A DNA stretch of 64,000 nucleotides from Lama guanicoe (GCA_013239625.1 MU053792.1:1134112-1198111), one strand, 5' to 3'. Numbered from the stretch's first letter, positions 1-64,000 are shown. Notes: generated by a model not told the origin, from the sequence alone. Made by a program: numbers and translations.

Positions 1-509
1 CGTTTTTGAAGCCTGTATTAGCAGCTCAGACAATTTTGTTTTATTCTGAATTTGTACGGGCATAAATTCCTGGGTAATAGAGCTGATAGGTCAAGCCTTA
101 TTGTGTACATTTTAACTGAAATTTTACTAGACTTCATCTCCCATGGAAGCAAGATTAAATGTAACCTAGTACTTGAAAATGAAAGTACTAGAATTTCTAA
201 TATGACTTACTATCTCAAACTAGATTTTGTTACTTTGAAGCACACAGATGGACATTGCTCAACTGCCCCCTAAAGTAACTGGCCCCTTTTCTATAAGAAG
301 AATGGTGAATTTTAACTGAGATACTGTTAGATATACACACCCGTGGCCGTGTTCTGAAGAGATACTGATGTAGGTGGGCTTTGGGGTTCTGGTACTAGCA
401 GGATTTTTTTAAATAGGCTTGTAGTAGTAGCTAAAGGTTTTATCAACAGCAGTGGGTATTAGGGGTGGGGGTTGGTTCAGGGGCCCCAGCCCTCCACAAG
501 TATGACTTT

Positions 510-650
510 TAGTTGGCCCTTCATATAATTTGATTCACTCATACTCACATCCGTGGATTCAAGCAACAGCAGATCGGTTGCAATGGAAAAAAATTTGCAT
601 GTAGATGGACGAGCACAGTTCAAACTCACATTGTTAAGGCTTAACTGTGT
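510..650. mobile_element. Tigger-derived MITE remnant (MER8/MER2-like)
   Basis: Motifs agttggcccttcat..catccgtggattcaa..gcacagttcaaactc..ttgttaaggcttaactgt resemble MER8 ends as recalled. Confidence 0.5.
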
Positions 651-3600
651 GAATTATTTTGTTGTAGGTTACTGCTCTTTAAACTTTCAAGTTGCTGCGT
701 GACGTTGGTTAGCTCATTGCAGAATGCTTAAGTTAATATCTAGTGCTGCTTTCCCTAAAGACTAAACTATAAGATGGGGGATCTGGTTTTTCTAAACTTG
801 GTTGGTGGTTCTAAGTAAGTTTTTCAGTCATTTTATCTTTCCTATGTGTATACATAAGTTCGTGCATGTGCAGTAAAATGATTAAAATGAAGATTGGAGT
901 AGACATGAATATGTATTGGGAGGCTTTGCCCACTTATGTGTCCTCTTCAGATAGTTTGAGACAAATGTACTGTTCTGATATTTTTTACTGGTTTTTTTTT
1001 TTCTTACTTTCAATTTCCTAGATAAACTAAATCTTGAAGAGTAACTCACCCACTGTGCATTTTCACCATCATGCCACATTGTGGCACTGTTGTTCTTTAG
1101 CTGAATATTTACAGTCATCTTTTTCTGTTGCTGTCAGATTTCTTATTTTGTGGAATATGATGCTCTCAAAAGTATATGAAAACATTCGTATCAGAGTTTT
1201 AAACTGTACACAATCAGTTATGATTGCTTTCCAGTGATTGTGCTAGATGGCTTTTTATGTTAATGAGTTTGGTTTTGGGGGGGGTTCACTTAAATTTTTT
1301 TCCTTGATTGCCCCATTGTGTTTAGTTAAAAATAAGAGCCTTGAAAGTTACAGAATTATAACTTGAAGAAACCAACAAACATAATGACACTGTAGATGAC
1401 AACAGGCATATCTTTTTAAAACTTTAGGCTTTTTGATAGTATGCTGTTAAAACTACAGTTCCACTCAGAACATATAATGCTGTCTGCAAATTCAAGGTAG
1501 CTTTCTTCTCAGTGTTATTATTTACACTGTTTATGCCAAAATCTATTCAAGAGGAAACAGTTTATGATTTATGTAGTTTTGGTGCTTCCAGTATTTAAAA
1601 TCTCCAGGTCTACCTTCGTCACTTTTGCAAGCTTGATTTCTTTATTTTCCTTTAGTGTTTTAGCTGTCAAGCCACTATATACTAGTGATGCTTGCATTTT
1701 AACAGGACAGTTTTTACTAAGCGGCTTAAGGAATTTAAGCAGCGGACTATCAGAGGGGGTTCAGAGCCTCAAAAGAGTAAGAATCCCCTGCCCTGGGATT
1801 CCTAAGGTCACAGTAATTAACTCCATGCTGTTACATGAAATGACTTAACAGTTCTGCAGGGCTGCATTTAGGAAAGAATAGCCTTTTAATGTTAATATGA
1901 GCAGATGAACAGTGGATGTTGTTGATTCATGAAAGTGGATTGTAAAGTTAAACCTTTTTGAGAATAGTAGAGGAATAGATATATTAGTTAAATGTGTTTG
2001 ATGAGCTTGAACATAGATGAGGATCTTTGCCTTGAACTAAAGGACCACATGTTATTGTAGGGTCATTAGAAATTCCCTAACTAGACAAGACTGTTTTGAA
2101 TTGGGGTGGTGGGAGAATTATAGACACTTTTGTAAGAGAATTGTTTGTTTTAATATTTTCTACCCTTGAGATAACTGGGAAAGGTGCTTGGTTACTGTGT
2201 AACTCAGGAAAGGTAGAAGAAACTATAAACTCGCTATGAAGGTGAGGACCATGCCTGTTTCGCTCATTGTGATGCTCCTGGCATCTAGCACTGGGGTATT
2301 TTTAGAGTGACTGATGCAGTAGGCATTCTAATTATTGAGTTTTCATGGGGTTAGCTAGTGAAATGCCAATAAAGGGTTAAGTAGGAGGATTCGATGTCTT
2401 TTTTTTTTCTTTGCAGACGTGCTAAGGTTGCAGCCAGTTGGGAATGTCAGATTTTGAAGCTGAGTACTTCAGAAATAGGAATTGAGGGAGTAGACAAAGC
2501 TTCGTTAACAGAATCTGCAGGGGGACTACTTTCAAGAGGTTTACTGGAAGTAATGTAATCATAAGCTGAGGATATAGGGCAGTGGAGCACTTAGGAAGTA
2601 ATTCACCACATTATAGTTAACACACATTTATTCATATAGTGAACCTTTATAGTTCACTTACCTTGTCGCCAGACTTTCTGGTCGACCAGTGAGGCTGTAA
2701 TCATGTGAGGGTAAGAACCGGGACAGCTTTGGTTTTCCTCACTAGTTCAGTTCATGTTGGTGTAATATTTGTATACATGCTACACACTTGTAGGATAAAT
2801 GAATGGTTATAGAAGGTTCCTGCTTAGTAGTAAAGATAGACAAACACACAATATTTGGGGACAATATAATGTGAAAGGCATACCATATATTTTAATTTGT
2901 GTCTTAGCTTTAATTCTGGGAGTCAGAGCCTTTGAGCTCTGTTTATATTTGGGATGCTGTATATTTTTTTGTCTGTGGAACAGTAGAGCTAGGGATATAC
3001 TTCAGATTTTTTTTTTAATGAGCCAAAAGAACAGTAATTTAAGTCTGTTTTTATTTGAAAAAGTCATATTAGAAAACATTTTTAAAAGCAGTTATTGTGA
3101 AGGAGGTTAATGTATATTAATTTTCAAGTCATAGCAATAACTTAGAATAAAAGAACACTCCTTAGCTTTCTACCAGTTTCCCAAAAATTATAATAAATTG
3201 TTCCCTACTCTTCCTGTTATATAGTAAAGTAAAAATTTAAACCTCACGGTAGTAGTGCTCTGTTTTAAGAATGCTTGTTTTGGGAACTCTGATATTCTGT
3301 TGTACATAGGAAATTCCCCCCGTAATTTAAGATTTATAATAGGTTTGGGTGCTAAATTTTATCAGATTTTTGGTGGGTGTCTATTTATATGACCATATGT
3401 TTTTTCTACTTAAAATAATACTCAGGAGTTTTACCGTTAAGCTAGCTGGCTGTCTCTGGGTTAACCCCTGCTTGTCATGTATGTTATTCTTTTAATTCTC
3501 AGCTCACTTTGATTTGCTGCAGTTTTGTTTAGGATTATTTATTGTGACTGTATTCAAAAGTAAGGTTGGACTGTAGTTTTCTTTTAGGTGCTGTCTGTAA

Positions 3601-3654
3601 CAGTTTTAGTCGTTGGAACAGTTATTTTTAATTCTCTGTTTCCTCGGTTGACAG

Positions 3655-3776
3655 GTCGTGGTTCAATTCCGGAATTTTTTCATATTATGAAAAGAAAGTT
3701 TACCAACAAAGAATGGGAAACAATCAGAAGCTTTAAGGATGAATGGACTCAGCTGGATATGTTCTATAGGAATTGG
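3655..3776 (+). CDS. AASDHPPT: AASDHPPT internal coding exon (probably exon 3), 4'-phosphopantetheinyl transferase
   Basis: Acceptor acag| at 3654 and donor |gtataa at 3777. Translates (G)RGSIPEFFHIMKRKFTNKEWETIRSFKDEWTQLDMFYRNW, matching the mammalian AASDHPPT sequence as I recall it. Earlier exons lie upstream of the window. Confidence 0.96.
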
Positions 3777-4405
3777 GTATAATTTGTTTCTAGTTTTGAG
3801 AGTAAACCCATGTGGTGATTCTGTTATCTTTGCTAAAAACAGAAGAAGTCCTTTGGTTACCCTGTAGTTCATACAGTGTTCAAAATAATTAAGTCACTAC
3901 TTGGGAACTTCATTATTTTTATGTATTCATTATTACATTATAATGACATTTAAGAAAATTTAACATGCATTTAATGCTCAATTAGAAGATACTCTTAAAG
4001 CTAAAATAAGACGTTATATTTATCATGATTTATAAATAAGATTTAATGTTTTCTGTCTTAAAGGGTGTCATACACATGAGGCCTTATTTAATGAACACGT
4101 ACAGTATTCATTGCTAGAAGACATGTAAATTAGTTAATTTAATTTAATTTTTGTAACAACCCTATGAAGAACGTAATTTATCATTGCATGTTACACCTGA
4201 GGAAATGGAGGCACAGGGAGCTTAAATGGTTTGTCTTAAGGTCTCACAACTGGTTTGTCTCCATGCTACTATAAGGGTGAAAATGAATAGCTTATAGCCA
4301 TAATGTAGTAAAGGATTAAAAATCCACATGTGTTGGGGACTGTCATTTTTGTGAAAAATGTTGCCTACTAAATGCTCTCAGAGAATATGTCTTTCTGTAT
4401 CTTAG

Positions 4406-4567
4406 GCACTGAAAGAAAGCTTCATAAAAGCTGTAGGTGTTGGATTAGGATTTGAATTGCAACGGCTTGAATTTGACATCTCACCATTAAACCTGGATAT
4501 AGGCCAAGTTTATAAAGAAACACGTTTGTTTTTGGATGGAGAAGAAGAAAAGGAATGGGCATTTGAG
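4406..4567 (+). CDS. AASDHPPT: AASDHPPT internal coding exon (probably exon 4)
   Basis: cttag|GCA...GAG|gtaaga, 162 bp, phase 0/0. Translates ALKESFIKAVGVGLGFELQRLEFDISPLNLDIGQVYKETRLFLDGEEEKEWAFE. The W|ALKESFIKA junction completes the PPTase WxxKE motif. Confidence 0.97.
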
Positions 4568-6018
4568 GTAAGAAATTTACCCGAATTGCTGTAACTATAG
4601 TAATTTCCTTATTTTGTGCATGTGAATATAGGCTTAAACTTGGGGGGGGGGCTAGTCATTGAAACTAGACACGTTTAGAATCCATTCCCGGTGCTCTGGA
4701 GGTGAAGTCAGGGGTACTCTGAGCACCTGTAACATTTAAGCTGATACTTAAAAGGTAAGCTGTAGTGTGGTAAGTAAAAGGGAAGGCAAAAGAGGCCATG
4801 GAATAGAACAGCTTTGTTTGTATGAACAACTAAAGGATACCGCTCCGGCGCCGTACTGTGTTGAGGGGATTTGAGAGAGATTCTAGGTTAGGCTGTAAGA
4901 TCAGGTAGGGCATTATGAGTCAGTTAATATATTGGTCTCTCTCTTTGTTTTCTCTGTCACTGGCAATTCTTGGCTGCTAGTGAGAGAAACCTAACAATAT
5001 TTTAACTGAAAAGTCATGATAGTAGCATACTAGAGTGATTTGTGTAATTGTCTTTCAGAATCACCTAGGGACTGGAAAACTCCGAACTCTTTCTTATCTT
5101 TTACTTTTGCCTTCCTCGCTTCATTTTTCTCCCACCCTCATTTCTCATTCTCTCCACCAGCTTTCTTAACTTTATGTGGTCTGGGTGGCAGGAAACATAA
5201 CTGCCTACCATTTTTACGTGTAACAATTTGTAGTTTAAAAACCCAGAGATCGGTGAACTCCCTTTCTATTCAGACCCTCAAAGTCCTGGAGAAGGGGCTC
5301 TGGCTTAGCTTGGATGTGAGGTGCTTATCTCTTGACCAATCATTGTAGCCAGGGGAGTGTGTGACAGCTTGTATCAAGTGTCCGTAGCTGAGCAAATGGG
5401 TTATACTATAATGTGGTTGTTCCTGCGGTCATCATCTGAATCGTGTGCAGAGAAGGTCACGGTAAAGAATTCATGATGAGTGGGCAAAATAGAAGGTATT
5501 TGTTCACTAATTCTCTCAAGGGACTGTAACAAGTGTCAAATAGTAGTAAGATCAGAATTGTATTTTAAGAGCAGGTTCTGTCTATGGAGGCATAAGGGGT
5601 TAAGGAAGTGAGGTGTCAAAGATGTTATGATCAATTCTGTGACTTACAGGCCTGTCTGTTGAGCTACTGAATACTGGAGAACAAGTAGGAATTAAGTTTG
5701 CCACACCATAGAAACACCTAAGTGAAGGTGTCAGGTAGTTGCAGAATGAAAGGTCAGGCTAAAGGGAAAATCATAACCATTAACGTGTGGATGGTAGTTG
5801 ACGTAATAGGACTTAAAGTTGCAGCAGTGAGATCACCTAAGTTAGACTTGAGAAAGACCTAGGGCAGAGTCCTGAGAATACTATTTAAAGGTGGAGTGAG
5901 GAGGAGACTGAGAAAGAATGATCAAAATGGTAAGAAGTAAAATAAGAAAATAGTGTTAGGGGATCCAAGGGCAGGAAGTATTTTGAGAGAGACCTGTGTC
6001 AAAACTGCTAACATACCA

Positions 6019-8006
6019 GATTTCTGGTCAAGATGGTGGAGTGATGGGACCACAAGCTCCCCACCCCTCCTGACTACAGCAAAACCAGAACTGACCGCTA
6101 AACAACCATCGGAAAAAAGGATGGAACCCAGCAAAGAGATCTTCAACTGGAAACAGGGAACCATAGGACGGTAGGAGGGGCATGCTCATGACATAATCAG
6201 GCCCCATTACCCCACAGGTGGGTGACCCACAAGCTGAAGAATATTTCAGTCACAGGGCCCCCCTCCCGTCACAGGAGTGAGCGTTCTGAGCCCCACGTCA
6301 GGCTCCCCAGCCCGGGCTTCTGGCATTAGGTGGAGGAGACCCCAGGACATCTAGTTTTGAAGGCCAGTGGGGCTTAACTCTAGGAGCCCCACAGAACTGG
6401 GGGAAAGAGAGACGTCATTCTCTTGGGAAGCATACACAGAATCTCCCGTGTTCCAGGTTCAAGGGAAATGACAGTGATTTCATAGGGACCTGGACCAGAC
6501 GTGCCTGTGGTTTTTGAAGATCTCCTGGGGAGGTAGAAGAGGGTTGCAGCTCACCCAGGGGACATAAAAGCTAGTGGTGGACATTCCAGGAGTGTTCATC
6601 TACATGAGCTTTCCTGAAGGCTGACATCTTGATCAGATCGTTAGTACCAAGACCCAGCCCCACCCATCAGCAGGCTTCCTGAGTCACAAACACCTCTAGG
6701 CCCAGCCCTACCCACCGGAGGTCCAGGTCCAGCAGTGGGCAGGCACCGTCGACTCCTGCCAGGAAGCCTGTGTAAGCCTCTAGTCCAGCCTCCTCCAGCA
6801 GGGGCAGGTACCAGAAGTAAGAAAACAACAATCCCACAGCCTGTGGAAGGAGCCCACAGACACAAAGCAGATTCTACACTGGGACTGGCTGGACCCTGGC
6901 CCTTGGGTGACAAGAGGGGAGTGTACTCCTCGGACACATAGGACGTCTCCCACAGAGGGCCACTTCTCCAAGGTCGAGAACATAAGTAACCTACCTAAAA
7001 ATACAAACAAGAAGACATACAGAATGAGGCAGCAGAGGAGTATCTCCCAGGTCAAAGCATAAGGTAAGAAGATAAAAGAAGAAGTAAGTGAGGAGGAGAT
7101 AGGTAATTTATCTGAGAAAGAGTTTAAAGTAATGATGGCAAAGATGTTCAGAGAACTCAAGAGGAGTATAGATGCACGGGGCAGAGTTTTTCACGAAGAG
7201 TTGGAAAATACAATGAATACCCAAATAGAGTTGAAGAATTAAATTACTGAAATGAATAACACTAGAAGGAACCAAGAATAGACTAAATGAGGCAGAAGAA
7301 CACATCAGTGAGCTAGACTGGCTCACTCACCGGCAAGGCTCTCCTTCAGATTTGATGGAGAAATCAAAAGCTTCACAAACAAAAACTTAAAGAATTCAGC
7401 ACCACCAAAACAGGTTTACAGAAAATGTTAAAGGAACTTCTCTAGTCATCAAACCATAAGAAAAGAACAAAAAGAAGAAAGAGGGAAAGAAAAAAGACCT
7501 ACAAAAGATTGCTTTGGCAATTTGAGGTCTTTTATGGTTCCATACAACTTCTAGAATTGTTCTGGTTCTGTGAAAAATATTGTGAGTATTTGACAGGGTT
7601 GCGTTGGATTTGTAGATTGCTTTGGGTAATGTGGCCATTTTGATAATGTTGATTCTTCTAATCCAAGAGCACAAGATATCTTTCCATTTCTTTGTATCAT
7701 CTTCAGTTTCCTTCATTAGTGTTTTACAGTTTTCAGAGTTTAGGTAACCTCCTTGGCTAAGTTTATTTCTGGGTATTTTGTTCTTTTGGGTGCAAAGAAA
7801 ATGTTTATGGCAGTTATAAAATTCAGGATTTTAAAGTGGGGGGAAAAGTGAATGAAGGGCTGCAAATGGCAAAATATCCTTTTTTATGGGTGAGTTGTAT
7901 TCCATTATGTATACATGCTACATCTTTATCCATTCATCTATTGATGTGTACTTAGGATGCTTCCACGTCTTGGCAATTATAAATAATGCTGCTGTTAAAA
8001 AAAAAA
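6019..8006 (+). mobile_element. Rearranged L1-derived insertion: 5'UTR, ORF1 pieces, inverted ORF2/3' pieces, poly(A), with target-site duplication
   Basis: Starts with an L1-type caagatgg..gag 5' end. ORF1-like sequence at ~7020-7440. Minus-strand ORF2 peptide KKWKDILCSWIRRINIIKMATLPKAIYK in the 7396-7716 ORF. A-run at 7997-8006. Direct repeat CTGCTAACATACCA at 6005-6018 and 8008-8021. Confidence 0.85.
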
Positions 8007-8078
8007 GCTGCTAACATACCATATAAGGTAGGGATTCTATCAATTAAAGAGTAAATTGTATTTAGAGTACTGTATTTT

Positions 8079-8793
8079 AATTGAAGTGTAGTTGGTTGAC
8101 AGTGTTGTGTTAATTTCTGGTGTTACAGCAGAGTGATTCATTTATACATACATATATATTCCTTTTTGTATTCTTTTCATTATCAGCCATTATAAGTATT
8201 GAACACAGTTCCCTGTGCTATACAGTAGGACCTTGTTTATTTTATACATAGTAGTTAGTATCTACAAATTCCAAGTTTCCCAATTTATCCCTCCCCACTG
8301 CTTTTCCCCACTGGGAACATAAGTTTGTTTTCTATGTCTGTGAGTCTGTTTCTGTTTTGTAAATAAGTTCATTTGTATCCTTTTTATTTATTTTTTTTTT
8401 CAGATTCCACATGTAAGTGATAACATGGTAGTTTTCTTTCTCTTTCTGGCTTATTTCACTTAGTATTGTCATACTTCAGGTTGTTGCAAATGGCATTATT
8501 TTATTCTTTTTAATGGCTGAGTAGTATTCCATTGTATAAATACGTCACAGCTTCTTTATCCTGTCATCTGTCGATGGGCATTTAGGTTGCTTCCATGTCT
8601 TGGCTGTTGTACATAGTGCTGCTATGAACCCTGGGGTGCAGGTGTCTTTTCTAATTAGAGTTTCCTCTCAATATGTACCCAGGAGTGGGATTGCTGAATC
8701 TTAGGGTAAGTCTGCTTTCAGTTTTTTAAGGAATCTCCATATTTTCCATGATGGCTGCACCAAACTACATTCCCACCAACAGTGTAGGAGGGT
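8079..8793 (-). mobile_element. L1 3' end fragment
   Basis: Typical antisense L1 3'UTR/ORF2 end (gtagtattccattgt, tttaggttgcttccatgtcttggct, cattcccaccaacagtg). Near-identical TACTRTATTTT on both flanks. Confidence 0.85.
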
Positions 8794-10834
8794 AGGATAC
8801 TATATTTTTAATAGGTTTTTTTTTTAAGTTTTTATACTTGGGTAAACATCAGCCATTGCATTCATGGAGAATCCTTTATTTTAATGGTGCCACATGGAGT
8901 AGGCCTCGTAGCAAGGTGAGGAGGGGAAGAGTCAGCAAGTGAGCCGGCTGTGCTTCAGCTCTTTGGGTGGCAAAGATGTTTGAGTTCCTGGGGACCAAAT
9001 AGATGCTTCAGAAAGTGGTAGCCACCGGGCCTGAAGTTTCCTGAAAGAGGAATTCCAAAAGAAAGGCAATGGGTGTTCTACTGTGTGTTAATTGCTGAGG
9101 GTGGGAATTACAAGATTACAAGAGTCAGCTGTGAGAGCTGGAAGTATTCCATGACAGTTCTCAGGTGCTCGCTGAGCCAGCATTTGGATACTTGATGGGA
9201 CCCAGGGTTCTGAAACTGGTTTGCAACAGTATTAGGTCATTACTTTGCCTGTTTTCTCTATCCCCTTCCTGTCTGCCACCTACGTTAAGGAAACCAGAGC
9301 AGAAGAGGAGGGTGAGACCAAGGAGAAGAATGTGTTCTTGGATTGAAATGGGATTTTTTTTTTTAACTGAAAGGGACTGAAGGGCTATGGGGTTTGCCTA
9401 AGGGCTTGTCCAGGAGCTGAGAAGGGAGATCCATCAGGGCATATTTGAGGGCATATATGGAAGAATAATTAAATGTACCTGAATGTTTAGCCCATTCAGT
9501 GTACCAGTTAGAAAAAATATGAAAATAATATATGTCATATGTGTATTTTAAGTGTGGATTGTTTATTCTACAGTAAACAGGCCTGGGAGGAGAGGGTGAA
9601 CTTAACAGAATGAGTGTGGTGGTCCGGACAGCCAGAAGCCAGAGGCTGAGGAGGGCATGGTGAGAGCACAGAGCCAGGGGAGGCTGGGGTCACGGAGCAC
9701 AGGTGTCAGGGCATCTCAGTGCTTCACAAGCTCAAGTACCAGTTTAGGCACGCAGGTGAGGAAGGGCTGCGATTTCAGCATAGAGATTTCCGTGTGCAGC
9801 TGTGGCATGCGTGATCTTCACTGTCCTGGCCATTCTCTCCTTCACTCTTTTCCGCTCTCACTTGTACACCCTGAATTTACCAACGCTGGAGCAACGAGAG
9901 GCAGCAGCACAAGTGAGTGGGGGAGCGTCTGGATTTAGGAGGAGAGATGGAATCGCCTCCCTGTTGGAGGCTTCTAACCCTGAATTAGGTTGGAGCTAGG
10001 ATAAGTGGGAGGAAGAGTCTTCATGAGATGAGGGTAAAACTTCATTTGGGTCAAATGCTTTTCAGAGAAAACTCAGTACTGAGAATGACCAGAAGGGTCA
10101 TTTATGAGATCTGTTCAGGATTTCATCCAGGGAAAGAGAAAAACGAATTGTCAGAACTTGCTTTAAGGAAAAGGTGAGAGAGAACCAGTTGCCCTCTGTT
10201 CCCACACTGTGGAGTCCAGTTCCTTTGGTAAACTGAAAATAAGGCAGGAGAAGCCTCAGCCCTCCCCTGCTTTTCATGCCCAACTTGCTCCTCTCTCCCT
10301 TCCCTGCTGTGTAAATAGCCAGAGTCACAGCCAAACACTGGCTTGATTTTTCCCCATATGTAAGTGATGACTGTATTTACTTGCACAGGCTATTTTCAGA
10401 AAGTTCTTTCAAAAGTGTTTTAGAGGTATTTTAGAAAGTACTGTTACCTGGTTGGAGACAGGACAAATCCCTGGAAACAGTACGTGTCAGGACACGTGCG
10501 TCTCTGGACACAGTGCCCTCGTAGGACATACGGTAAAATTCTGGATGCCAAGAGAATAAGGAGCATTTATTTACTTGGAGACTCAAAAGAAGATTTTGAA
10601 ATAAAAGTTATAAAGGAAATGAAGATTAAAAAAAAAACTGCTTAGTGTCTTGAATACTATTCAGGAAGAGAGTGTATTTATGAAATGGGAGCTGAGAGCC
10701 TTGGGGGAGGAATAGGCTTGTCGTTAAAACAAGGCTGTTGGCGGAAGATGGTCTGTGAAACCGTCTAGAAATGTTACAGAAAAGACTGCAGACTAAACCC
10801 TAAAACTCTTCTGTCTGAAAGGTACATTGCACCA

Positions 10835-11400
10835 TTGCCGCCTTCCAAATGCGGACATCTCCCCAAGCGTCCGCTCCTTTCGTCGGTCCGTCGGCGGCAG
10901 CAGTCTCAGCCAGCCTGCCGCTGTGTGCGTGACCCCAGGCCTTCCCCGCAGCTGCGGGCTCCCCTGCCTCCTGCCCCTGGTTCTCGCCGCCGCGCGCCTC
11001 TGCCTGGCGGCTGCACAGCGCGGGCACCGCGGGTCCTGCAGGCGCGTCGGAGCGCTCTCGCGCTCGGTTTCTTTTTCTCGCTGCGCTCCCTTGATGGTAC
11101 CGCCATCCAGTCACCTCGGGCTAGTAAAGCCCAGACCCGCTTCTGGTTCCTCCCCTGCGCCCCTGGTCATGCCAGTGCCTCTAGTGAACAGTGGCGGGCC
11201 CCGTTCTGAGAGCCGTTCCGGCCGCCGCCGCTCCCCAGGTGTGGGCGCGCTCTCCACCGCAGCGCGGACTGATGCGGTAGCCGCCTCACTGGCTTCCTTT
11301 CCCACCGTTTTGCTTCAGCCGTCTCCATTTCTGGCCGTCACTTCCCTGGATACGTACTCCACGTTGCAGCCTGCTGTGTGTCATTCTTTGACTATCGCCA
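10835..11400. other. Intronic CpG-rich island overlapping an L2-like remnant
   Basis: Dense CG dinucleotides within otherwise AT-rich intron. L2-like motifs (ggactgatgcggtagccgcctcactggcttcc; ctccacgttgcagcc) continue to an L2-like 3' part at ~11500-11660. Confidence 0.65.
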
Positions 11401-13753
11401 ACCCTCGTCTATTTGTATTTATTTTAATTCTGCCGTGATCTCACCACCCACCCACCCATCCACCCTGCCCCAGTCTCCCCCTTGCTTTCTCCTTTAACAA
11501 TTTAAGTCCAGCTCAGGTGCCCTCTTTATTTCAAGACCATGCTCCTCCCCCCACCACTTATGGCATACCACATTTTGCCTCATAATCTTTGTACTTACCT
11601 ACTTGTTTCACTTTCCCACGACTCCCTGAGGGCAGGGGCCATATTTCACTTAGTATTGTAGCTGTTACATAATCAAGAGTCCACTATTTATTACATCAAG
11701 TCCAAAGGATTTCCCACTTACCTGAATATTGCGTCTCACACCTGGAAAAGTAATATTCTTAAAAAAAAAAAAAGAAAGCTCATGCCAAGAGTTTTCATAG
11801 GCTCTCAATTTTCATAACCAGTTTCTGTTAGGAAAGTTACCACCAAACAGTTTCAAACGATGAGATTAGATGAAATAGAAATTCTTTGCTTTGGTTTTGA
11901 AAGGAAAGCTTTAAAAAAAATTAACATTTATGACATGTTTTTTTTTCAGTACTTTGACTGTTGGGGAGAAATTGTAAAACTTGAATGTTACTATCTCTTG
12001 AAAAAATAAAATATTCTTGCTCCCTTTGGGTTTGTTGAAGACTTTAAGGAAGTTTTGGTATTCACAATAATTTTATGGATAAAAAACTATAAGCTTGGGA
12101 AAATTTTGAAAATTTAGAAACTTTTTCAATTTAAGTCTTAAGTTCAACAGCATTGAATGTACTGGCTTAACTAGCTAACTAGCTTGCTGGTTCCATTTCT
12201 TTTTTCAACTAATATTTATTATAGATGTTGTTTTAGGCAGAAAAGATTCAGGGCAAAACTGATCACCTCATAGAGCTTTTATTCTAGTGAGACATCAGTG
12301 TTTGGTAACTGAGTCGTTATGAAATAACTTCTCTGGTTTTGCTGTGTCAGATTGCATATTTATATGATGTTGATGAGGTCTGAGTAGATACCTGGTGAGT
12401 CTTTATTTTGATAGCAGTTTCATTGAATTTTGGCTTGTAATGAAGGAAGTAGGTAGACTGAGCAGGGCTTCTCGGCAGTTTAGCAGACAGGCTGAATAGA
12501 AACTGATTATTGCCCCGGTTACCTCTGTTGTTTTTCTTAGATACAGATACTACAAAACTGCTAATCTAAGTGGGATTTCAGAAGTAATTATAGACAAAAC
12601 ATCTGTATATTGTAATGTTTATATTATCAATATATTTAGTGTAAAGAATGAGATAACATGCATCAAAAAGAATAGTTCTGTTTATAATTAAACTTTGACC
12701 TATTAATTTTTCTCATACTTAGCTAGTTATATTTTTCTTCCTCTTGAAAAAATTTTCCTAAAGTTACCATTTTTGAATTTCATTTTTTGCTAATTTGGTA
12801 TCTTAAGGTGTGAATATAGGAAGAGGATGAAGGATGAAAAGTCCTTCATATCATTTTTGATTGCTGTTTCAACTGACATCTCATGGAAGAATGCCTTAGT
12901 AAAGTGGCTTTTGGGGGAAATTTTGTTTAGTGTTTAATAGTCATTCATAGTTTTCTCTGGTAACTGCCTCCAAGTCTATTACATTTTAAAGCCCCCTCCC
13001 GCTCTGTCTCATACATGGGGGGAAGTAGGAAATTGTACATTTTGTAAGTCTTAAGTTATGAATTTCTGCCATGATTTCCCATAGGCTATAGTAGGTAAGC
13101 TAAATGCTTATAAACCAATGTTGCGATCCAGTTTTTTAAAATTTACTCTTTAGGCATATATAAAACTAACGTCACCAGTCAGGGCAGATGGCTTTCTAAG
13201 TGTGCCTCTCGATAGGAAACTGCATTTATGTCAGGAATGCATAATCTAAATCTAATCACTAGAACCATCAGACCAAAAATGAGCAGTGTTGTATTAATAA
13301 AAAGGTTGCGGGGTGGGGCTTATTTTAAAATATTAATGTCATAAAAGACAAAAGAAGAGCTAGCAAGACATGACGACTGAATGTAATACTTGACCCTAGA
13401 CTGAGTCCTGCCTGTCCTAGAGTTAGGGAAATGGTGTAAAGGATTGGATTAATTCACCAAATGTGCAGTACAGAGAGTAGATTTAAGTATGATTTCAATG
13501 TTAAATTTACCAAAGTTATTAGCTACTGTGGTTATGTGAGAGAATGTCCCTGTTAGGAAATATATATTGAAATATTTCAGAACACAGGGCCAAAAGTTAC
13601 GTGACTTCTCCTTAAATTGTTCGGGGGAAGTGGAGGCATATATGTATATGTGGGGGGGGGGTTGGAGAGAGAGAGAGGTTTTTTAAATGTAAATAGAATT
13701 GGTCTAAGTTTGCATATTTAGTATTCTGTGTTTACTTGCGTTTTATTTTTCAG

Positions 13754-13825
13754 GAAAGCAAAATAGACGAGCATCATTTTGTTGCAGTAGCTCTTAAGAA
13801 ACCCAATGGATCTAGACATCAGGAT
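13754..13825 (+). CDS. AASDHPPT: AASDHPPT internal coding exon (probably exon 5)
   Basis: ttttcag|GAA...GAT|gtaaga, 72 bp. Translates ESKIDEHHFVAVALKKPNGSRHQD, in phase with the flanking exons. Confidence 0.95.
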
Positions 13826-15625
13826 GTAAGATTTTACAATTTCTCTGACTTTTTCCTAAAAAATATGAACTAATGTTGAGTTTGTTATTTATTGATGGAA
13901 ATAATCATTTGGTTTATATTAGGTTAGTGGTTTTGACTTTTTTTTTTTAAATATATAGACTTTAGACGTGTTTTTCAGTATCCTTAAGATCATCTGGGAT
14001 TTTACAGAAATGTTTTAAAAGCACTTTACCTACTTTTTCTAATTCAAATACACTTAAATATTGCAAAGAAAAAATGTTGGTAATACTGTCCTAGTAGTTA
14101 TATTTTCGGTAGGAATTTAAGATAGGCGCTGTCTTGGTCATCTTATAGTGGTTCATTTCCTGGTGATCTGAGGCTGTCTTGAATATAAGGGTTCCAAGTC
14201 AAAGGTACTGAGTAGTGGAATTAGCTGTCACATTAAACTCCTCCCCCTTTTTATAGCACTCTCCTAAATTATTCCCAAAGTTACAGTGTCAGACGTGACA
14301 TTCTGGCATAACATCAATTATTTCAATTAAAATCTATTTTTACTTTCTTTTGCTGTTAATTGGTAAGTTGAGAAATTTTTTAAAAAAGAAACCTCAGGGT
14401 CTTGACTCTCAGCCTACATACAGTTGTAATTCTGTTGAAGTATTTATTTAAGGAATACTGATAACTGTTACAATAATCGAAATATATGCACGTTACGTTA
14501 CTATTTTTAGGGAATCTGCATGAGAGAAGCTGGTATGATCAGTATGTTGGCATCATTACCTCTAGGGAAGAAGCTCCCTCTACAGATCATGCCTTTGATA
14601 GATTAAAAAAGATGAAAATTCTTCATAAATTAATCTTTCTTTAAAAGGGATGACCTGTTAAACTTGACCCCTGTTATCTGAAGATGTTCTGACCCAGGTT
14701 ATCTGTCCTTGTGTGCTCAAGTCTCAGCATTACCCTTTCTGCAAGTACCTTATTTTCAATAGAGCTTTATATTTTTTAGTAACATTTGCACATGGCAGTA
14801 ATTTCTGTTTCCCTAGACGCAGCAATGTCCTTTAGGCAGCAGTGACAGAAAAGGGCAAGGGTACTGCTCAGAAGGCCTGGCTGGGTTTCAGGCCCAGGTC
14901 TACCATTTAACCTGTGTTGTAAGCTTGCATACATTGATGGATCTTCCTGAGCCTCAGTTTCCCCATCTGTAGAATTGAGATAACAACCATATCAGCTTAG
15001 TTGTGAGACAGAAATCATATTAAATGGTTACTGACCTTGTCATATCAGGTGGAAGATGTGAGTACTGTCTTTACTAGAATGTATAGACAGACTGTTAGAG
15101 ATGGTCCATGCTCGGTTGAGTTGTGAACAAGGCTTCCATCAGAGTGTAAGATAGAGGTTAAATTTAGTGCTGAGTGAATCATTTCTTAATGAAGGGTTGC
15201 ATCTCTGTGGTTACGAGAGTCTTACGCCCTCTACTAGAGTATTTCTCAGAAGTTTGCTTGGTGGTCCCTCCCTATCAGAATAACCCACCTGCCTGTTAAA
15301 GTTATGTACCTGGGGATCCTTTTCATGTCATCTACTGAGTCAGAATTGTTGAATGTGTGACTCAGTAAATCCTCATTTTAAACAAATGTAGGTTACTGTT
15401 ATCTACAAAAAGTTTGAGAATCACATTATTTCATATTTTTCTTGATTTTATTATATTGGCAACACTAATACAAGAAGTAAAAACAGTTATCTAGAACTCC
15501 TACTGTGTTGTAATTTAATGTTACTGAGATCTAATCATCGATTTCTTATTTTCCTAGTTACAAAATTGACCGTAAGATCAATACGCAGTGTAACATTCAG
15601 GTAATCTAATTTTTTTCCCTTTTAG

Positions 15626-15790
15626 GTTACATCTCAAGATGATTCTAAACCAACCCAGAGGCAGTTTACCGTTCTCAGCTTTAATGATTTAATATCATCT
15701 GCTGTCCCTATGACTGCTGAAGATCCTTCCTTTTGGGACTGTTTTTGCTTCACAGAAGAAATTCCAATACGAAATGGTACAAAGTCATGA
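15626..15790 (+). CDS. AASDHPPT: AASDHPPT terminal coding exon
   Basis: ttttag|GTT...TCA TGA. Translates VTSQDDSKPTQRQFTVLSFNDLISSAVPMTAEDPSFWDCFCFTEEIPIRNGTKS*, matching the AASDHPPT C-terminus. The 3' UTR end was not determined. Confidence 0.96.
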   Translation, partial: VTSQDDSKPTQRQFTVLSFNDLISSAVPMTAEDPSFWDCFCFTEEIPIRNGTKS

Positions 15791-18034
15791 TGTGATTTTC
15801 TTGGTAACAAAGGGAAATGAAAACTATTCTTCTGTAGTCACTAAAAAAAAAAAATCAATGCCTGATAGTATAAGTTTTGTTTCACAAAACAGTTTAAAAA
15901 AGAAAAAAACTTTTCCCATTAAAAGGGCAGACTCCCAGGTCAAGATAGCTCACTAGAATTCACGTTGACCCCTTCTCCCTCCCCAAAGTCACATAGCATC
16001 GACTGAAAACATAGAGATCGGTGGCAGATTCTTAAAGTGATGCATGTTCGTTGTAGGGAAAAAATAGAAAATGCAGATATGCAAGAAGGAAATAATTGAA
16101 TTCCTTTCTTTCAGAGATAACAGTTTCAGAGGTAATTATTCCTAAAACCTGGAGTATCTTTCCAGACCTTTTTCTTGGCAAGAAATCCATATTGATATAC
16201 TTGTTTTTTGTTTTTGGGGTGTTTTCATGGGAGCATACTGTTTTTAATTTTTTTTCTCTTAGCTGTACATCTACTGTTTATAAATAGAATTCTGTAGCAT
16301 AACTTTTAGTGGCTCTAAAGTAATCTGTTGTACGGTCATTATCAGGATGTTTTTGACCAGGGGTAACATTCATATATGATTGACTTAAGTAACCAGTGAC
16401 ATTTATTGTCTCACATGACATATAGGTCAGAGGTGTGGTCATTAAGGACTTTTTTTTGCCTCAGTCTCAGTTTATCAGTTTTGCCTCAGGCTTGTCTCCT
16501 TCATGGTCACAAGAGGTGCTGATGTAACTTACGGCTTCACATCTTCATAAAAATTGCATCAAAAAGGCAGGAAAGATTGTCCTTTCGCATCTCAGTTTCG
16601 TCAGTGAGGAAGACCTTTCCCTCTTAAGCAGCCCCGGTAGATGTCCCCAAAGTTTCTGTTGACTCAGATCAGGTCATTGCAAAAGCTGAACGCAGACACT
16701 TTTGGCCTCTGTGGGAAGTGGACTCCTGGTGAGGAGGCAGCCAGGGCAGGGTGTGGGGAGTGACGCGGGGTGGGGGGGCGCTGCAGGTCCCCGGGGAGGC
16801 GTGCCGGTTTGCCCGTTCTTCCCTCTGTCAGGCGTGGTGAGTGTCTGTTCTTTTTACTGTGAACAGTGGTGCACTGAATACCTTTGTAACCACATCTTGA
16901 AGTACGTGTTTAATTATGTCCTTAAGAAAGTAGATTTCTAGAAGTGGAATCATTGGTTCAAAAGGATTAAACATTTTTACGGCTTTGATAAATACTGCCA
17001 AACTGTTCTCTAAAAAGGCTGTACCCTTTACACTGCCAGCTAGTGTTCTGTGTGCCCCTCTCTCACCGCCCCCCATACTCCTGCCCGTGTATAGATACTG
17101 TTTTTTTTTTAATGTAATCTTGGCCAATATAGGTGGAAAGTGGTACCTTATTTTTTAAATTTGTGTTTCTTTCATTACGAATGAGGTTAATATATCAGTG
17201 TTGTTATTGGCTGTATTCCTTTTTTATGAACTGCTCGTTCAGTGTCACCGCCTGTTCTCTTTTTAGTAAATAGGACTTAATTTAAAGTGGGAACATAGTG
17301 TAAAAGATGCCAAGACCTTCATACTGCTGACAGGACGGTATGGTTGTAGCGCATGTCTTGGGGAGTTAAAGTCTTGTTATTCTTAAATGTCAAGAAATGA
17401 AATAATTTCATTGTTTCTGTTACTAAAATTAAAAGTTGTGTGTAAATTGTATAAAATGAGATACTTTGCTTAAGTAAAAAGAGAATGTTTTATGATTTTT
17501 CATTTCATTAAGCATGCCCAGATATGCCAAGCACAGTAAATTAACGTTTTTAAAAGATCAGTAGCATTTGTAATAGGCGAGACATTGTTATCCGTAGCAT
17601 GAATGTAGTGGTGATGTGAAAAGCTGTTTTCTGACTTGTCGTTATAATAATAAAATGATTTAACACTGAATTTTATGAGCCAGGTGCTATGCTTTAATTT
17701 TGTGGGGCTTTTTTTTCCTGTTATTTCTTAGTTTCACATACACACAGTTCAGAGTAGATCTATACTTGAGCTGGGAGGGACCGCAGCACTACTTCATGGC
17801 CACGTTTCGCTGAGTCTAGGCCCATCCTTTGCATTGTACCATACCGCCCAGTGTATAGCTTTATTGGTTTCTATTAATAGTTTCCTACATAGGAACTCTT
17901 GATGGGTTGACTTTAAAAAGTGGATCTGTGTATGTATGTGTGTGTGCGCATGCAAGTATTCACATACGCTTTGTTATTCAAACTCAGGAATTGAATACAT
18001 TTGGATATATTTTCAATTAAAATTCTCACATCCT

Positions 18035-18166
18035 GGGCGGGGGTATAGCTCAGTGGTAGAGTGCGTGCTTAGCATGCACAGGGTCCTATGTTCAATCCCC
18101 AGTACCTCCATTAAATAAGTAAACTTAATTACCCCTCACACACACAAAAAAAAACCCACAAAAAAA
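18035..18166 (+). mobile_element. tRNA-Ala-derived SINE, camelid Vic-1 type
   Basis: gggcgggggtatagctcagtggtagagtgcgtgcttagcatgcacagggtcctatgttcaatccccagtacctcca has A and B boxes, followed by an AT-rich body and A tail. Confidence 0.85.
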
Positions 18167-19108
18167 TTTTTTTTCACCATCCTTACTACTAAGTACCTGA
18201 AACTCAGAGACCAGTTAGATTTGGGTAACTCAGTAGCCCCCCTCCCCTCCGGCTGAAGTTCTGCCATCTGAACTTGAAAACTAAATAGATTCATACATAT
18301 ACATACACACATGTATCATTGATCAAAAACTTGCCTGGAAACAATTCCATCTAATAGCACTCAAATTTAAAGGGATGTGAATAGGGCTAATGATTATTTC
18401 ATTTTATGGGGAAGATAAATATGCCATCAGTGTTGTAGTTGGGGATTGGCAAAGAGTCTGGACATCTCTCCAGTTAATATCAGGTGACTCCCTTATCTCT
18501 GTTTATATTAGAGTATTTACCTTTGCAAGTGCCTCACCTGTATCAAGCTATTCAATCCTCATAATATAAACTTATAGAGTAAGTCCTATTATGTCCATTT
18601 TACTGATAGGGAAAAGAAGGTACTGAGATGCTAAGCAACTTAGTAAAAGATTGTACCATTGTACAGTGGACCCCATATTTGAGCCAGAAGCCTAGATCCG
18701 GAGCCTGAAGTCCGCTCTACTAAATTCACTGATAATGCTGTCAATGTTTTCATGTAAGCAATTCTGGGGCAGGGTTGATTGGGTCTGGGAGCCTTTGTTT
18801 GTAGCTTTTGAGCAGATTTCATGAAATAATGCCAGGTGTGTAACCAACACCTGGGTTTAACACAATTCTATTTTGCCATATTTACCTCACTTATTTTTTT
18901 ATCCCAAAGATGCTGCTAAATACCTCCTACCCGAGTCCTAGTCCTTTCTCTCCAGGAATAATCACTTGTAGTTTTATGAACTTAGCTACTTGTTAATGCA
19001 TCCATGGTCTCTTAAGTAGTGTTGTGTACTTATGTCGCACATTTTCCTATTAGAGTTGAAACATCAGGACTGGATGTCTGGGTATTAAAAGTGGCAACAG
19101 TGTGAGAA

Positions 19109-19630
19109 TGTTACCGAGCCCAAACATTCTGCTTGCCGCACACAGGCCAATAAATCGTGAGACAAAGTGATGGGGCAAGGAATGGCAACTTTATTCGGAA
19201 AGCCGGCAGACCAAGAGGATGGCAGAATAATGTCTTGGAGAACCATCCTCCTCCAATCAGAATACAGGCTCCTTTTACACAGAAAAATGGGGGAGGAGGT
19301 GTGGTTGGTTGGTGCAAACTTCTTGCTGCAGGAATTCTCTGTTCTTGCAGCCGTCCATGTGGGTCAGGCCATGGTGTCCCTGTAAACCTCCAACAAAACA
19401 AGGTTATTCTCTATTTTGCAACTGGCCATCTCTAGGTAAGTGCAGAATAGCTAACTAACATCCTTAAAGGTCAGAGCCCCAGAATAGGCTCTCTCTCCTG
19501 TGTATTTCAGGCTAAAGGCAACATTGTTTCACAAAAGGAGCAGAGCTGGCAAGACTAAGCCTAGAAAACAGGGCACAGTGGTTAGAACTTAAAGGAACAG
19601 ATCCAATGTGGAGTCAGATTCTCTATTACA
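19109..19630 (-). mobile_element. Solo LTR, ERV1 type
   Basis: TG...CA termini, 4-bp TSD AGAA (19105-19108, 19631-19634), TTTATT (minus-strand AATAAA) at ~19190. Reverse-complement similar to 20396-20910 and 54666-55065. Confidence 0.85.
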
Positions 19631-19789
19631 AGAATGCTCAGCTCACTTAGGCAGAAACTTCTCAAAGGAGATTATACGTACCCCTAGGGATAGGCAGTCA
19701 CCCTTAGGAGTTAAAATAAGACACCTAGAGGCATTCATTTTATCTAAATTTTTGGAAAGAATCTTTTTTCCTGTTTTTTTTTTTAATTG

Positions 19790-19955
19790 AGGTATAGTCA
19801 GTTTACAATGTTGTGTCAGTCTCTGGTGTACAGCACAATTCAGTCCAACATGAATATACATATATTCATTTTCTTACTCTTTTTCACCATGAGCTACTAC
19901 AAGGTATTGAATATATTTCCCTGTGCTATGCAGTATAGACTTGTTTATCTGTTTT
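19790..19955 (-). mobile_element. Short L1 3' terminus
   Basis: Poly(T) then aattgaggtatagtcagtttacaatgttgtgtca. Same family as 22375-22808 and 25660-26600. Confidence 0.75.
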
Positions 19956-20395
19956 AAGATCTTTGCTTTTGTTATGAGTTTAACGTATGTTCTTGATGAC
20001 ATGCCAGAGTTCTGTTGGTGAAAACCATCATAGGGTTTAAAAGCCAGTTGTTTATAGTGAAGAGAATATCATTCTCTTTGGATGTAGCTGATTGTTTAAA
20101 ACAGAAACTAATACTTTATTCATAGACTTTATATTTTAGAGTGAGCTTTGCTTTAAAATATACTTCATATTTACATTGAAAATTTTAATTCCACTGGATA
20201 GGAGTCATGCAATCATTAAACTGACAGTCAATACTTTTGATACGTAAGATGGAAAAACTATAGATCACAGCGTGACTACCACTAACTCTTAGATTTCATT
20301 TGGCATTTCCAAACCACTGCTCTGAGTTCCTTGATGTTGCCACTTAATGGTCACTTTTAAATTGGCATTAGGGGTGCTTTTAAGCTGTGTATAAG

Positions 20396-20910
20396 TGTAA
20401 CAGAAAAAAAAAAAATCTGACTCCATATTAAGATCTGTTCCTTTGCCTTTAAGCCTGTGCCCTGCTTTCTAGACTTAGTCTTTCCAGCTCTGCACCTTTT
20501 GTAGAATAATGTTGCCTTTAGCCTGAAATATACATGAGAGCCTATTTGGAAGGCTCTGACCTTTCAGGATATTGACAATTGCACTCATATAATGATAAGT
20601 TGCAGAATAGAAAATAATATTTGTTTTGTTGGAGGTTTTACAGGGACACCATGACCTGGCCCACGTGGACAGCTGCAAGAAAGAATCCCTACAGCAAGAA
20701 GTTTGCAACAACCATCCACACTCCTCCCCTTTTTAGAAGAAAAGGAGCCTTAATTCTGACTTAGGAAAGTTGGTTCTTGAAGACATTCGTCTGCCATCCT
20801 CTCAGTCTGCCGGCTTTCCGAATAAAGTTGCTATTCCTTGCCCCAAAACCTGGTCTCCCGATTTATTGGCCTGTCATGCAGCAAGCAGAATGAGTTTGGA
20901 CTCAGTAAAG
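20396..20910 (+). mobile_element. Solo LTR, same ERV1-type family
   Basis: Starts TGTAACAG, has AATAAA at 20821 and ends ...tttggactcagtaa. Imperfect TSD taag/gaag. Confidence 0.8.
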
Positions 20911-21369
20911 GAAGCTGTTTATTAGTTTTCTCTTTCTGTGTATGTGTAGCTACTAAAAGTAAAAGACTAGACCCTTTTATCCCAATAAATTTAATTTTGT
21001 TTAAAGCAAATACAGTGTGAATGAGCTAAAGACTTTGATAATAATCAATACATTTGAAACCTGATATTAACTTAGGGACTTAAAATAGGTCTAAAATAAA
21101 CTGGTAGACAATAAAATACTTCCAGTGCATGGTAATTAAAACAAAGAGATAGCCTGAATCTTTTAAGCATAAATTTATTAGCTCTATTAGCTCAAAAATT
21201 CACTCAAATTAGGCTTTTGCTCCATTCTGCCACTGAAGTTTTTTTCCCCCCCACACAGAAGACCTTCATATTGCCAAGTCCTTCGGACAACAGTAGCCTT
21301 CACTCTTCATTCTCACTGCTCATCTTACTTGACCCATCAGCAATATTTACCTCAATGCAAATGCTCTGT

Positions 21370-21730
21370 GTTAGGGACTGGATGTCCGGGTGACCCCCAT
21401 TCATATACTGGAACTATGCCTTCCAATATGATCATATTCAGAGGGGGGCCTTTTGAAGGGGGTGGTGATTAGAATTCGGTGAGATCAAGAAGGTGGTGAC
21501 CTTATGGATGAGTGCCTTTATGAAAAATCATGAGAGAACTTGCTCCCTTTCTCTGCTTCTGCCATGTGAGCATACAAGACATCTGTACCCAGAGAGGACT
21601 CTCGCCAGAACCTGCCCGTGCCTGCATCCTAATCTTGCACTTCCAAATTCCAGAACTGTGAGAAATAAGTTTGTGTTGTTTATAAGCCACCCAGCCTATG
21701 GTCTTCTGCTATAGGAACCAGAACTAGGAT
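21370..21730 (+). mobile_element. MaLR LTR (MLT1-like)
   Basis: ccagaactgtgagaaataa..tgttgtttataagccacccagcctatggt is the typical MLT1/MST 3' motif. Confidence 0.75.
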
Positions 21731-22374
21731 ACCCTCTTTGATACAGCATCTTCACCTGGATCCCAGGAGACAGTGCCAGTCAAGTTTCCTCCTGCTCATT
21801 CGTCATCTTCTCTCAGTCTCCTTTCCTGATTCCTTTTATCTCCCCAAACCCTAAATTTTAGAGGCTCCCAGGTCTCAGTCCTCAGGTCTCTCCTCTCCTC
21901 TTTCTATTACGACTGTCTTTAAATACACTGATGGTCCCCAAATCTAAGTCTCCAGCCCAAACTGCTCTGCTGAATTCCAGGCTCCTCCTCTTTCTCTACT
22001 TAAAATCCTCACTTGGATGACCCACCCACAACACATTACGTTCAAAACCAAAATCTTGTCCTCTTTAAAACTTTTCTCAGTCCTCAGTCATCTCCCCATA
22101 GTAAATATAAATTCTATTTTTTCAAATGACTGGGTTAAAAATCTTGGAGTTCCCCTAAGTCCTGACTTTCTCTTATACCCCACATTTATAGACAGTCCAT
22201 CAGCAAGTAGCATTGGCCATCCTTTTAAAGTATCTGTAAATCAGACTACTTTTCATTATCTCCAAAATTACCATTCTTCATGTGGAATATCGCAGCAGCC
22301 TTGTTGGTATCCTTGTTTTTGTCTATTTAACTCAAAATTTTACTTTTTAACAAAAAGAGAAAATGATCCTTTTA

Positions 22375-22808
22375 TTTTTTTTTAATTGAAGTATAGTCAG
22401 TTTACAATGTTATGTCAATTTCTGGTGTACAGCACTATTCTTCAGTCAAACATTAATATATATATTTTCATGTTCTTTTTCACCGTGAGCTACTACAAGA
22501 TACTGAATTTATTTCCCTGTGCTATACAATATGAACATGTTTATCTATTTTATATATACCTGTCGGTATCTACAAATCTCGAACTCCCTGTCTGTCCCTT
22601 CCCACCCCTCTCCTCACTGGCAACGACAAGTCTGTATTCTGTCTGTGAGTCTGTTTCTGTTTTGATATAAATTCATTTGTCTTTTTTTTTAAGATTCTAC
22701 ATATGAGTGATATCATATGATATTTTTCTTTCCCTTTCTGGCTTACTTCATTTAGAATGACATCCTCTAGGGCCATCCATGTTGCTACAAATGGCATTAT
22801 TTTATCAC
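22375..22808 (-). mobile_element. L1 3' end with TSD
   Basis: Minus ORF MPFVATWMALEDVILNEVSQKGKEKYHMISL. TSD AAAATGATCCTTTT at 22360-22373 and 22809-22822. Confidence 0.9.
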
Positions 22809-25659
22809 AAAATGATCCTTTTAAAACTTAAGTATGATTATATGCCTCTTTCATTCAAAACTCCACATGGTCTCCCAAACTTCTCAGACTGAAAACCAAA
22901 GCCATTATCATGGCTTACGGGACCTTACATTGTCTGCCTCCACCCTTGCTACTTCTTTGACCTTATCTTCTACACTGTCTCCCTCTCTGACTCTGCTCCA
23001 CCTATACTGACCTCCTTTCTCTTCTTCAAATACACCAAGCAAGTTTCTTCTACCTCAGGAACTTTGCAAGAAGCTCAGAGAACGTTTCCCCAGCTATACA
23101 CATGGATCAGCCCCTTACCTCCCTCTGGCCCTTGGGCAAATGTTATCTGGTCAATAAAGCCTTGTCAGCATCCTAACTGAAAAGACGCCTTCTTTTGTAA
23201 TTGCTATCCCCCATACCCATGTATTTTTCCCACAGCACTCATTATGCTCTGATACATTAATTACATCATTTTGCTGAGGTTTCTGGGATATTATCTGTCC
23301 CCTGATCCCCCATTAAATATCAGCTCCATGAGAGCAAAGATTGTAGCCTGTTTTGTTCATGGCTACATCCCTATTGCTTTGCTCGGTAAGTATTTGTTGA
23401 AATACTGAACACCTTTATAGCTTTATGTTATTAACTTTTCTCTGAGATGTCTTGAATGTTGTTTAGCAATTTTTTAATCTTCTGTAGTACAGCATTCTAC
23501 CAGAGAGATTTCCCTTTCGTATGAAAGCAGCTTCTAGTTGCTTTTATTAAAATAATAGTCACTAACACTCACATTGTGCTTACCCTGGCCTGAATGCTTT
23601 GCCTATAATAGTTACAGGCAGTATAACAACCCCACAGAGTAGGAGCTATTTTAACATCTATTTTACAATGAGTTGACAAAGAAAGTTTAAAATACACAGT
23701 GAGTAAGTGGTGGAGCCAGGGTATTTCAAACCTAGAGAGTGTGGCTGTGAAGTCTGGGCTTTCAACCATAGTGCTGTACAGCTTAGAGACAGAAGCTCAC
23801 TGTCAAGCAGGTCTGCAGAAGAGGTAAATAGACACTGGCCTGTGATTTAGGGAAGCCAGCCCCTTCTAGAGTTGGAGTCAGAGTGTTCTTTAAAAGGACT
23901 GGGTAAGTTTGTGTAAGAGTATGAGTATTTGTATTCGTGTATGAGTATGTGGGCATTCTAGGGGGACAAGAACTATGAGTTGATACTCTGGTGAACTAGA
24001 ATGATGGGAAAAGTGGATGATTCTTACTGTCGTGGTGAGAGACTGAACCAGAAACAGCTTTGAGTTGTGGCAGGGGCAGTGGTTCTGCTTCCGTGAGGCA
24101 GCATGTCCTGGGCGTGGTCCTGACTCAGCCAACTTGCTCTTCAGGAAATTTAGTAACTAGGCAGGTGAACCCCCCCCCCAAAAATGGCTCCAGAAAAACC
24201 TCAAAACCTTTGGGCCCATCAGGGCAGGAAGTCATTTCAACCGAATCTATAATTCCCTCACAAAGCCTCTGAAGAGTTTCTCTTACAGAACTGCCGTCCC
24301 CAACAGTCCTCTCTTTAGTTCTTACTATTATTTCTGACATGTTTCACCTCACAGCAAGAACGCCACAGTCACCAGCCCCTAAGGAGACTGGAATTCTGCA
24401 AACTGACTTGAGCATACCACCCTGGAGCTGCCTACGCCTTATGAATGTGCGTAGGGCAGGGGCTGACGGAGCACTGAGCCCTGGCGTCCTCTCTGAGCGT
24501 GACGCTGGGGAGTGGACGCCTCCACCCTCAGAGGATCTTCACAGCTGTGATAAGATGCTATCTTACTCCTGTAACTACAGAGATCCAGTTACCGTGCTCC
24601 CAGAACAGCCTGCTGAAGCCAACTTTAAATGTCCAGCTGCCATAATCTACTTAGCAAATTGGTTTAGGGCAAAACTGAAATCCAGTCCTGCTTTTGACGT
24701 ATAAAAGAGGAGAGAGCCTACGAGAGATGTGGAGTGAGTCCGAACTTCCTGTCCCACCTGACAGGTGCTAACGCCAAGCACAGCATTGACAGGGACCCTT
24801 TAATTGGACTCAGACCTGTGACCAGCTACACTTCGCAGTCCATCACAAATATGATCTTATTGATTTTCTTCAGATTAAATTTTAAAGCGCTGTTTCAGCA
24901 TTCCCTTGCCTTGATCATAATTTGTATGTTGTTATTTCTGGATTGATATCTCTGTCTCCCCCCACAAGCCAGTAAATTCCTCAAGGATGGGAAGCATTTC
25001 ATGTTGTTCTTCATACAATGCGACTTACTTATCTGTGCCTAACATTACAGAACTCTCACTGCATGCTTGATCATTGAAGGGCTGAATGAATAAGTACATG
25101 GATGGAAAGAGAATATGTCTCTTTTTCAGATTATGTTATTGCTACCAGTTACACATTTTCTCTTAAAACCTTTATCAAAAATGGTATATGGAAGGACGAA
25201 TTTGTGGCAGATATTTTAGGATAATCACTTTCAAAAAACATGTTTCCTTCATGCAAAGAAGGAATCTAACACAAATATGTTAAAGCAATTGAGTTGAATT
25301 TATGCAACAGAGGAAATCAACGTTAGTGGAAACAGTACACGAGTTTATTGTCCCATTTTTTGCCACTGAACTTGAACAAGGACTGTGACTTCCAAAGCCC
25401 CTTCTGGCTTTTCAATTCTCTAGTTCCGTGAATTTATGGGTGGAAGTCAGCTACAAATATATTTCCCAATTAAATTAGTGAAAGTGCAAGCAAAAACACC
25501 CCTCAAAGCACAGTGCATGTCTCTAAACAACCAAAGAATAAGAACAATTCTGTCAGACTCTTTTGGAGATGGATTATTTTGCAATTCTAGCACCAGTCTC
25601 AGAAAAAGCTATTGCTTGACTATTTGACTCATGATGGATCTACATGGAAACCCGTCTAC

Positions 25660-26600
25660 TTTTTTTTAATGAGTTATAGTCAGTTTACAATGTGATGTCA
25701 ATTTCTGGGGTACAGCACAATGCTTCAATCACACATGAATATACACATACTCATTTTCATACTGTTTTTCACCATAATCTACTATAAGATATTGAATATA
25801 TTTTCTTGTTCTATACACTATAAACTTGGTTATCTATTTTACATATACCAGTCAGTATCTGCAAACCTCCCCCTGGCAGCCACAAGTCTGTATTCTAAAT
25901 GTGTGAGTCTGTTTCTGTTTACATATAAGTTCATTTGTCTTTTTTATTTTAGATTCCACATATGAATGGTATCATATGGTATTTGTCTTTCTCTTTCTGG
26001 CTTACTTCACTTAGAATGACACTCTCTAGGGCCATCCATGTTGCTGCAAATAACATTATTTTATCATTTTTATGGCTGAATAGTACTCCATTGTATAAAT
26101 ATACCACTGCTTCTTTATCCAGTCATCTGTCAGTGGACATTTAGGTTATGTCCATGTCTTGGCTGTTGTAAATAGTGCTGGTATGAACATTGGGGTGCAA
26201 GTGCCTTTTTGAATTAAGGTTCCCTCTGGATATATGCCAAGGAGTGGGATTCCTGGGTCATATGGTAAGTCTATTCCTAGTCTTTTGAGAAGTCTCCAAA
26301 CTGTTTTCCACAGTGGCTGCCCCAAACTGCATTCCCACCAGCCGTGTAGGGGGGGTTCCCTTTTCTCCACAGTTTCTCCAGCATTTGTCATTGGTGGACG
26401 TTTGAATGATGGCCATTCTGACTGGTGTGAGGTGATACCTCATTATAGTTTTGATTTGCATTTCTCTGATAATTAGTGATACTGAGCATTTTTTTATGTG
26501 CCTATTGGCCATTTGTATATCTTTTGGAGAAATGCTTGTTTAGGTCTTCTGCCCATTTTTGGATTGGGTTGTTTGTTTTTTCCTTATTAAGTTGTATGAG
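25660..26600 (-). mobile_element. L1 3' fragment (ORF2 C-terminus and 3'UTR)
   Basis: Minus ORFs ..[25 protein letters not shown].. and ..[29 protein letters not shown].. are L1 ORF2p C-terminal motifs. Confidence 0.92.
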
Positions 26601-26805
26601 TTAATTTCCTTTCTGATACTTCTTTCAACCTGGGTCCAGGGGATTTTGGTTTTGCCTCGAGGTAGGAAGAAACGGGGAAAGTCTGGCTCTTACAACTTCA
26701 TGTGCTGCCCTGAATCAGGTTTATTGTCTTCGAACTGAGTTCATTTCAATTCCTCCTCATCCACCCCATTCTCCAAGTCCAAGCAGATGATCAACAAATG
26801 CAGAC

Positions 26806-27731
26806 TTGCAGGAACAGCCCGAGCCTGTTCCTGCAGGAGACACAGAGCCGGGACCCATTCCACCAGCCCTGCAGGGAGACCCCGCGCCTGCTCCTGCAGC
26901 TCCTCCTGCACCTGCACCTGCACCTCCAGGCCACCAAGAGCCAATTCCAGCATCACCCTCTGGGGCTGAGCCACCTCTGCAAACACCAACACTGTCCTCT
27001 CCGAATTCTCAGCATCCACACCCGCCCCCACCCAAACTTTACTTCCCTTCCCCTGGCTGGATTGTCTGTAATTCCTTTTTTTTTTATATCATTTATGGTA
27101 TCCTCTATTTTTATGTTTTAAATATACAGTAAGAAAGTTTACCCTTTTCCCATTTTAAATTGTGCAATTCGGGAGCACTAAGTGCACTCAAAACGCTGTG
27201 CGACCAGCACCACTGTCTGCTTTCAGACTGTTTCCTTCCTCAAGTAAAAGCTTGTATCCAAAGTTCATCCCCCTTCCTCCCTCCCGCAGCCCCTGACAAG
27301 CCCTCATCCCCTTTCTCTCTCCGTGTCTTTACCTATCCTGGAGATTCCCTAGCAATGATATCATACAAGAAGTGGCCGCTTGTGTCTGCCCACATATCTT
27401 AAGCAGGGACTGTTACATTTTTTTCTTTTTATGTGAAATAGCATTTTGGTTATTTGAAAAGGAAATCAAGATGGACAAAAGATGAGAAGCACAGAATGAA
27501 GCCCACTTAGTAACTCTGTGCAGCATCTCGGGGGAGGCGCTGCTGTTCTTAGTGTGAAGCCAGAGCCAGAGGGAGATGCTTAGCATCTCCTGTGGCAAAA
27601 CCAAACCAAACAAAACCAAAAAACAAAGGGCAAGAAAGAGAGCTGGAAAGACAAACCACAGCCTGGAAAAATAATTCCTCATGACCTGAGGTCAGAGAAT
27701 GGTTTCACATCCCTGTGGTCCAAAAACCTCT
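26806..27731 (+). repeat. Truncated duplicate of the 3' end of the RalGDS-like repeat locus (copy A)
   Basis: One to two 63-bp units (EPVPAGDTEPGPIPPALQGDPAP) followed by sequence collinear with 34617-35488. Both copies end at ccctgtggtccaaaaacctct. Confidence 0.9.
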
Positions 27732-28118
27732 GCTGAGTCTGTGCACGAGCTCCCTGTGATGCCAGCCCACGGGGGTGACAGGTGCGGCAGGTGTTTCTTG
27801 GTCTACAGACAGGATGGCTTCTCTAGGAAGCAGGGGCTAGAATGATCCCCACTATGCCGATGGGGGACTGGGGAGACCCTGAGAGGCACGTGGCTTGTCC
27901 AGGGTGACAGCACTACTGAGAAGGGGGAGCCAGGTCTGAACCCGGCTGTGTCCTCAGAGCTGCAGCCCTGGCTGCACCCAGGCCTCCCCAGGGCTATGGG
28001 GGGTCTGAGTTGGTGTCACTGTGTGCGGACAAGGCATGGGGTGGGAAGTGGGCTGTCGGCAGCCCAGAAAGGCCCTTAGGGAGCTGTGTGTAAGGAGGAA
28101 GCTTGGGGAAAGGGACCC

Positions 28119-28148
28119 CAGGAAGTGACCTCACTTCCCTGGCAATAG
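28119..28148 (+). promoter_or_regulatory. Candidate promoter: palindromic ETS-CRE-like-ETS element plus RFX X-box-like site
   Basis: GGAAGTGA-CC-TCACTTCC is a perfect 8-bp inverted repeat with central TGACCTCA, directly followed by CCTGGCAAT, ~100 bp upstream of the ATG at 28235. Confidence 0.45.
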
Positions 28149-28234
28149 AGCCCAAGAGAACTTGGAACCTAGGTCACCAGGCACCCGCTCTGTAAAGAAG
28201 CCCCTACTCATCTCACTTGGTTGGAGACAGAGGC

Positions 28235-28369
28235 ATGTTCCGCTGGACCCCAATATCCCGAGGCCGCAGCCTCCGGAAAGCCCGCAGCGAGGGGCTGTAC
28301 CAACGCTGCCGACACTGGGTCAGGTCTCACCCCAGGCGCCTCTGGCCTTTTGGCCACAGGGGCCCAAAG
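28235..28369 (+). pseudogene. RalGDS-like paralogue, first coding exon
   Basis: ATG..AAG|gtaacc, 45 codons, MFRWTPISRGRSLRKARSEGLYQRCRHWVRSHPRRLWPFGHRGPK. Resembles the basic 'MF..P.S.G..LRKA..CRHW....RRLWPF' N-terminus of lineage-expanded mammalian RalGDS-like proteins (recalled). Confidence 0.7.
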
Positions 28370-28775
28370 GTAACCCAGGGAGGCCCAGGGCAGGCCCGCC
28401 CAGGCCGGGCCACCCCTCAGATCCCACCCAGATAGCCCCACGGCCCCTTCCTGGTGAGGCAGGCATGTTGGGGGGGGTCCTGCCTAAAGCAAGAGCAGGC
28501 TAAGGAAGGGTCAGAGGCCTGGGGGGCCGGTCACGTCCATAGCCCAGGTCAAAGCTGGCTGGCTGGGATGTGGAGAGCCGGGGCAGGGCCCTGCAGCCAA
28601 GGTGGTGCCCATGCCCTCTGGTGTGTCTCTTCCCTCCCGGGTGACCGTCTCAGCTGATAAGGTCTCAGCCTGATCTGGCAGCAGAGGGTCAAGTGGGCAG
28701 AAGCAGGAGCGGTACTGGCCAGGCAGGGCTCTGAGACCTCTGGGTCTGGCCGGCTGTTGGCCACTGTCATTGCAG

Positions 28776-28883
28776 AGACGGGCACTTTAAGCCACATAGG
28801 AGCTGGTAGATGAGGACATCCATGCCAATTCCCCGGGTGAGGGGCTGCTACACCACACTGCCGAGGCCCAGCACAGGCTCCAG
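28776..28883 (+). pseudogene. RalGDS-like paralogue, second exon with two in-frame stops
   Basis: ttgcag|..CAG|gtgagt, 108 bp, phase 0/0. Translates RRAL*AT*ELVDEDIHANSPGEGLLHHTAEAQHRLQ, versus RALGDS SSTQEIGEELINGVIYSISLRKVQLHHGGNKGQRWLG (recalled). Confidence 0.65.
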
Positions 28884-28997
28884 GTGAGTGTGGACACAGA
28901 GGGGTCCACAGAACCATGGCCCAGAGATGACCGGGGCAGGCCTCCTGCCCAGACACCACCCAGGCCTCTCCCCAGGGTCCTGCCCGGGGCTGACAGG

Positions 28998-29091
28998 CAG
29001 CTCAGCACCCCCAGCTCCGACCTAGAGCACCGTGCCCACTTCACTGTGAGTCAGGTGGAGGACCAGGAGCCCGCTGAGGCAGAGCCCAAAG
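28998..29091 (+). pseudogene. RalGDS-like paralogue, 3' part of the REM-domain-ending exon
   Basis: QLSTPSSDLEHRAHFTVSQVEDQEPAEAEPK versus RALGDS QLNMPGSDLERRAHLLLAQLEHSEPIEAEPE (recalled). Phase-1 donor G|gtgaga at 29092. Confidence 0.8.
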
Positions 29092-29350
29092 GTGAGAAGG
29101 GCAGGGCTGGGTGCATGTGTGTAGCTGACGGAGGGGCGAGGGTAGGGCCACACAGGGAGGTGTCCCCAGAGACGGCTGTTGGCACCAGCACAAAGACTGG
29201 CCTCAGACCACCTGTCTGGGAGAATGCAGTCACACAGCGCATCCTGTGGGCACTTCCTGGGTGGGACCTGTCTCGAAAGCTCTGGGAAGATTTGTCCTTG
29301 AAAAGGCACATGGGCAGCAGGCAGGTGGGTAAATTGGTCCTCTCTCACAG

Positions 29351-32300
29351 CACAGGCACTTCCACAAAACTTAAAGCTGTCTTCACTTCCAACGGATCCA
29401 GATCCAGAGGAGGCGGGGACAGGGGAAGACGCCAAGGACAAAAGAAATGAAGAACCCAATCCAGCAGGAGCTGCAGAGCAAGATGAGAAAATACCACGCC
29501 GGCAAAGAGGAGTTGCACCTGCTCCTGCAGCGGACCCAGGACCAGGTCTCATTCCACTAGGCATGCAGGGACACTCTGAACTTGCTACTGCAAGAGGCGC
29601 AAAACACGGTCCCATTCCACCAGCCCTGCAAGGAAACCATGAACCTGCTCCTGGAGGAGACCCAGGACTGCGTCCCATTGCACCAGCCAGCAGGGAGACA
29701 CTGAGACTGTTCCTGCCAGGAAACACAGAGCCAGGTCACATTCCACCAGCCTTGCAGGGGACGCCGAGCCTGCTCCTGCAGGAGACCCACAGCCCGCGGC
29801 TGCAGGAGACTCAGAGCTGGGTCCAATACCACGAGGCCTGCAGGGGGACCACAAGACTGCTCTGTCAAGAGACCCAGAGCCAGGTTCAGTTCAACCACCT
29901 TTCAGGGAATCAACAAACCTGCACCTGCAGGAGATCCATGACTGGGTCCACTTCTACCAGACTGGCAGGGAGACACTGAGCTGGGTCCAATTCCACCTGC
30001 CTTACAGGGAGACTGCAGGACTGCCCTCACAGGAGAGCCAGAGACGGGTCATATTCCAATAGCCCTGCAGGAAGATCCAGGGCCTGTTACTGTGGGAGAC
30101 CCAGGAACGGGTCCAATTCCACCAGCCCGGCAGGAATAGTCTGAGCCTGCTCCTGAAGTAGACACAGAGCCAAGTCTCATTTCACGAGCCTTGCAGGGAG
30201 ACCCTGAGCCTGTTCCTGCAAGAGACACAGAGATGGGTCACATTCCACCAGCCCTGTCGGGAGACCTGAACCAGATTTTGCAGGAGACCAAGAGCTGGGT
30301 TACATTCCACCAACCCTGCAGGTAATACCTCAGCCTGTTCCTACTGGAGACCACGGCCCAGGGGCAATTCTATCAGCCATGACAGGAGGAAGACAAAGGA
30401 CTGTGTCCTCTTCCATCAACTCCACAGGGAGACATCTAGTCTGATCTGCAGGAAACATCCAATCTGATTTTCGGGAAACACAAAGCAGTGTCACATTCCA
30501 CCAGCCCTGCAGGGACACCCTGAGCATGTTCTTTCAGAAGCCCCACACCGGGGTCACATTCCACAGGCCCTGCTGGAAAACCTGGAGCTGGCACCTTCAA
30601 GACACCCAGGACTGGGACCAATTGGAACAGAACTGCAGGGAGACCCTGAGCCTGCTCCTGTAGGGGAAACCAAGATGAATCCTATTCCAACAGCCCTGCA
30701 TGGAGACACTGAGCCAGCTACTGCGGCAGACCCAGGGCTGGGTCCAATTCCACAAGCCCTGCAGCGGAACCCTGAGACTACTCCAGAGCCGGGTCCAGTT
30801 CAGCCAGCCTTCCAGAGACATCCCAGGATACCTCCTGCAGGAGAAACAGAGCCAGAGCCAATTTGATGAGACCCACAGGGAGCCCCCCAGCTTACTATGC
30901 CCCGAGACCAAGGACTGGGTCCATTCCTCCAACACGCATGGAGACACCGAGCCTGAAACTGTAACAAACACAGAACCAGATCACATTCTACCCTTTTACA
31001 GTGAGCCCCCAAACATGCTTTTGCAGGAGACCCTTGTGTGGGTCCCATCCCACCAGCATTGCAGGGAGATCTTGAAACAGCTCCTGAAGGAGACCCAGAG
31101 ATGGGTCCCACACCGCCAGCCCTGCAGGGAAACCCCGAACCTGCTCCTGCAGGAGACCCCAGAACGTGTCCAGCTCCATAGGCCTTGCAGGAAGATTCAG
31201 AGACGGGTCCCTTTTCACCAGCCTTGCAGGAAGACCCTGAGCCTGCTCCTGCAGGAGACCCAGAGATGGGTGCAATTCCACCAGCCCTGCTAGGACAGCA
31301 TGAGCGTGTTCCAGTAGGAGACACAGAGCCATGTCCACTTCAACAACCCTGCAGGAAGACCCTAGGCCTGATGCTGCAAGAGAGCCAGGATTTTGTCCCA
31401 CTCAATCAGCCCTGCAGGGAGAAGTGGAGCGTGCACCTGCAGGAAACACAGAGCCGGGTGGCATTCCACCAGCCCTCCACGGAACCCAGGAGCCTGCAGT
31501 GGCAAGTTGCCCAGGACAGGGACAAATTCCACTAGTCCTGTAGGGAGACCGCAAGCCTACTCCTGCAGGAGAACCACAGATGGGTCATATTTCAACAATC
31601 CTGCATGGGGACCCCGAATCTGCACCAGTAGGAGTCCCAGGAATGGGTCCAGTTCCACCAGCCCTGCTAGGAGAGCCTGAGCGTGTTCCTCCAGGAAACA
31701 CAGAGCTGTGTCCAATTCCAACAGCCCTGCAGGGAGACAGTGAGACTGCTCCTGCTAGGAAACACAGGGCCGGTCACATTCCACCAGCCTTACAGGGAGA
31801 CCCCAAGTCTGCTCCTGTAGGAGATCCAGAGACTGGTCACATTCCACCAGCCCTGCAGGTAGACCCTGAGCCAGCTACTGCAGGAGACTCAGAGCTGGGT
31901 CCAATTCCACAAGCCCTGCAGGGGGACCCCACGTCTGCCCCTTCAGGAAATCCAAAGCTGATTCCAATTCAACCACCTTTGCAGGAAGTCACCGAACCTG
32001 CACCTGCAGGAGATCCATGACTGGTTCTGATTCTACCGGCCCAGCATGGAGATACTGAGCTGGTTCCAATTTCTCTAGCTTTACAGGGAGACCCCAGGAC
32101 TGTTCCTGCAGCAGATCCAGAGATGGGACACATGCCACCAGCCCTGTCACGATACCCTGAACCAGCTTCTGCATGAGGTCAATTGCCAGGTTACACCCAC
32201 CAGCCTTGCAGTTAATACCTCAGCCTGCTCCTGTAGGAGACACAGATTGGGGTCCAATTCTGTTGGCCCCAGAGGGAGACTCCCAAGCTATTCCTGCAGG

Positions 32301-34907
32301 ATATCCAGGCATGAGTCCTATTCAATCAACCCTGCAAGGGAACACCAAGCATGCAGCGGCAGGAAACAAAGAGCAGGGTCACATTCCAACAGCCTTGCAG
32401 GGAGACCATGAACCTGCTCCTGTATGAGAGCCAGAGACCTGTCACATTCACCTAGACCTAACGCGACACCGAGCCTGTACCTGAAGGAGATCTATGACTC
32501 GGTCCCATTACACCGGGCCTGCAGGGAGAACTCAAGTGGGTCAAGCTTGATCACGTAGGAAACCCAGAGATGGGTTAAACTCCAAGGGCCTTGCAAGAAG
32601 ACCGAGAACCTCCTCCTGTAGAAGACCCAGGACCAGGTCCACATCCACCAGCCCTGCAGGGAGAGCTGGAGGCTGCTCCTGCAGGAGACACAGAGCCAGG
32701 TCTAATTCCACCAACCCTCCTGGGACACTCCTAGCCTGCTCCTCCAAGAGACACAGGACTGGGTCCCATTCCACCAGGCTTGCAGGGAGATACTGAGACT
32801 GCTCCTGCCAGGAAACAGAGAACCAAGTCCCATTCTACTAGCCTTTCAGGGGAAGCCCAAGCCCGTTCCTGCAGGAGACCCAGAAATGGGTGCAATTACC
32901 CCAGCCCTGCTAGGACAGCATGAGCGTGTTCCTGAAGGAGACACAGAGCCACATTCAATTCCAACAGCCCTGCAGGGAGACCCTGAGCCTGCTCCTGCAA
33001 AAGCCTAAGGACGGGGTCCCATTCCAGCAGCCTTGCATGGAGACACTGAGCCTGCTCCTGCAGTAGACTTAAGACTGTGTTCCACTCCACCAGGCCTGTA
33101 GGAAAACCTTTAGCCTGGTCCTGCAGGAAACCCACATTTGAGTCACATTTTACTAGCCCTACAGAGATACCTGGAATCTGCACCTTCAAGAGACCGAGGA
33201 ACAGGATGAAATCCAACAGCACTGCAGGGAGACACTGAGCCAGCTACTGTGGGAGACCCAGGGCTGGGTCCAATTCCACAAGATCTGCAGGGGGACCCTG
33301 AGACTACTCCAGAGCCGGGACCAATTCAACCAGCTTTGCAGGGAGACCCCAGGACACCTCCTACAGGAGAAACAGAGGAGGGTCATGTTCAAAGAGCCCT
33401 GCAGGAAGACCCAGGGCCTGCTCCTGAAGGCGAACCAGAGATGAGTCACTTGCCATCAGCCCTGCAGGAAGACAATCAGTCACTAGTCTAACTCTGCCAG
33501 ACCTGCAGGGAGACCCTGAGACAGCTCCTGCAGGAGAACCAGAGTAAGGTCGTATTCCACCAGCCCTCAAATGAGTCCTTCAGCCTGTTCCTCTAGGAAA
33601 CCCTGAGCTGGTTCGCATGCCAGCAGCCCTGCGGGATAACCCTGAACCTGTTCTCGTAGGAGAACCAGAGATGGGTGCAATTCCACCAGCCCTGCTCTGA
33701 GAGACTGAGCCTGCTCTTGCAGGAGACCCTGAGACGTGTCACATTCCAACAGCACTGAAGTGACACACCCAGCCTGCACCTGCAGGGGACCCAGGAAAGG
33801 ACCAATTCCACTGGACATGTAGGGAGACCCCAAGCCGGCTCCTTCAGGGGAACCAGAGGTGCAACATGCTCCAGCAGCCTTGCAGGAAGACCCAGGGCCC
33901 GTTCCTACAGGAGACCCAGGAATGGGACCAAAGCCAGCAGCGCTGCAGGGAGAGCCTGAACCGGATACTGCAGGAGACCAAGGACTCGACCTCACTCCAT
34001 TAGCCACACAGGGAGACCTTGAGCCCACTGCTGAAGGAGACACCGAGTCGGTCCTATTCCACCAGCCTGAAGGGAGAGTCCAAACCCACTCTTGGGGAGC
34101 AAGAACTATTGCTGGATTCTAATCGACCATCCCTGCAGGTAGACCACAAACCTGCACCTGCAGGAGTCCCAAGTTTGGATCCATTTCCACCTGCCCTGCT
34201 AGGAGACCCAGGACTATGTCCCATTCCAGCAGCTCTGGAGAGAAAACCTGAACCTCTTCCTTCAGGAGACCCACACCCGGGTCATATTCCAACAGCACTG
34301 CAGGAAAACCTGAGTCGGCTTCAAGATACCCAGGACTGGAGCCAATTCCACACCAGCCCTGCAGGGAGACCCTGAGCCTGCTCCTCCAGGACACCCAAAA
34401 CTGGATCCCATTCTATCAACCCTGCAGGGAGACAAGAAGACTGCACCTGCAGGAAACAGAGAGCAAAGTCACATACCATCAGCCCTTTAGGAAGACCATG
34501 AGTCAACTCCTGCAGGAGACCAACAGCCTTGTGACATTCCACCAGCCCAGCAGGTAATCCCTCAGCCTGCTCCTGCAGGAGACACACAGCAGCATCTAAG
34601 TCCATCAGCCCCCGAGGGAGACCCCGAGTCTGCTCCCACAGCTCGTCCTGCACCTGCACCTCCAGGCCACCAAGAGCCAATTCCACCCTCTAAGGCTGAG
34701 CCGCCTCTGCAAACACCAACACTGTCCTCTCCGAATTCTCAGCATCCACACCTGCCCCCACCCGGACTTAACTTCCCTTCCCCTGGCGACGTTTACAACT
34801 GGGTTGTCTGTAATTTCTTTCTTTCTTTTTCTTCACGTCATTTATGGTATCCTCTATTTTTATGTTTTAAGTTTACGGTAAGAAAGTTTACCCTTTTCCC
34901 ATTTTAA
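29351..34907 (+). pseudogene. RalGDS-like paralogue, giant Pro-rich exon (frameshifted and nonsense-disrupted)
   Basis: Acceptor tctctcacag| at 29350 is phase-compatible with the 29091 donor. The frame reads QALPQNLKLSSLPTDPDPEE..APAPAADPGPGLIP into the repeats. Many frameshifts and stops follow. The tail frame 34617-34907 is open to TAA. Confidence 0.65.
29510..34685 (+). repeat. Degenerate 63-bp tandem array, roughly 80 units
   Basis: Consensus by eye CCACCAGCCCTGCAGGGAGACCCTGAGCCTGCTCCTGCAGGAGACACAGAGCCGGGTCCAATT, reading PPALQGDPEPAPAGDTEPGPI or HQPCRETLSLLLQETQSRVQF. The 21-aa period is visible in the ORFs at 30700, 31580 and 33859. Unit count is length/63. Confidence 0.95.
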
Positions 34908-35488
34908 ACTGTGCAATTTGGGAGCATTCAGTGCACTCACAATGCTGTGTGACCAGCATCACTGTCTGGTTTCAGACTATTTCCTTCCTTAAATTGAAAC
35001 CTTGTATCCACAGCTCATCCCCCTTCCACCCTCCCCCAGCCACTGAAAAGCCCTAATCCCCTTTCTCTCTGTGTCTTTACCTATCCTGGAGGTTCCCTAG
35101 CAATGACATCATATAAAAGGGGGCTTTTTGTGTCTACCCACATGTTTTAAGCTGGGGCTGGTGAATTTTTTTGTTTTTACATGAATTAGAATTTTTGTAT
35201 TTTGAGAGGAAAATCAGATGGACTAAAGATGAGATGTACAAAATGAAGCCCTTTTAGTAACTATGTGCATCATCTCGGGAAGGCACTGCTGTTCCAAGTG
35301 TGAAACCAGCACCAGAAGGGAGATACTTAGTACTTCCTTAGCACTTTGGTGACAAAACCAAACCAAACAAAACCAAAAAACAAAGGCCAAGAAAGAGAGC
35401 TGAAAAGACAAACCACAACCTGGAAAAAGCATTCTTCACAACCCAAGGTCAGAGAAAGGTTTCATATCCCTGTGGTCCAAAAACCTCT
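34617..35488 (+). repeat. 3' flank of the array, duplicated at ~26877-27731 (copy B)
   Basis: Collinear high similarity to copy A, including the shared old L1-like remnants. Confidence 0.9.
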
Positions 35489-36835
35489 TCAAACCCAGTG
35501 TTCTCAACAGAAACAGAACACACACGGGCAGTTCCAACAAGAGGCAGCGCAGGTGGCCAGTGTGTGTTAGATGCTCGACCTATCGGGTGAGGACACAGGC
35601 AGACGGACACACTGCGGGACAGCACTGGTCACCGTCACACTGGCAGGTCTTTAGCCTGGTGACAACCAGCCCTGATGATGTGAGGATGCAGAGGCCCCAG
35701 CAGCTCTCCTGGAAGGAAGAGTGACTGGACACTCCTCTCTGGGAGAACAGGGTGCAGGACGCATCAGTGTGCCACAGGTGCATCCCTTCCCCAGAAGTGC
35801 TGGTCCTTAGAGTTGATCCCACTAAAATTCTTCCACAATTTTTCAAAGATGTCTTTCAAGGGTGTTCATCACAGCCCCGGGTGAACTTGTAGGGAATTGG
35901 GAGCAATACTTATGTTCATGGAGCGGGCGTAGGATCTATCAGTTCTGGTTCACATGGACAAATGACTGCTGTACAGCTGGAAAAGTGAGTGTGTGGTCTC
36001 TACCTGACGTCAGAGGAGCCCTCAGGTTCGATGCTTGTCGATCCACCGTCTGCCTCCAGGATGCCATCTCTCTGACCACGTATGTGTCAAGTCACCAGAG
36101 GTGTAAATGAATCCTGTGGTGTGCAAGAGACAGAGACAGCGATAGAGACAGAATGAGACAGAGGCTGATGAGCACCAAACCATTCATGGCGGTCACTTCT
36201 GGGAGTGGGATTTGCAAATCTCCACTCTTCTCCTTTAGGTGACGTTTCAATTTTTTTTTGTGTGTATGGCTTTACTAATTCTAAAAGATTCAAACCATAT
36301 GTTAATTGGGACCCATTCATTTCTCATCTATGGAGTAGTTAAATGTCATTATTTCTGTTTTAAAATATTTGTTACAGGGACAATAAGCATTGATGAGAGT
36401 AAAATGATAAATTCTAAAGAATTAAGAATCAGGTAAAGAACAAAATCATTTGGTGACTGAGTCACAGGCCAGCTATGTGGCAGCACATGGCAGGGTGGAG
36501 ACAGGTTTCTCCAGGAGGATGTGTATGTTCTGCATCCACTTTCAATAGAAGCGAGGAAAAAGTACAAGGCTTGTACACTGAGAACTACAACAGCTTGTTG
36601 GAGTAATTAAGAAAGACCTAAATTTGCAGAAAATAATCCCATATTCATGGAGTAGAAGGCTTAATTCTATGAAGATGGCAATATTCCATGAACAGATCTA
36701 AAGTTTCAAAGAGTCCCTCCCCAAATCTCAGGTGGTGTTCTGCAGAAACTGACAACCAATCTACACTTCATGTGGAAAAGGCAAAAGGCTCAAAAAAGGT
36801 CAGGGAATCTTGAAAAAGAAGAACCAAGTTCAAGG

Positions 36836-39800
36836 TATGGAAAGTCAGGCTGAACCCATGGCTGGTATAAATACACTTTCAGCTGAAGATGCCTGAGATT
36901 CAATAGATGCAAAAGAGAACCCTTCTTGGAGCTCCCCTTATCTGAATAAATGTAGAAAATTCTGAGAAATGACCAGCGCCATCAATTCCCTCATCAGTGT
37001 GGCTTCTAATCCCAGGAGAGAGACCAAGAGTAAACCTGCCATAAATCCCTTCTGCAAGGCGGTTTATGAGCCTGAAGAAGATGCAAAGATCACTCATCTG
37101 TGTACTGGCAAACATTATCACAAATGTTCTTATATCCCCTTGTTTTCCAAAGAACCCATTTGTCTTTCTGGAAGAAACCTGTAATAGAAGCCAGTTCTCG
37201 CCTCTCCCTCTGTCCTGTTAAATTAGCTTGACAAAAAGCCTTTAACTTTCACCATTGAACATGGTAGTTACTTTTCTGGTTGGCTCCTGCGTGTGTATAA
37301 ATAAACCGTTTCTCTCATTCATCTCCTCTTTACTTCTGTGGGCTCTGTGGGAGGGACTCTGGATGATGGGGACCTGCTCTTCTCTCACCTTCTTTACTGA
37401 CATCTTTTGGTTCGTGGTTAAGCTCTAAAATGGCTCATTGGTTTAGAGTCACATTTGGAACATGTATATCTTTGGAGACCCCCTGGGAGGGAAAAAGGGT
37501 TCAATACTGCTGGGAGGATTCACTGGTCATCCTGGCCAAATGCCTGATGAGACAATATTTTCAAGGTTTTTGTTTTGTTTTGTTTTGTTTTGTTTTAAGA
37601 TTTTCACCCTAAATCAAAAATCCTTTTGATACCTCTTGGATGATCTAATTGAAAGACAAAGGAGAATCACAGCTGGCCTAAGAGCACCTCCTTAACAAAG
37701 CACAGAAATCAGATTTAGAGCAAAAATTAAAATCCATTTACACCACCAACCCTCTCACCCTTTTGTAGACTGTCCTCATGTAATCTTGACAGCCCCCTGG
37801 AGAAAGTCCTCACCTAGATCGCAAATGGTCAGACCCTTTGCCTGGACCTCATGCTCATTTTCAGAGCTTGGCCCAGTGGAAGGCTGGTCCCCAGGGCCTG
37901 AGAGGGGCTATGTGTGCGGCCTTCCCTGCTGAGACCCACCAGGCTGAAAGGGAACTGTGCGCTCTGAGGGAGAGAGCGAGCACACTGAGCCTCTTTGGAA
38001 AGATCTCTGAGAGCATCCCAAAGGCACACAGCTCTAAATCTGGACACAGGAATCTTGATTGGCATCTTTGTTGGAAATCTCCTCCTTGAGAGAAAGCAGC
38101 AAATTCAGGATGGTGAAGTTGGATGGGCAGGTCAGTCTCTTGTAGTTTATCACTAAGGAGAGTATGCAGTTCTCTCAAGAATTTAAAACAATGATTCTTG
38201 CCTTACTAACCTCATCTAGAGAGAAACAAACATGGCTCTAAGAGTAATTCACAGCCCACCCACCCTTCTTGCGGATATTAGCATCTCCACTTGCTTCTCT
38301 TCTCAGGGCACTGGAGAAAGGACTGCCCTACACCTCTGACAACAGGAAATATGCCCCAGAATTTCTTCTTTTAAAAGGCTTGCATCCTACCTCATTCATT
38401 CTCTTCTGACAGCAAGAGCTGTGTTCTCCAGGTCTGAGAAGCAAGTCTTTAAATAAGAACATCCAATGAAATAACTGTAATTTGAGGGTGTCCTGCTTTT
38501 AAATGTGCTTCTTAACTCCCGTCACAAAATAGGAGACATTTAATTCTTCACCTGATAAGTGCAATGAAAACCTCTTCCCTTCTCCAATCCCTGGCTGCCA
38601 GCAACTCAACATCACAATGCTTTCTTCCTCTGCACGCCCAGCCATTGAGAGTAACTTAGTCCACTAAAATCGGCACTTGAGACTGGAAAGCAAAAGGCTA
38701 ATTATAGACAAACTGAATATCTTATCCACTCAGATTGGCTTTAAAAAAAACACCAAGATGACCACATGTCACTTCCAAAAATTTCTTTGCCCAGAATTTA
38801 GTCTACAGCCTCCATAAATATTGACATATCAGGGCAAATCTAAATTTTGAAGGTCTTCTCCACAAATACCAGTACAAACCTGTAGCTCTCACTAAGCAAG
38901 TAATCTTTCTTATTCCATCTACCAGAAGCACAATTCAGAGCCTACTGTTGTCTATAAACAGCTGATTTTTATATTACTCAGTTTTACTGACTCATGGCTG
39001 AGATTTTGGAAAGAAAGCTGTTATATGTATTTGCATTTGTATTATGCGTACTTTTTATTATGGGGGGGGGAGCCCACAATTATGAACCTATAAGGTTATG
39101 GGGAAAAGTAGTTCTCCTCCTGTACACATGCAGTGAAATACTATGGGGTCAGTTCAGAATGGAAAAAAATAAGATGTAACAGGAAGAGAAAAGACTTTGT
39201 CTTGGATGTCAAACTGGTTAAAATTCAATGAACTTATAAGTTTTGTTTGGTTGGTTTTTAATGAGCCCAATCGTGTACTGATGCAAAATCAGAACATGGC
39301 TTTTTTAAATCTCTGTTAAATTGACTAATTTTCTCAGATTGTCTCCTTTAATAAGAAATTATAAAAGATTTCTCTTTGCCCTTTGAAGAACCTGCCTAGG
39401 AAACAAGGATTATGTGTCTTAAAATAACTTCCTCTGCTTCCTGTTGTCTTTATGGTGTCTTTGATTAGAAAAGGAAGTCAAGCTTTCTCAATACTGAAAG
39501 AGCTATGTGGGTTTTTTTTTTTAACAAAATATTACCTTCTATTTTTGTCTTTTAAATCTTTTATTGTCCCTTTGGTTAAATAGATAACTAAGTATTATTT
39601 CATAGTGATCTGTGATTCTATTTAATCAAATGTTCAGAGTTTGACATTTTGGACAACTTCCTAAAATCAATTCCAAAATAAAGTTTTATTGACTTTGAAC
39701 TGACTGAGATTGCCCAGAGGGCTCCTGGAAAATCTCAAAAGATTTGTTCTCTCACCTGGTAAAAAGAGAGATGTTAAACAAATTAAGTTTCCATGCTGTG

Positions 39801-40620
39801 CTAAATTATGTCAAATCAGAAGTGATGTTTATGAAGGAGGAAGATGGTGGTGGAGTTGCACATTACCCACGAGGAAATTAAAATGGAGCCAGAGAAAGCG
39901 ATCCATCAAGAGATGATGTGCCCACTGTGGCTGTGTGTCCTCGCCACCAATGATGGCTCCCACCACAGAACGGACAAGTTCTCCTGCTGACACGTACAAT
40001 CCAGTGAGCTACAGACCTACACTTGGTTGAATGCAACCTTGAAAGAACTGACTAGTTTAGTTACCCAGGAGCTAGAAAGGGCACACTGTTCACTTTTGCA
40101 ATTGTTTTATGGAACTCAAAAGACTCAGCTATCAAGGAGACTGGCAGCACCATGTCTGGGATGACTCCATAACCCTGTGGTCTCAGAAGTTCCAAATAGG
40201 AGATCACTTTGACATAACCTTCAGTCATTAGTCACCTTTCTAATCGGGCACCACCACCTTCTGACCACATGAGATCCTACTGTATTTTATTTACAATTTC
40301 TTGGGAAAAAAGAAGCAATGATTAACCTTTAGTTTATGTCTTTGTGGATATATGTTATTAGTATATGGTTCTAAAGTTGTATGAAACTCTGAGAAATTTG
40401 TCAATGTCTTTGCTGTTCATGATAACGTCCTGTTATAACGCTATTAGTCGTAATTCTAGTTATTATGCCAAAATGTTACATCACAGAAACAACAAAATTT
40501 CCTTGGCAATTGCATTAAAGTGAGTTCTCCTCAGGTCTTTAACTCTGACCGTCTTAAGCCTCTTGTCATTCAGTTATTCATTTACTCTGATGCTCTCTGA
40601 AAGCTCTTACAGTCAGCAGC
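36836..40620 (+). mobile_element. Degenerate ERV1-like element: LTR (~36836-37402) plus non-coding internal remnant
   Basis: LTR-like block with AATAAA at ~37300, ending ..actgaca then tctttgg. Followed by AT-rich sequence resembling MER4-group internal regions. No gag/pol ORF and no 3' LTR recognised. Confidence 0.5.
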
Positions 40621-43600
40621 AAGCCAACGTGCTTCATCACCCATAAGAAATACATAATTCTGACTCTAAGCCCATCCTCCCTTTCTGAAAGTCATCTGTC
40701 CAAAAGAGTTCCTAATTCTCACCAGAGAGGACAATAAAGGCACTTATGGAGGGCAGGGGCTTTGATTGGACCATTTCTAAGATTTCCAATTTGCTGCCTT
40801 CAGCCTGATCCAGGGGATATCAATTATTTTGCCACAAATATATTTTACAATTGACCATTTACAGAAGGAAGCCTTTGGGCTTCTTACCACTGGAGCAAAG
40901 AGCCAGGCTGACCACATAGCTCTCTGCACAGTGGCCAGCTGGTCGGTCGGGGCAGCCTGGTTCTGTGAAATGGCGGGGGGGGGGGTCCTTCCTGCTGGAG
41001 ATGTTCTGATTCAGAGCGCTCATGGTCCCCCTCCTCTCGCTGGGAAATGGAGGCTTTTTGCAGAAGATGTAACAAAGGTAGTGGAGAGCACCATCTGGAC
41101 CCACTGACCCGAGTCGCACGTCTGATGTGAAAGGAGAAACAGCACATGCTCTGTCATCTACTTCTTCATTCAAAAAACACTGAACGTTACCAACAGTCTT
41201 GTGTCAAGCCCAGAAATGGCAGTCTGCTTACTTTTAATCCGTGTCTGTCTTATTCCCAAAAGTCCTCTGAATTTCAAGCCTCTGTTTTATGGGGGAGGGG
41301 GGACTCAAGGCCCAAAGTGGGTGGGACTTACCTAAACATCACACAGCACGGAGGGGCGGTGGCCTCCAGAGCTGCTGTCACCGAGTCAGGTCTGAGTGTC
41401 CGCAGCCAGCGCAGCGTGCTTGTGGAGGCCCGTCAGCGCGAGAACTGGCCCTGCCGCGCAGCCGCCAGCACACGCACAGTGACAGGACTTTCCTCAGCCT
41501 TACCCACTGGCGGGTTCTGGGTGGCAGGAAGCAGCAGTGTCCATGGAGATGTGGATTCTGGTTTTGATGTGTCTTTTGTTTGGAGTCTGGAGTTCCACAT
41601 CTGAAATCAGAGGACAATGCTTGTCCTTCCTGGTTCCCTGTTGCCTTCCACTGACCTTCATCCTGGAGGGCCCTGCCTGCTGCCCTGCCACACTCCCCAC
41701 TCGGCCCCAGTGCCTCCCTGGTGTCCTTCACATCTGGTGTCCCCTTAGCCTGGCTCGGCCATCCTGCTGAAGGAACATGTTATTCATTGAACACTTCCCT
41801 GAACATGTGTTTATCCCATGATGGCTGTGTTTAGATGCCCTGCAGGCTTCAGGAATTCAGTTGGGAGTGTGGGAATTTACCCAGGGGCTCCAGGCACTCA
41901 TCCAGGGGCTTAGTATTCTGAGAACTGAAGGAGGAGCAGGCATTTTGTAGGCCATGTGAGGGGCGAGAGTTGTGCAAAGGCCCTGAGGTGGCCAGAGGGA
42001 GGCACTGTAAAAACTCCATGTGAGTTCAGGATGGGGACGGTAGCCATTCAGCCCACTGACTCAACCGAATTCTGCCCTTTCCCACCCAACTGCCTTCCTG
42101 GGCTGACTACACTCAGAGGGCTTGAGTCTGAATCCTGGCCTGTCACTGCTTTTTGCTGTGTGACCTGGGCCAATGGCTTCCCCTCATGAAGCCTCAATTC
42201 TCTCATCTGTGAAACAGGGGAGAGGCTGTGAAAACTAGGAGAAACCCACAAGGTTTTGGGGAAGTCTAGATGGATATGTGTAATGCATCTGAAATGCCAC
42301 TGTGATAAATACTCAGTGAGTGTGCGCTTCTATTTCCTCCTGTTAGAACTATTATTATTCCTTTAGTTCAAAGCTAATATGATAGAAACAGCAGAGGCTA
42401 GAGGGTAAGGTCACAGGCTTTGTCATTAAGCTTGGGAGTCAAGTAACCGCCAGCTCCTCCACCTGCCTGCTGTGTGACTTTGAGCAAGTTGCTTAACTTC
42501 TCTGAACTGCGTTTTCCTTACCTACAAAGTGAGGGGGCTAATTCTAAGAGAGCCTTCATATATGTGCTCGTGTGTATTGGCATAAGGATGGACTGCACAC
42601 GTGAAACCGCTCGCCCTGGTTGTTCTGGGACAGTGGACGTGGAGCCGGATGGACAGGGAGAGAAGCAGGCATGGGGAGACTGTGAACTTGCTCCTTGCAC
42701 ACCTCTATTCTACTAGATTTGCTCCAAGGAGCATGCATTCCTTTTGTAATCACAACAAAGAAGCCCCAGAGAGTGGAAAGGTTAAATGAAATAAAGGTAC
42801 TAGCTTCCTCCTAGGGTGCAGTGAGGTTTAAATGAGTTAATGCCTGTAAACTGATCAGAACGTGGTCTGGTGTGTGGGAAGTGCTCGGTAATGATAGTTG
42901 CTATAGTAATAATAATTTTATTACCATCGCTGTTACTTTTCAAGCAGCTCTGCAGAATCATTAGCATCTGTCACGTAACTCTGAGGGAAATGAGGGTCCT
43001 CTTTAATACTAGGGGTATGGGGTACCAGGAGGCCCAGAATGCTGAGAGCCCTCTGGTCCAGGTAGGAAGGTGAGAAGCCCTGAGCAGTTCTGCGCAGATA
43101 TGTGCCCTTAATCTTGTGAACGGAACGCCCTTCAAAGCCTGAGGAGGCCTGAGGGACAGAGAGGGAGTGGCTGAATTGAAACTAAGCCAGAGCAAAGCAC
43201 TGGAGCCTGCCACTGCGACCCCCGGCCCTCCTTCAGCCCGGACAGGTGACAGGGCAGGAGACGGGCCCGCACACCAACAGGTGGGATTGCTCCTGCGGGC
43301 CCCCGGGTGGCTAGGTGGGGGGCTGCTCATGGGCTTCTCCCTGCCTGCAGGCTGAGGCCCCCGAGCACCGGCCCAGGGAGAAGCAGGAGGACTTGGTTGT
43401 ACTCTTATGATGAACAAGGCCTTCAAAAAGCATGTAAGCATTTTGCAGAATGGGTCTCTGTAGACATTGTTTGCATAACAAGTGCCCAAATTATCAAAAA
43501 CAGGGAAGAAACTGCACATGAGGACAAGCAGAGATTTCCTAGAAGCACAGGCCCTTCCGCACCTATTTCAAGTTTATGACAGCGCCTATGTGTGAGGGGC

Positions 43601-46600
43601 TCTGGGGAGGTGATGGGGAGGAAGCGGGGAACAGCCTTGGGCTGTTCAGGGGACGGGGCTGATCCACACCTGTGGGGCCTAAAGCAGAGAACCTATTCAG
43701 CTTTGGTTGGTGCTTAAAAAACAAGATGAGAACCCAGAATTTTGTGTTGGATCTAAGAAGGGGCTGGACAAGTGAGGGCCCTGTGGTTTTAGCCTTTGTA
43801 GCTTCCCAGGAAACCTGCCTTTGGTGAAGAGTCAAGCTCAGGGTTTTCATAAGAAAACCTCTGCCATCATGTCTGCTCTGTCCCAGTAGGCAGTGTGCCC
43901 TTGACCCGGTCACCTCTCCCCTAGTGTGTGACCTTGACCTGGCTACCGCTCTGGACTCCCACGACACTGTGGTGCATCTGAAGGCCGTGTACATGTGCAA
44001 GAAAAAGAAAGCAACACTGAGGACTTCCTCCCCAGGGAGAGAAGAAAGGTGTGAGGTTTATCAGAGACTGGACTGTATTTAAATGCTCTCATGACTCACA
44101 TTCACTTAGGCTACTTACTACCTGCCTAACACCTCTTCTATTTTTATCACTTCAAAGCTAACTGCATATCATGCAAAGATACCAGTAATGTGGAACCCCC
44201 CCATCTGACTGGAGTAGTCCTCCCCTCTGTGGGCTGCAATTCCTCAACCCCCCCATGACCCCCAATATTCTGGCCTGGACTGCGTGGGCCCACACGCCAA
44301 TGGGTGCGTGTGTGTGTGTGTGAGCAGGCACACTCTTGGGGTCTCTCTTTCTGGAGCCCTCTTCCCTCCTTGGTTTGTGCTGAACACACTGACACAAAGA
44401 CGCCTCAGTGTCCAAGCTGGTACCTTGCTTTGATGGCTTTAGTCCTAGCTCGACTGTGGTCCACCCCCATCAAAATCAAGTCAGCTTCAAGTCCAGCTTG
44501 ACCCAGGGTCTCATATTATGCTAACAGGAGTTACCTTAGCACTGCTTTCCATGTTGGCCTCGCTCTTTGGTCAGTTAGCTGCATGTAGTGACCCTGGCAG
44601 CCCTCCAGAGGGGAGAGAGCTTCTCATCCACAGTCGTTCTGTTTCAAGTCCAGGCACGGGTTCCAGGGAGCAGGTTACATGTAACCTCGAGCAGGTTACT
44701 GAAATGAAAAGGATGAAATCTGTTGATTGGCCAGATCTGGGTTATATGCCCATCTTTTAATTCTGGTATTATAGAGAGTTAACGTCCCCCAAACCACATG
44801 GACTGAAAAAGGCTGGGGTTGGGGAAGGGAGTGCTTCACAGAAAAAAAAAAAAAAGACAATTGGCAAAAGCTGAGGAGACAGAGGGCAGGCAGGAATAGC
44901 CATCACAGGTGTCCATCCCCCCACCCAGGGCAGGGGAACATCCTGGGAACTGAAGGGGTAAGTTCACCTCACACCTAGTGGGACACCCAGCTCAGAACCC
45001 TTAAGAACCACACATACATCAGGGGCTGCGGAGCCTGGAGCTGAGAGCCAAATGGGACAGGGCCTGAGGCAAGAAAAGCAGAAGCAAGCACGTCCTTCCT
45101 GCTGGGGCTGAGGCCTGGGAGGCTGAGGTCTGGGCAAGGGCACCGGTGCCCAGGGGTGTGTCAGCATGGAGGACAGACCCTGCCAGGAAAGATCGGGCAG
45201 GATGAGGGCCTGTGGGATGTTCTCTGGGGAGACTGTTAGAAATGCAGCATCTCGGTCCCCACCCCGGACCTCCTGCAGCAGAATCTGAATTTTATTCAGA
45301 TCCCCAGATGATTCACGTGTTCTGTTCATCCAAAGGCTCATCTCTTGGCTCTCAGCGCTCACATTCAGGGGTGGTGGGGCTTAGGGCTTCAGTCAGACTT
45401 TCTGCAGTACAGTGTGGCCGTGTGTGTGAAGGAGCCTTAGACACATTCATAATCTTTAATGGAGCCAATATTTCTATTTCTGAGACTGTTTCTGAACAAA
45501 ATCACCAGGTGCAGGGACAGAGAATGTTATGAATGGAGATGTTCATTGCAGTAGTATTTATAATCAGAAACTACTGCATACCCACAAATAGGAAAGGGTG
45601 AGGTAAAATATGGCATCTTATACATTGGCTGTTATGTTACTGTTTGCAAAACTGTTTTTAAAGAAATCTACAGGGAATGGGCAGGAAATATAAACAAGGC
45701 AGACACAGCGTCTGTCCTCTTGCAGCTGACATTCTATGGGGAAAACAGACAATAAGCAAGTGAACCAATGAGAAGATTCCAGATTGTGACAAGGACACAG
45801 AAGGAACAGTGGGTTAACGTGGTTGAGAATCATAAGTGGGTGTGGGGACCATTACTTAGATGGGGAAACAGGGAGAGCCTGTCCTAGGAGCTGGCATTAA
45901 AGTGAAATTCACAAGGTGCAAGGGAGCCAGCTAAGTGAACAGCCAGGAAAAGATGCTGCAGGCAAACAGGAATTACCAGGACGCTGGGGTTGAGGAGCTT
46001 GGCTGTATGAGGGACGTAAATGGAAAGTGTGTGGCTGGAGCAGGATAAGCAAGCCAGAAAGAAGCTGGAAGGTGAGAGGGCTGGAGAAGTGAGCCTGGCC
46101 AGATCCCTCAGGCCGTGTGGGCCGTGAGTGAAGTTTGGGTTTTGTTCTAAGGCTGGAGTGTTACAGTGTGCATGGAGAGGGTGAGTGATGTCAGTAAGAT
46201 GGCAGAATAGGAGGTCCCAGCCCTCATTCCCCCATAACAACAATCTGACAAACATCTACAGACAAAAATACCCTTGTGAGAGCCCTGGAGTCCAGTTGGA
46301 AGGTTCCAGCACCCCAGTGGACCGCAAAATGCAAGATGAGCCACACTGAAAGAGTAGAGAGCAGTGTCACTTTAATTGCATCATGCCTCCCCCAGGCTGG
46401 CAAAACTCAGAGCCAAGAGAGATGCCCCAGCCCACGGCTTCTCCTGCAGGATAAAGAAAGGCCAGGCGAGGGTCTGGCTCCCCAGCCTTTTGGGACAATG
46501 TCTAAAAGCTCTGCTTATCTTGATGCACCCAGAACACTGAAGGAATCAGTATGTACAGAGCAGCTAAAAACAAAGAAAATGATGGAGGCTCATGGAAATA

Positions 46601-48583
46601 GGCATACACACCCCCAGAGCTGCAATTTCCCACAGAATGTGACCCACACACTCCTAGAGATGATATACAACCCTTAGCAGCCAGCCCAGTTCTTGGCAAC
46701 TAACTTGAACCCATTGTCTTGCATCTCAGGATACTGCCATATGGAAAGGGGCAGGTGACTCTTGGCGCTCGACATAGCTGTGTAGAATAGGGAAGATGCA
46801 CAAAATTCTAAGACATGCCCTTCAGAAGGGAGGGAGGGAAGTGGTGCTTGCATATTAACAACCTGGCCTAGCAGGGCACTGCCCTAGGGAAAAGGAGCAG
46901 GCAGCTCTCAGCACCTTACACAGCTCTGTGGGGTTAGGAGAAGGCACACAGTCCTAAGACTAGCTCCCCAAGGAGGGAGTGAGAGGAGCAGAGTGGGCAT
47001 ATCTATAGAAATAGTTTGATAAATCACCAGAATTTCTAGCTGAGCTGTCTGGTGAAGGTCTTTCCCTTCCAAAGCCAGTACACAAAGACTGGAAAGGGTG
47101 ATTATTTCTTCAAATGTGCAGACATCAACACAGGTTGAAAAGATCACACAGAATCAAGGAAACATGGTATCAGCAAAGAAACAAAACAAAATCCCAGTAA
47201 CTGACCCCCCGAAATGGACATCTATGAATTGCCTGACAATGAATTCAAAGTCATCATCTTAAAGAAGCTCCCTGAGCTATAAGAGAATGCAGACAGGCAA
47301 CTAGACAAAAATCAGAAAAGTAACACATGGTCATAATGAGAAGTTCAACAAAGAGAAAGAAATCATAAAAATAAAGAAAGAAATAAATAACCAAAATGTA
47401 AATTCTGGAGCAAAGAATACAATGACTGCACTGAAAAATTTAATAGAGGGCTTCAACAGCAGACTTGACCAAGCAGAAGAATCAGCAGACTTGAAGCCAG
47501 GCTATTTGAAATGCTCTGTTCACAGGAGCAAAAGTAAGAAGGAATGAAAAAGAGTGAACAAAGTCTATGGGACTTAAAAGACACAGTCAAGAAAAATGAT
47601 AATGGGAGTTTCAGAAGAAGAAGAGAAAAGAGAAGAAAGCTTATTTTAAAAAATAATGGCTCATTTTTTCCCAAATCTGGGAAAGGAAAAGAACATCTAT
47701 ATGTATAAATCACAAAAAGACCCCGAATAGGTTGAATCTAAAAGAGGTCTACACTGAGACACCTTAAAATTAAATTGTCAAAAGTTTAAAAAGGGAAATT
47801 TGAGAACAGCAAAAGAAAAGCGACTCATCACATACAATGGCTCTCCATGAAGATTATCAGCAGAAATTTTAGCAGAATCCTGAAGGCCAGGAGAGAATGG
47901 GATGATATATTCAGAATGCTGAAAGAAAAAATCTGCCAACCAAGAATACTACACCTGGCTAGACTGTCCTGTGACCTGGAGAGATAGACTTTCCCAGACA
48001 AACAAACAGTGAGAGTTTGTTTCCATTAGGCCTGCTGAACAAGGAGTGCTAAAGGGGGTTTGCAAGTTCAAACAAAAGGACATTAAGCAGTAGCACAAAA
48101 GCAGAAGGAAGTATAAATACTCCTGGTAAAGTGAATATATAGACAAATGCAGAACAGTGCGATGCTCTAATGGTAGTGTACAAATCATGTTTAACCCTGA
48201 TCGATAACTGAAAAGTCAAAAGTATTAAGAATAACTATAATTACAATAATCAATTAATAATTCCTTTACATGTAAAATGGATTAAACTCACTAATCAAAA
48301 GAAAATGAGTGACTGAATGGATAAAACAACAATCTACAACCTCACGCTATCCATAAGAGACTCATCTTAGATTTGAGAACACCCAAAGGTTAAAAGTAAA
48401 GAGACAGAAAAAGATAGTCCATGCAAATGGTAACCAAAAGAGAGCAGGAGTGGCTATACTTACAGGAGATAAAATAGACTTAAAAGTTTTTAAAATGCTC
48501 CTTGAGATAAAGAAGATAATTATATAAAGACAAAAGAGTTTATCCAACAAGAAGATATAACAATTATAAATATATGTGCACCT

Positions 48584-49140
48584 ATTCCATTCCTCCTGGG
48601 TATATATCTGGAAAAAAAACAAAACAATCAATTTGAAAAGATACATACATACATACCAATGTTCACAGCAGTATTATTTATAATTGCCAAGATATAGAAG
48701 CAACCTAAGTGTCCATCAACAGATGAATGGATAAAGAAGATATAGTGTCTATTTATACACAAAGCAATACTACTCAGCCATAAAATACACTGAAATGTTG
48801 CCATTTGCCGCAACATAGATGGATTTGTAGGGCCTTGTGCTGAGTGAAATAAGTCAGACAAATTCTGTAGGATATCACTTACATATGGAATCTAAAAAAC
48901 AAAACAAACTAGAGAATATAATAAAAAATGTAGACTCACAGATATAGAAAACAAATGGATGGTTACCAGTGGAGGGGAGGGGAATTTGGGGGTGTGAGAA
49001 TGGGGGGTACAAACTACTGGTTGTAAGACAGGCTCAAGGATGTCTTATACAACATGGGGAACATAGCCAATATTTTTTAGTAACTGTAAATGGAAAATAA
49101 CCTTTAAAATTGTATAAAATGTTTTTAAACATAAAAATAT
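48584..49140 (+). mobile_element. Younger L1 3' end nested in the older L1
   Basis: attccattcctcctgggtatatatc..caacctaagtgtccatcaacagatgaatggataaagaa interrupts ORF2 at aaatatatgtgcacc, which resumes at ~49150. Confidence 0.8.
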
Positions 49141-49553
49141 ATACATATGCACCCACCACCAGAGCCCCTAAGTATAGACAGCAGACACCTACAGATCTAA
49201 AGGGAGAAACAGCCATGCAGTAACAGCAGGAGACTTGACTACACTTCCAATAATGGGTGGAACATCCAGACAAAAGTTAATAAGGAAAGGGCAGAGTTGA
49301 ACACCACTATAAACCAATGGGCCAAACAGATACACATCGAACATCCAATAGCAGCACAATGCACTTTCTCCTCAAGCACACATGGATTCTCCAGGATAAA
49401 TCACATTAGAGACCACAAAACAAGCCTTGACAAATTTAAGAAAACTGAAATCATTCCAAATGTCTTTTCTGACCACAATGGAATGATATTTCAGGTCAAT
49501 AACAGAAGGAAAATGGGGAAATCCACAAATACTGCAAATTAAACAACACACTC

Positions 49554-49707
49554 TTTTTTAAAACTCCTTTTTAAAAAATCATTTTTAGGGGTAGTTAATT
49601 AAATTTATTCATTTATTTTAATTTTTTAAATGGAAGTACTGGAGATTGAACCCAGGGCCTTGAGCATGCGAAGCACATGCTCTACTACCGAGCTATACCC
49701 TTCCCTG
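49554..49707 (-). mobile_element. Vic-1-type tRNA-derived SINE
   Basis: Reverse complement of the 18035 element (tggaagtactggagattgaacccagggcc..ctctactaccgagctataccc). TSD TAAACAACACA on both sides. Confidence 0.85.
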
Positions 49708-52700
49708 TAAACAACACATCCTTCGGTGAAACTGGATCAAAGTTGAAACTTAAAGAGTAATTAGAAAATATTTTGAGACCAATGGACATGAGAATGTAAC
49801 ATACCAAAACTTACCAGATGTAGCAAAAGCAGTACCAAGAGATGCCAAGAAACACCTACATCACAGAAGAAAAATCTCAAATCACCTAAGTTTACACCTC
49901 AGAGAAGTAAAGAAAGAGAATAAATTAAGCCCAAAGTTAACAGAAAGAAAGAAACCATAAAGTTCAGAGCATAAATAAAATTAGAAAATAGGAAAACAGT
50001 AGAACAATAGACAAAACTTTGTTTTTGAAAAGAGAAAACAAAACTGACAACCCTTTAGCAAGATTAAAAGAACAAGACAAGGCTCAGATAAATAATAAAT
50101 GAAAGAGAGGGCATTACAACAGATGCCACAGAAGTTTTTTTTTTTAAGTATTAGAAACTATTATGAACAATTAAATGTCAATAAATTGGACAACCTAGAA
50201 GTGGCTAAATTCCTAGGAGCATACAAGCTACCAAGATGCAATCAAGAATAAATTGAACGTTTGAATGAACCAATAATAAATAAAAAAGATTGAATCAGTA
50301 ACCAAACACCCTTCCAACAGAGCAAAACTCAGAACCAGATATCTTTACAGGCAATTCTACCTAACATTTATAAAAGAATTAGTACCAATCCTTCTTAAAC
50401 TCTTCCAAAAAAAAAAAAAAAGGAAGAAAGAGCACTTCCAAACTTATTTTATGAAGCCAGCATTACCGTGACACCAAAGTCAGACAAAAAATTAGAAACA
50501 GAGCTACCCTATGATCCAGCAACCCTACTTCTGTGGATGCACACAAGGAGCTAAAATCAGGATCTCAAAGAGAGACCTGCACTCCCTGCTCACTGCAGCA
50601 TTGCTCACAACAGCCAGAATGTGGACGCTGCACTGGCTGATCAATGGGTAAAGAAAAAGTGGTGTATACACAAAATGGAATAGTATTCAGCCTTAAAAAA
50701 GATGTCCTGCCATTTACAACAACATGAATGAACCCAGAGGACATTGTGCTAAGTGAAGTAAACCAGACACAGAAGGTCAAATTCTCCCTATTATCACTTC
50801 TAGAGAAATCTAAAACAGTCAAACTCATAGACGAGAGTAGAATGGTGGCTGCCAGGGCCTGGGGAGGGGGGATCGGGAAGGTGATGGTCAAATGTACAAA
50901 GTTTCAGTTTCGCAGGGTGAGTCAGTTCTAGAGCTCTGAAGGGCGTGGCGCCTATAGTTAGTAATGCCTTATTAAGTACTTAAATATTGGCTAAAAGGGT
51001 AGACCTTCTGTTAAGGGTTCTCATCACAATGATAAACAAAGAGGGTGGAGGAGACTGGGACGTGATGGATGTGCTTATGGCACAGACTGCGTTGCTGGCT
51101 TCACACACGCACACTTACCTCCAGAGTCACTGAGTCGTGTACATTCAATATGTCCAGCTTTTTTTTTTTGTCAATTATAGTTCAAAATATTGGTTGAAAA
51201 AAGGGACTGGAACCTGATCTGGTTTAGGGAGCTGAAGGCCTCATGGACAAGGCCATTGGGACACATTTAGAACTCACAGTATGTGACATTAAGTGAGCAG
51301 AGCTGGCAGAGAATACTACTGTGTCATTTTGACTATATAAAAAATAGGGAACATGCAAAAATGTTACAGTGGTTACCTCCAGGGGGTGGGGCTACAGGTG
51401 ATTTTTACTTGTTTTCCTTAAGTTTTCTGTGTGTCTTCCACACAGGAAAAACAATGGAGGTCATTTCAGAATCGGAATCTGTATCAGTCACAGTGATTAG
51501 TTATAAATGTCAGGATCTACTTTTTGTGGTCTGAGCAGAGGGGGACTTATTCCTGGGTGTTAAGACTGAGATTGCAGGACTACTGGGGACCAAGAGTGGA
51601 TGCCCCATAGCCAGGGACAACCGCCTGGACAATCAGCTAACCCTACCCATGACCGCTGCCATGGAAACCCCACTGTCTGTGATGCTCAGGCCTAGACACT
51701 GCGGCTGCTGCTATAGGGGAACCAGACCCTCGCTCCCTGCCAGCCAGGAGCCCCGTCCCTACACCACCCTGCATTGCTCACTCCCATCCTTTGGATCTCG
51801 GGCAGGCATCTGTCCCGAGGAGCCGAGGCCGCCTGCAGAGCCTGGGCTGCCCGTGGTCCGAGAAATGTGGCTTTCAAGTTCCCAGAGACTAACATACACA
51901 AAGCATAGAAAGAGAGGGTGGCACACGTGTTGAATGAGTCAGTCTGCAGGATCCACCACAGAAGCGAGACAAAGGTGACAAACAATCCCATGTACCCTTG
52001 ACCTTGCGAAGTCCACATGGTGGCTCAGGTATCCATGGCCCTATGATGAGGATGGCAGGAGGCTCGCTCTCATTCCAGGGAGCGCTGGCTGTCAGAGCCC
52101 TGGCCCTGGGCTCCCTTCACATGAACTGCCAGCACCTCTCTGCCTGGGGGCTTCCCTTGCTGCCAGAGACCCTTGGCCACCTGTGCAGCAGCTGAAGTGT
52201 GGAGGCTTACCCTCCCCTGGGGGCAGATGCAGCCAGGACCCCAGCCGCCTCTCTGCACTGGTTCCCAGCTCCCTGATGGACCATTTCCCCCAGCCTGCAG
52301 TGGGGGGTTTGGGGGGGTTTCACAGCAGGGGCTCCTGTAGTGGAGGGCTCCTGCAGTGGGGGGATCCTGCAGGGGGCTGCACAGTGGTGGGAGATGTGAT
52401 AACAGCCATACAGAGGCACCTTCTCTTCCTCTTCTCGCTTCTCCTACCCCCTTGTCTTCGTCTCCCACATGAACTCCTTGTGCCAGAAGCCTCATCTCTG
52501 GGTGTGTCTGGGGCAGCTCAGACCAAGGCATCTCTGGCTCAGTGTGAGCATATATGAAGCCTCGTCCTGGCTCCTGCTGGGGTCAGTCCCCTGGACGTGA
52601 GTTCACAGGTGTGAGACTGCTTCTGTGACCTCACACCCATTCACGCCAGCTTGGAAAGTCATCCTGTTCCTGGTTCGTGTCCTCCCAAGCAGGAAACCAG

Positions 52701-54665
52701 AGGGCTCTGAACTGCTCCCACCGCCTGCTGCCCGGGCCACACTGACACCACGACCGTACGCACACAGGCACCCGCTGCCTGAGTCCTGCCCAGCCGGTCT
52801 CTCTGTCCTGGGCTGCTTCTCTGTCCTAGGACCGGCAAGATGTGCCACACAGTTCCAGGGTGTCCTCTGCACGTGCTGTCCTTGGGTTATAGGTGACTCA
52901 GCTGTTAGCACGTGAGGTGGGTTTCCTGGAGCATGCTCGGGGCCAGGCCCTGCGCTGGGCCCCCCACGAGGGAAGGCGCCCTTGCCTCTGTGCACCCAGC
53001 TCTGCCGATGAGCGCCGCCCGGGGAGGGAGCTCGCGGCCTCACAGTGCACCTTCAGGCAGGTGCTGGGAGAAGTGGCTTTACTGATCAGCCCCTCCGGGC
53101 TGGGTGTCTGCCTTGTCTCCTTCTAGGCGCATTGTTCCTGTCACCCCCAGTCCACCAAGGAGGAAACTGAGGCTCCTAGAGGTGAAGTGACAGTCTGGGG
53201 TCGCTTGGCAGGCAGCTAGGGGCAGGGCTGGGCAGGGACCAGGAAGGCCTGCTCAGGGTCCATCCTTGCTCCACGTTGTGTCCTGGCGTCTCACACACAG
53301 GATGTCCCAGAACGATAGGGCTCCCGGCATGGCTGCGTTGCTGCACCTCAGACACTGATCCAGGGCCCCCACGAGCCTTAGCACCGGAGACCTGCAGTGC
53401 CCTTGACAGACCCCTTATCCTTACAGAGGATGACAGAGGCAGTACACAGATGAAGATAAGGTCGCCTCCCCAGCCCTGAGGGATGGAGAGGAGTCGCGTG
53501 TTCCCAGTCCATTGCTGCATCACAGCTCCTGGCAGCAAACACTGTCATGCTCTCTGGGGGCCAGGAACAGACAGAGCCAGTGACCCAGGGCCCCTCATGA
53601 GGCTGCAGTCAAGACATCAGCTGGGGCCACATTACCCGAGGGGCCGAGGAACCTCAGCTCACTCCTGTGGCTGGTGGAGGAGGTGGAAGGTCCTCACATG
53701 TGGGCCCCTCACAGGGGAGCTCACAGGTCAGGGCAGGACATGGCTTCTGGCTTCCTCCAGGATGCGAGGTCAAGATGGAGTTAAGAAACACACACACACT
53801 CACTGCCTGCTTTCTTTTCTGTCACAGCTGTGATAAAATGGGGAAGAAAAACACAGAGCAAGAGCTCTCTACGCCGCCCCAGGCCACCCTTCCTCACCGG
53901 TCTGTGCTGGCTTTTGCTTTGGAGAGTCCAGCACGAGGCTGGGCTGACCTTGTCACTGCCCTGGGGCAGGAGGAGCACAGGGTTCTACTGGGCACTCAGG
54001 TCCCTGTCACCTGCCAGTGTCCGGGGCTGTGGCCGTGTCGGCGAGCACTGGTGCCCACCAGGAACTGCTGGGAGGGAGTCCGGGTCCTTCTGGATAAGGG
54101 GTCTACACTTAGGCAACTGGGAACCACGGCTGTTCACTCATTTACTAATGGTGAGACCGAGGGGGTGGCTGGGTGCTGCCAGAAGTCCAGGCTCATCCGT
54201 CTGTGACAACAGGCCTGGGTGTTAGAGGGGCAAACTGGGGCTCTGTGCCCCCTTTAAAAACAGTAATTTGCCACTTTGTTGAAAAATTGTTGATGCACTA
54301 CAGAACTCCCCTACATAGCTCTGTGTGTGTGTGTGTTGTTAACAGTTTGAAGATCCACTGTCCTCACTGCTTGAGTCAGTAAATGAAAACAATCCTCTCC
54401 CCGGAGGGCCAGTGTCAATCCTGTCCCTGCTCTGCCTCATCGTCTGACTCCCCGGCAGGCACCTCTCAGCCCAGGCACCAGGCTTTTCTGTTCTGCTTCC
54501 TTCAGATTGTGACACGTGCCGTCTTTGGGGACTGGCCATATGGGCGACTCACCCTGATGCCGTGGCTGGTGAGTGTCCCTCGTGTGTCCCACTCTCCTGA
54601 TGAGACACGCTGGGCCTGTTCTAGCTCGGGGCCCAGGACTCACTGCCAGGCTGTATCCCATGTTT

Positions 54666-55065
54666 TATAATAGAAAATAACAAATCTGACACCACATTGG
54701 ATCTCTTCCTCTAGTTTTAACCCTGTGCCCTGTTTTCTAGGCTCAGGCTTGCTAGCTCTGCTCCTTTTATGAAACAATGTTGCCTTTAGCCTGAAATACA
54801 CAGGCAAGCATGAGAGACAGCTGTGAGAACAAAGGATTCCTACAGCAAGAAGTTTGCAACAACCAACCGCACCCCGTCCCCTGTTTTTCTGTGCAAAAGG
54901 AGCCTGTGCTATGACCGGAGCAGGATAGTTCTCCAAGACGTTAGTCGGCCATCCTCTCGGTCTGCAGGCTTTCCAAATAAAGTCGCTATTCCTTGCCCCA
55001 ACACCTCGTCTCCCGATTTACTGGCCTGTAATGCGGCGAGCAGAACGACTTTGGACTTGGTAACA
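54666..55065 (+). mobile_element. Solo LTR, same ERV1-type family, shorter internally
   Basis: Ends GGTAACA, has AATAAA at ~54976 and a 4-bp TSD GTTT (54662-54665, 55066-55069). Confidence 0.85.
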
Positions 55066-55409
55066 GTTTCACTGGTGTTTACATCTGGGAGCAGAACTTC
55101 TGGGTCAGAGGGAGCCCTCACCTTCCCGGCCAAGAACATCATCCTTCCTAAAACTTGAGCAGGTGTGTGTGTGCCAGGCCCCATGCAGACCTGGGAGGAG
55201 GGGAGCCACAGCCCGACCATTGCTCAGGGACATCTAAGCCACCGCCGCTGCCTGCGCCGTGCTGTGGGGGAGGGCGGGGGCTTTGAGAGGGGGGAATGGG
55301 GGGGCTACTGATGACCCACCTCCTGCCCCTCCCCGAGTTAGGAGCACAGGTGCTGAGCAAGGAGCTGCATCAAGCATCAGGTAGTGGGGAGAGGGTGTGC
55401 AGAGGCGTC

Positions 55410-55735
55410 AAGGCTGGAGGGGCTGCCATGACCCAGGGTCACAGGCCAGGAGTCCTGAACAGCAGAAGTTTATCTTCCTACGGTTCTGGGGGTGGGAGGC
55501 CCAGGCGAAGTCCGACGAGGTGGCTTTCTGGTGATGACAATCCTCCTGGCTGCCAGCTGGCCATCTCCTCGCTGTGTCCGCATGTGGTGGGGAGCCAGCT
55601 CTGGCGACTCTCTTATGTAAAGACATCTGACCAACCAGGTAGGGCCACCCTTGACACCTCACTCAGCCTCTGCATCTGCCACACAGGGGGACATCAATCT
55701 ATGAATCTGGGGGACACAAACATCAGTCTCTAAAG
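55410..55735 (-). mobile_element. MaLR LTR (MLT1A-like)
   Basis: gggctgccatgac..aacagcagaagtttat..cggttctgg..tctcctcgctgtgtccgcatgtgg..atgaatctgggggacacaaacatcagtc pattern. Confidence 0.6.
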
Positions 55736-58700
55736 GTGAGAGGAGTCCGAGGACCTGGGGCACGCGGGGGTGAGAGCGAGGCAGCATTCAGGTACCTGCT
55801 GTCATGAAGCCAACCACCCCTAAATGCAGTGGCTTAAAACAATCCTCATTTGTCCCCAGAGGACTGCACAGTGTGGGCAGCCAAGGGGCCGGCTCCTCTC
55901 TGCTGCCCAGGACCTCGGCCGAGGCCTCGCTCACAGGGGCTGTCATCCAGGGCTCAGCTGGGCTGATGGCTGGGCCTTGGCCTCCATGTGGCTGCTGGGT
56001 TTCCTCACAGCCTGGGGGCTGGTTTCCAAGAGCGAGAAACCAAAAGCTGCTGTCCTTTGCAGGTTGGGTCTGACCCTGGGCAGGAGTGTCATTTCTGTCT
56101 TGTGGAAGTCAGAGTCCAGGTGCAGCTGCTGGCCTCTCATGTCCCAGAGCTTGTCTTTTTTTTAAATAAAAATTCCATGAATTTAAGGTGTACAACGTGA
56201 CATGTGGTGCATGTGCACATAGTGAAATGATCACTATGGGCAAGCTAATCAGCACGCCCCTCTCCTCACCTGTTTCTCACTTTGTGTGGTGGGAGCACCT
56301 CGAGGCTACTCTCCTGGCGAATGTCCCCGACATGATGCAGCGTCACTAACCACGGTCGTCCTGCCAAACCTGTGTCCGCAGACACACTCACCCTCCAGAA
56401 CTGTCACTTTTACCCCAGGACCACCTCTCCCCATTTCTGTTACAGCAGCTGAGCCTGACCCTCAGCAGGATAGCAGTCTTGGAGGAGACATTTCTAGTGG
56501 CCCCTCCGAGTCAGGCTACTCCCAGGACCACAGCTGTTTGAGGTTTCCAGCCCTCCCTTCCGTGGGTGACAGCCAAGCCCAGCTCCAGCCCACTCTCCCC
56601 TCTGGACACCTCTCTAGAAATCCAACGTGTGAAGATGGATGTTCCCAACTAAGTGAGTCAGGAGGTGACATCTTCCAGGGCGCCACCCTCACTCTCTCTC
56701 AAAGATGCAGCTTGTGTGTAATACGCTGCCCTGACTCCCTCCTGACACCTACAGATTCTCATCAAGTAACTCAGGCAACGGCGTCTCACGTGGTGTCACT
56801 TGGTTATTACTGGGAAGATGCATGTGGAACTGACAATTTCCGCTAAGCTGACAAGTGTAAAAGCTTAATTTGAAAACCAGTGAAACTCCATTCACAGTGT
56901 GAATGCAGGACTTAGTCAAGCCTGGGCCTGAGCCCTCAGTTTGGTCCTGTTCACGTAATTTTTATGTCTCCTCCACCCTCAAGGAGCCTATAATTTTATG
57001 GGGAAAAGGAATTCTATATTAAAATATTAAACGTGATGATATTGGAAAAAGGTATATAAGTCACTTGTTCTTCATTTGTTTACTCTAAGTGTCTCACAGG
57101 CTGGTGTGAAATAGATTATATTAGTAGGAAATCTGAGGTTCAGGAAGGCCGACAGATCAGGGGACAACTGCCATTGAAAAGGCAGTTTCTACTCACCATC
57201 CTGGAGGAGGGGACGGCTTCCCACAGGGGGCCGCACCACAGGGGTCAGGGGCGGAGGAGCAGGGCGCCGTGGACAGGGCTGTTTCTGCAGGAGGGAAGGG
57301 CGAGGCAGGTGAGCAGGCTGAGGACTGGCCGGTTGAGTAACTTCATGGGCTCTGGGGTGGAGGGGTGGCCCCGAGGGCCTGGACCTGACTCTGGATGAGT
57401 CAGGCAGGTGGACAGTGGCTCAGCGTGAGTCCGAGTCCAGTGGAGGAGGTGGGGGGCTAGACCTAGAAGGAGGACTCCTCCTGGGGCGGGAGGGCCCACA
57501 AAGGGGGCAGGAGGTCAAGTCCAGGTGACTGAAAACAGGGTGTGTCCTGCCTAGGCCTGCAGGGTGGATGAAAGCATCCAGTCTACAGAAGGTAGAAACA
57601 GGATCCATACAAGGGCTCAGCTCAGATGTCACCTCCTCAGGGGAGACTTCCCTGCCTGCTCAGTCTACAGGGACAGCCTCCTGCAAACACGTCTCCTCAG
57701 CAGTTACCCGCTTCATTTCCTGCACAACATTCCAGATCCGGCTCCCTGCTCCGCACCTAGCCATGGTCCCCCTGCCCAGAGGAAAAGCCCTCACAAGGGC
57801 CACCAGGCCCTGCACAACCTGGGACCCCACCTCTCTATCTCTTCTGCCACCACTGTCCCTCCTACCCGGCCCTCTCGTCCTCCACCCTGCAGTCCTGACT
57901 TCCCTGAGCCCTGTGTGTCCATCCTAACATGTGGTGTGTGCTCACTGTGTGTCTCATTCCCTGCGTGCCTCCTGCCCAGGTCAGTGCCCGGCACACAGTA
58001 GGGCTCAGTAAGTAGTGAATGAATGATTCTTACCATCACAGCTGGGAAGACTCCTGTCTGTGGCCTACAGCGTTCATACACCAGGTGCACATTCACTGAG
58101 GCCTTATTGCGTGCTGGGTGGGATCCAGACACCGGGCATAGCAGGGAGTCAAGCAGGTGGGTCTCCATTCTCATGCAGCAGATAGCCTAGTGGGGGACAC
58201 AGAGAAAAATAAGTAAAATATATCAAAAGTCAGGCGGTGATACGTTCCATGGAGGAAAATAAAGTCATGGAGGCCATTTGGGCAGAATACTGGAGATGTT
58301 TAAGGAGCAAGCAATGCAGAGGAAGAAAGTTCCCGGCTGAGAGAATGGCCAATGCAAAGGCCCTGAGGCCACAGTGGGCTGTATGTGGACAGTCATAGTG
58401 ATCCTGTGGGTTCTTAGTCTTGCCTTCAGTCTGTATGCTGCTTTTACTTGTAAACCTTGGGTTGAACTTTCTAGCTAACTAATCCAAGTCACCAATCTTT
58501 GAATTTAGCCAATTCTATCCCAGGAATTTAAAGTGGAAATGGGAGAATTTGGGTCAAGTTACCTTGTGTTTCCTTGTGACCTCCCTGGACCTTGCTCTGT
58601 CAGGCACCAGGTGGCTGTGAAATGAGCATGATGGTCCCCTCCCTGCGGATCCAGTGAATGAACATCTGGGCATCCTCAAGCCTCTTCTGCTGCACCCCCA

Positions 58701-60339
58701 CCCCACCTCTCTGGGACTTAAGCTCTGATCCTGACCCCGGTGGCACCTTCATCCCCTACCTCCAGCTCCTCTGGACATACCTATGCTGAGCTTTTCCAGG
58801 TCAGCATGCCCCAAAAACTGAGCTCATACCTTGCCCCACAACTGACTCTTCCCCGTGAAGTCCCCTCGTGAGAGAGGCCACCACCAGCGGGATCCTTCAG
58901 GCCCAAGGCTTGGTCCTCCCACCCCTCCAATGCCTTCAAGCTAGTGATCCCCTCTGGCAGGCCCTCATCATCCTCTCCCTCCCTCTTTAGCTTTGGGCTG
59001 CACACCGACCCTCTTTTCACAATCCCCCACAAGACATGTCCAGGTCCCCTCGGGGACATAGAGGTGGCACAGCTGGGTGTTGCTGGGAACGAAGAGCAGG
59101 TCCCAGAGCACAGGACAGACGAGGGCTCCCAATCCACCAGGGCACAGGCTACAGTGGTGGCAAGACACCCATAAAGGGTGAGGCCACTGCATCCCCACCC
59201 TCTGTTCCCCAAAGGTGCCCGTGTTTCCTGCCTTGCCTGGGGCGCTGCCCCCCTCACTTTCTGTAGGGGGACACCTATTCATCCATTCATTCACTCCTTC
59301 ATTCATCATGTACATGGGTCCTGCTCGGTGCCAGGCCCTGGCTAGATGACAGCTCATCCTTGGAGACCCAGCTCAGACCCCACTTCCTCCATGAAGTCCT
59401 TCTGGGTTCCTACCCTCTCCTGCAGCCCCTGTGGCCTCCTCTGGCACCCCCAGGGCTGTGACCACACTCTGATTACCTCTCCAGTCTGTGAGCTCTGCAT
59501 GGAAAGGGACTCAGAAAAATGTGACCCAAAAAGGCTAAGAAAGATGTTACTAGTTTTCTATTACAGATAAGGACATTGAGCAGTGAGAGGGCAGTGGCCA
59601 CCCAAGGCCACAGAGCAGGGTCTCAGTGAGCCCTCCCGTGGCCCTGTTACTGGTTCTCTGTTACAGATGAGGACACTGAGGCACAGAGAGGGAGCAGGAG
59701 CCTGCTAGAACCTCAGCCCCATGGCCTGTGCCCTTCATGACCAGCTTCATTGAGCCAGCAGGGGTGGGGGCCTGGCATGGACGTTAAAGCAGCCTGGCCC
59801 CCAGTGCCCTTTCAGATGCAAAGTCACCCTCAGGAAGCAACCCTTGACACCTACTTCACACCCCTGGGATGGGGATCTCATTGCTCTTCCTGGAAGCTGG
59901 CTGGGCCTCCCTGCAGATTGGTCTGGGACAGCCCAGGAGAGGCCTGGGGCAGCCACAGGGCCCCTGAGGCTCCCTGTCCCCAGCTGAGCAGCTCTGGCCC
60001 CCCTGACTGTCCCTGGCAGAGGCCTAATGACAGAAGATGTCAGCCATGCAGCCAGGCGTCCTATGGAGATGAAGAAATGGGGTGCACCATGCAAGTACGT
60101 GCAGATATTCAGGTATTCACTCAACAAACAATCGATTCAGGCCTTGCAGTGTGGCCGGCTGGGGCCCAGGCCCGGGTGTCCAGCAGTGAATACAACCAAC
60201 ACCTTGAGCCTCCTGGGAAAACAGTGCTCAGAAAAACGGGCCCCCAGCGCCCCCACCCTGCTCCCCACAAACAATCACACTGAGATGAGGCTGTGGCCAT
60301 GGGTCCCAGTGGAGGGTGAAGGGAGGGAGGAGACACCCA

Positions 60340-60515
60340 GAGTGGGCACTGGAGCTGGACAGCCTGGGCTCTGATGTCTGGGGCAGTCACCTCACCTCTC
60401 TGTGCCTCAGTTTCCTCATCTGTAGAAGGGGTGATAACACCGGTCCCTGCCCCATAGATTCCCACGAGGAGTCAAGCGAGCTCGTACTTGTAAGGTGTGT
60501 AAGACTGCGTCTGGC
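60340..60515. mobile_element. MIR SINE (one of several; others near 4130-4250, 14850-15010, 18560-18730, 23560-23780, 27860-27970, 42120-42230, 42400-42900, 63410-63510)
   Basis: MIR core cacctctctgtgcctcagtttcctcatctgtagaagggg. Confidence 0.75.
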
Positions 60516-62064
60516 CTGGGGTCAGACTGCCGCTCACCTCACAATGGTCTGTCCCACTTTAAAGATGAGAAAACCAAGGCTGAGGGGGGGTTATGAGGTC
60601 AGCCCGGGCTCGCCCCCTCCTCATGCTCTGCTGACGTCCCCTCTGTGCCCAGCTCTCCTGCGTTCATGTCATCCCTCTGTCCCCATATCCACCCAGCAAA
60701 GTAGGTGCTAAGAATCTCTGAGCAAATCAGAGCATGAATGGGGACACACCCTCTCCCCACCCTGGGCTCTCGGGGCTGTGGACAGGATGGGGATATCGGG
60801 CTCCCCCAGACCATCCAGGAGGCCCAGAGTGTCCGTCACCTCACTTCCACCCACTACGGAGAAGGTGTGGGGCCAAGGGCCAGAGGACGCTGCCATAGCC
60901 CAGGATGGGGGCTGCCAGGCAGGCAGGAGGAGGCAGCTGAGGTGCAGGGAATGAGGGTGCCCAGGAGGGCAGGGAACAGAGTCCAGCCTGGGCTTCACCC
61001 CCTGCTGGACCCTGAGTGGGGCTGAGAACTGGGACCAGTCCAGGCCCCACTGGGACTCCTCCTCACCCAGCAAAGAGGGGAGGAAGAGACAAGGAGACCA
61101 GTGCCGCTGGCCCCATGGCACTCACTGTGTGCAGGTGCTGCTTCCAGGATCCTGGAGGTTCATTCAGCCCAGAGTGTGCGCTGGGCCCCTCGCTGAGAGC
61201 AGCCTCTGGGCATCATGGACCAAGGAAGTGCCCTGTCCTCCCTCTTAAGGCTCCTGGCATGTTAGGCAGAGAATGTCCCAGGTCCCACACCCAGGCCTCT
61301 CTGGGGGGACACTGACATGTGGGGTCACGATGGTCCTGGGAAAGGAGAGAGAGTGTGGGCTGGGTGTCGGGTCTGCATCAGACCCCAGTGCTGCCCCTAC
61401 TGCTGTGCGACCTGGAAACTTCCCCCGACCTCTCTGTGCCTGGCTTTCCAACCCTGACTCAGAGGACTGCTGTGCTTGGCACACAGTAGGCCCTCAATCA
61501 GAGGAAAAAGCCAGCCCTTCCCCAAGAACCTCTCCTCTTATGTGCCCAAAGCTAAGCCCATGTGCCACACGTCACCAGAGCTGATCCTTGACAAGCAGGG
61601 CACGTGCAGTCCAGCAGCTCCTCCCTCCCGCCTGAGGCCTTTCCCTCCTCTGTGACAGTGGCTCGGAGCAGGTCTCAGCACCCCAGAAGTCTGAACTGGG
61701 CTTTGTGACCTGGGGGAGTCCCTGTTCTACACAACTTGGTTTCCAGGTCCTTCCAGCAAAGAACAAAAGCACCTGCTCAGTGTTTTAGCTGCAAGGCCCT
61801 CCCTTTACAAATTGCCCTGTCACTTCTGGGCTGGAAGATGTGCGTTCCAGAGCACGTGACCATCTGACTGATGACTATGGGGAAACATCCCTGCCCACAC
61901 TGCCCTCCTCAGAGTCCATCTGCGAGAAGAGGGGATGGTGACCCACAGCTCCACACAGTTTTATCAGAACACAGCCCCCACCCACTGTTGGAAACAGGTG
62001 TGAGAAGCAGAGATTCCCGCGTGCCTGAACCCCTGTCATCCAGAGAGCAGAGGTTCCCCCAGAC

Positions 62065-63140
62065 AGAAGGGGAGAACGTACTTTCAGATCATATATCTGA
62101 TAAGGGGTTAACACCCAAAACATAAAGAACTCCTACAACTCAACAGCAAAAAACAAGCCATCTGGTTGAAAAAATGGAAAGAGGAGCTGCATAGACGCTT
62201 TTCCAAAGAAGACACACAGATGGCCAACAGGTACATGAAAAGGTGCTCAACATCCCTCATCATCAGCGAAATGCAAATCAAACCCACAGGGAGCTATCCC
62301 CTCCCACCCGTCAGGACGGCTGCCATCAAAATACGAGCGCTAACAAGTGCTGGCGGGGCTGTGGAGAAAAGGGAAATCTGCACACTGTTGGTGGGAATGC
62401 AAATGGTGCCGTCACTGTGGAAAACGATATGGAGGCTCCTCAAAAGTTTTTAAGTAGAACCCCCGTATGATCCAGCAACTCCACTCCTGGGAGTATATCC
62501 AAAGGAAATGAAATCACATGTCAAAGAGACAACTGGACCCGCGTGTTCACTGCAGCATTATTTACAATAACCAAGTTATTGAAACAACCTAAGGGTCCAT
62601 CAGCAGATGAATGGATACAGAAAATGCGATCTATATAATGGAATCTTATTCAGACATTAAAAAAAAAGAAATCCTGCCATTTGTGACAACTTGGATGGAC
62701 CTTGAGGGTATTGTGCTAAGTGAAACAAATCAGACAGAGAAAGACAAACACCTATGATCTCATTTATATGTGGAATCCGAAAAATAAACCAAACCCATGG
62801 AAATGGAGAACAAGTTGGTGGTTGCCAGAGGTGAGGGTGGGGCTGATTGAAATCCGTGAAGATAATCAAAAGGTGCAGACTTCCAATTAGGAGATAAGCA
62901 AGCCCTGGGGACATAATGCACAGCAAGGTGACTGGAGTTAACAGCACTGTGCTGTGCATTTGAAAGTTGTTAAGAGAGTCCATCTTAAAAATTCTCATCC
63001 CAAGAAAAATAATGTGTAACTATGGGTGGTGACGGATGTCAACTAAACTTCCTGCGGTGACCATTTCACAGTATGCACAGCATTACGCTGCACGCCTAAG
63101 ACTAACAACACTGTGTGACAGTTGTACATCAATAACACAC
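62065..63140 (+). mobile_element. L1 3' fragment (ORF2 C-terminus and 3'UTR)
   Basis: [51 protein letters not shown] followed by a typical L1M 3'UTR. Confidence 0.92.
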
Positions 63141-64000
63141 ATCTAAGGAAGCGAGGTGGGAGCCCGGACTACCTGCTGCAGAAGCTGCCTCCGCCCTCCA
63201 ACAGCAGCGGGCGGTGGTTGTGACAGGGGCTGTCGGTCCCTCAAAGCCTAGACTGTTTACTGTCTGGACCTTCACAGGGAGAGTGCGCAGACCCTGCCCT
63301 GGAAGACAGTGGTCATGGCAGCGACAACGGCCTGTCTGGGTGCAGGCTCAGCCCAGAGAGCCCTGTGCTCTGCTGTCGCCCCATGTAACCCCTCCACACC
63401 CTCAGAGGGAGAGGCTTCAATGTTCCCATTTTACACATGAGAAAACTGAGGCTTGTTTGCTTTGAATAACTGACCGAGTGGTGAGGGAAGCACTGAACCC
63501 CAGTGTTCTGATTTCATAGCCACATCTCAACCCTGATTTTTACAAGGCAGGGGTCCAGGCACTGGGGACCCTCCACCTTCCACACTTGTAGTCGTGCTCC
63601 AGGGCCGCCATCCCCAAGGTGGCTGGGTGAACACATTTAATCCACTTACTCTGCACCCGCTCAGCCCTCGGCTGCCACTCTGCTGTTGCTGCCTGACACC
63701 AGCTGAGGTTTTAGGTGAATCATCACCCCCTGCCCACCTGCCTGCCCTGCCGCGGGGGGCAGGCCCCTCCTAGCCTGGGCATTCTAAATCCTTAGCGCAC
63801 ACATCTGCAGAACTGCATCAAAAGAGCGCTGCTCACCTGTGTCAAGGTGTTGACAAGGGGAAGGGAGGGGGAGTTGGGGTGGCCTCTTATACCAAAAGTG
63901 GCACATGAAAGGGACATGTTTATGTCCATAATGAGACTCAATTTGAAGCTAAGAACTTGGTCCCAGAAAGGAGTAAAGGCTGAGAGACTACAGGGCTGCT

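Follow-up and report, generated by a model that had tools for sequence, protein, structure and literature searches.

Among described systems, the closest working analogue of the locus analysed here is the NPIP/morpheus family. In the accessible part of its description, NPIP is a lineage-expanded duplicated family whose last coding exon carries an expanding in-frame variable-number tandem repeat (VNTR) of ~20 residues. A membrane segment is predicted in some of its members, and the VNTR is young, open and found in cDNA (bioRxiv 10.1101/2025.02.04.636496). By analogy, the kind of system reported here, an expanding duplicated family with a last-exon VNTR, is already known; no homology to NPIP is claimed, and the MFCC start in both NPIP and our family is taken as a coincidence. 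Unlike the NPIP repeat as described there, the array reported here is old and broken, and it is not an in-frame repeat under protein constraint as an NPIP-like coding VNTR would be. A second point of comparison is provided by the alpaca satellites VpaSat05 and VpaSat06: according to the accessible part of their report, both probes give signals at every centromere, although the authors warn of artefacts, and PCR detects them only in South American camelids (PMC13751797).

We analysed a window of 64,000 nucleotides from Lama guanicoe (GCA_013239625.1 MU053792.1:1134112-1198111; the whole stretch, one strand), focusing on positions 28,235-34,907; all features given below lie on the plus strand. 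The initial annotation had read this segment as a RalGDS-like gene whose proline-rich linker exon had expanded into ~80 copies of a 63-bp unit. In our analysis, the locus is a broken copy belonging to a camelid gene family that derives from RALGDS and lacks RasGEF; 63 bases of its last exon were probably multiplied in place, giving an 84-unit array that decayed without measurable protein-level constraint.

The duplicated gene module begins at 27727, where the paralogue alignments start, and its upstream end, the putative promoter side, covers 27727-28234. Exon 1 (28235-28369; 45 codons) starts with ATG, ends at a GT donor and encodes a family-specific head, which begins MFRW- in the window copy and MFCC- in most paralogues. 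Intron 1 (28370-28775, GT..AG) follows, its 3' part being homologous to the RALGDS intron before the matching exon. The exon-1 donor and the acceptor before 28776 are both present as predicted, and so are the phase-1 GT donor after 29091 and the AG acceptor before 29351. The proposed layout of three segments, with a separate exon from 28998, could not be retained: no AG lies directly before 28998 (the nearest are at 28974-5, 28995-6 and 28999-29000), and since 28884-28997 is read straight through as coding sequence in the alpaca models and in 7/7 fully open copies, two exons precede the array exon, not three. Fused exon 2 (28776-29091) is made up of a RALGDS-derived exon (28776-28883), a read-through old intron (28884 to ~28970) and the 3' half of the last REM exon (~28970-29091); the exon names REM and linker follow the alignment to this genome's own RALGDS gene and the RALGDS domain order as we take it to be. 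An intron homologous to the RALGDS intron before the linker exon (29092-29350; 62% identity, E 3e-17) then leads to the beginning of the last exon (29351-29485, with the AG acceptor before 29351), for which the fully open paralogues use a second acceptor ~45 nt further into the exon. Next come the decayed 63-bp array (29486-34640; 84 units, with 36 indels and 22 in-register stops in the Pro-rich frame) and the family tail (34641-34907), composed of a Pro-rich stretch and the remnant of a hydrophobic C-terminal segment split over two frames. The 3' flank common to paralogues (34908-39144) ends at 35856, 37143 or 39144, depending on the copy. Upstream, a 5'-truncated tandem sister copy (26780-27731) retains one 63-bp unit (88% identical to the consensus), tail and 3' flank; its tail lies 7.75 kb upstream of the main copy's tail and is the nearest relative of the latter (87%). 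Rfam gave just two tRNA-like matches in the window, far from the locus.

The spliced frame had been expected to lead directly into the array. It is instead ended by in-frame stops in exon 2 (TAA at 28788-90 and TAG at 28797-99), after 49 codons. Translation started at the last acceptor fares little better: it leaves the Pro-rich frame at ~29689-29759, after about four units, and ends at the stop at 29977-79, after 208 codons. The two exon-2 stops and the 36 indels and 22 stops of the array uphold the initial view that this copy is dead, and the window copy has no open frame from exon 1 to the tail.

The proposed RALGDS ancestry was borne out, introns included, against the RALGDS gene of this genome, which lies on contig C1217 and whose RA exon is identical to solved RalGDS (32/32). 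Positions 28489-28990 match this gene at 59% identity (E 4e-18) and positions 28956-29308 at 62% (E 3e-17), exon and intron homology running in the same order in the window copy, and the segment ending at 29091 has its RALGDS match. Furthermore, a profile built from 11 repeat-poor paralogues stays aligned to RALGDS across the linker-exon acceptor (E 3e-26) and for ~10 bases of the linker exon, where the match ends, confirming that the array lies in an exon starting at the RALGDS linker-exon acceptor. The two RALGDS target stretches are ~2.5 kb apart in RALGDS and abut in the window, and a second subfamily in the same genome retains the exons deleted in the window's subfamily; we therefore conclude that an internal deletion took place. 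Judged from these alignments, this deletion fused three pieces: an exon, ~90 intronic bases and the latter half of the last REM exon. No match was found for exon 1 in the RALGDS locus, nor for the 3' tail in the profile comparison.

We also searched for the remaining domains of the parent gene. A search with a RasGEF-bearing relative detected no RasGEF exon on the window's contig, and this contig is not among the 37 matches of PF00618 (RasGEF_N), a complete REM being absent. Pfam matched 0/63 ORFs of at least 105 aa elsewhere in the window and gave no meaningful match in the family proteins P0002, P0004 and P0006, and a 31-aa exon piece had 0 matches among solved structures. The locus is a RALGDS-derived family member without CDC25/RasGEF and without a complete REM, and is not of the functional RalGEF type; having lost the bulk of REM and the whole of CDC25, it no longer has an exon that links the two domains.

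The family is large in this genome and extends to other mammals. An 801-bp query gave 117 candidate paralogues, and 40/40 of those scored matched, 39 of them being paralogues at 77-83%; the gene module, from ~27727 to 35856-39144, is repeated many times, often head to tail. An exon-1 profile detected 7 alpaca protein clusters among 121 candidates and 32 representatives in a large protein library; of the 10 representatives looked up, two are unnamed, one of these being spurious, and the others belong to donkey, horse, rabbit, four bat species and tamandua. Among the matches of this profile, P0029 was dropped as a low-complexity false match. ESM Atlas gave no usable match, P0002 residues 1-137 matched 0/270 candidates among proteins of 549-2000 aa (a weak test that misses proteins above 2000 aa), and no description of the family or the array was found in the open-access full-text literature.

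The family-specific first exon is common to annotated RalGDS-like models of donkey, horse and rabbit, which share with the window this new first exon, the next RALGDS-derived exon, the end of REM, the intron and the linker-exon acceptor. The rabbit protein retains RasGEF (E 7e-44), whereas the window's subfamily lacks most of REM and the whole of CDC25 and RA. Human RGL4 presumably belongs to this RalGDS-like group. In the accessible part of PMC3141262, RGL4 is a lineage-variable member. Closer to the window copy, the alpaca RefSeq/UniRef models (e.g. XP_072796879.1 and XP_072816817.1) share its exon 1 (71-78% identity), fused exon 2 and last exon, with a hydrophobic tail in 4/6 of those scored, and P0002 is 94-98% identical to this genome; they are called 'uncharacterized protein' or 'skin secretory protein xP2-like', without RALGDS in their names. 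They differ from the window copy in being open (267-381 aa), with short 9/27-bp Pro/Ala repeats and no 63-bp array. The same RasGEF-less build is found in the bat models XP_054583337.1 and XP_066089168.1 ('fibrous sheath CABYR-binding protein-like') and in Molossus hypothetical proteins, with the head exon, the exon-2 read-through, the EAEP end, a Pro/Ala/Glu stretch and a hydrophobic C-terminal segment (KD19 2.0-2.9). These bat proteins are 29-39% identical to P0002, the 63-bp unit was not seen in them, and the deletion junction was compared between bats and camelids by protein alignment only. The window copy fits this camelid/bat build in its fused exon 2, Pro-rich last exon and (frame-broken) hydrophobic tail.

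Open members also occur in the guanaco genome. Among 41 distinct copies with the whole 5' module, seven are open through the hydrophobic tail, with canonical splice sites and lengths of 268-670 aa, a proportion that is no unbiased rate because an open protein served as the query by which many of them were retrieved. Their last exon carries 6- to 54-bp in-frame Pro/Ala/Glu repeats directly after the DPAGD-ELPP stretch, and this expansion reaches ~1,250 bases, or ~415 codons, in locus L110. The surmise that intact paralogues may exist was right in that open-frame copies were found, but none of the open ones carries the 63-bp array. The dN/dS ratio of open copies, 0.87 (0.60-1.31; 15 pairs), resembles that of broken copies (0.84; 78 pairs) and so gives no sign of constraint; in open copies, exons 1-2 exceed the introns in divergence (dN 0.18 vs intron 0.11), the latter diverging by 10-16%. 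Open frames over 10-16% intron divergence, together with the build shared with bats, suggest that these copies may have a function, and the open relatives likely produce a membrane-anchored Pro/Ala/Glu spacer protein.

The array was split by cyclic alignment, a unit being counted if at least 36 bases aligned. As a result, the estimate of ~80 copies was confirmed as 84 units at 29486-34640, with a mean identity of 77% to the consensus and 64% between pairs, and no gradient of similarity along the array; 20 shuffled versions yielded 0 matches to the unit core. Read in one of its frames, the consensus gives IPPALQGDPEPAPAGDPELGP, which is close to the 21-mer first proposed, and ~980 of 5,150 array bases are in the starting frame. 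With regard to the mucin-like protein first suggested, the unit is, by eye, Pro/Gly/Ala/acid-rich, the consensus contains no Ser/Thr, and exon 1 has no hydrophobic leader. Among the sequencing runs listed, 15/24 hold 0.77-0.88 of the words from 28200-31200, a stretch of which the array makes up 57%; these runs belong to six studies and are labelled with four organisms, 13 being marked as DNA by guess and 2 having no kind given. Because of these matches, the 5' third of the array is no assembly artefact. The term 'satellite' was an overstatement for a 5-kb array of 64% pairwise identity: the array spans 5.2 kb and is not homogenised, multi-unit matches occur on 16 contigs, and a near-consensus 45-mer (at most 2 mismatches) was absent from the assembly, whose fragmentation may hide arrays. 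The array is a fossil exonic minisatellite, not a satellite.

We compared the site of the array among paralogues. Of 22 fetched 10-kb loci with a colinear module, 15 lack the unit core and 7 have 1-3 units, and the copy numbers at this one site are 1, 2, 3, 6 or more, 47 and 84. The unit contains the last exon's own PAGDPEL-coding stretch, which argues that it grew in place; likewise, no clean insertion site is seen in repeat-free paralogues, since the unit arises from the DPAGDPELPP-coding stretch present locally. Insertion of an independent minisatellite or satellite into the exon might be suspected because the unit resembles the RALGDS linker exon only modestly (score 80 in a direct comparison, null 59 ± 5, low-complexity exons scoring alike) and because of the other long arrays, which have no 5' exons in the 2.8-12.8 kb fetched upstream. 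However, eight of the latter end in the family tail and 3' flank, which identifies the other long arrays as 5'-truncated family copies, and L057 (14 units) is the only array with neither family flank. Together with the PAGDPEL stretch inside the unit and the series of 1 to 84 units at the same site, this largely refutes an independent insertion, which we regard as extremely improbable. The possibility, raised at the outset, of arrays without RalGDS-like flanks holds for the 5' exons, which the other long arrays lack, but not for the family 3' flank, which is present in eight.

Multiplication in place remains the preferred reading. One clade of long arrays has ~47 units in copies that are 94-99% identical, without 5' exons but with the tail kept, and is preceded by a piece that, by eye, we take to be L1-like; array fragments of 6 and 14 units occur as well. 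In a midpoint-rooted tree of 42 tails, many rows of which have skewed composition, a supported group of 13 unites the window copy, the sister copy and the long-array clade; the copies among which this group is nested have 1-2 units. The window and L051 arrays show no unit-by-unit colinearity (score 7.9, shuffled mean 8.3), which precludes dating one relative to the other. Three arrays have a 24-bp deletion at almost the same breakpoint, which hints at a shared 39-bp variant, and the best self-match of the unit is at offsets 24 and 39 (30 matches at 24/39 vs 22 at 25/38).

A further question was whether the array had been coding. It is conceivable, but in our judgement unlikely, that the array first worked as a giant spacer within a Pro-rich, tail-anchored protein of ~1,900 aa, with fast diversification of the units and later death. 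Such a history would agree with a unit whose length is divisible by three and which has no stop in the frame of the exon itself, and with the in-frame expansion of the same spot in open relatives, to ~415 codons in L110. It would also agree with dN/dS values slightly below 1 in 4/4 arrays measured (0.75-0.92), including 0.92 in the L051 array; in the window array, the value from the consensus is 0.90 (0.81-1.01) in the Pro frame, compared with 1.04 and 0.93 in the other frames. Nevertheless, stops are not depleted, with 21 nonsense changes seen vs 23.6 expected in the window array and 20 vs 19.3 in L051, the expectations using rates from the same array and taking units as independent, an independence that internal duplications break. 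Nor is there a third-position excess, the divergence at codon positions 1/2/3 being 0.245/0.223/0.217. In favour of a coding phase, stop-making C>T changes are rarer in the window array than non-stop C>T changes in the same context (6/83 vs 14/76, p 0.07), but the contrast disappears when four arrays are pooled (p 0.62). An alternative frame with a protein-like look (LLLQETQ...) was rejected (dN/dS 1.04, 41 stops).

Indels were examined in the same way. Large deletions are mostly in frame (7/11 in the window array, 6/8 in L051), and 24/39-bp deletions outnumber 25/38-bp deletions, as a coding array would predict. However, this in-frame bias is expected because the self-match of the unit is stronger at 24/39 than at 25/38, and the large deletions are not independent because several share a breakpoint. 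Among small indels, 21/25 are frame-shifting, and single-base changes, at 19/25, speak against a coding history. The array has also diverged more than its flanks: units differ by 23% from the consensus (JC 0.27), whereas the flank root-to-tip distance is 0.13-0.19 (summed from the tree), and 23% of G/C sites differ in the array vs 5-14% in the window copy's introns and flank. This excess parallels that of exons 1-2 over introns in open copies and in that respect favours a giant spacer; an early coding phase could account for it, but so could founder variants, faster decay in the array or homogenisation of the 5' part between paralogues.

Furthermore, no intact long array was detected in this assembly: among 96 repeat-peptide matches the longest open frame is 362 aa, in a locus where a gap separates core clusters, and the other arrays translated have stops in every frame (10/10). 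The repeat peptide matched 0/5,907 candidates among annotated proteins of 278-2000 aa, a weak test that misses proteins above 2000 aa, and the short 63-bp copies tested for their frame are also broken (7/7; L031-L034, L043, L066 and L067). These results argue against the giant spacer and leave the suggested linker protein family of ~1,700 codons without support, since the long 63-bp arrays seen are all stop-filled and no protein-level constraint is apparent in the window's array. The latter looks neutral for most of its history, which a short early coding phase may have preceded.

RNA data were also considered. Contigs of 4 RNA runs from 2 studies, two of the runs being labelled reproductive system, are ~96-97% like the window and cover 13-14/30 bins, namely 27800 to ~29300, 34352-35600 and small patches, most of the array being uncovered, a gap that carries no weight on its own. 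In 4/4 runs, a T>C change at 28797 removes the stop at this position. These observations could be taken to mean that the locus works as an RNA or, in other camelids, as a short protein, with the array skipped, deleted or placed in the 3' UTR, since the contigs cover the 5' part and 34352-35600 and almost nothing between. Against this, the contigs also span introns and upstream DNA, the libraries may contain DNA, and none of the three joints listed corresponds to 28369/28776 or 29091/29351. A joint at 28368-28640 in two runs could reflect either splicing at the exon-1 donor or deleted sequence; since an AG is present there in only 5 paralogue alignments, we did not take it as evidence of splicing. 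Because the sequences are 3-4% different from this genome, their source may be another species or a close paralogue, and we consider a working RNA or short protein very unlikely. What the contigs show is that reproductive-tract and other libraries contain a close relative; they do not show spliced mRNA of the locus.

The steps that lead to this locus can be set out as follows. A RALGDS duplicate carries a new first exon, and an internal deletion brings the opening part of an intron up against the latter half of the last REM exon. The last exon runs from the RALGDS linker acceptor to a hydrophobic tail, which stands in the place of CDC25. The whole module is present many times, often head to tail. 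Repeats occur at one and the same spot of the last exon: open copies carry in-frame repeats of 9/18/27/36 bp there, and broken ones hold 63-bp units, either 1-3 or dozens of them. This spot may be unstable through its internal self-similarity at offsets 24 and 39, and the 63-base piece was likely multiplied by slippage and unequal crossing-over. In open copies, the product would be a disordered Pro/Ala/Glu spacer with the C-terminal segment as its anchor, perhaps anchored additionally by lipid on N-terminal cysteines. In the window, the array would, during most of its existence, have lain downstream of a stop or within a gene already dead. The value of the locus lies in this series at a single exon site, from repeat-free copies through open 9/18/36-bp expansions (up to ~415 codons) to dead 63-bp arrays of 1-84 units, which shows the linker of a signalling protein becoming a repeat hot spot.

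A broader and doubtful reading is that a RALGDS fragment gave rise, before the divergence of bats and camelids, to membrane-anchored disordered spacers, that amplification in camelids went so far that the gene arrays have been catalogued as centromere-associated satellites, and that the window holds the fossil of a once-translated member of ~1,900 aa. In such a spacer family, a Cys-rich head, a Pro-rich rod and a C-terminal anchor would be combined, with length tuned by repeat expansion in one exon.

Finally, we compared the family with the satellite sequences in the accessible part of PMC13751797, the main text of which, as far as accessible, contains neither 'RALGDS' nor '63 bp'. A 28-mer from the start of the VpaSat05-8550 monomer (QB059671) matches the last exon in 8/110 loci, a 20-mer matches both family tails in the window, and the VpaSat05 reverse primer is exact in L107. 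The VpaSat06 forward primer spans the exon-1 donor, being exact in 4 loci and within 1 mismatch in 17/110, and two other primers gave no match; the monomer comparison covers the first 400 bases of each. Unlike the 63-bp unit, the VpaSat05 and VpaSat06 monomers are of kb size (PMC13751797) and are likely whole gene modules. As far as these partial matches go, VpaSat05 and VpaSat06 are likely arrays of this gene module, and if they are, the reading of both satellites changes. The open members, for their part, carry unrelated automatic names in alpaca and bats.

Motifs and primers of two published alpaca satellite DNAs, VpaSat05-8550 and VpaSat06 (PMC13751797), matched the RALGDS-derived gene module in the loci L107-L110, and such motif or primer matches were also present in the window at 27153-27172, 28360-28380 and 34902-34921. 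Since these sequences match the gene module, both alpaca "satellites" would likely be tandem gene arrays. Among the open family members seen, L110 (G000:C6332:214000-223999, minus strand) has the longest frame, which remains open over 670 aa; it includes an 18-bp Pro/Ala/Glu repeat that occurs ~68 times, and a hydrophobic tail.

Other long 63-bp arrays were found in the loci L051-L056, L058 and L060-L064, which constitute one clade of recent duplications, 94-99% identical, and carry a 5'-truncated array of ~47 units with many stops. An L1-like piece lies in front of this array. In addition, a second amplified RALGDS-like subfamily (L073-L076 and L079-L081) retains the REM exons, and in one of its members, L075, the linker exon is ended by stops; no RasGEF exon was found within the fetched 10 kb.

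We also compared intron 1 of the main window copy (28370-28775) with the family consensus. A/T sites were 12.5% different and G/C sites 5%, the opposite of the pattern in the array, and GC-biased conversion between paralogues is a possible cause. Furthermore, the RNA contigs of all four runs start exactly at position 34352, a base within a near-consensus 63-bp unit, where a graph break, a splice, a deletion or an RNA end are all possible.

Elsewhere, the window is GC-rich (51-62%) at 52000-62000, where a Pfam search of ORFs of at least 105 aa gave no match, short exons being below the reach of this search. Interspersed repeats, at 7500-9000, 19000-26600, 46500-51000, 54500-55100 and 62000-63000, recur many times in other loci and form direct or inverted pairs inside the window; one of them adjoins the truncated sister copy near 26600. 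Two weak tRNA-family matches (18039-18110, plus strand; 49631-49700, minus strand) are probably tRNA-derived repeats. By eye, a possible LTR-like stretch was also noted at ~36800-38200, within the 3' flank common to some paralogues.
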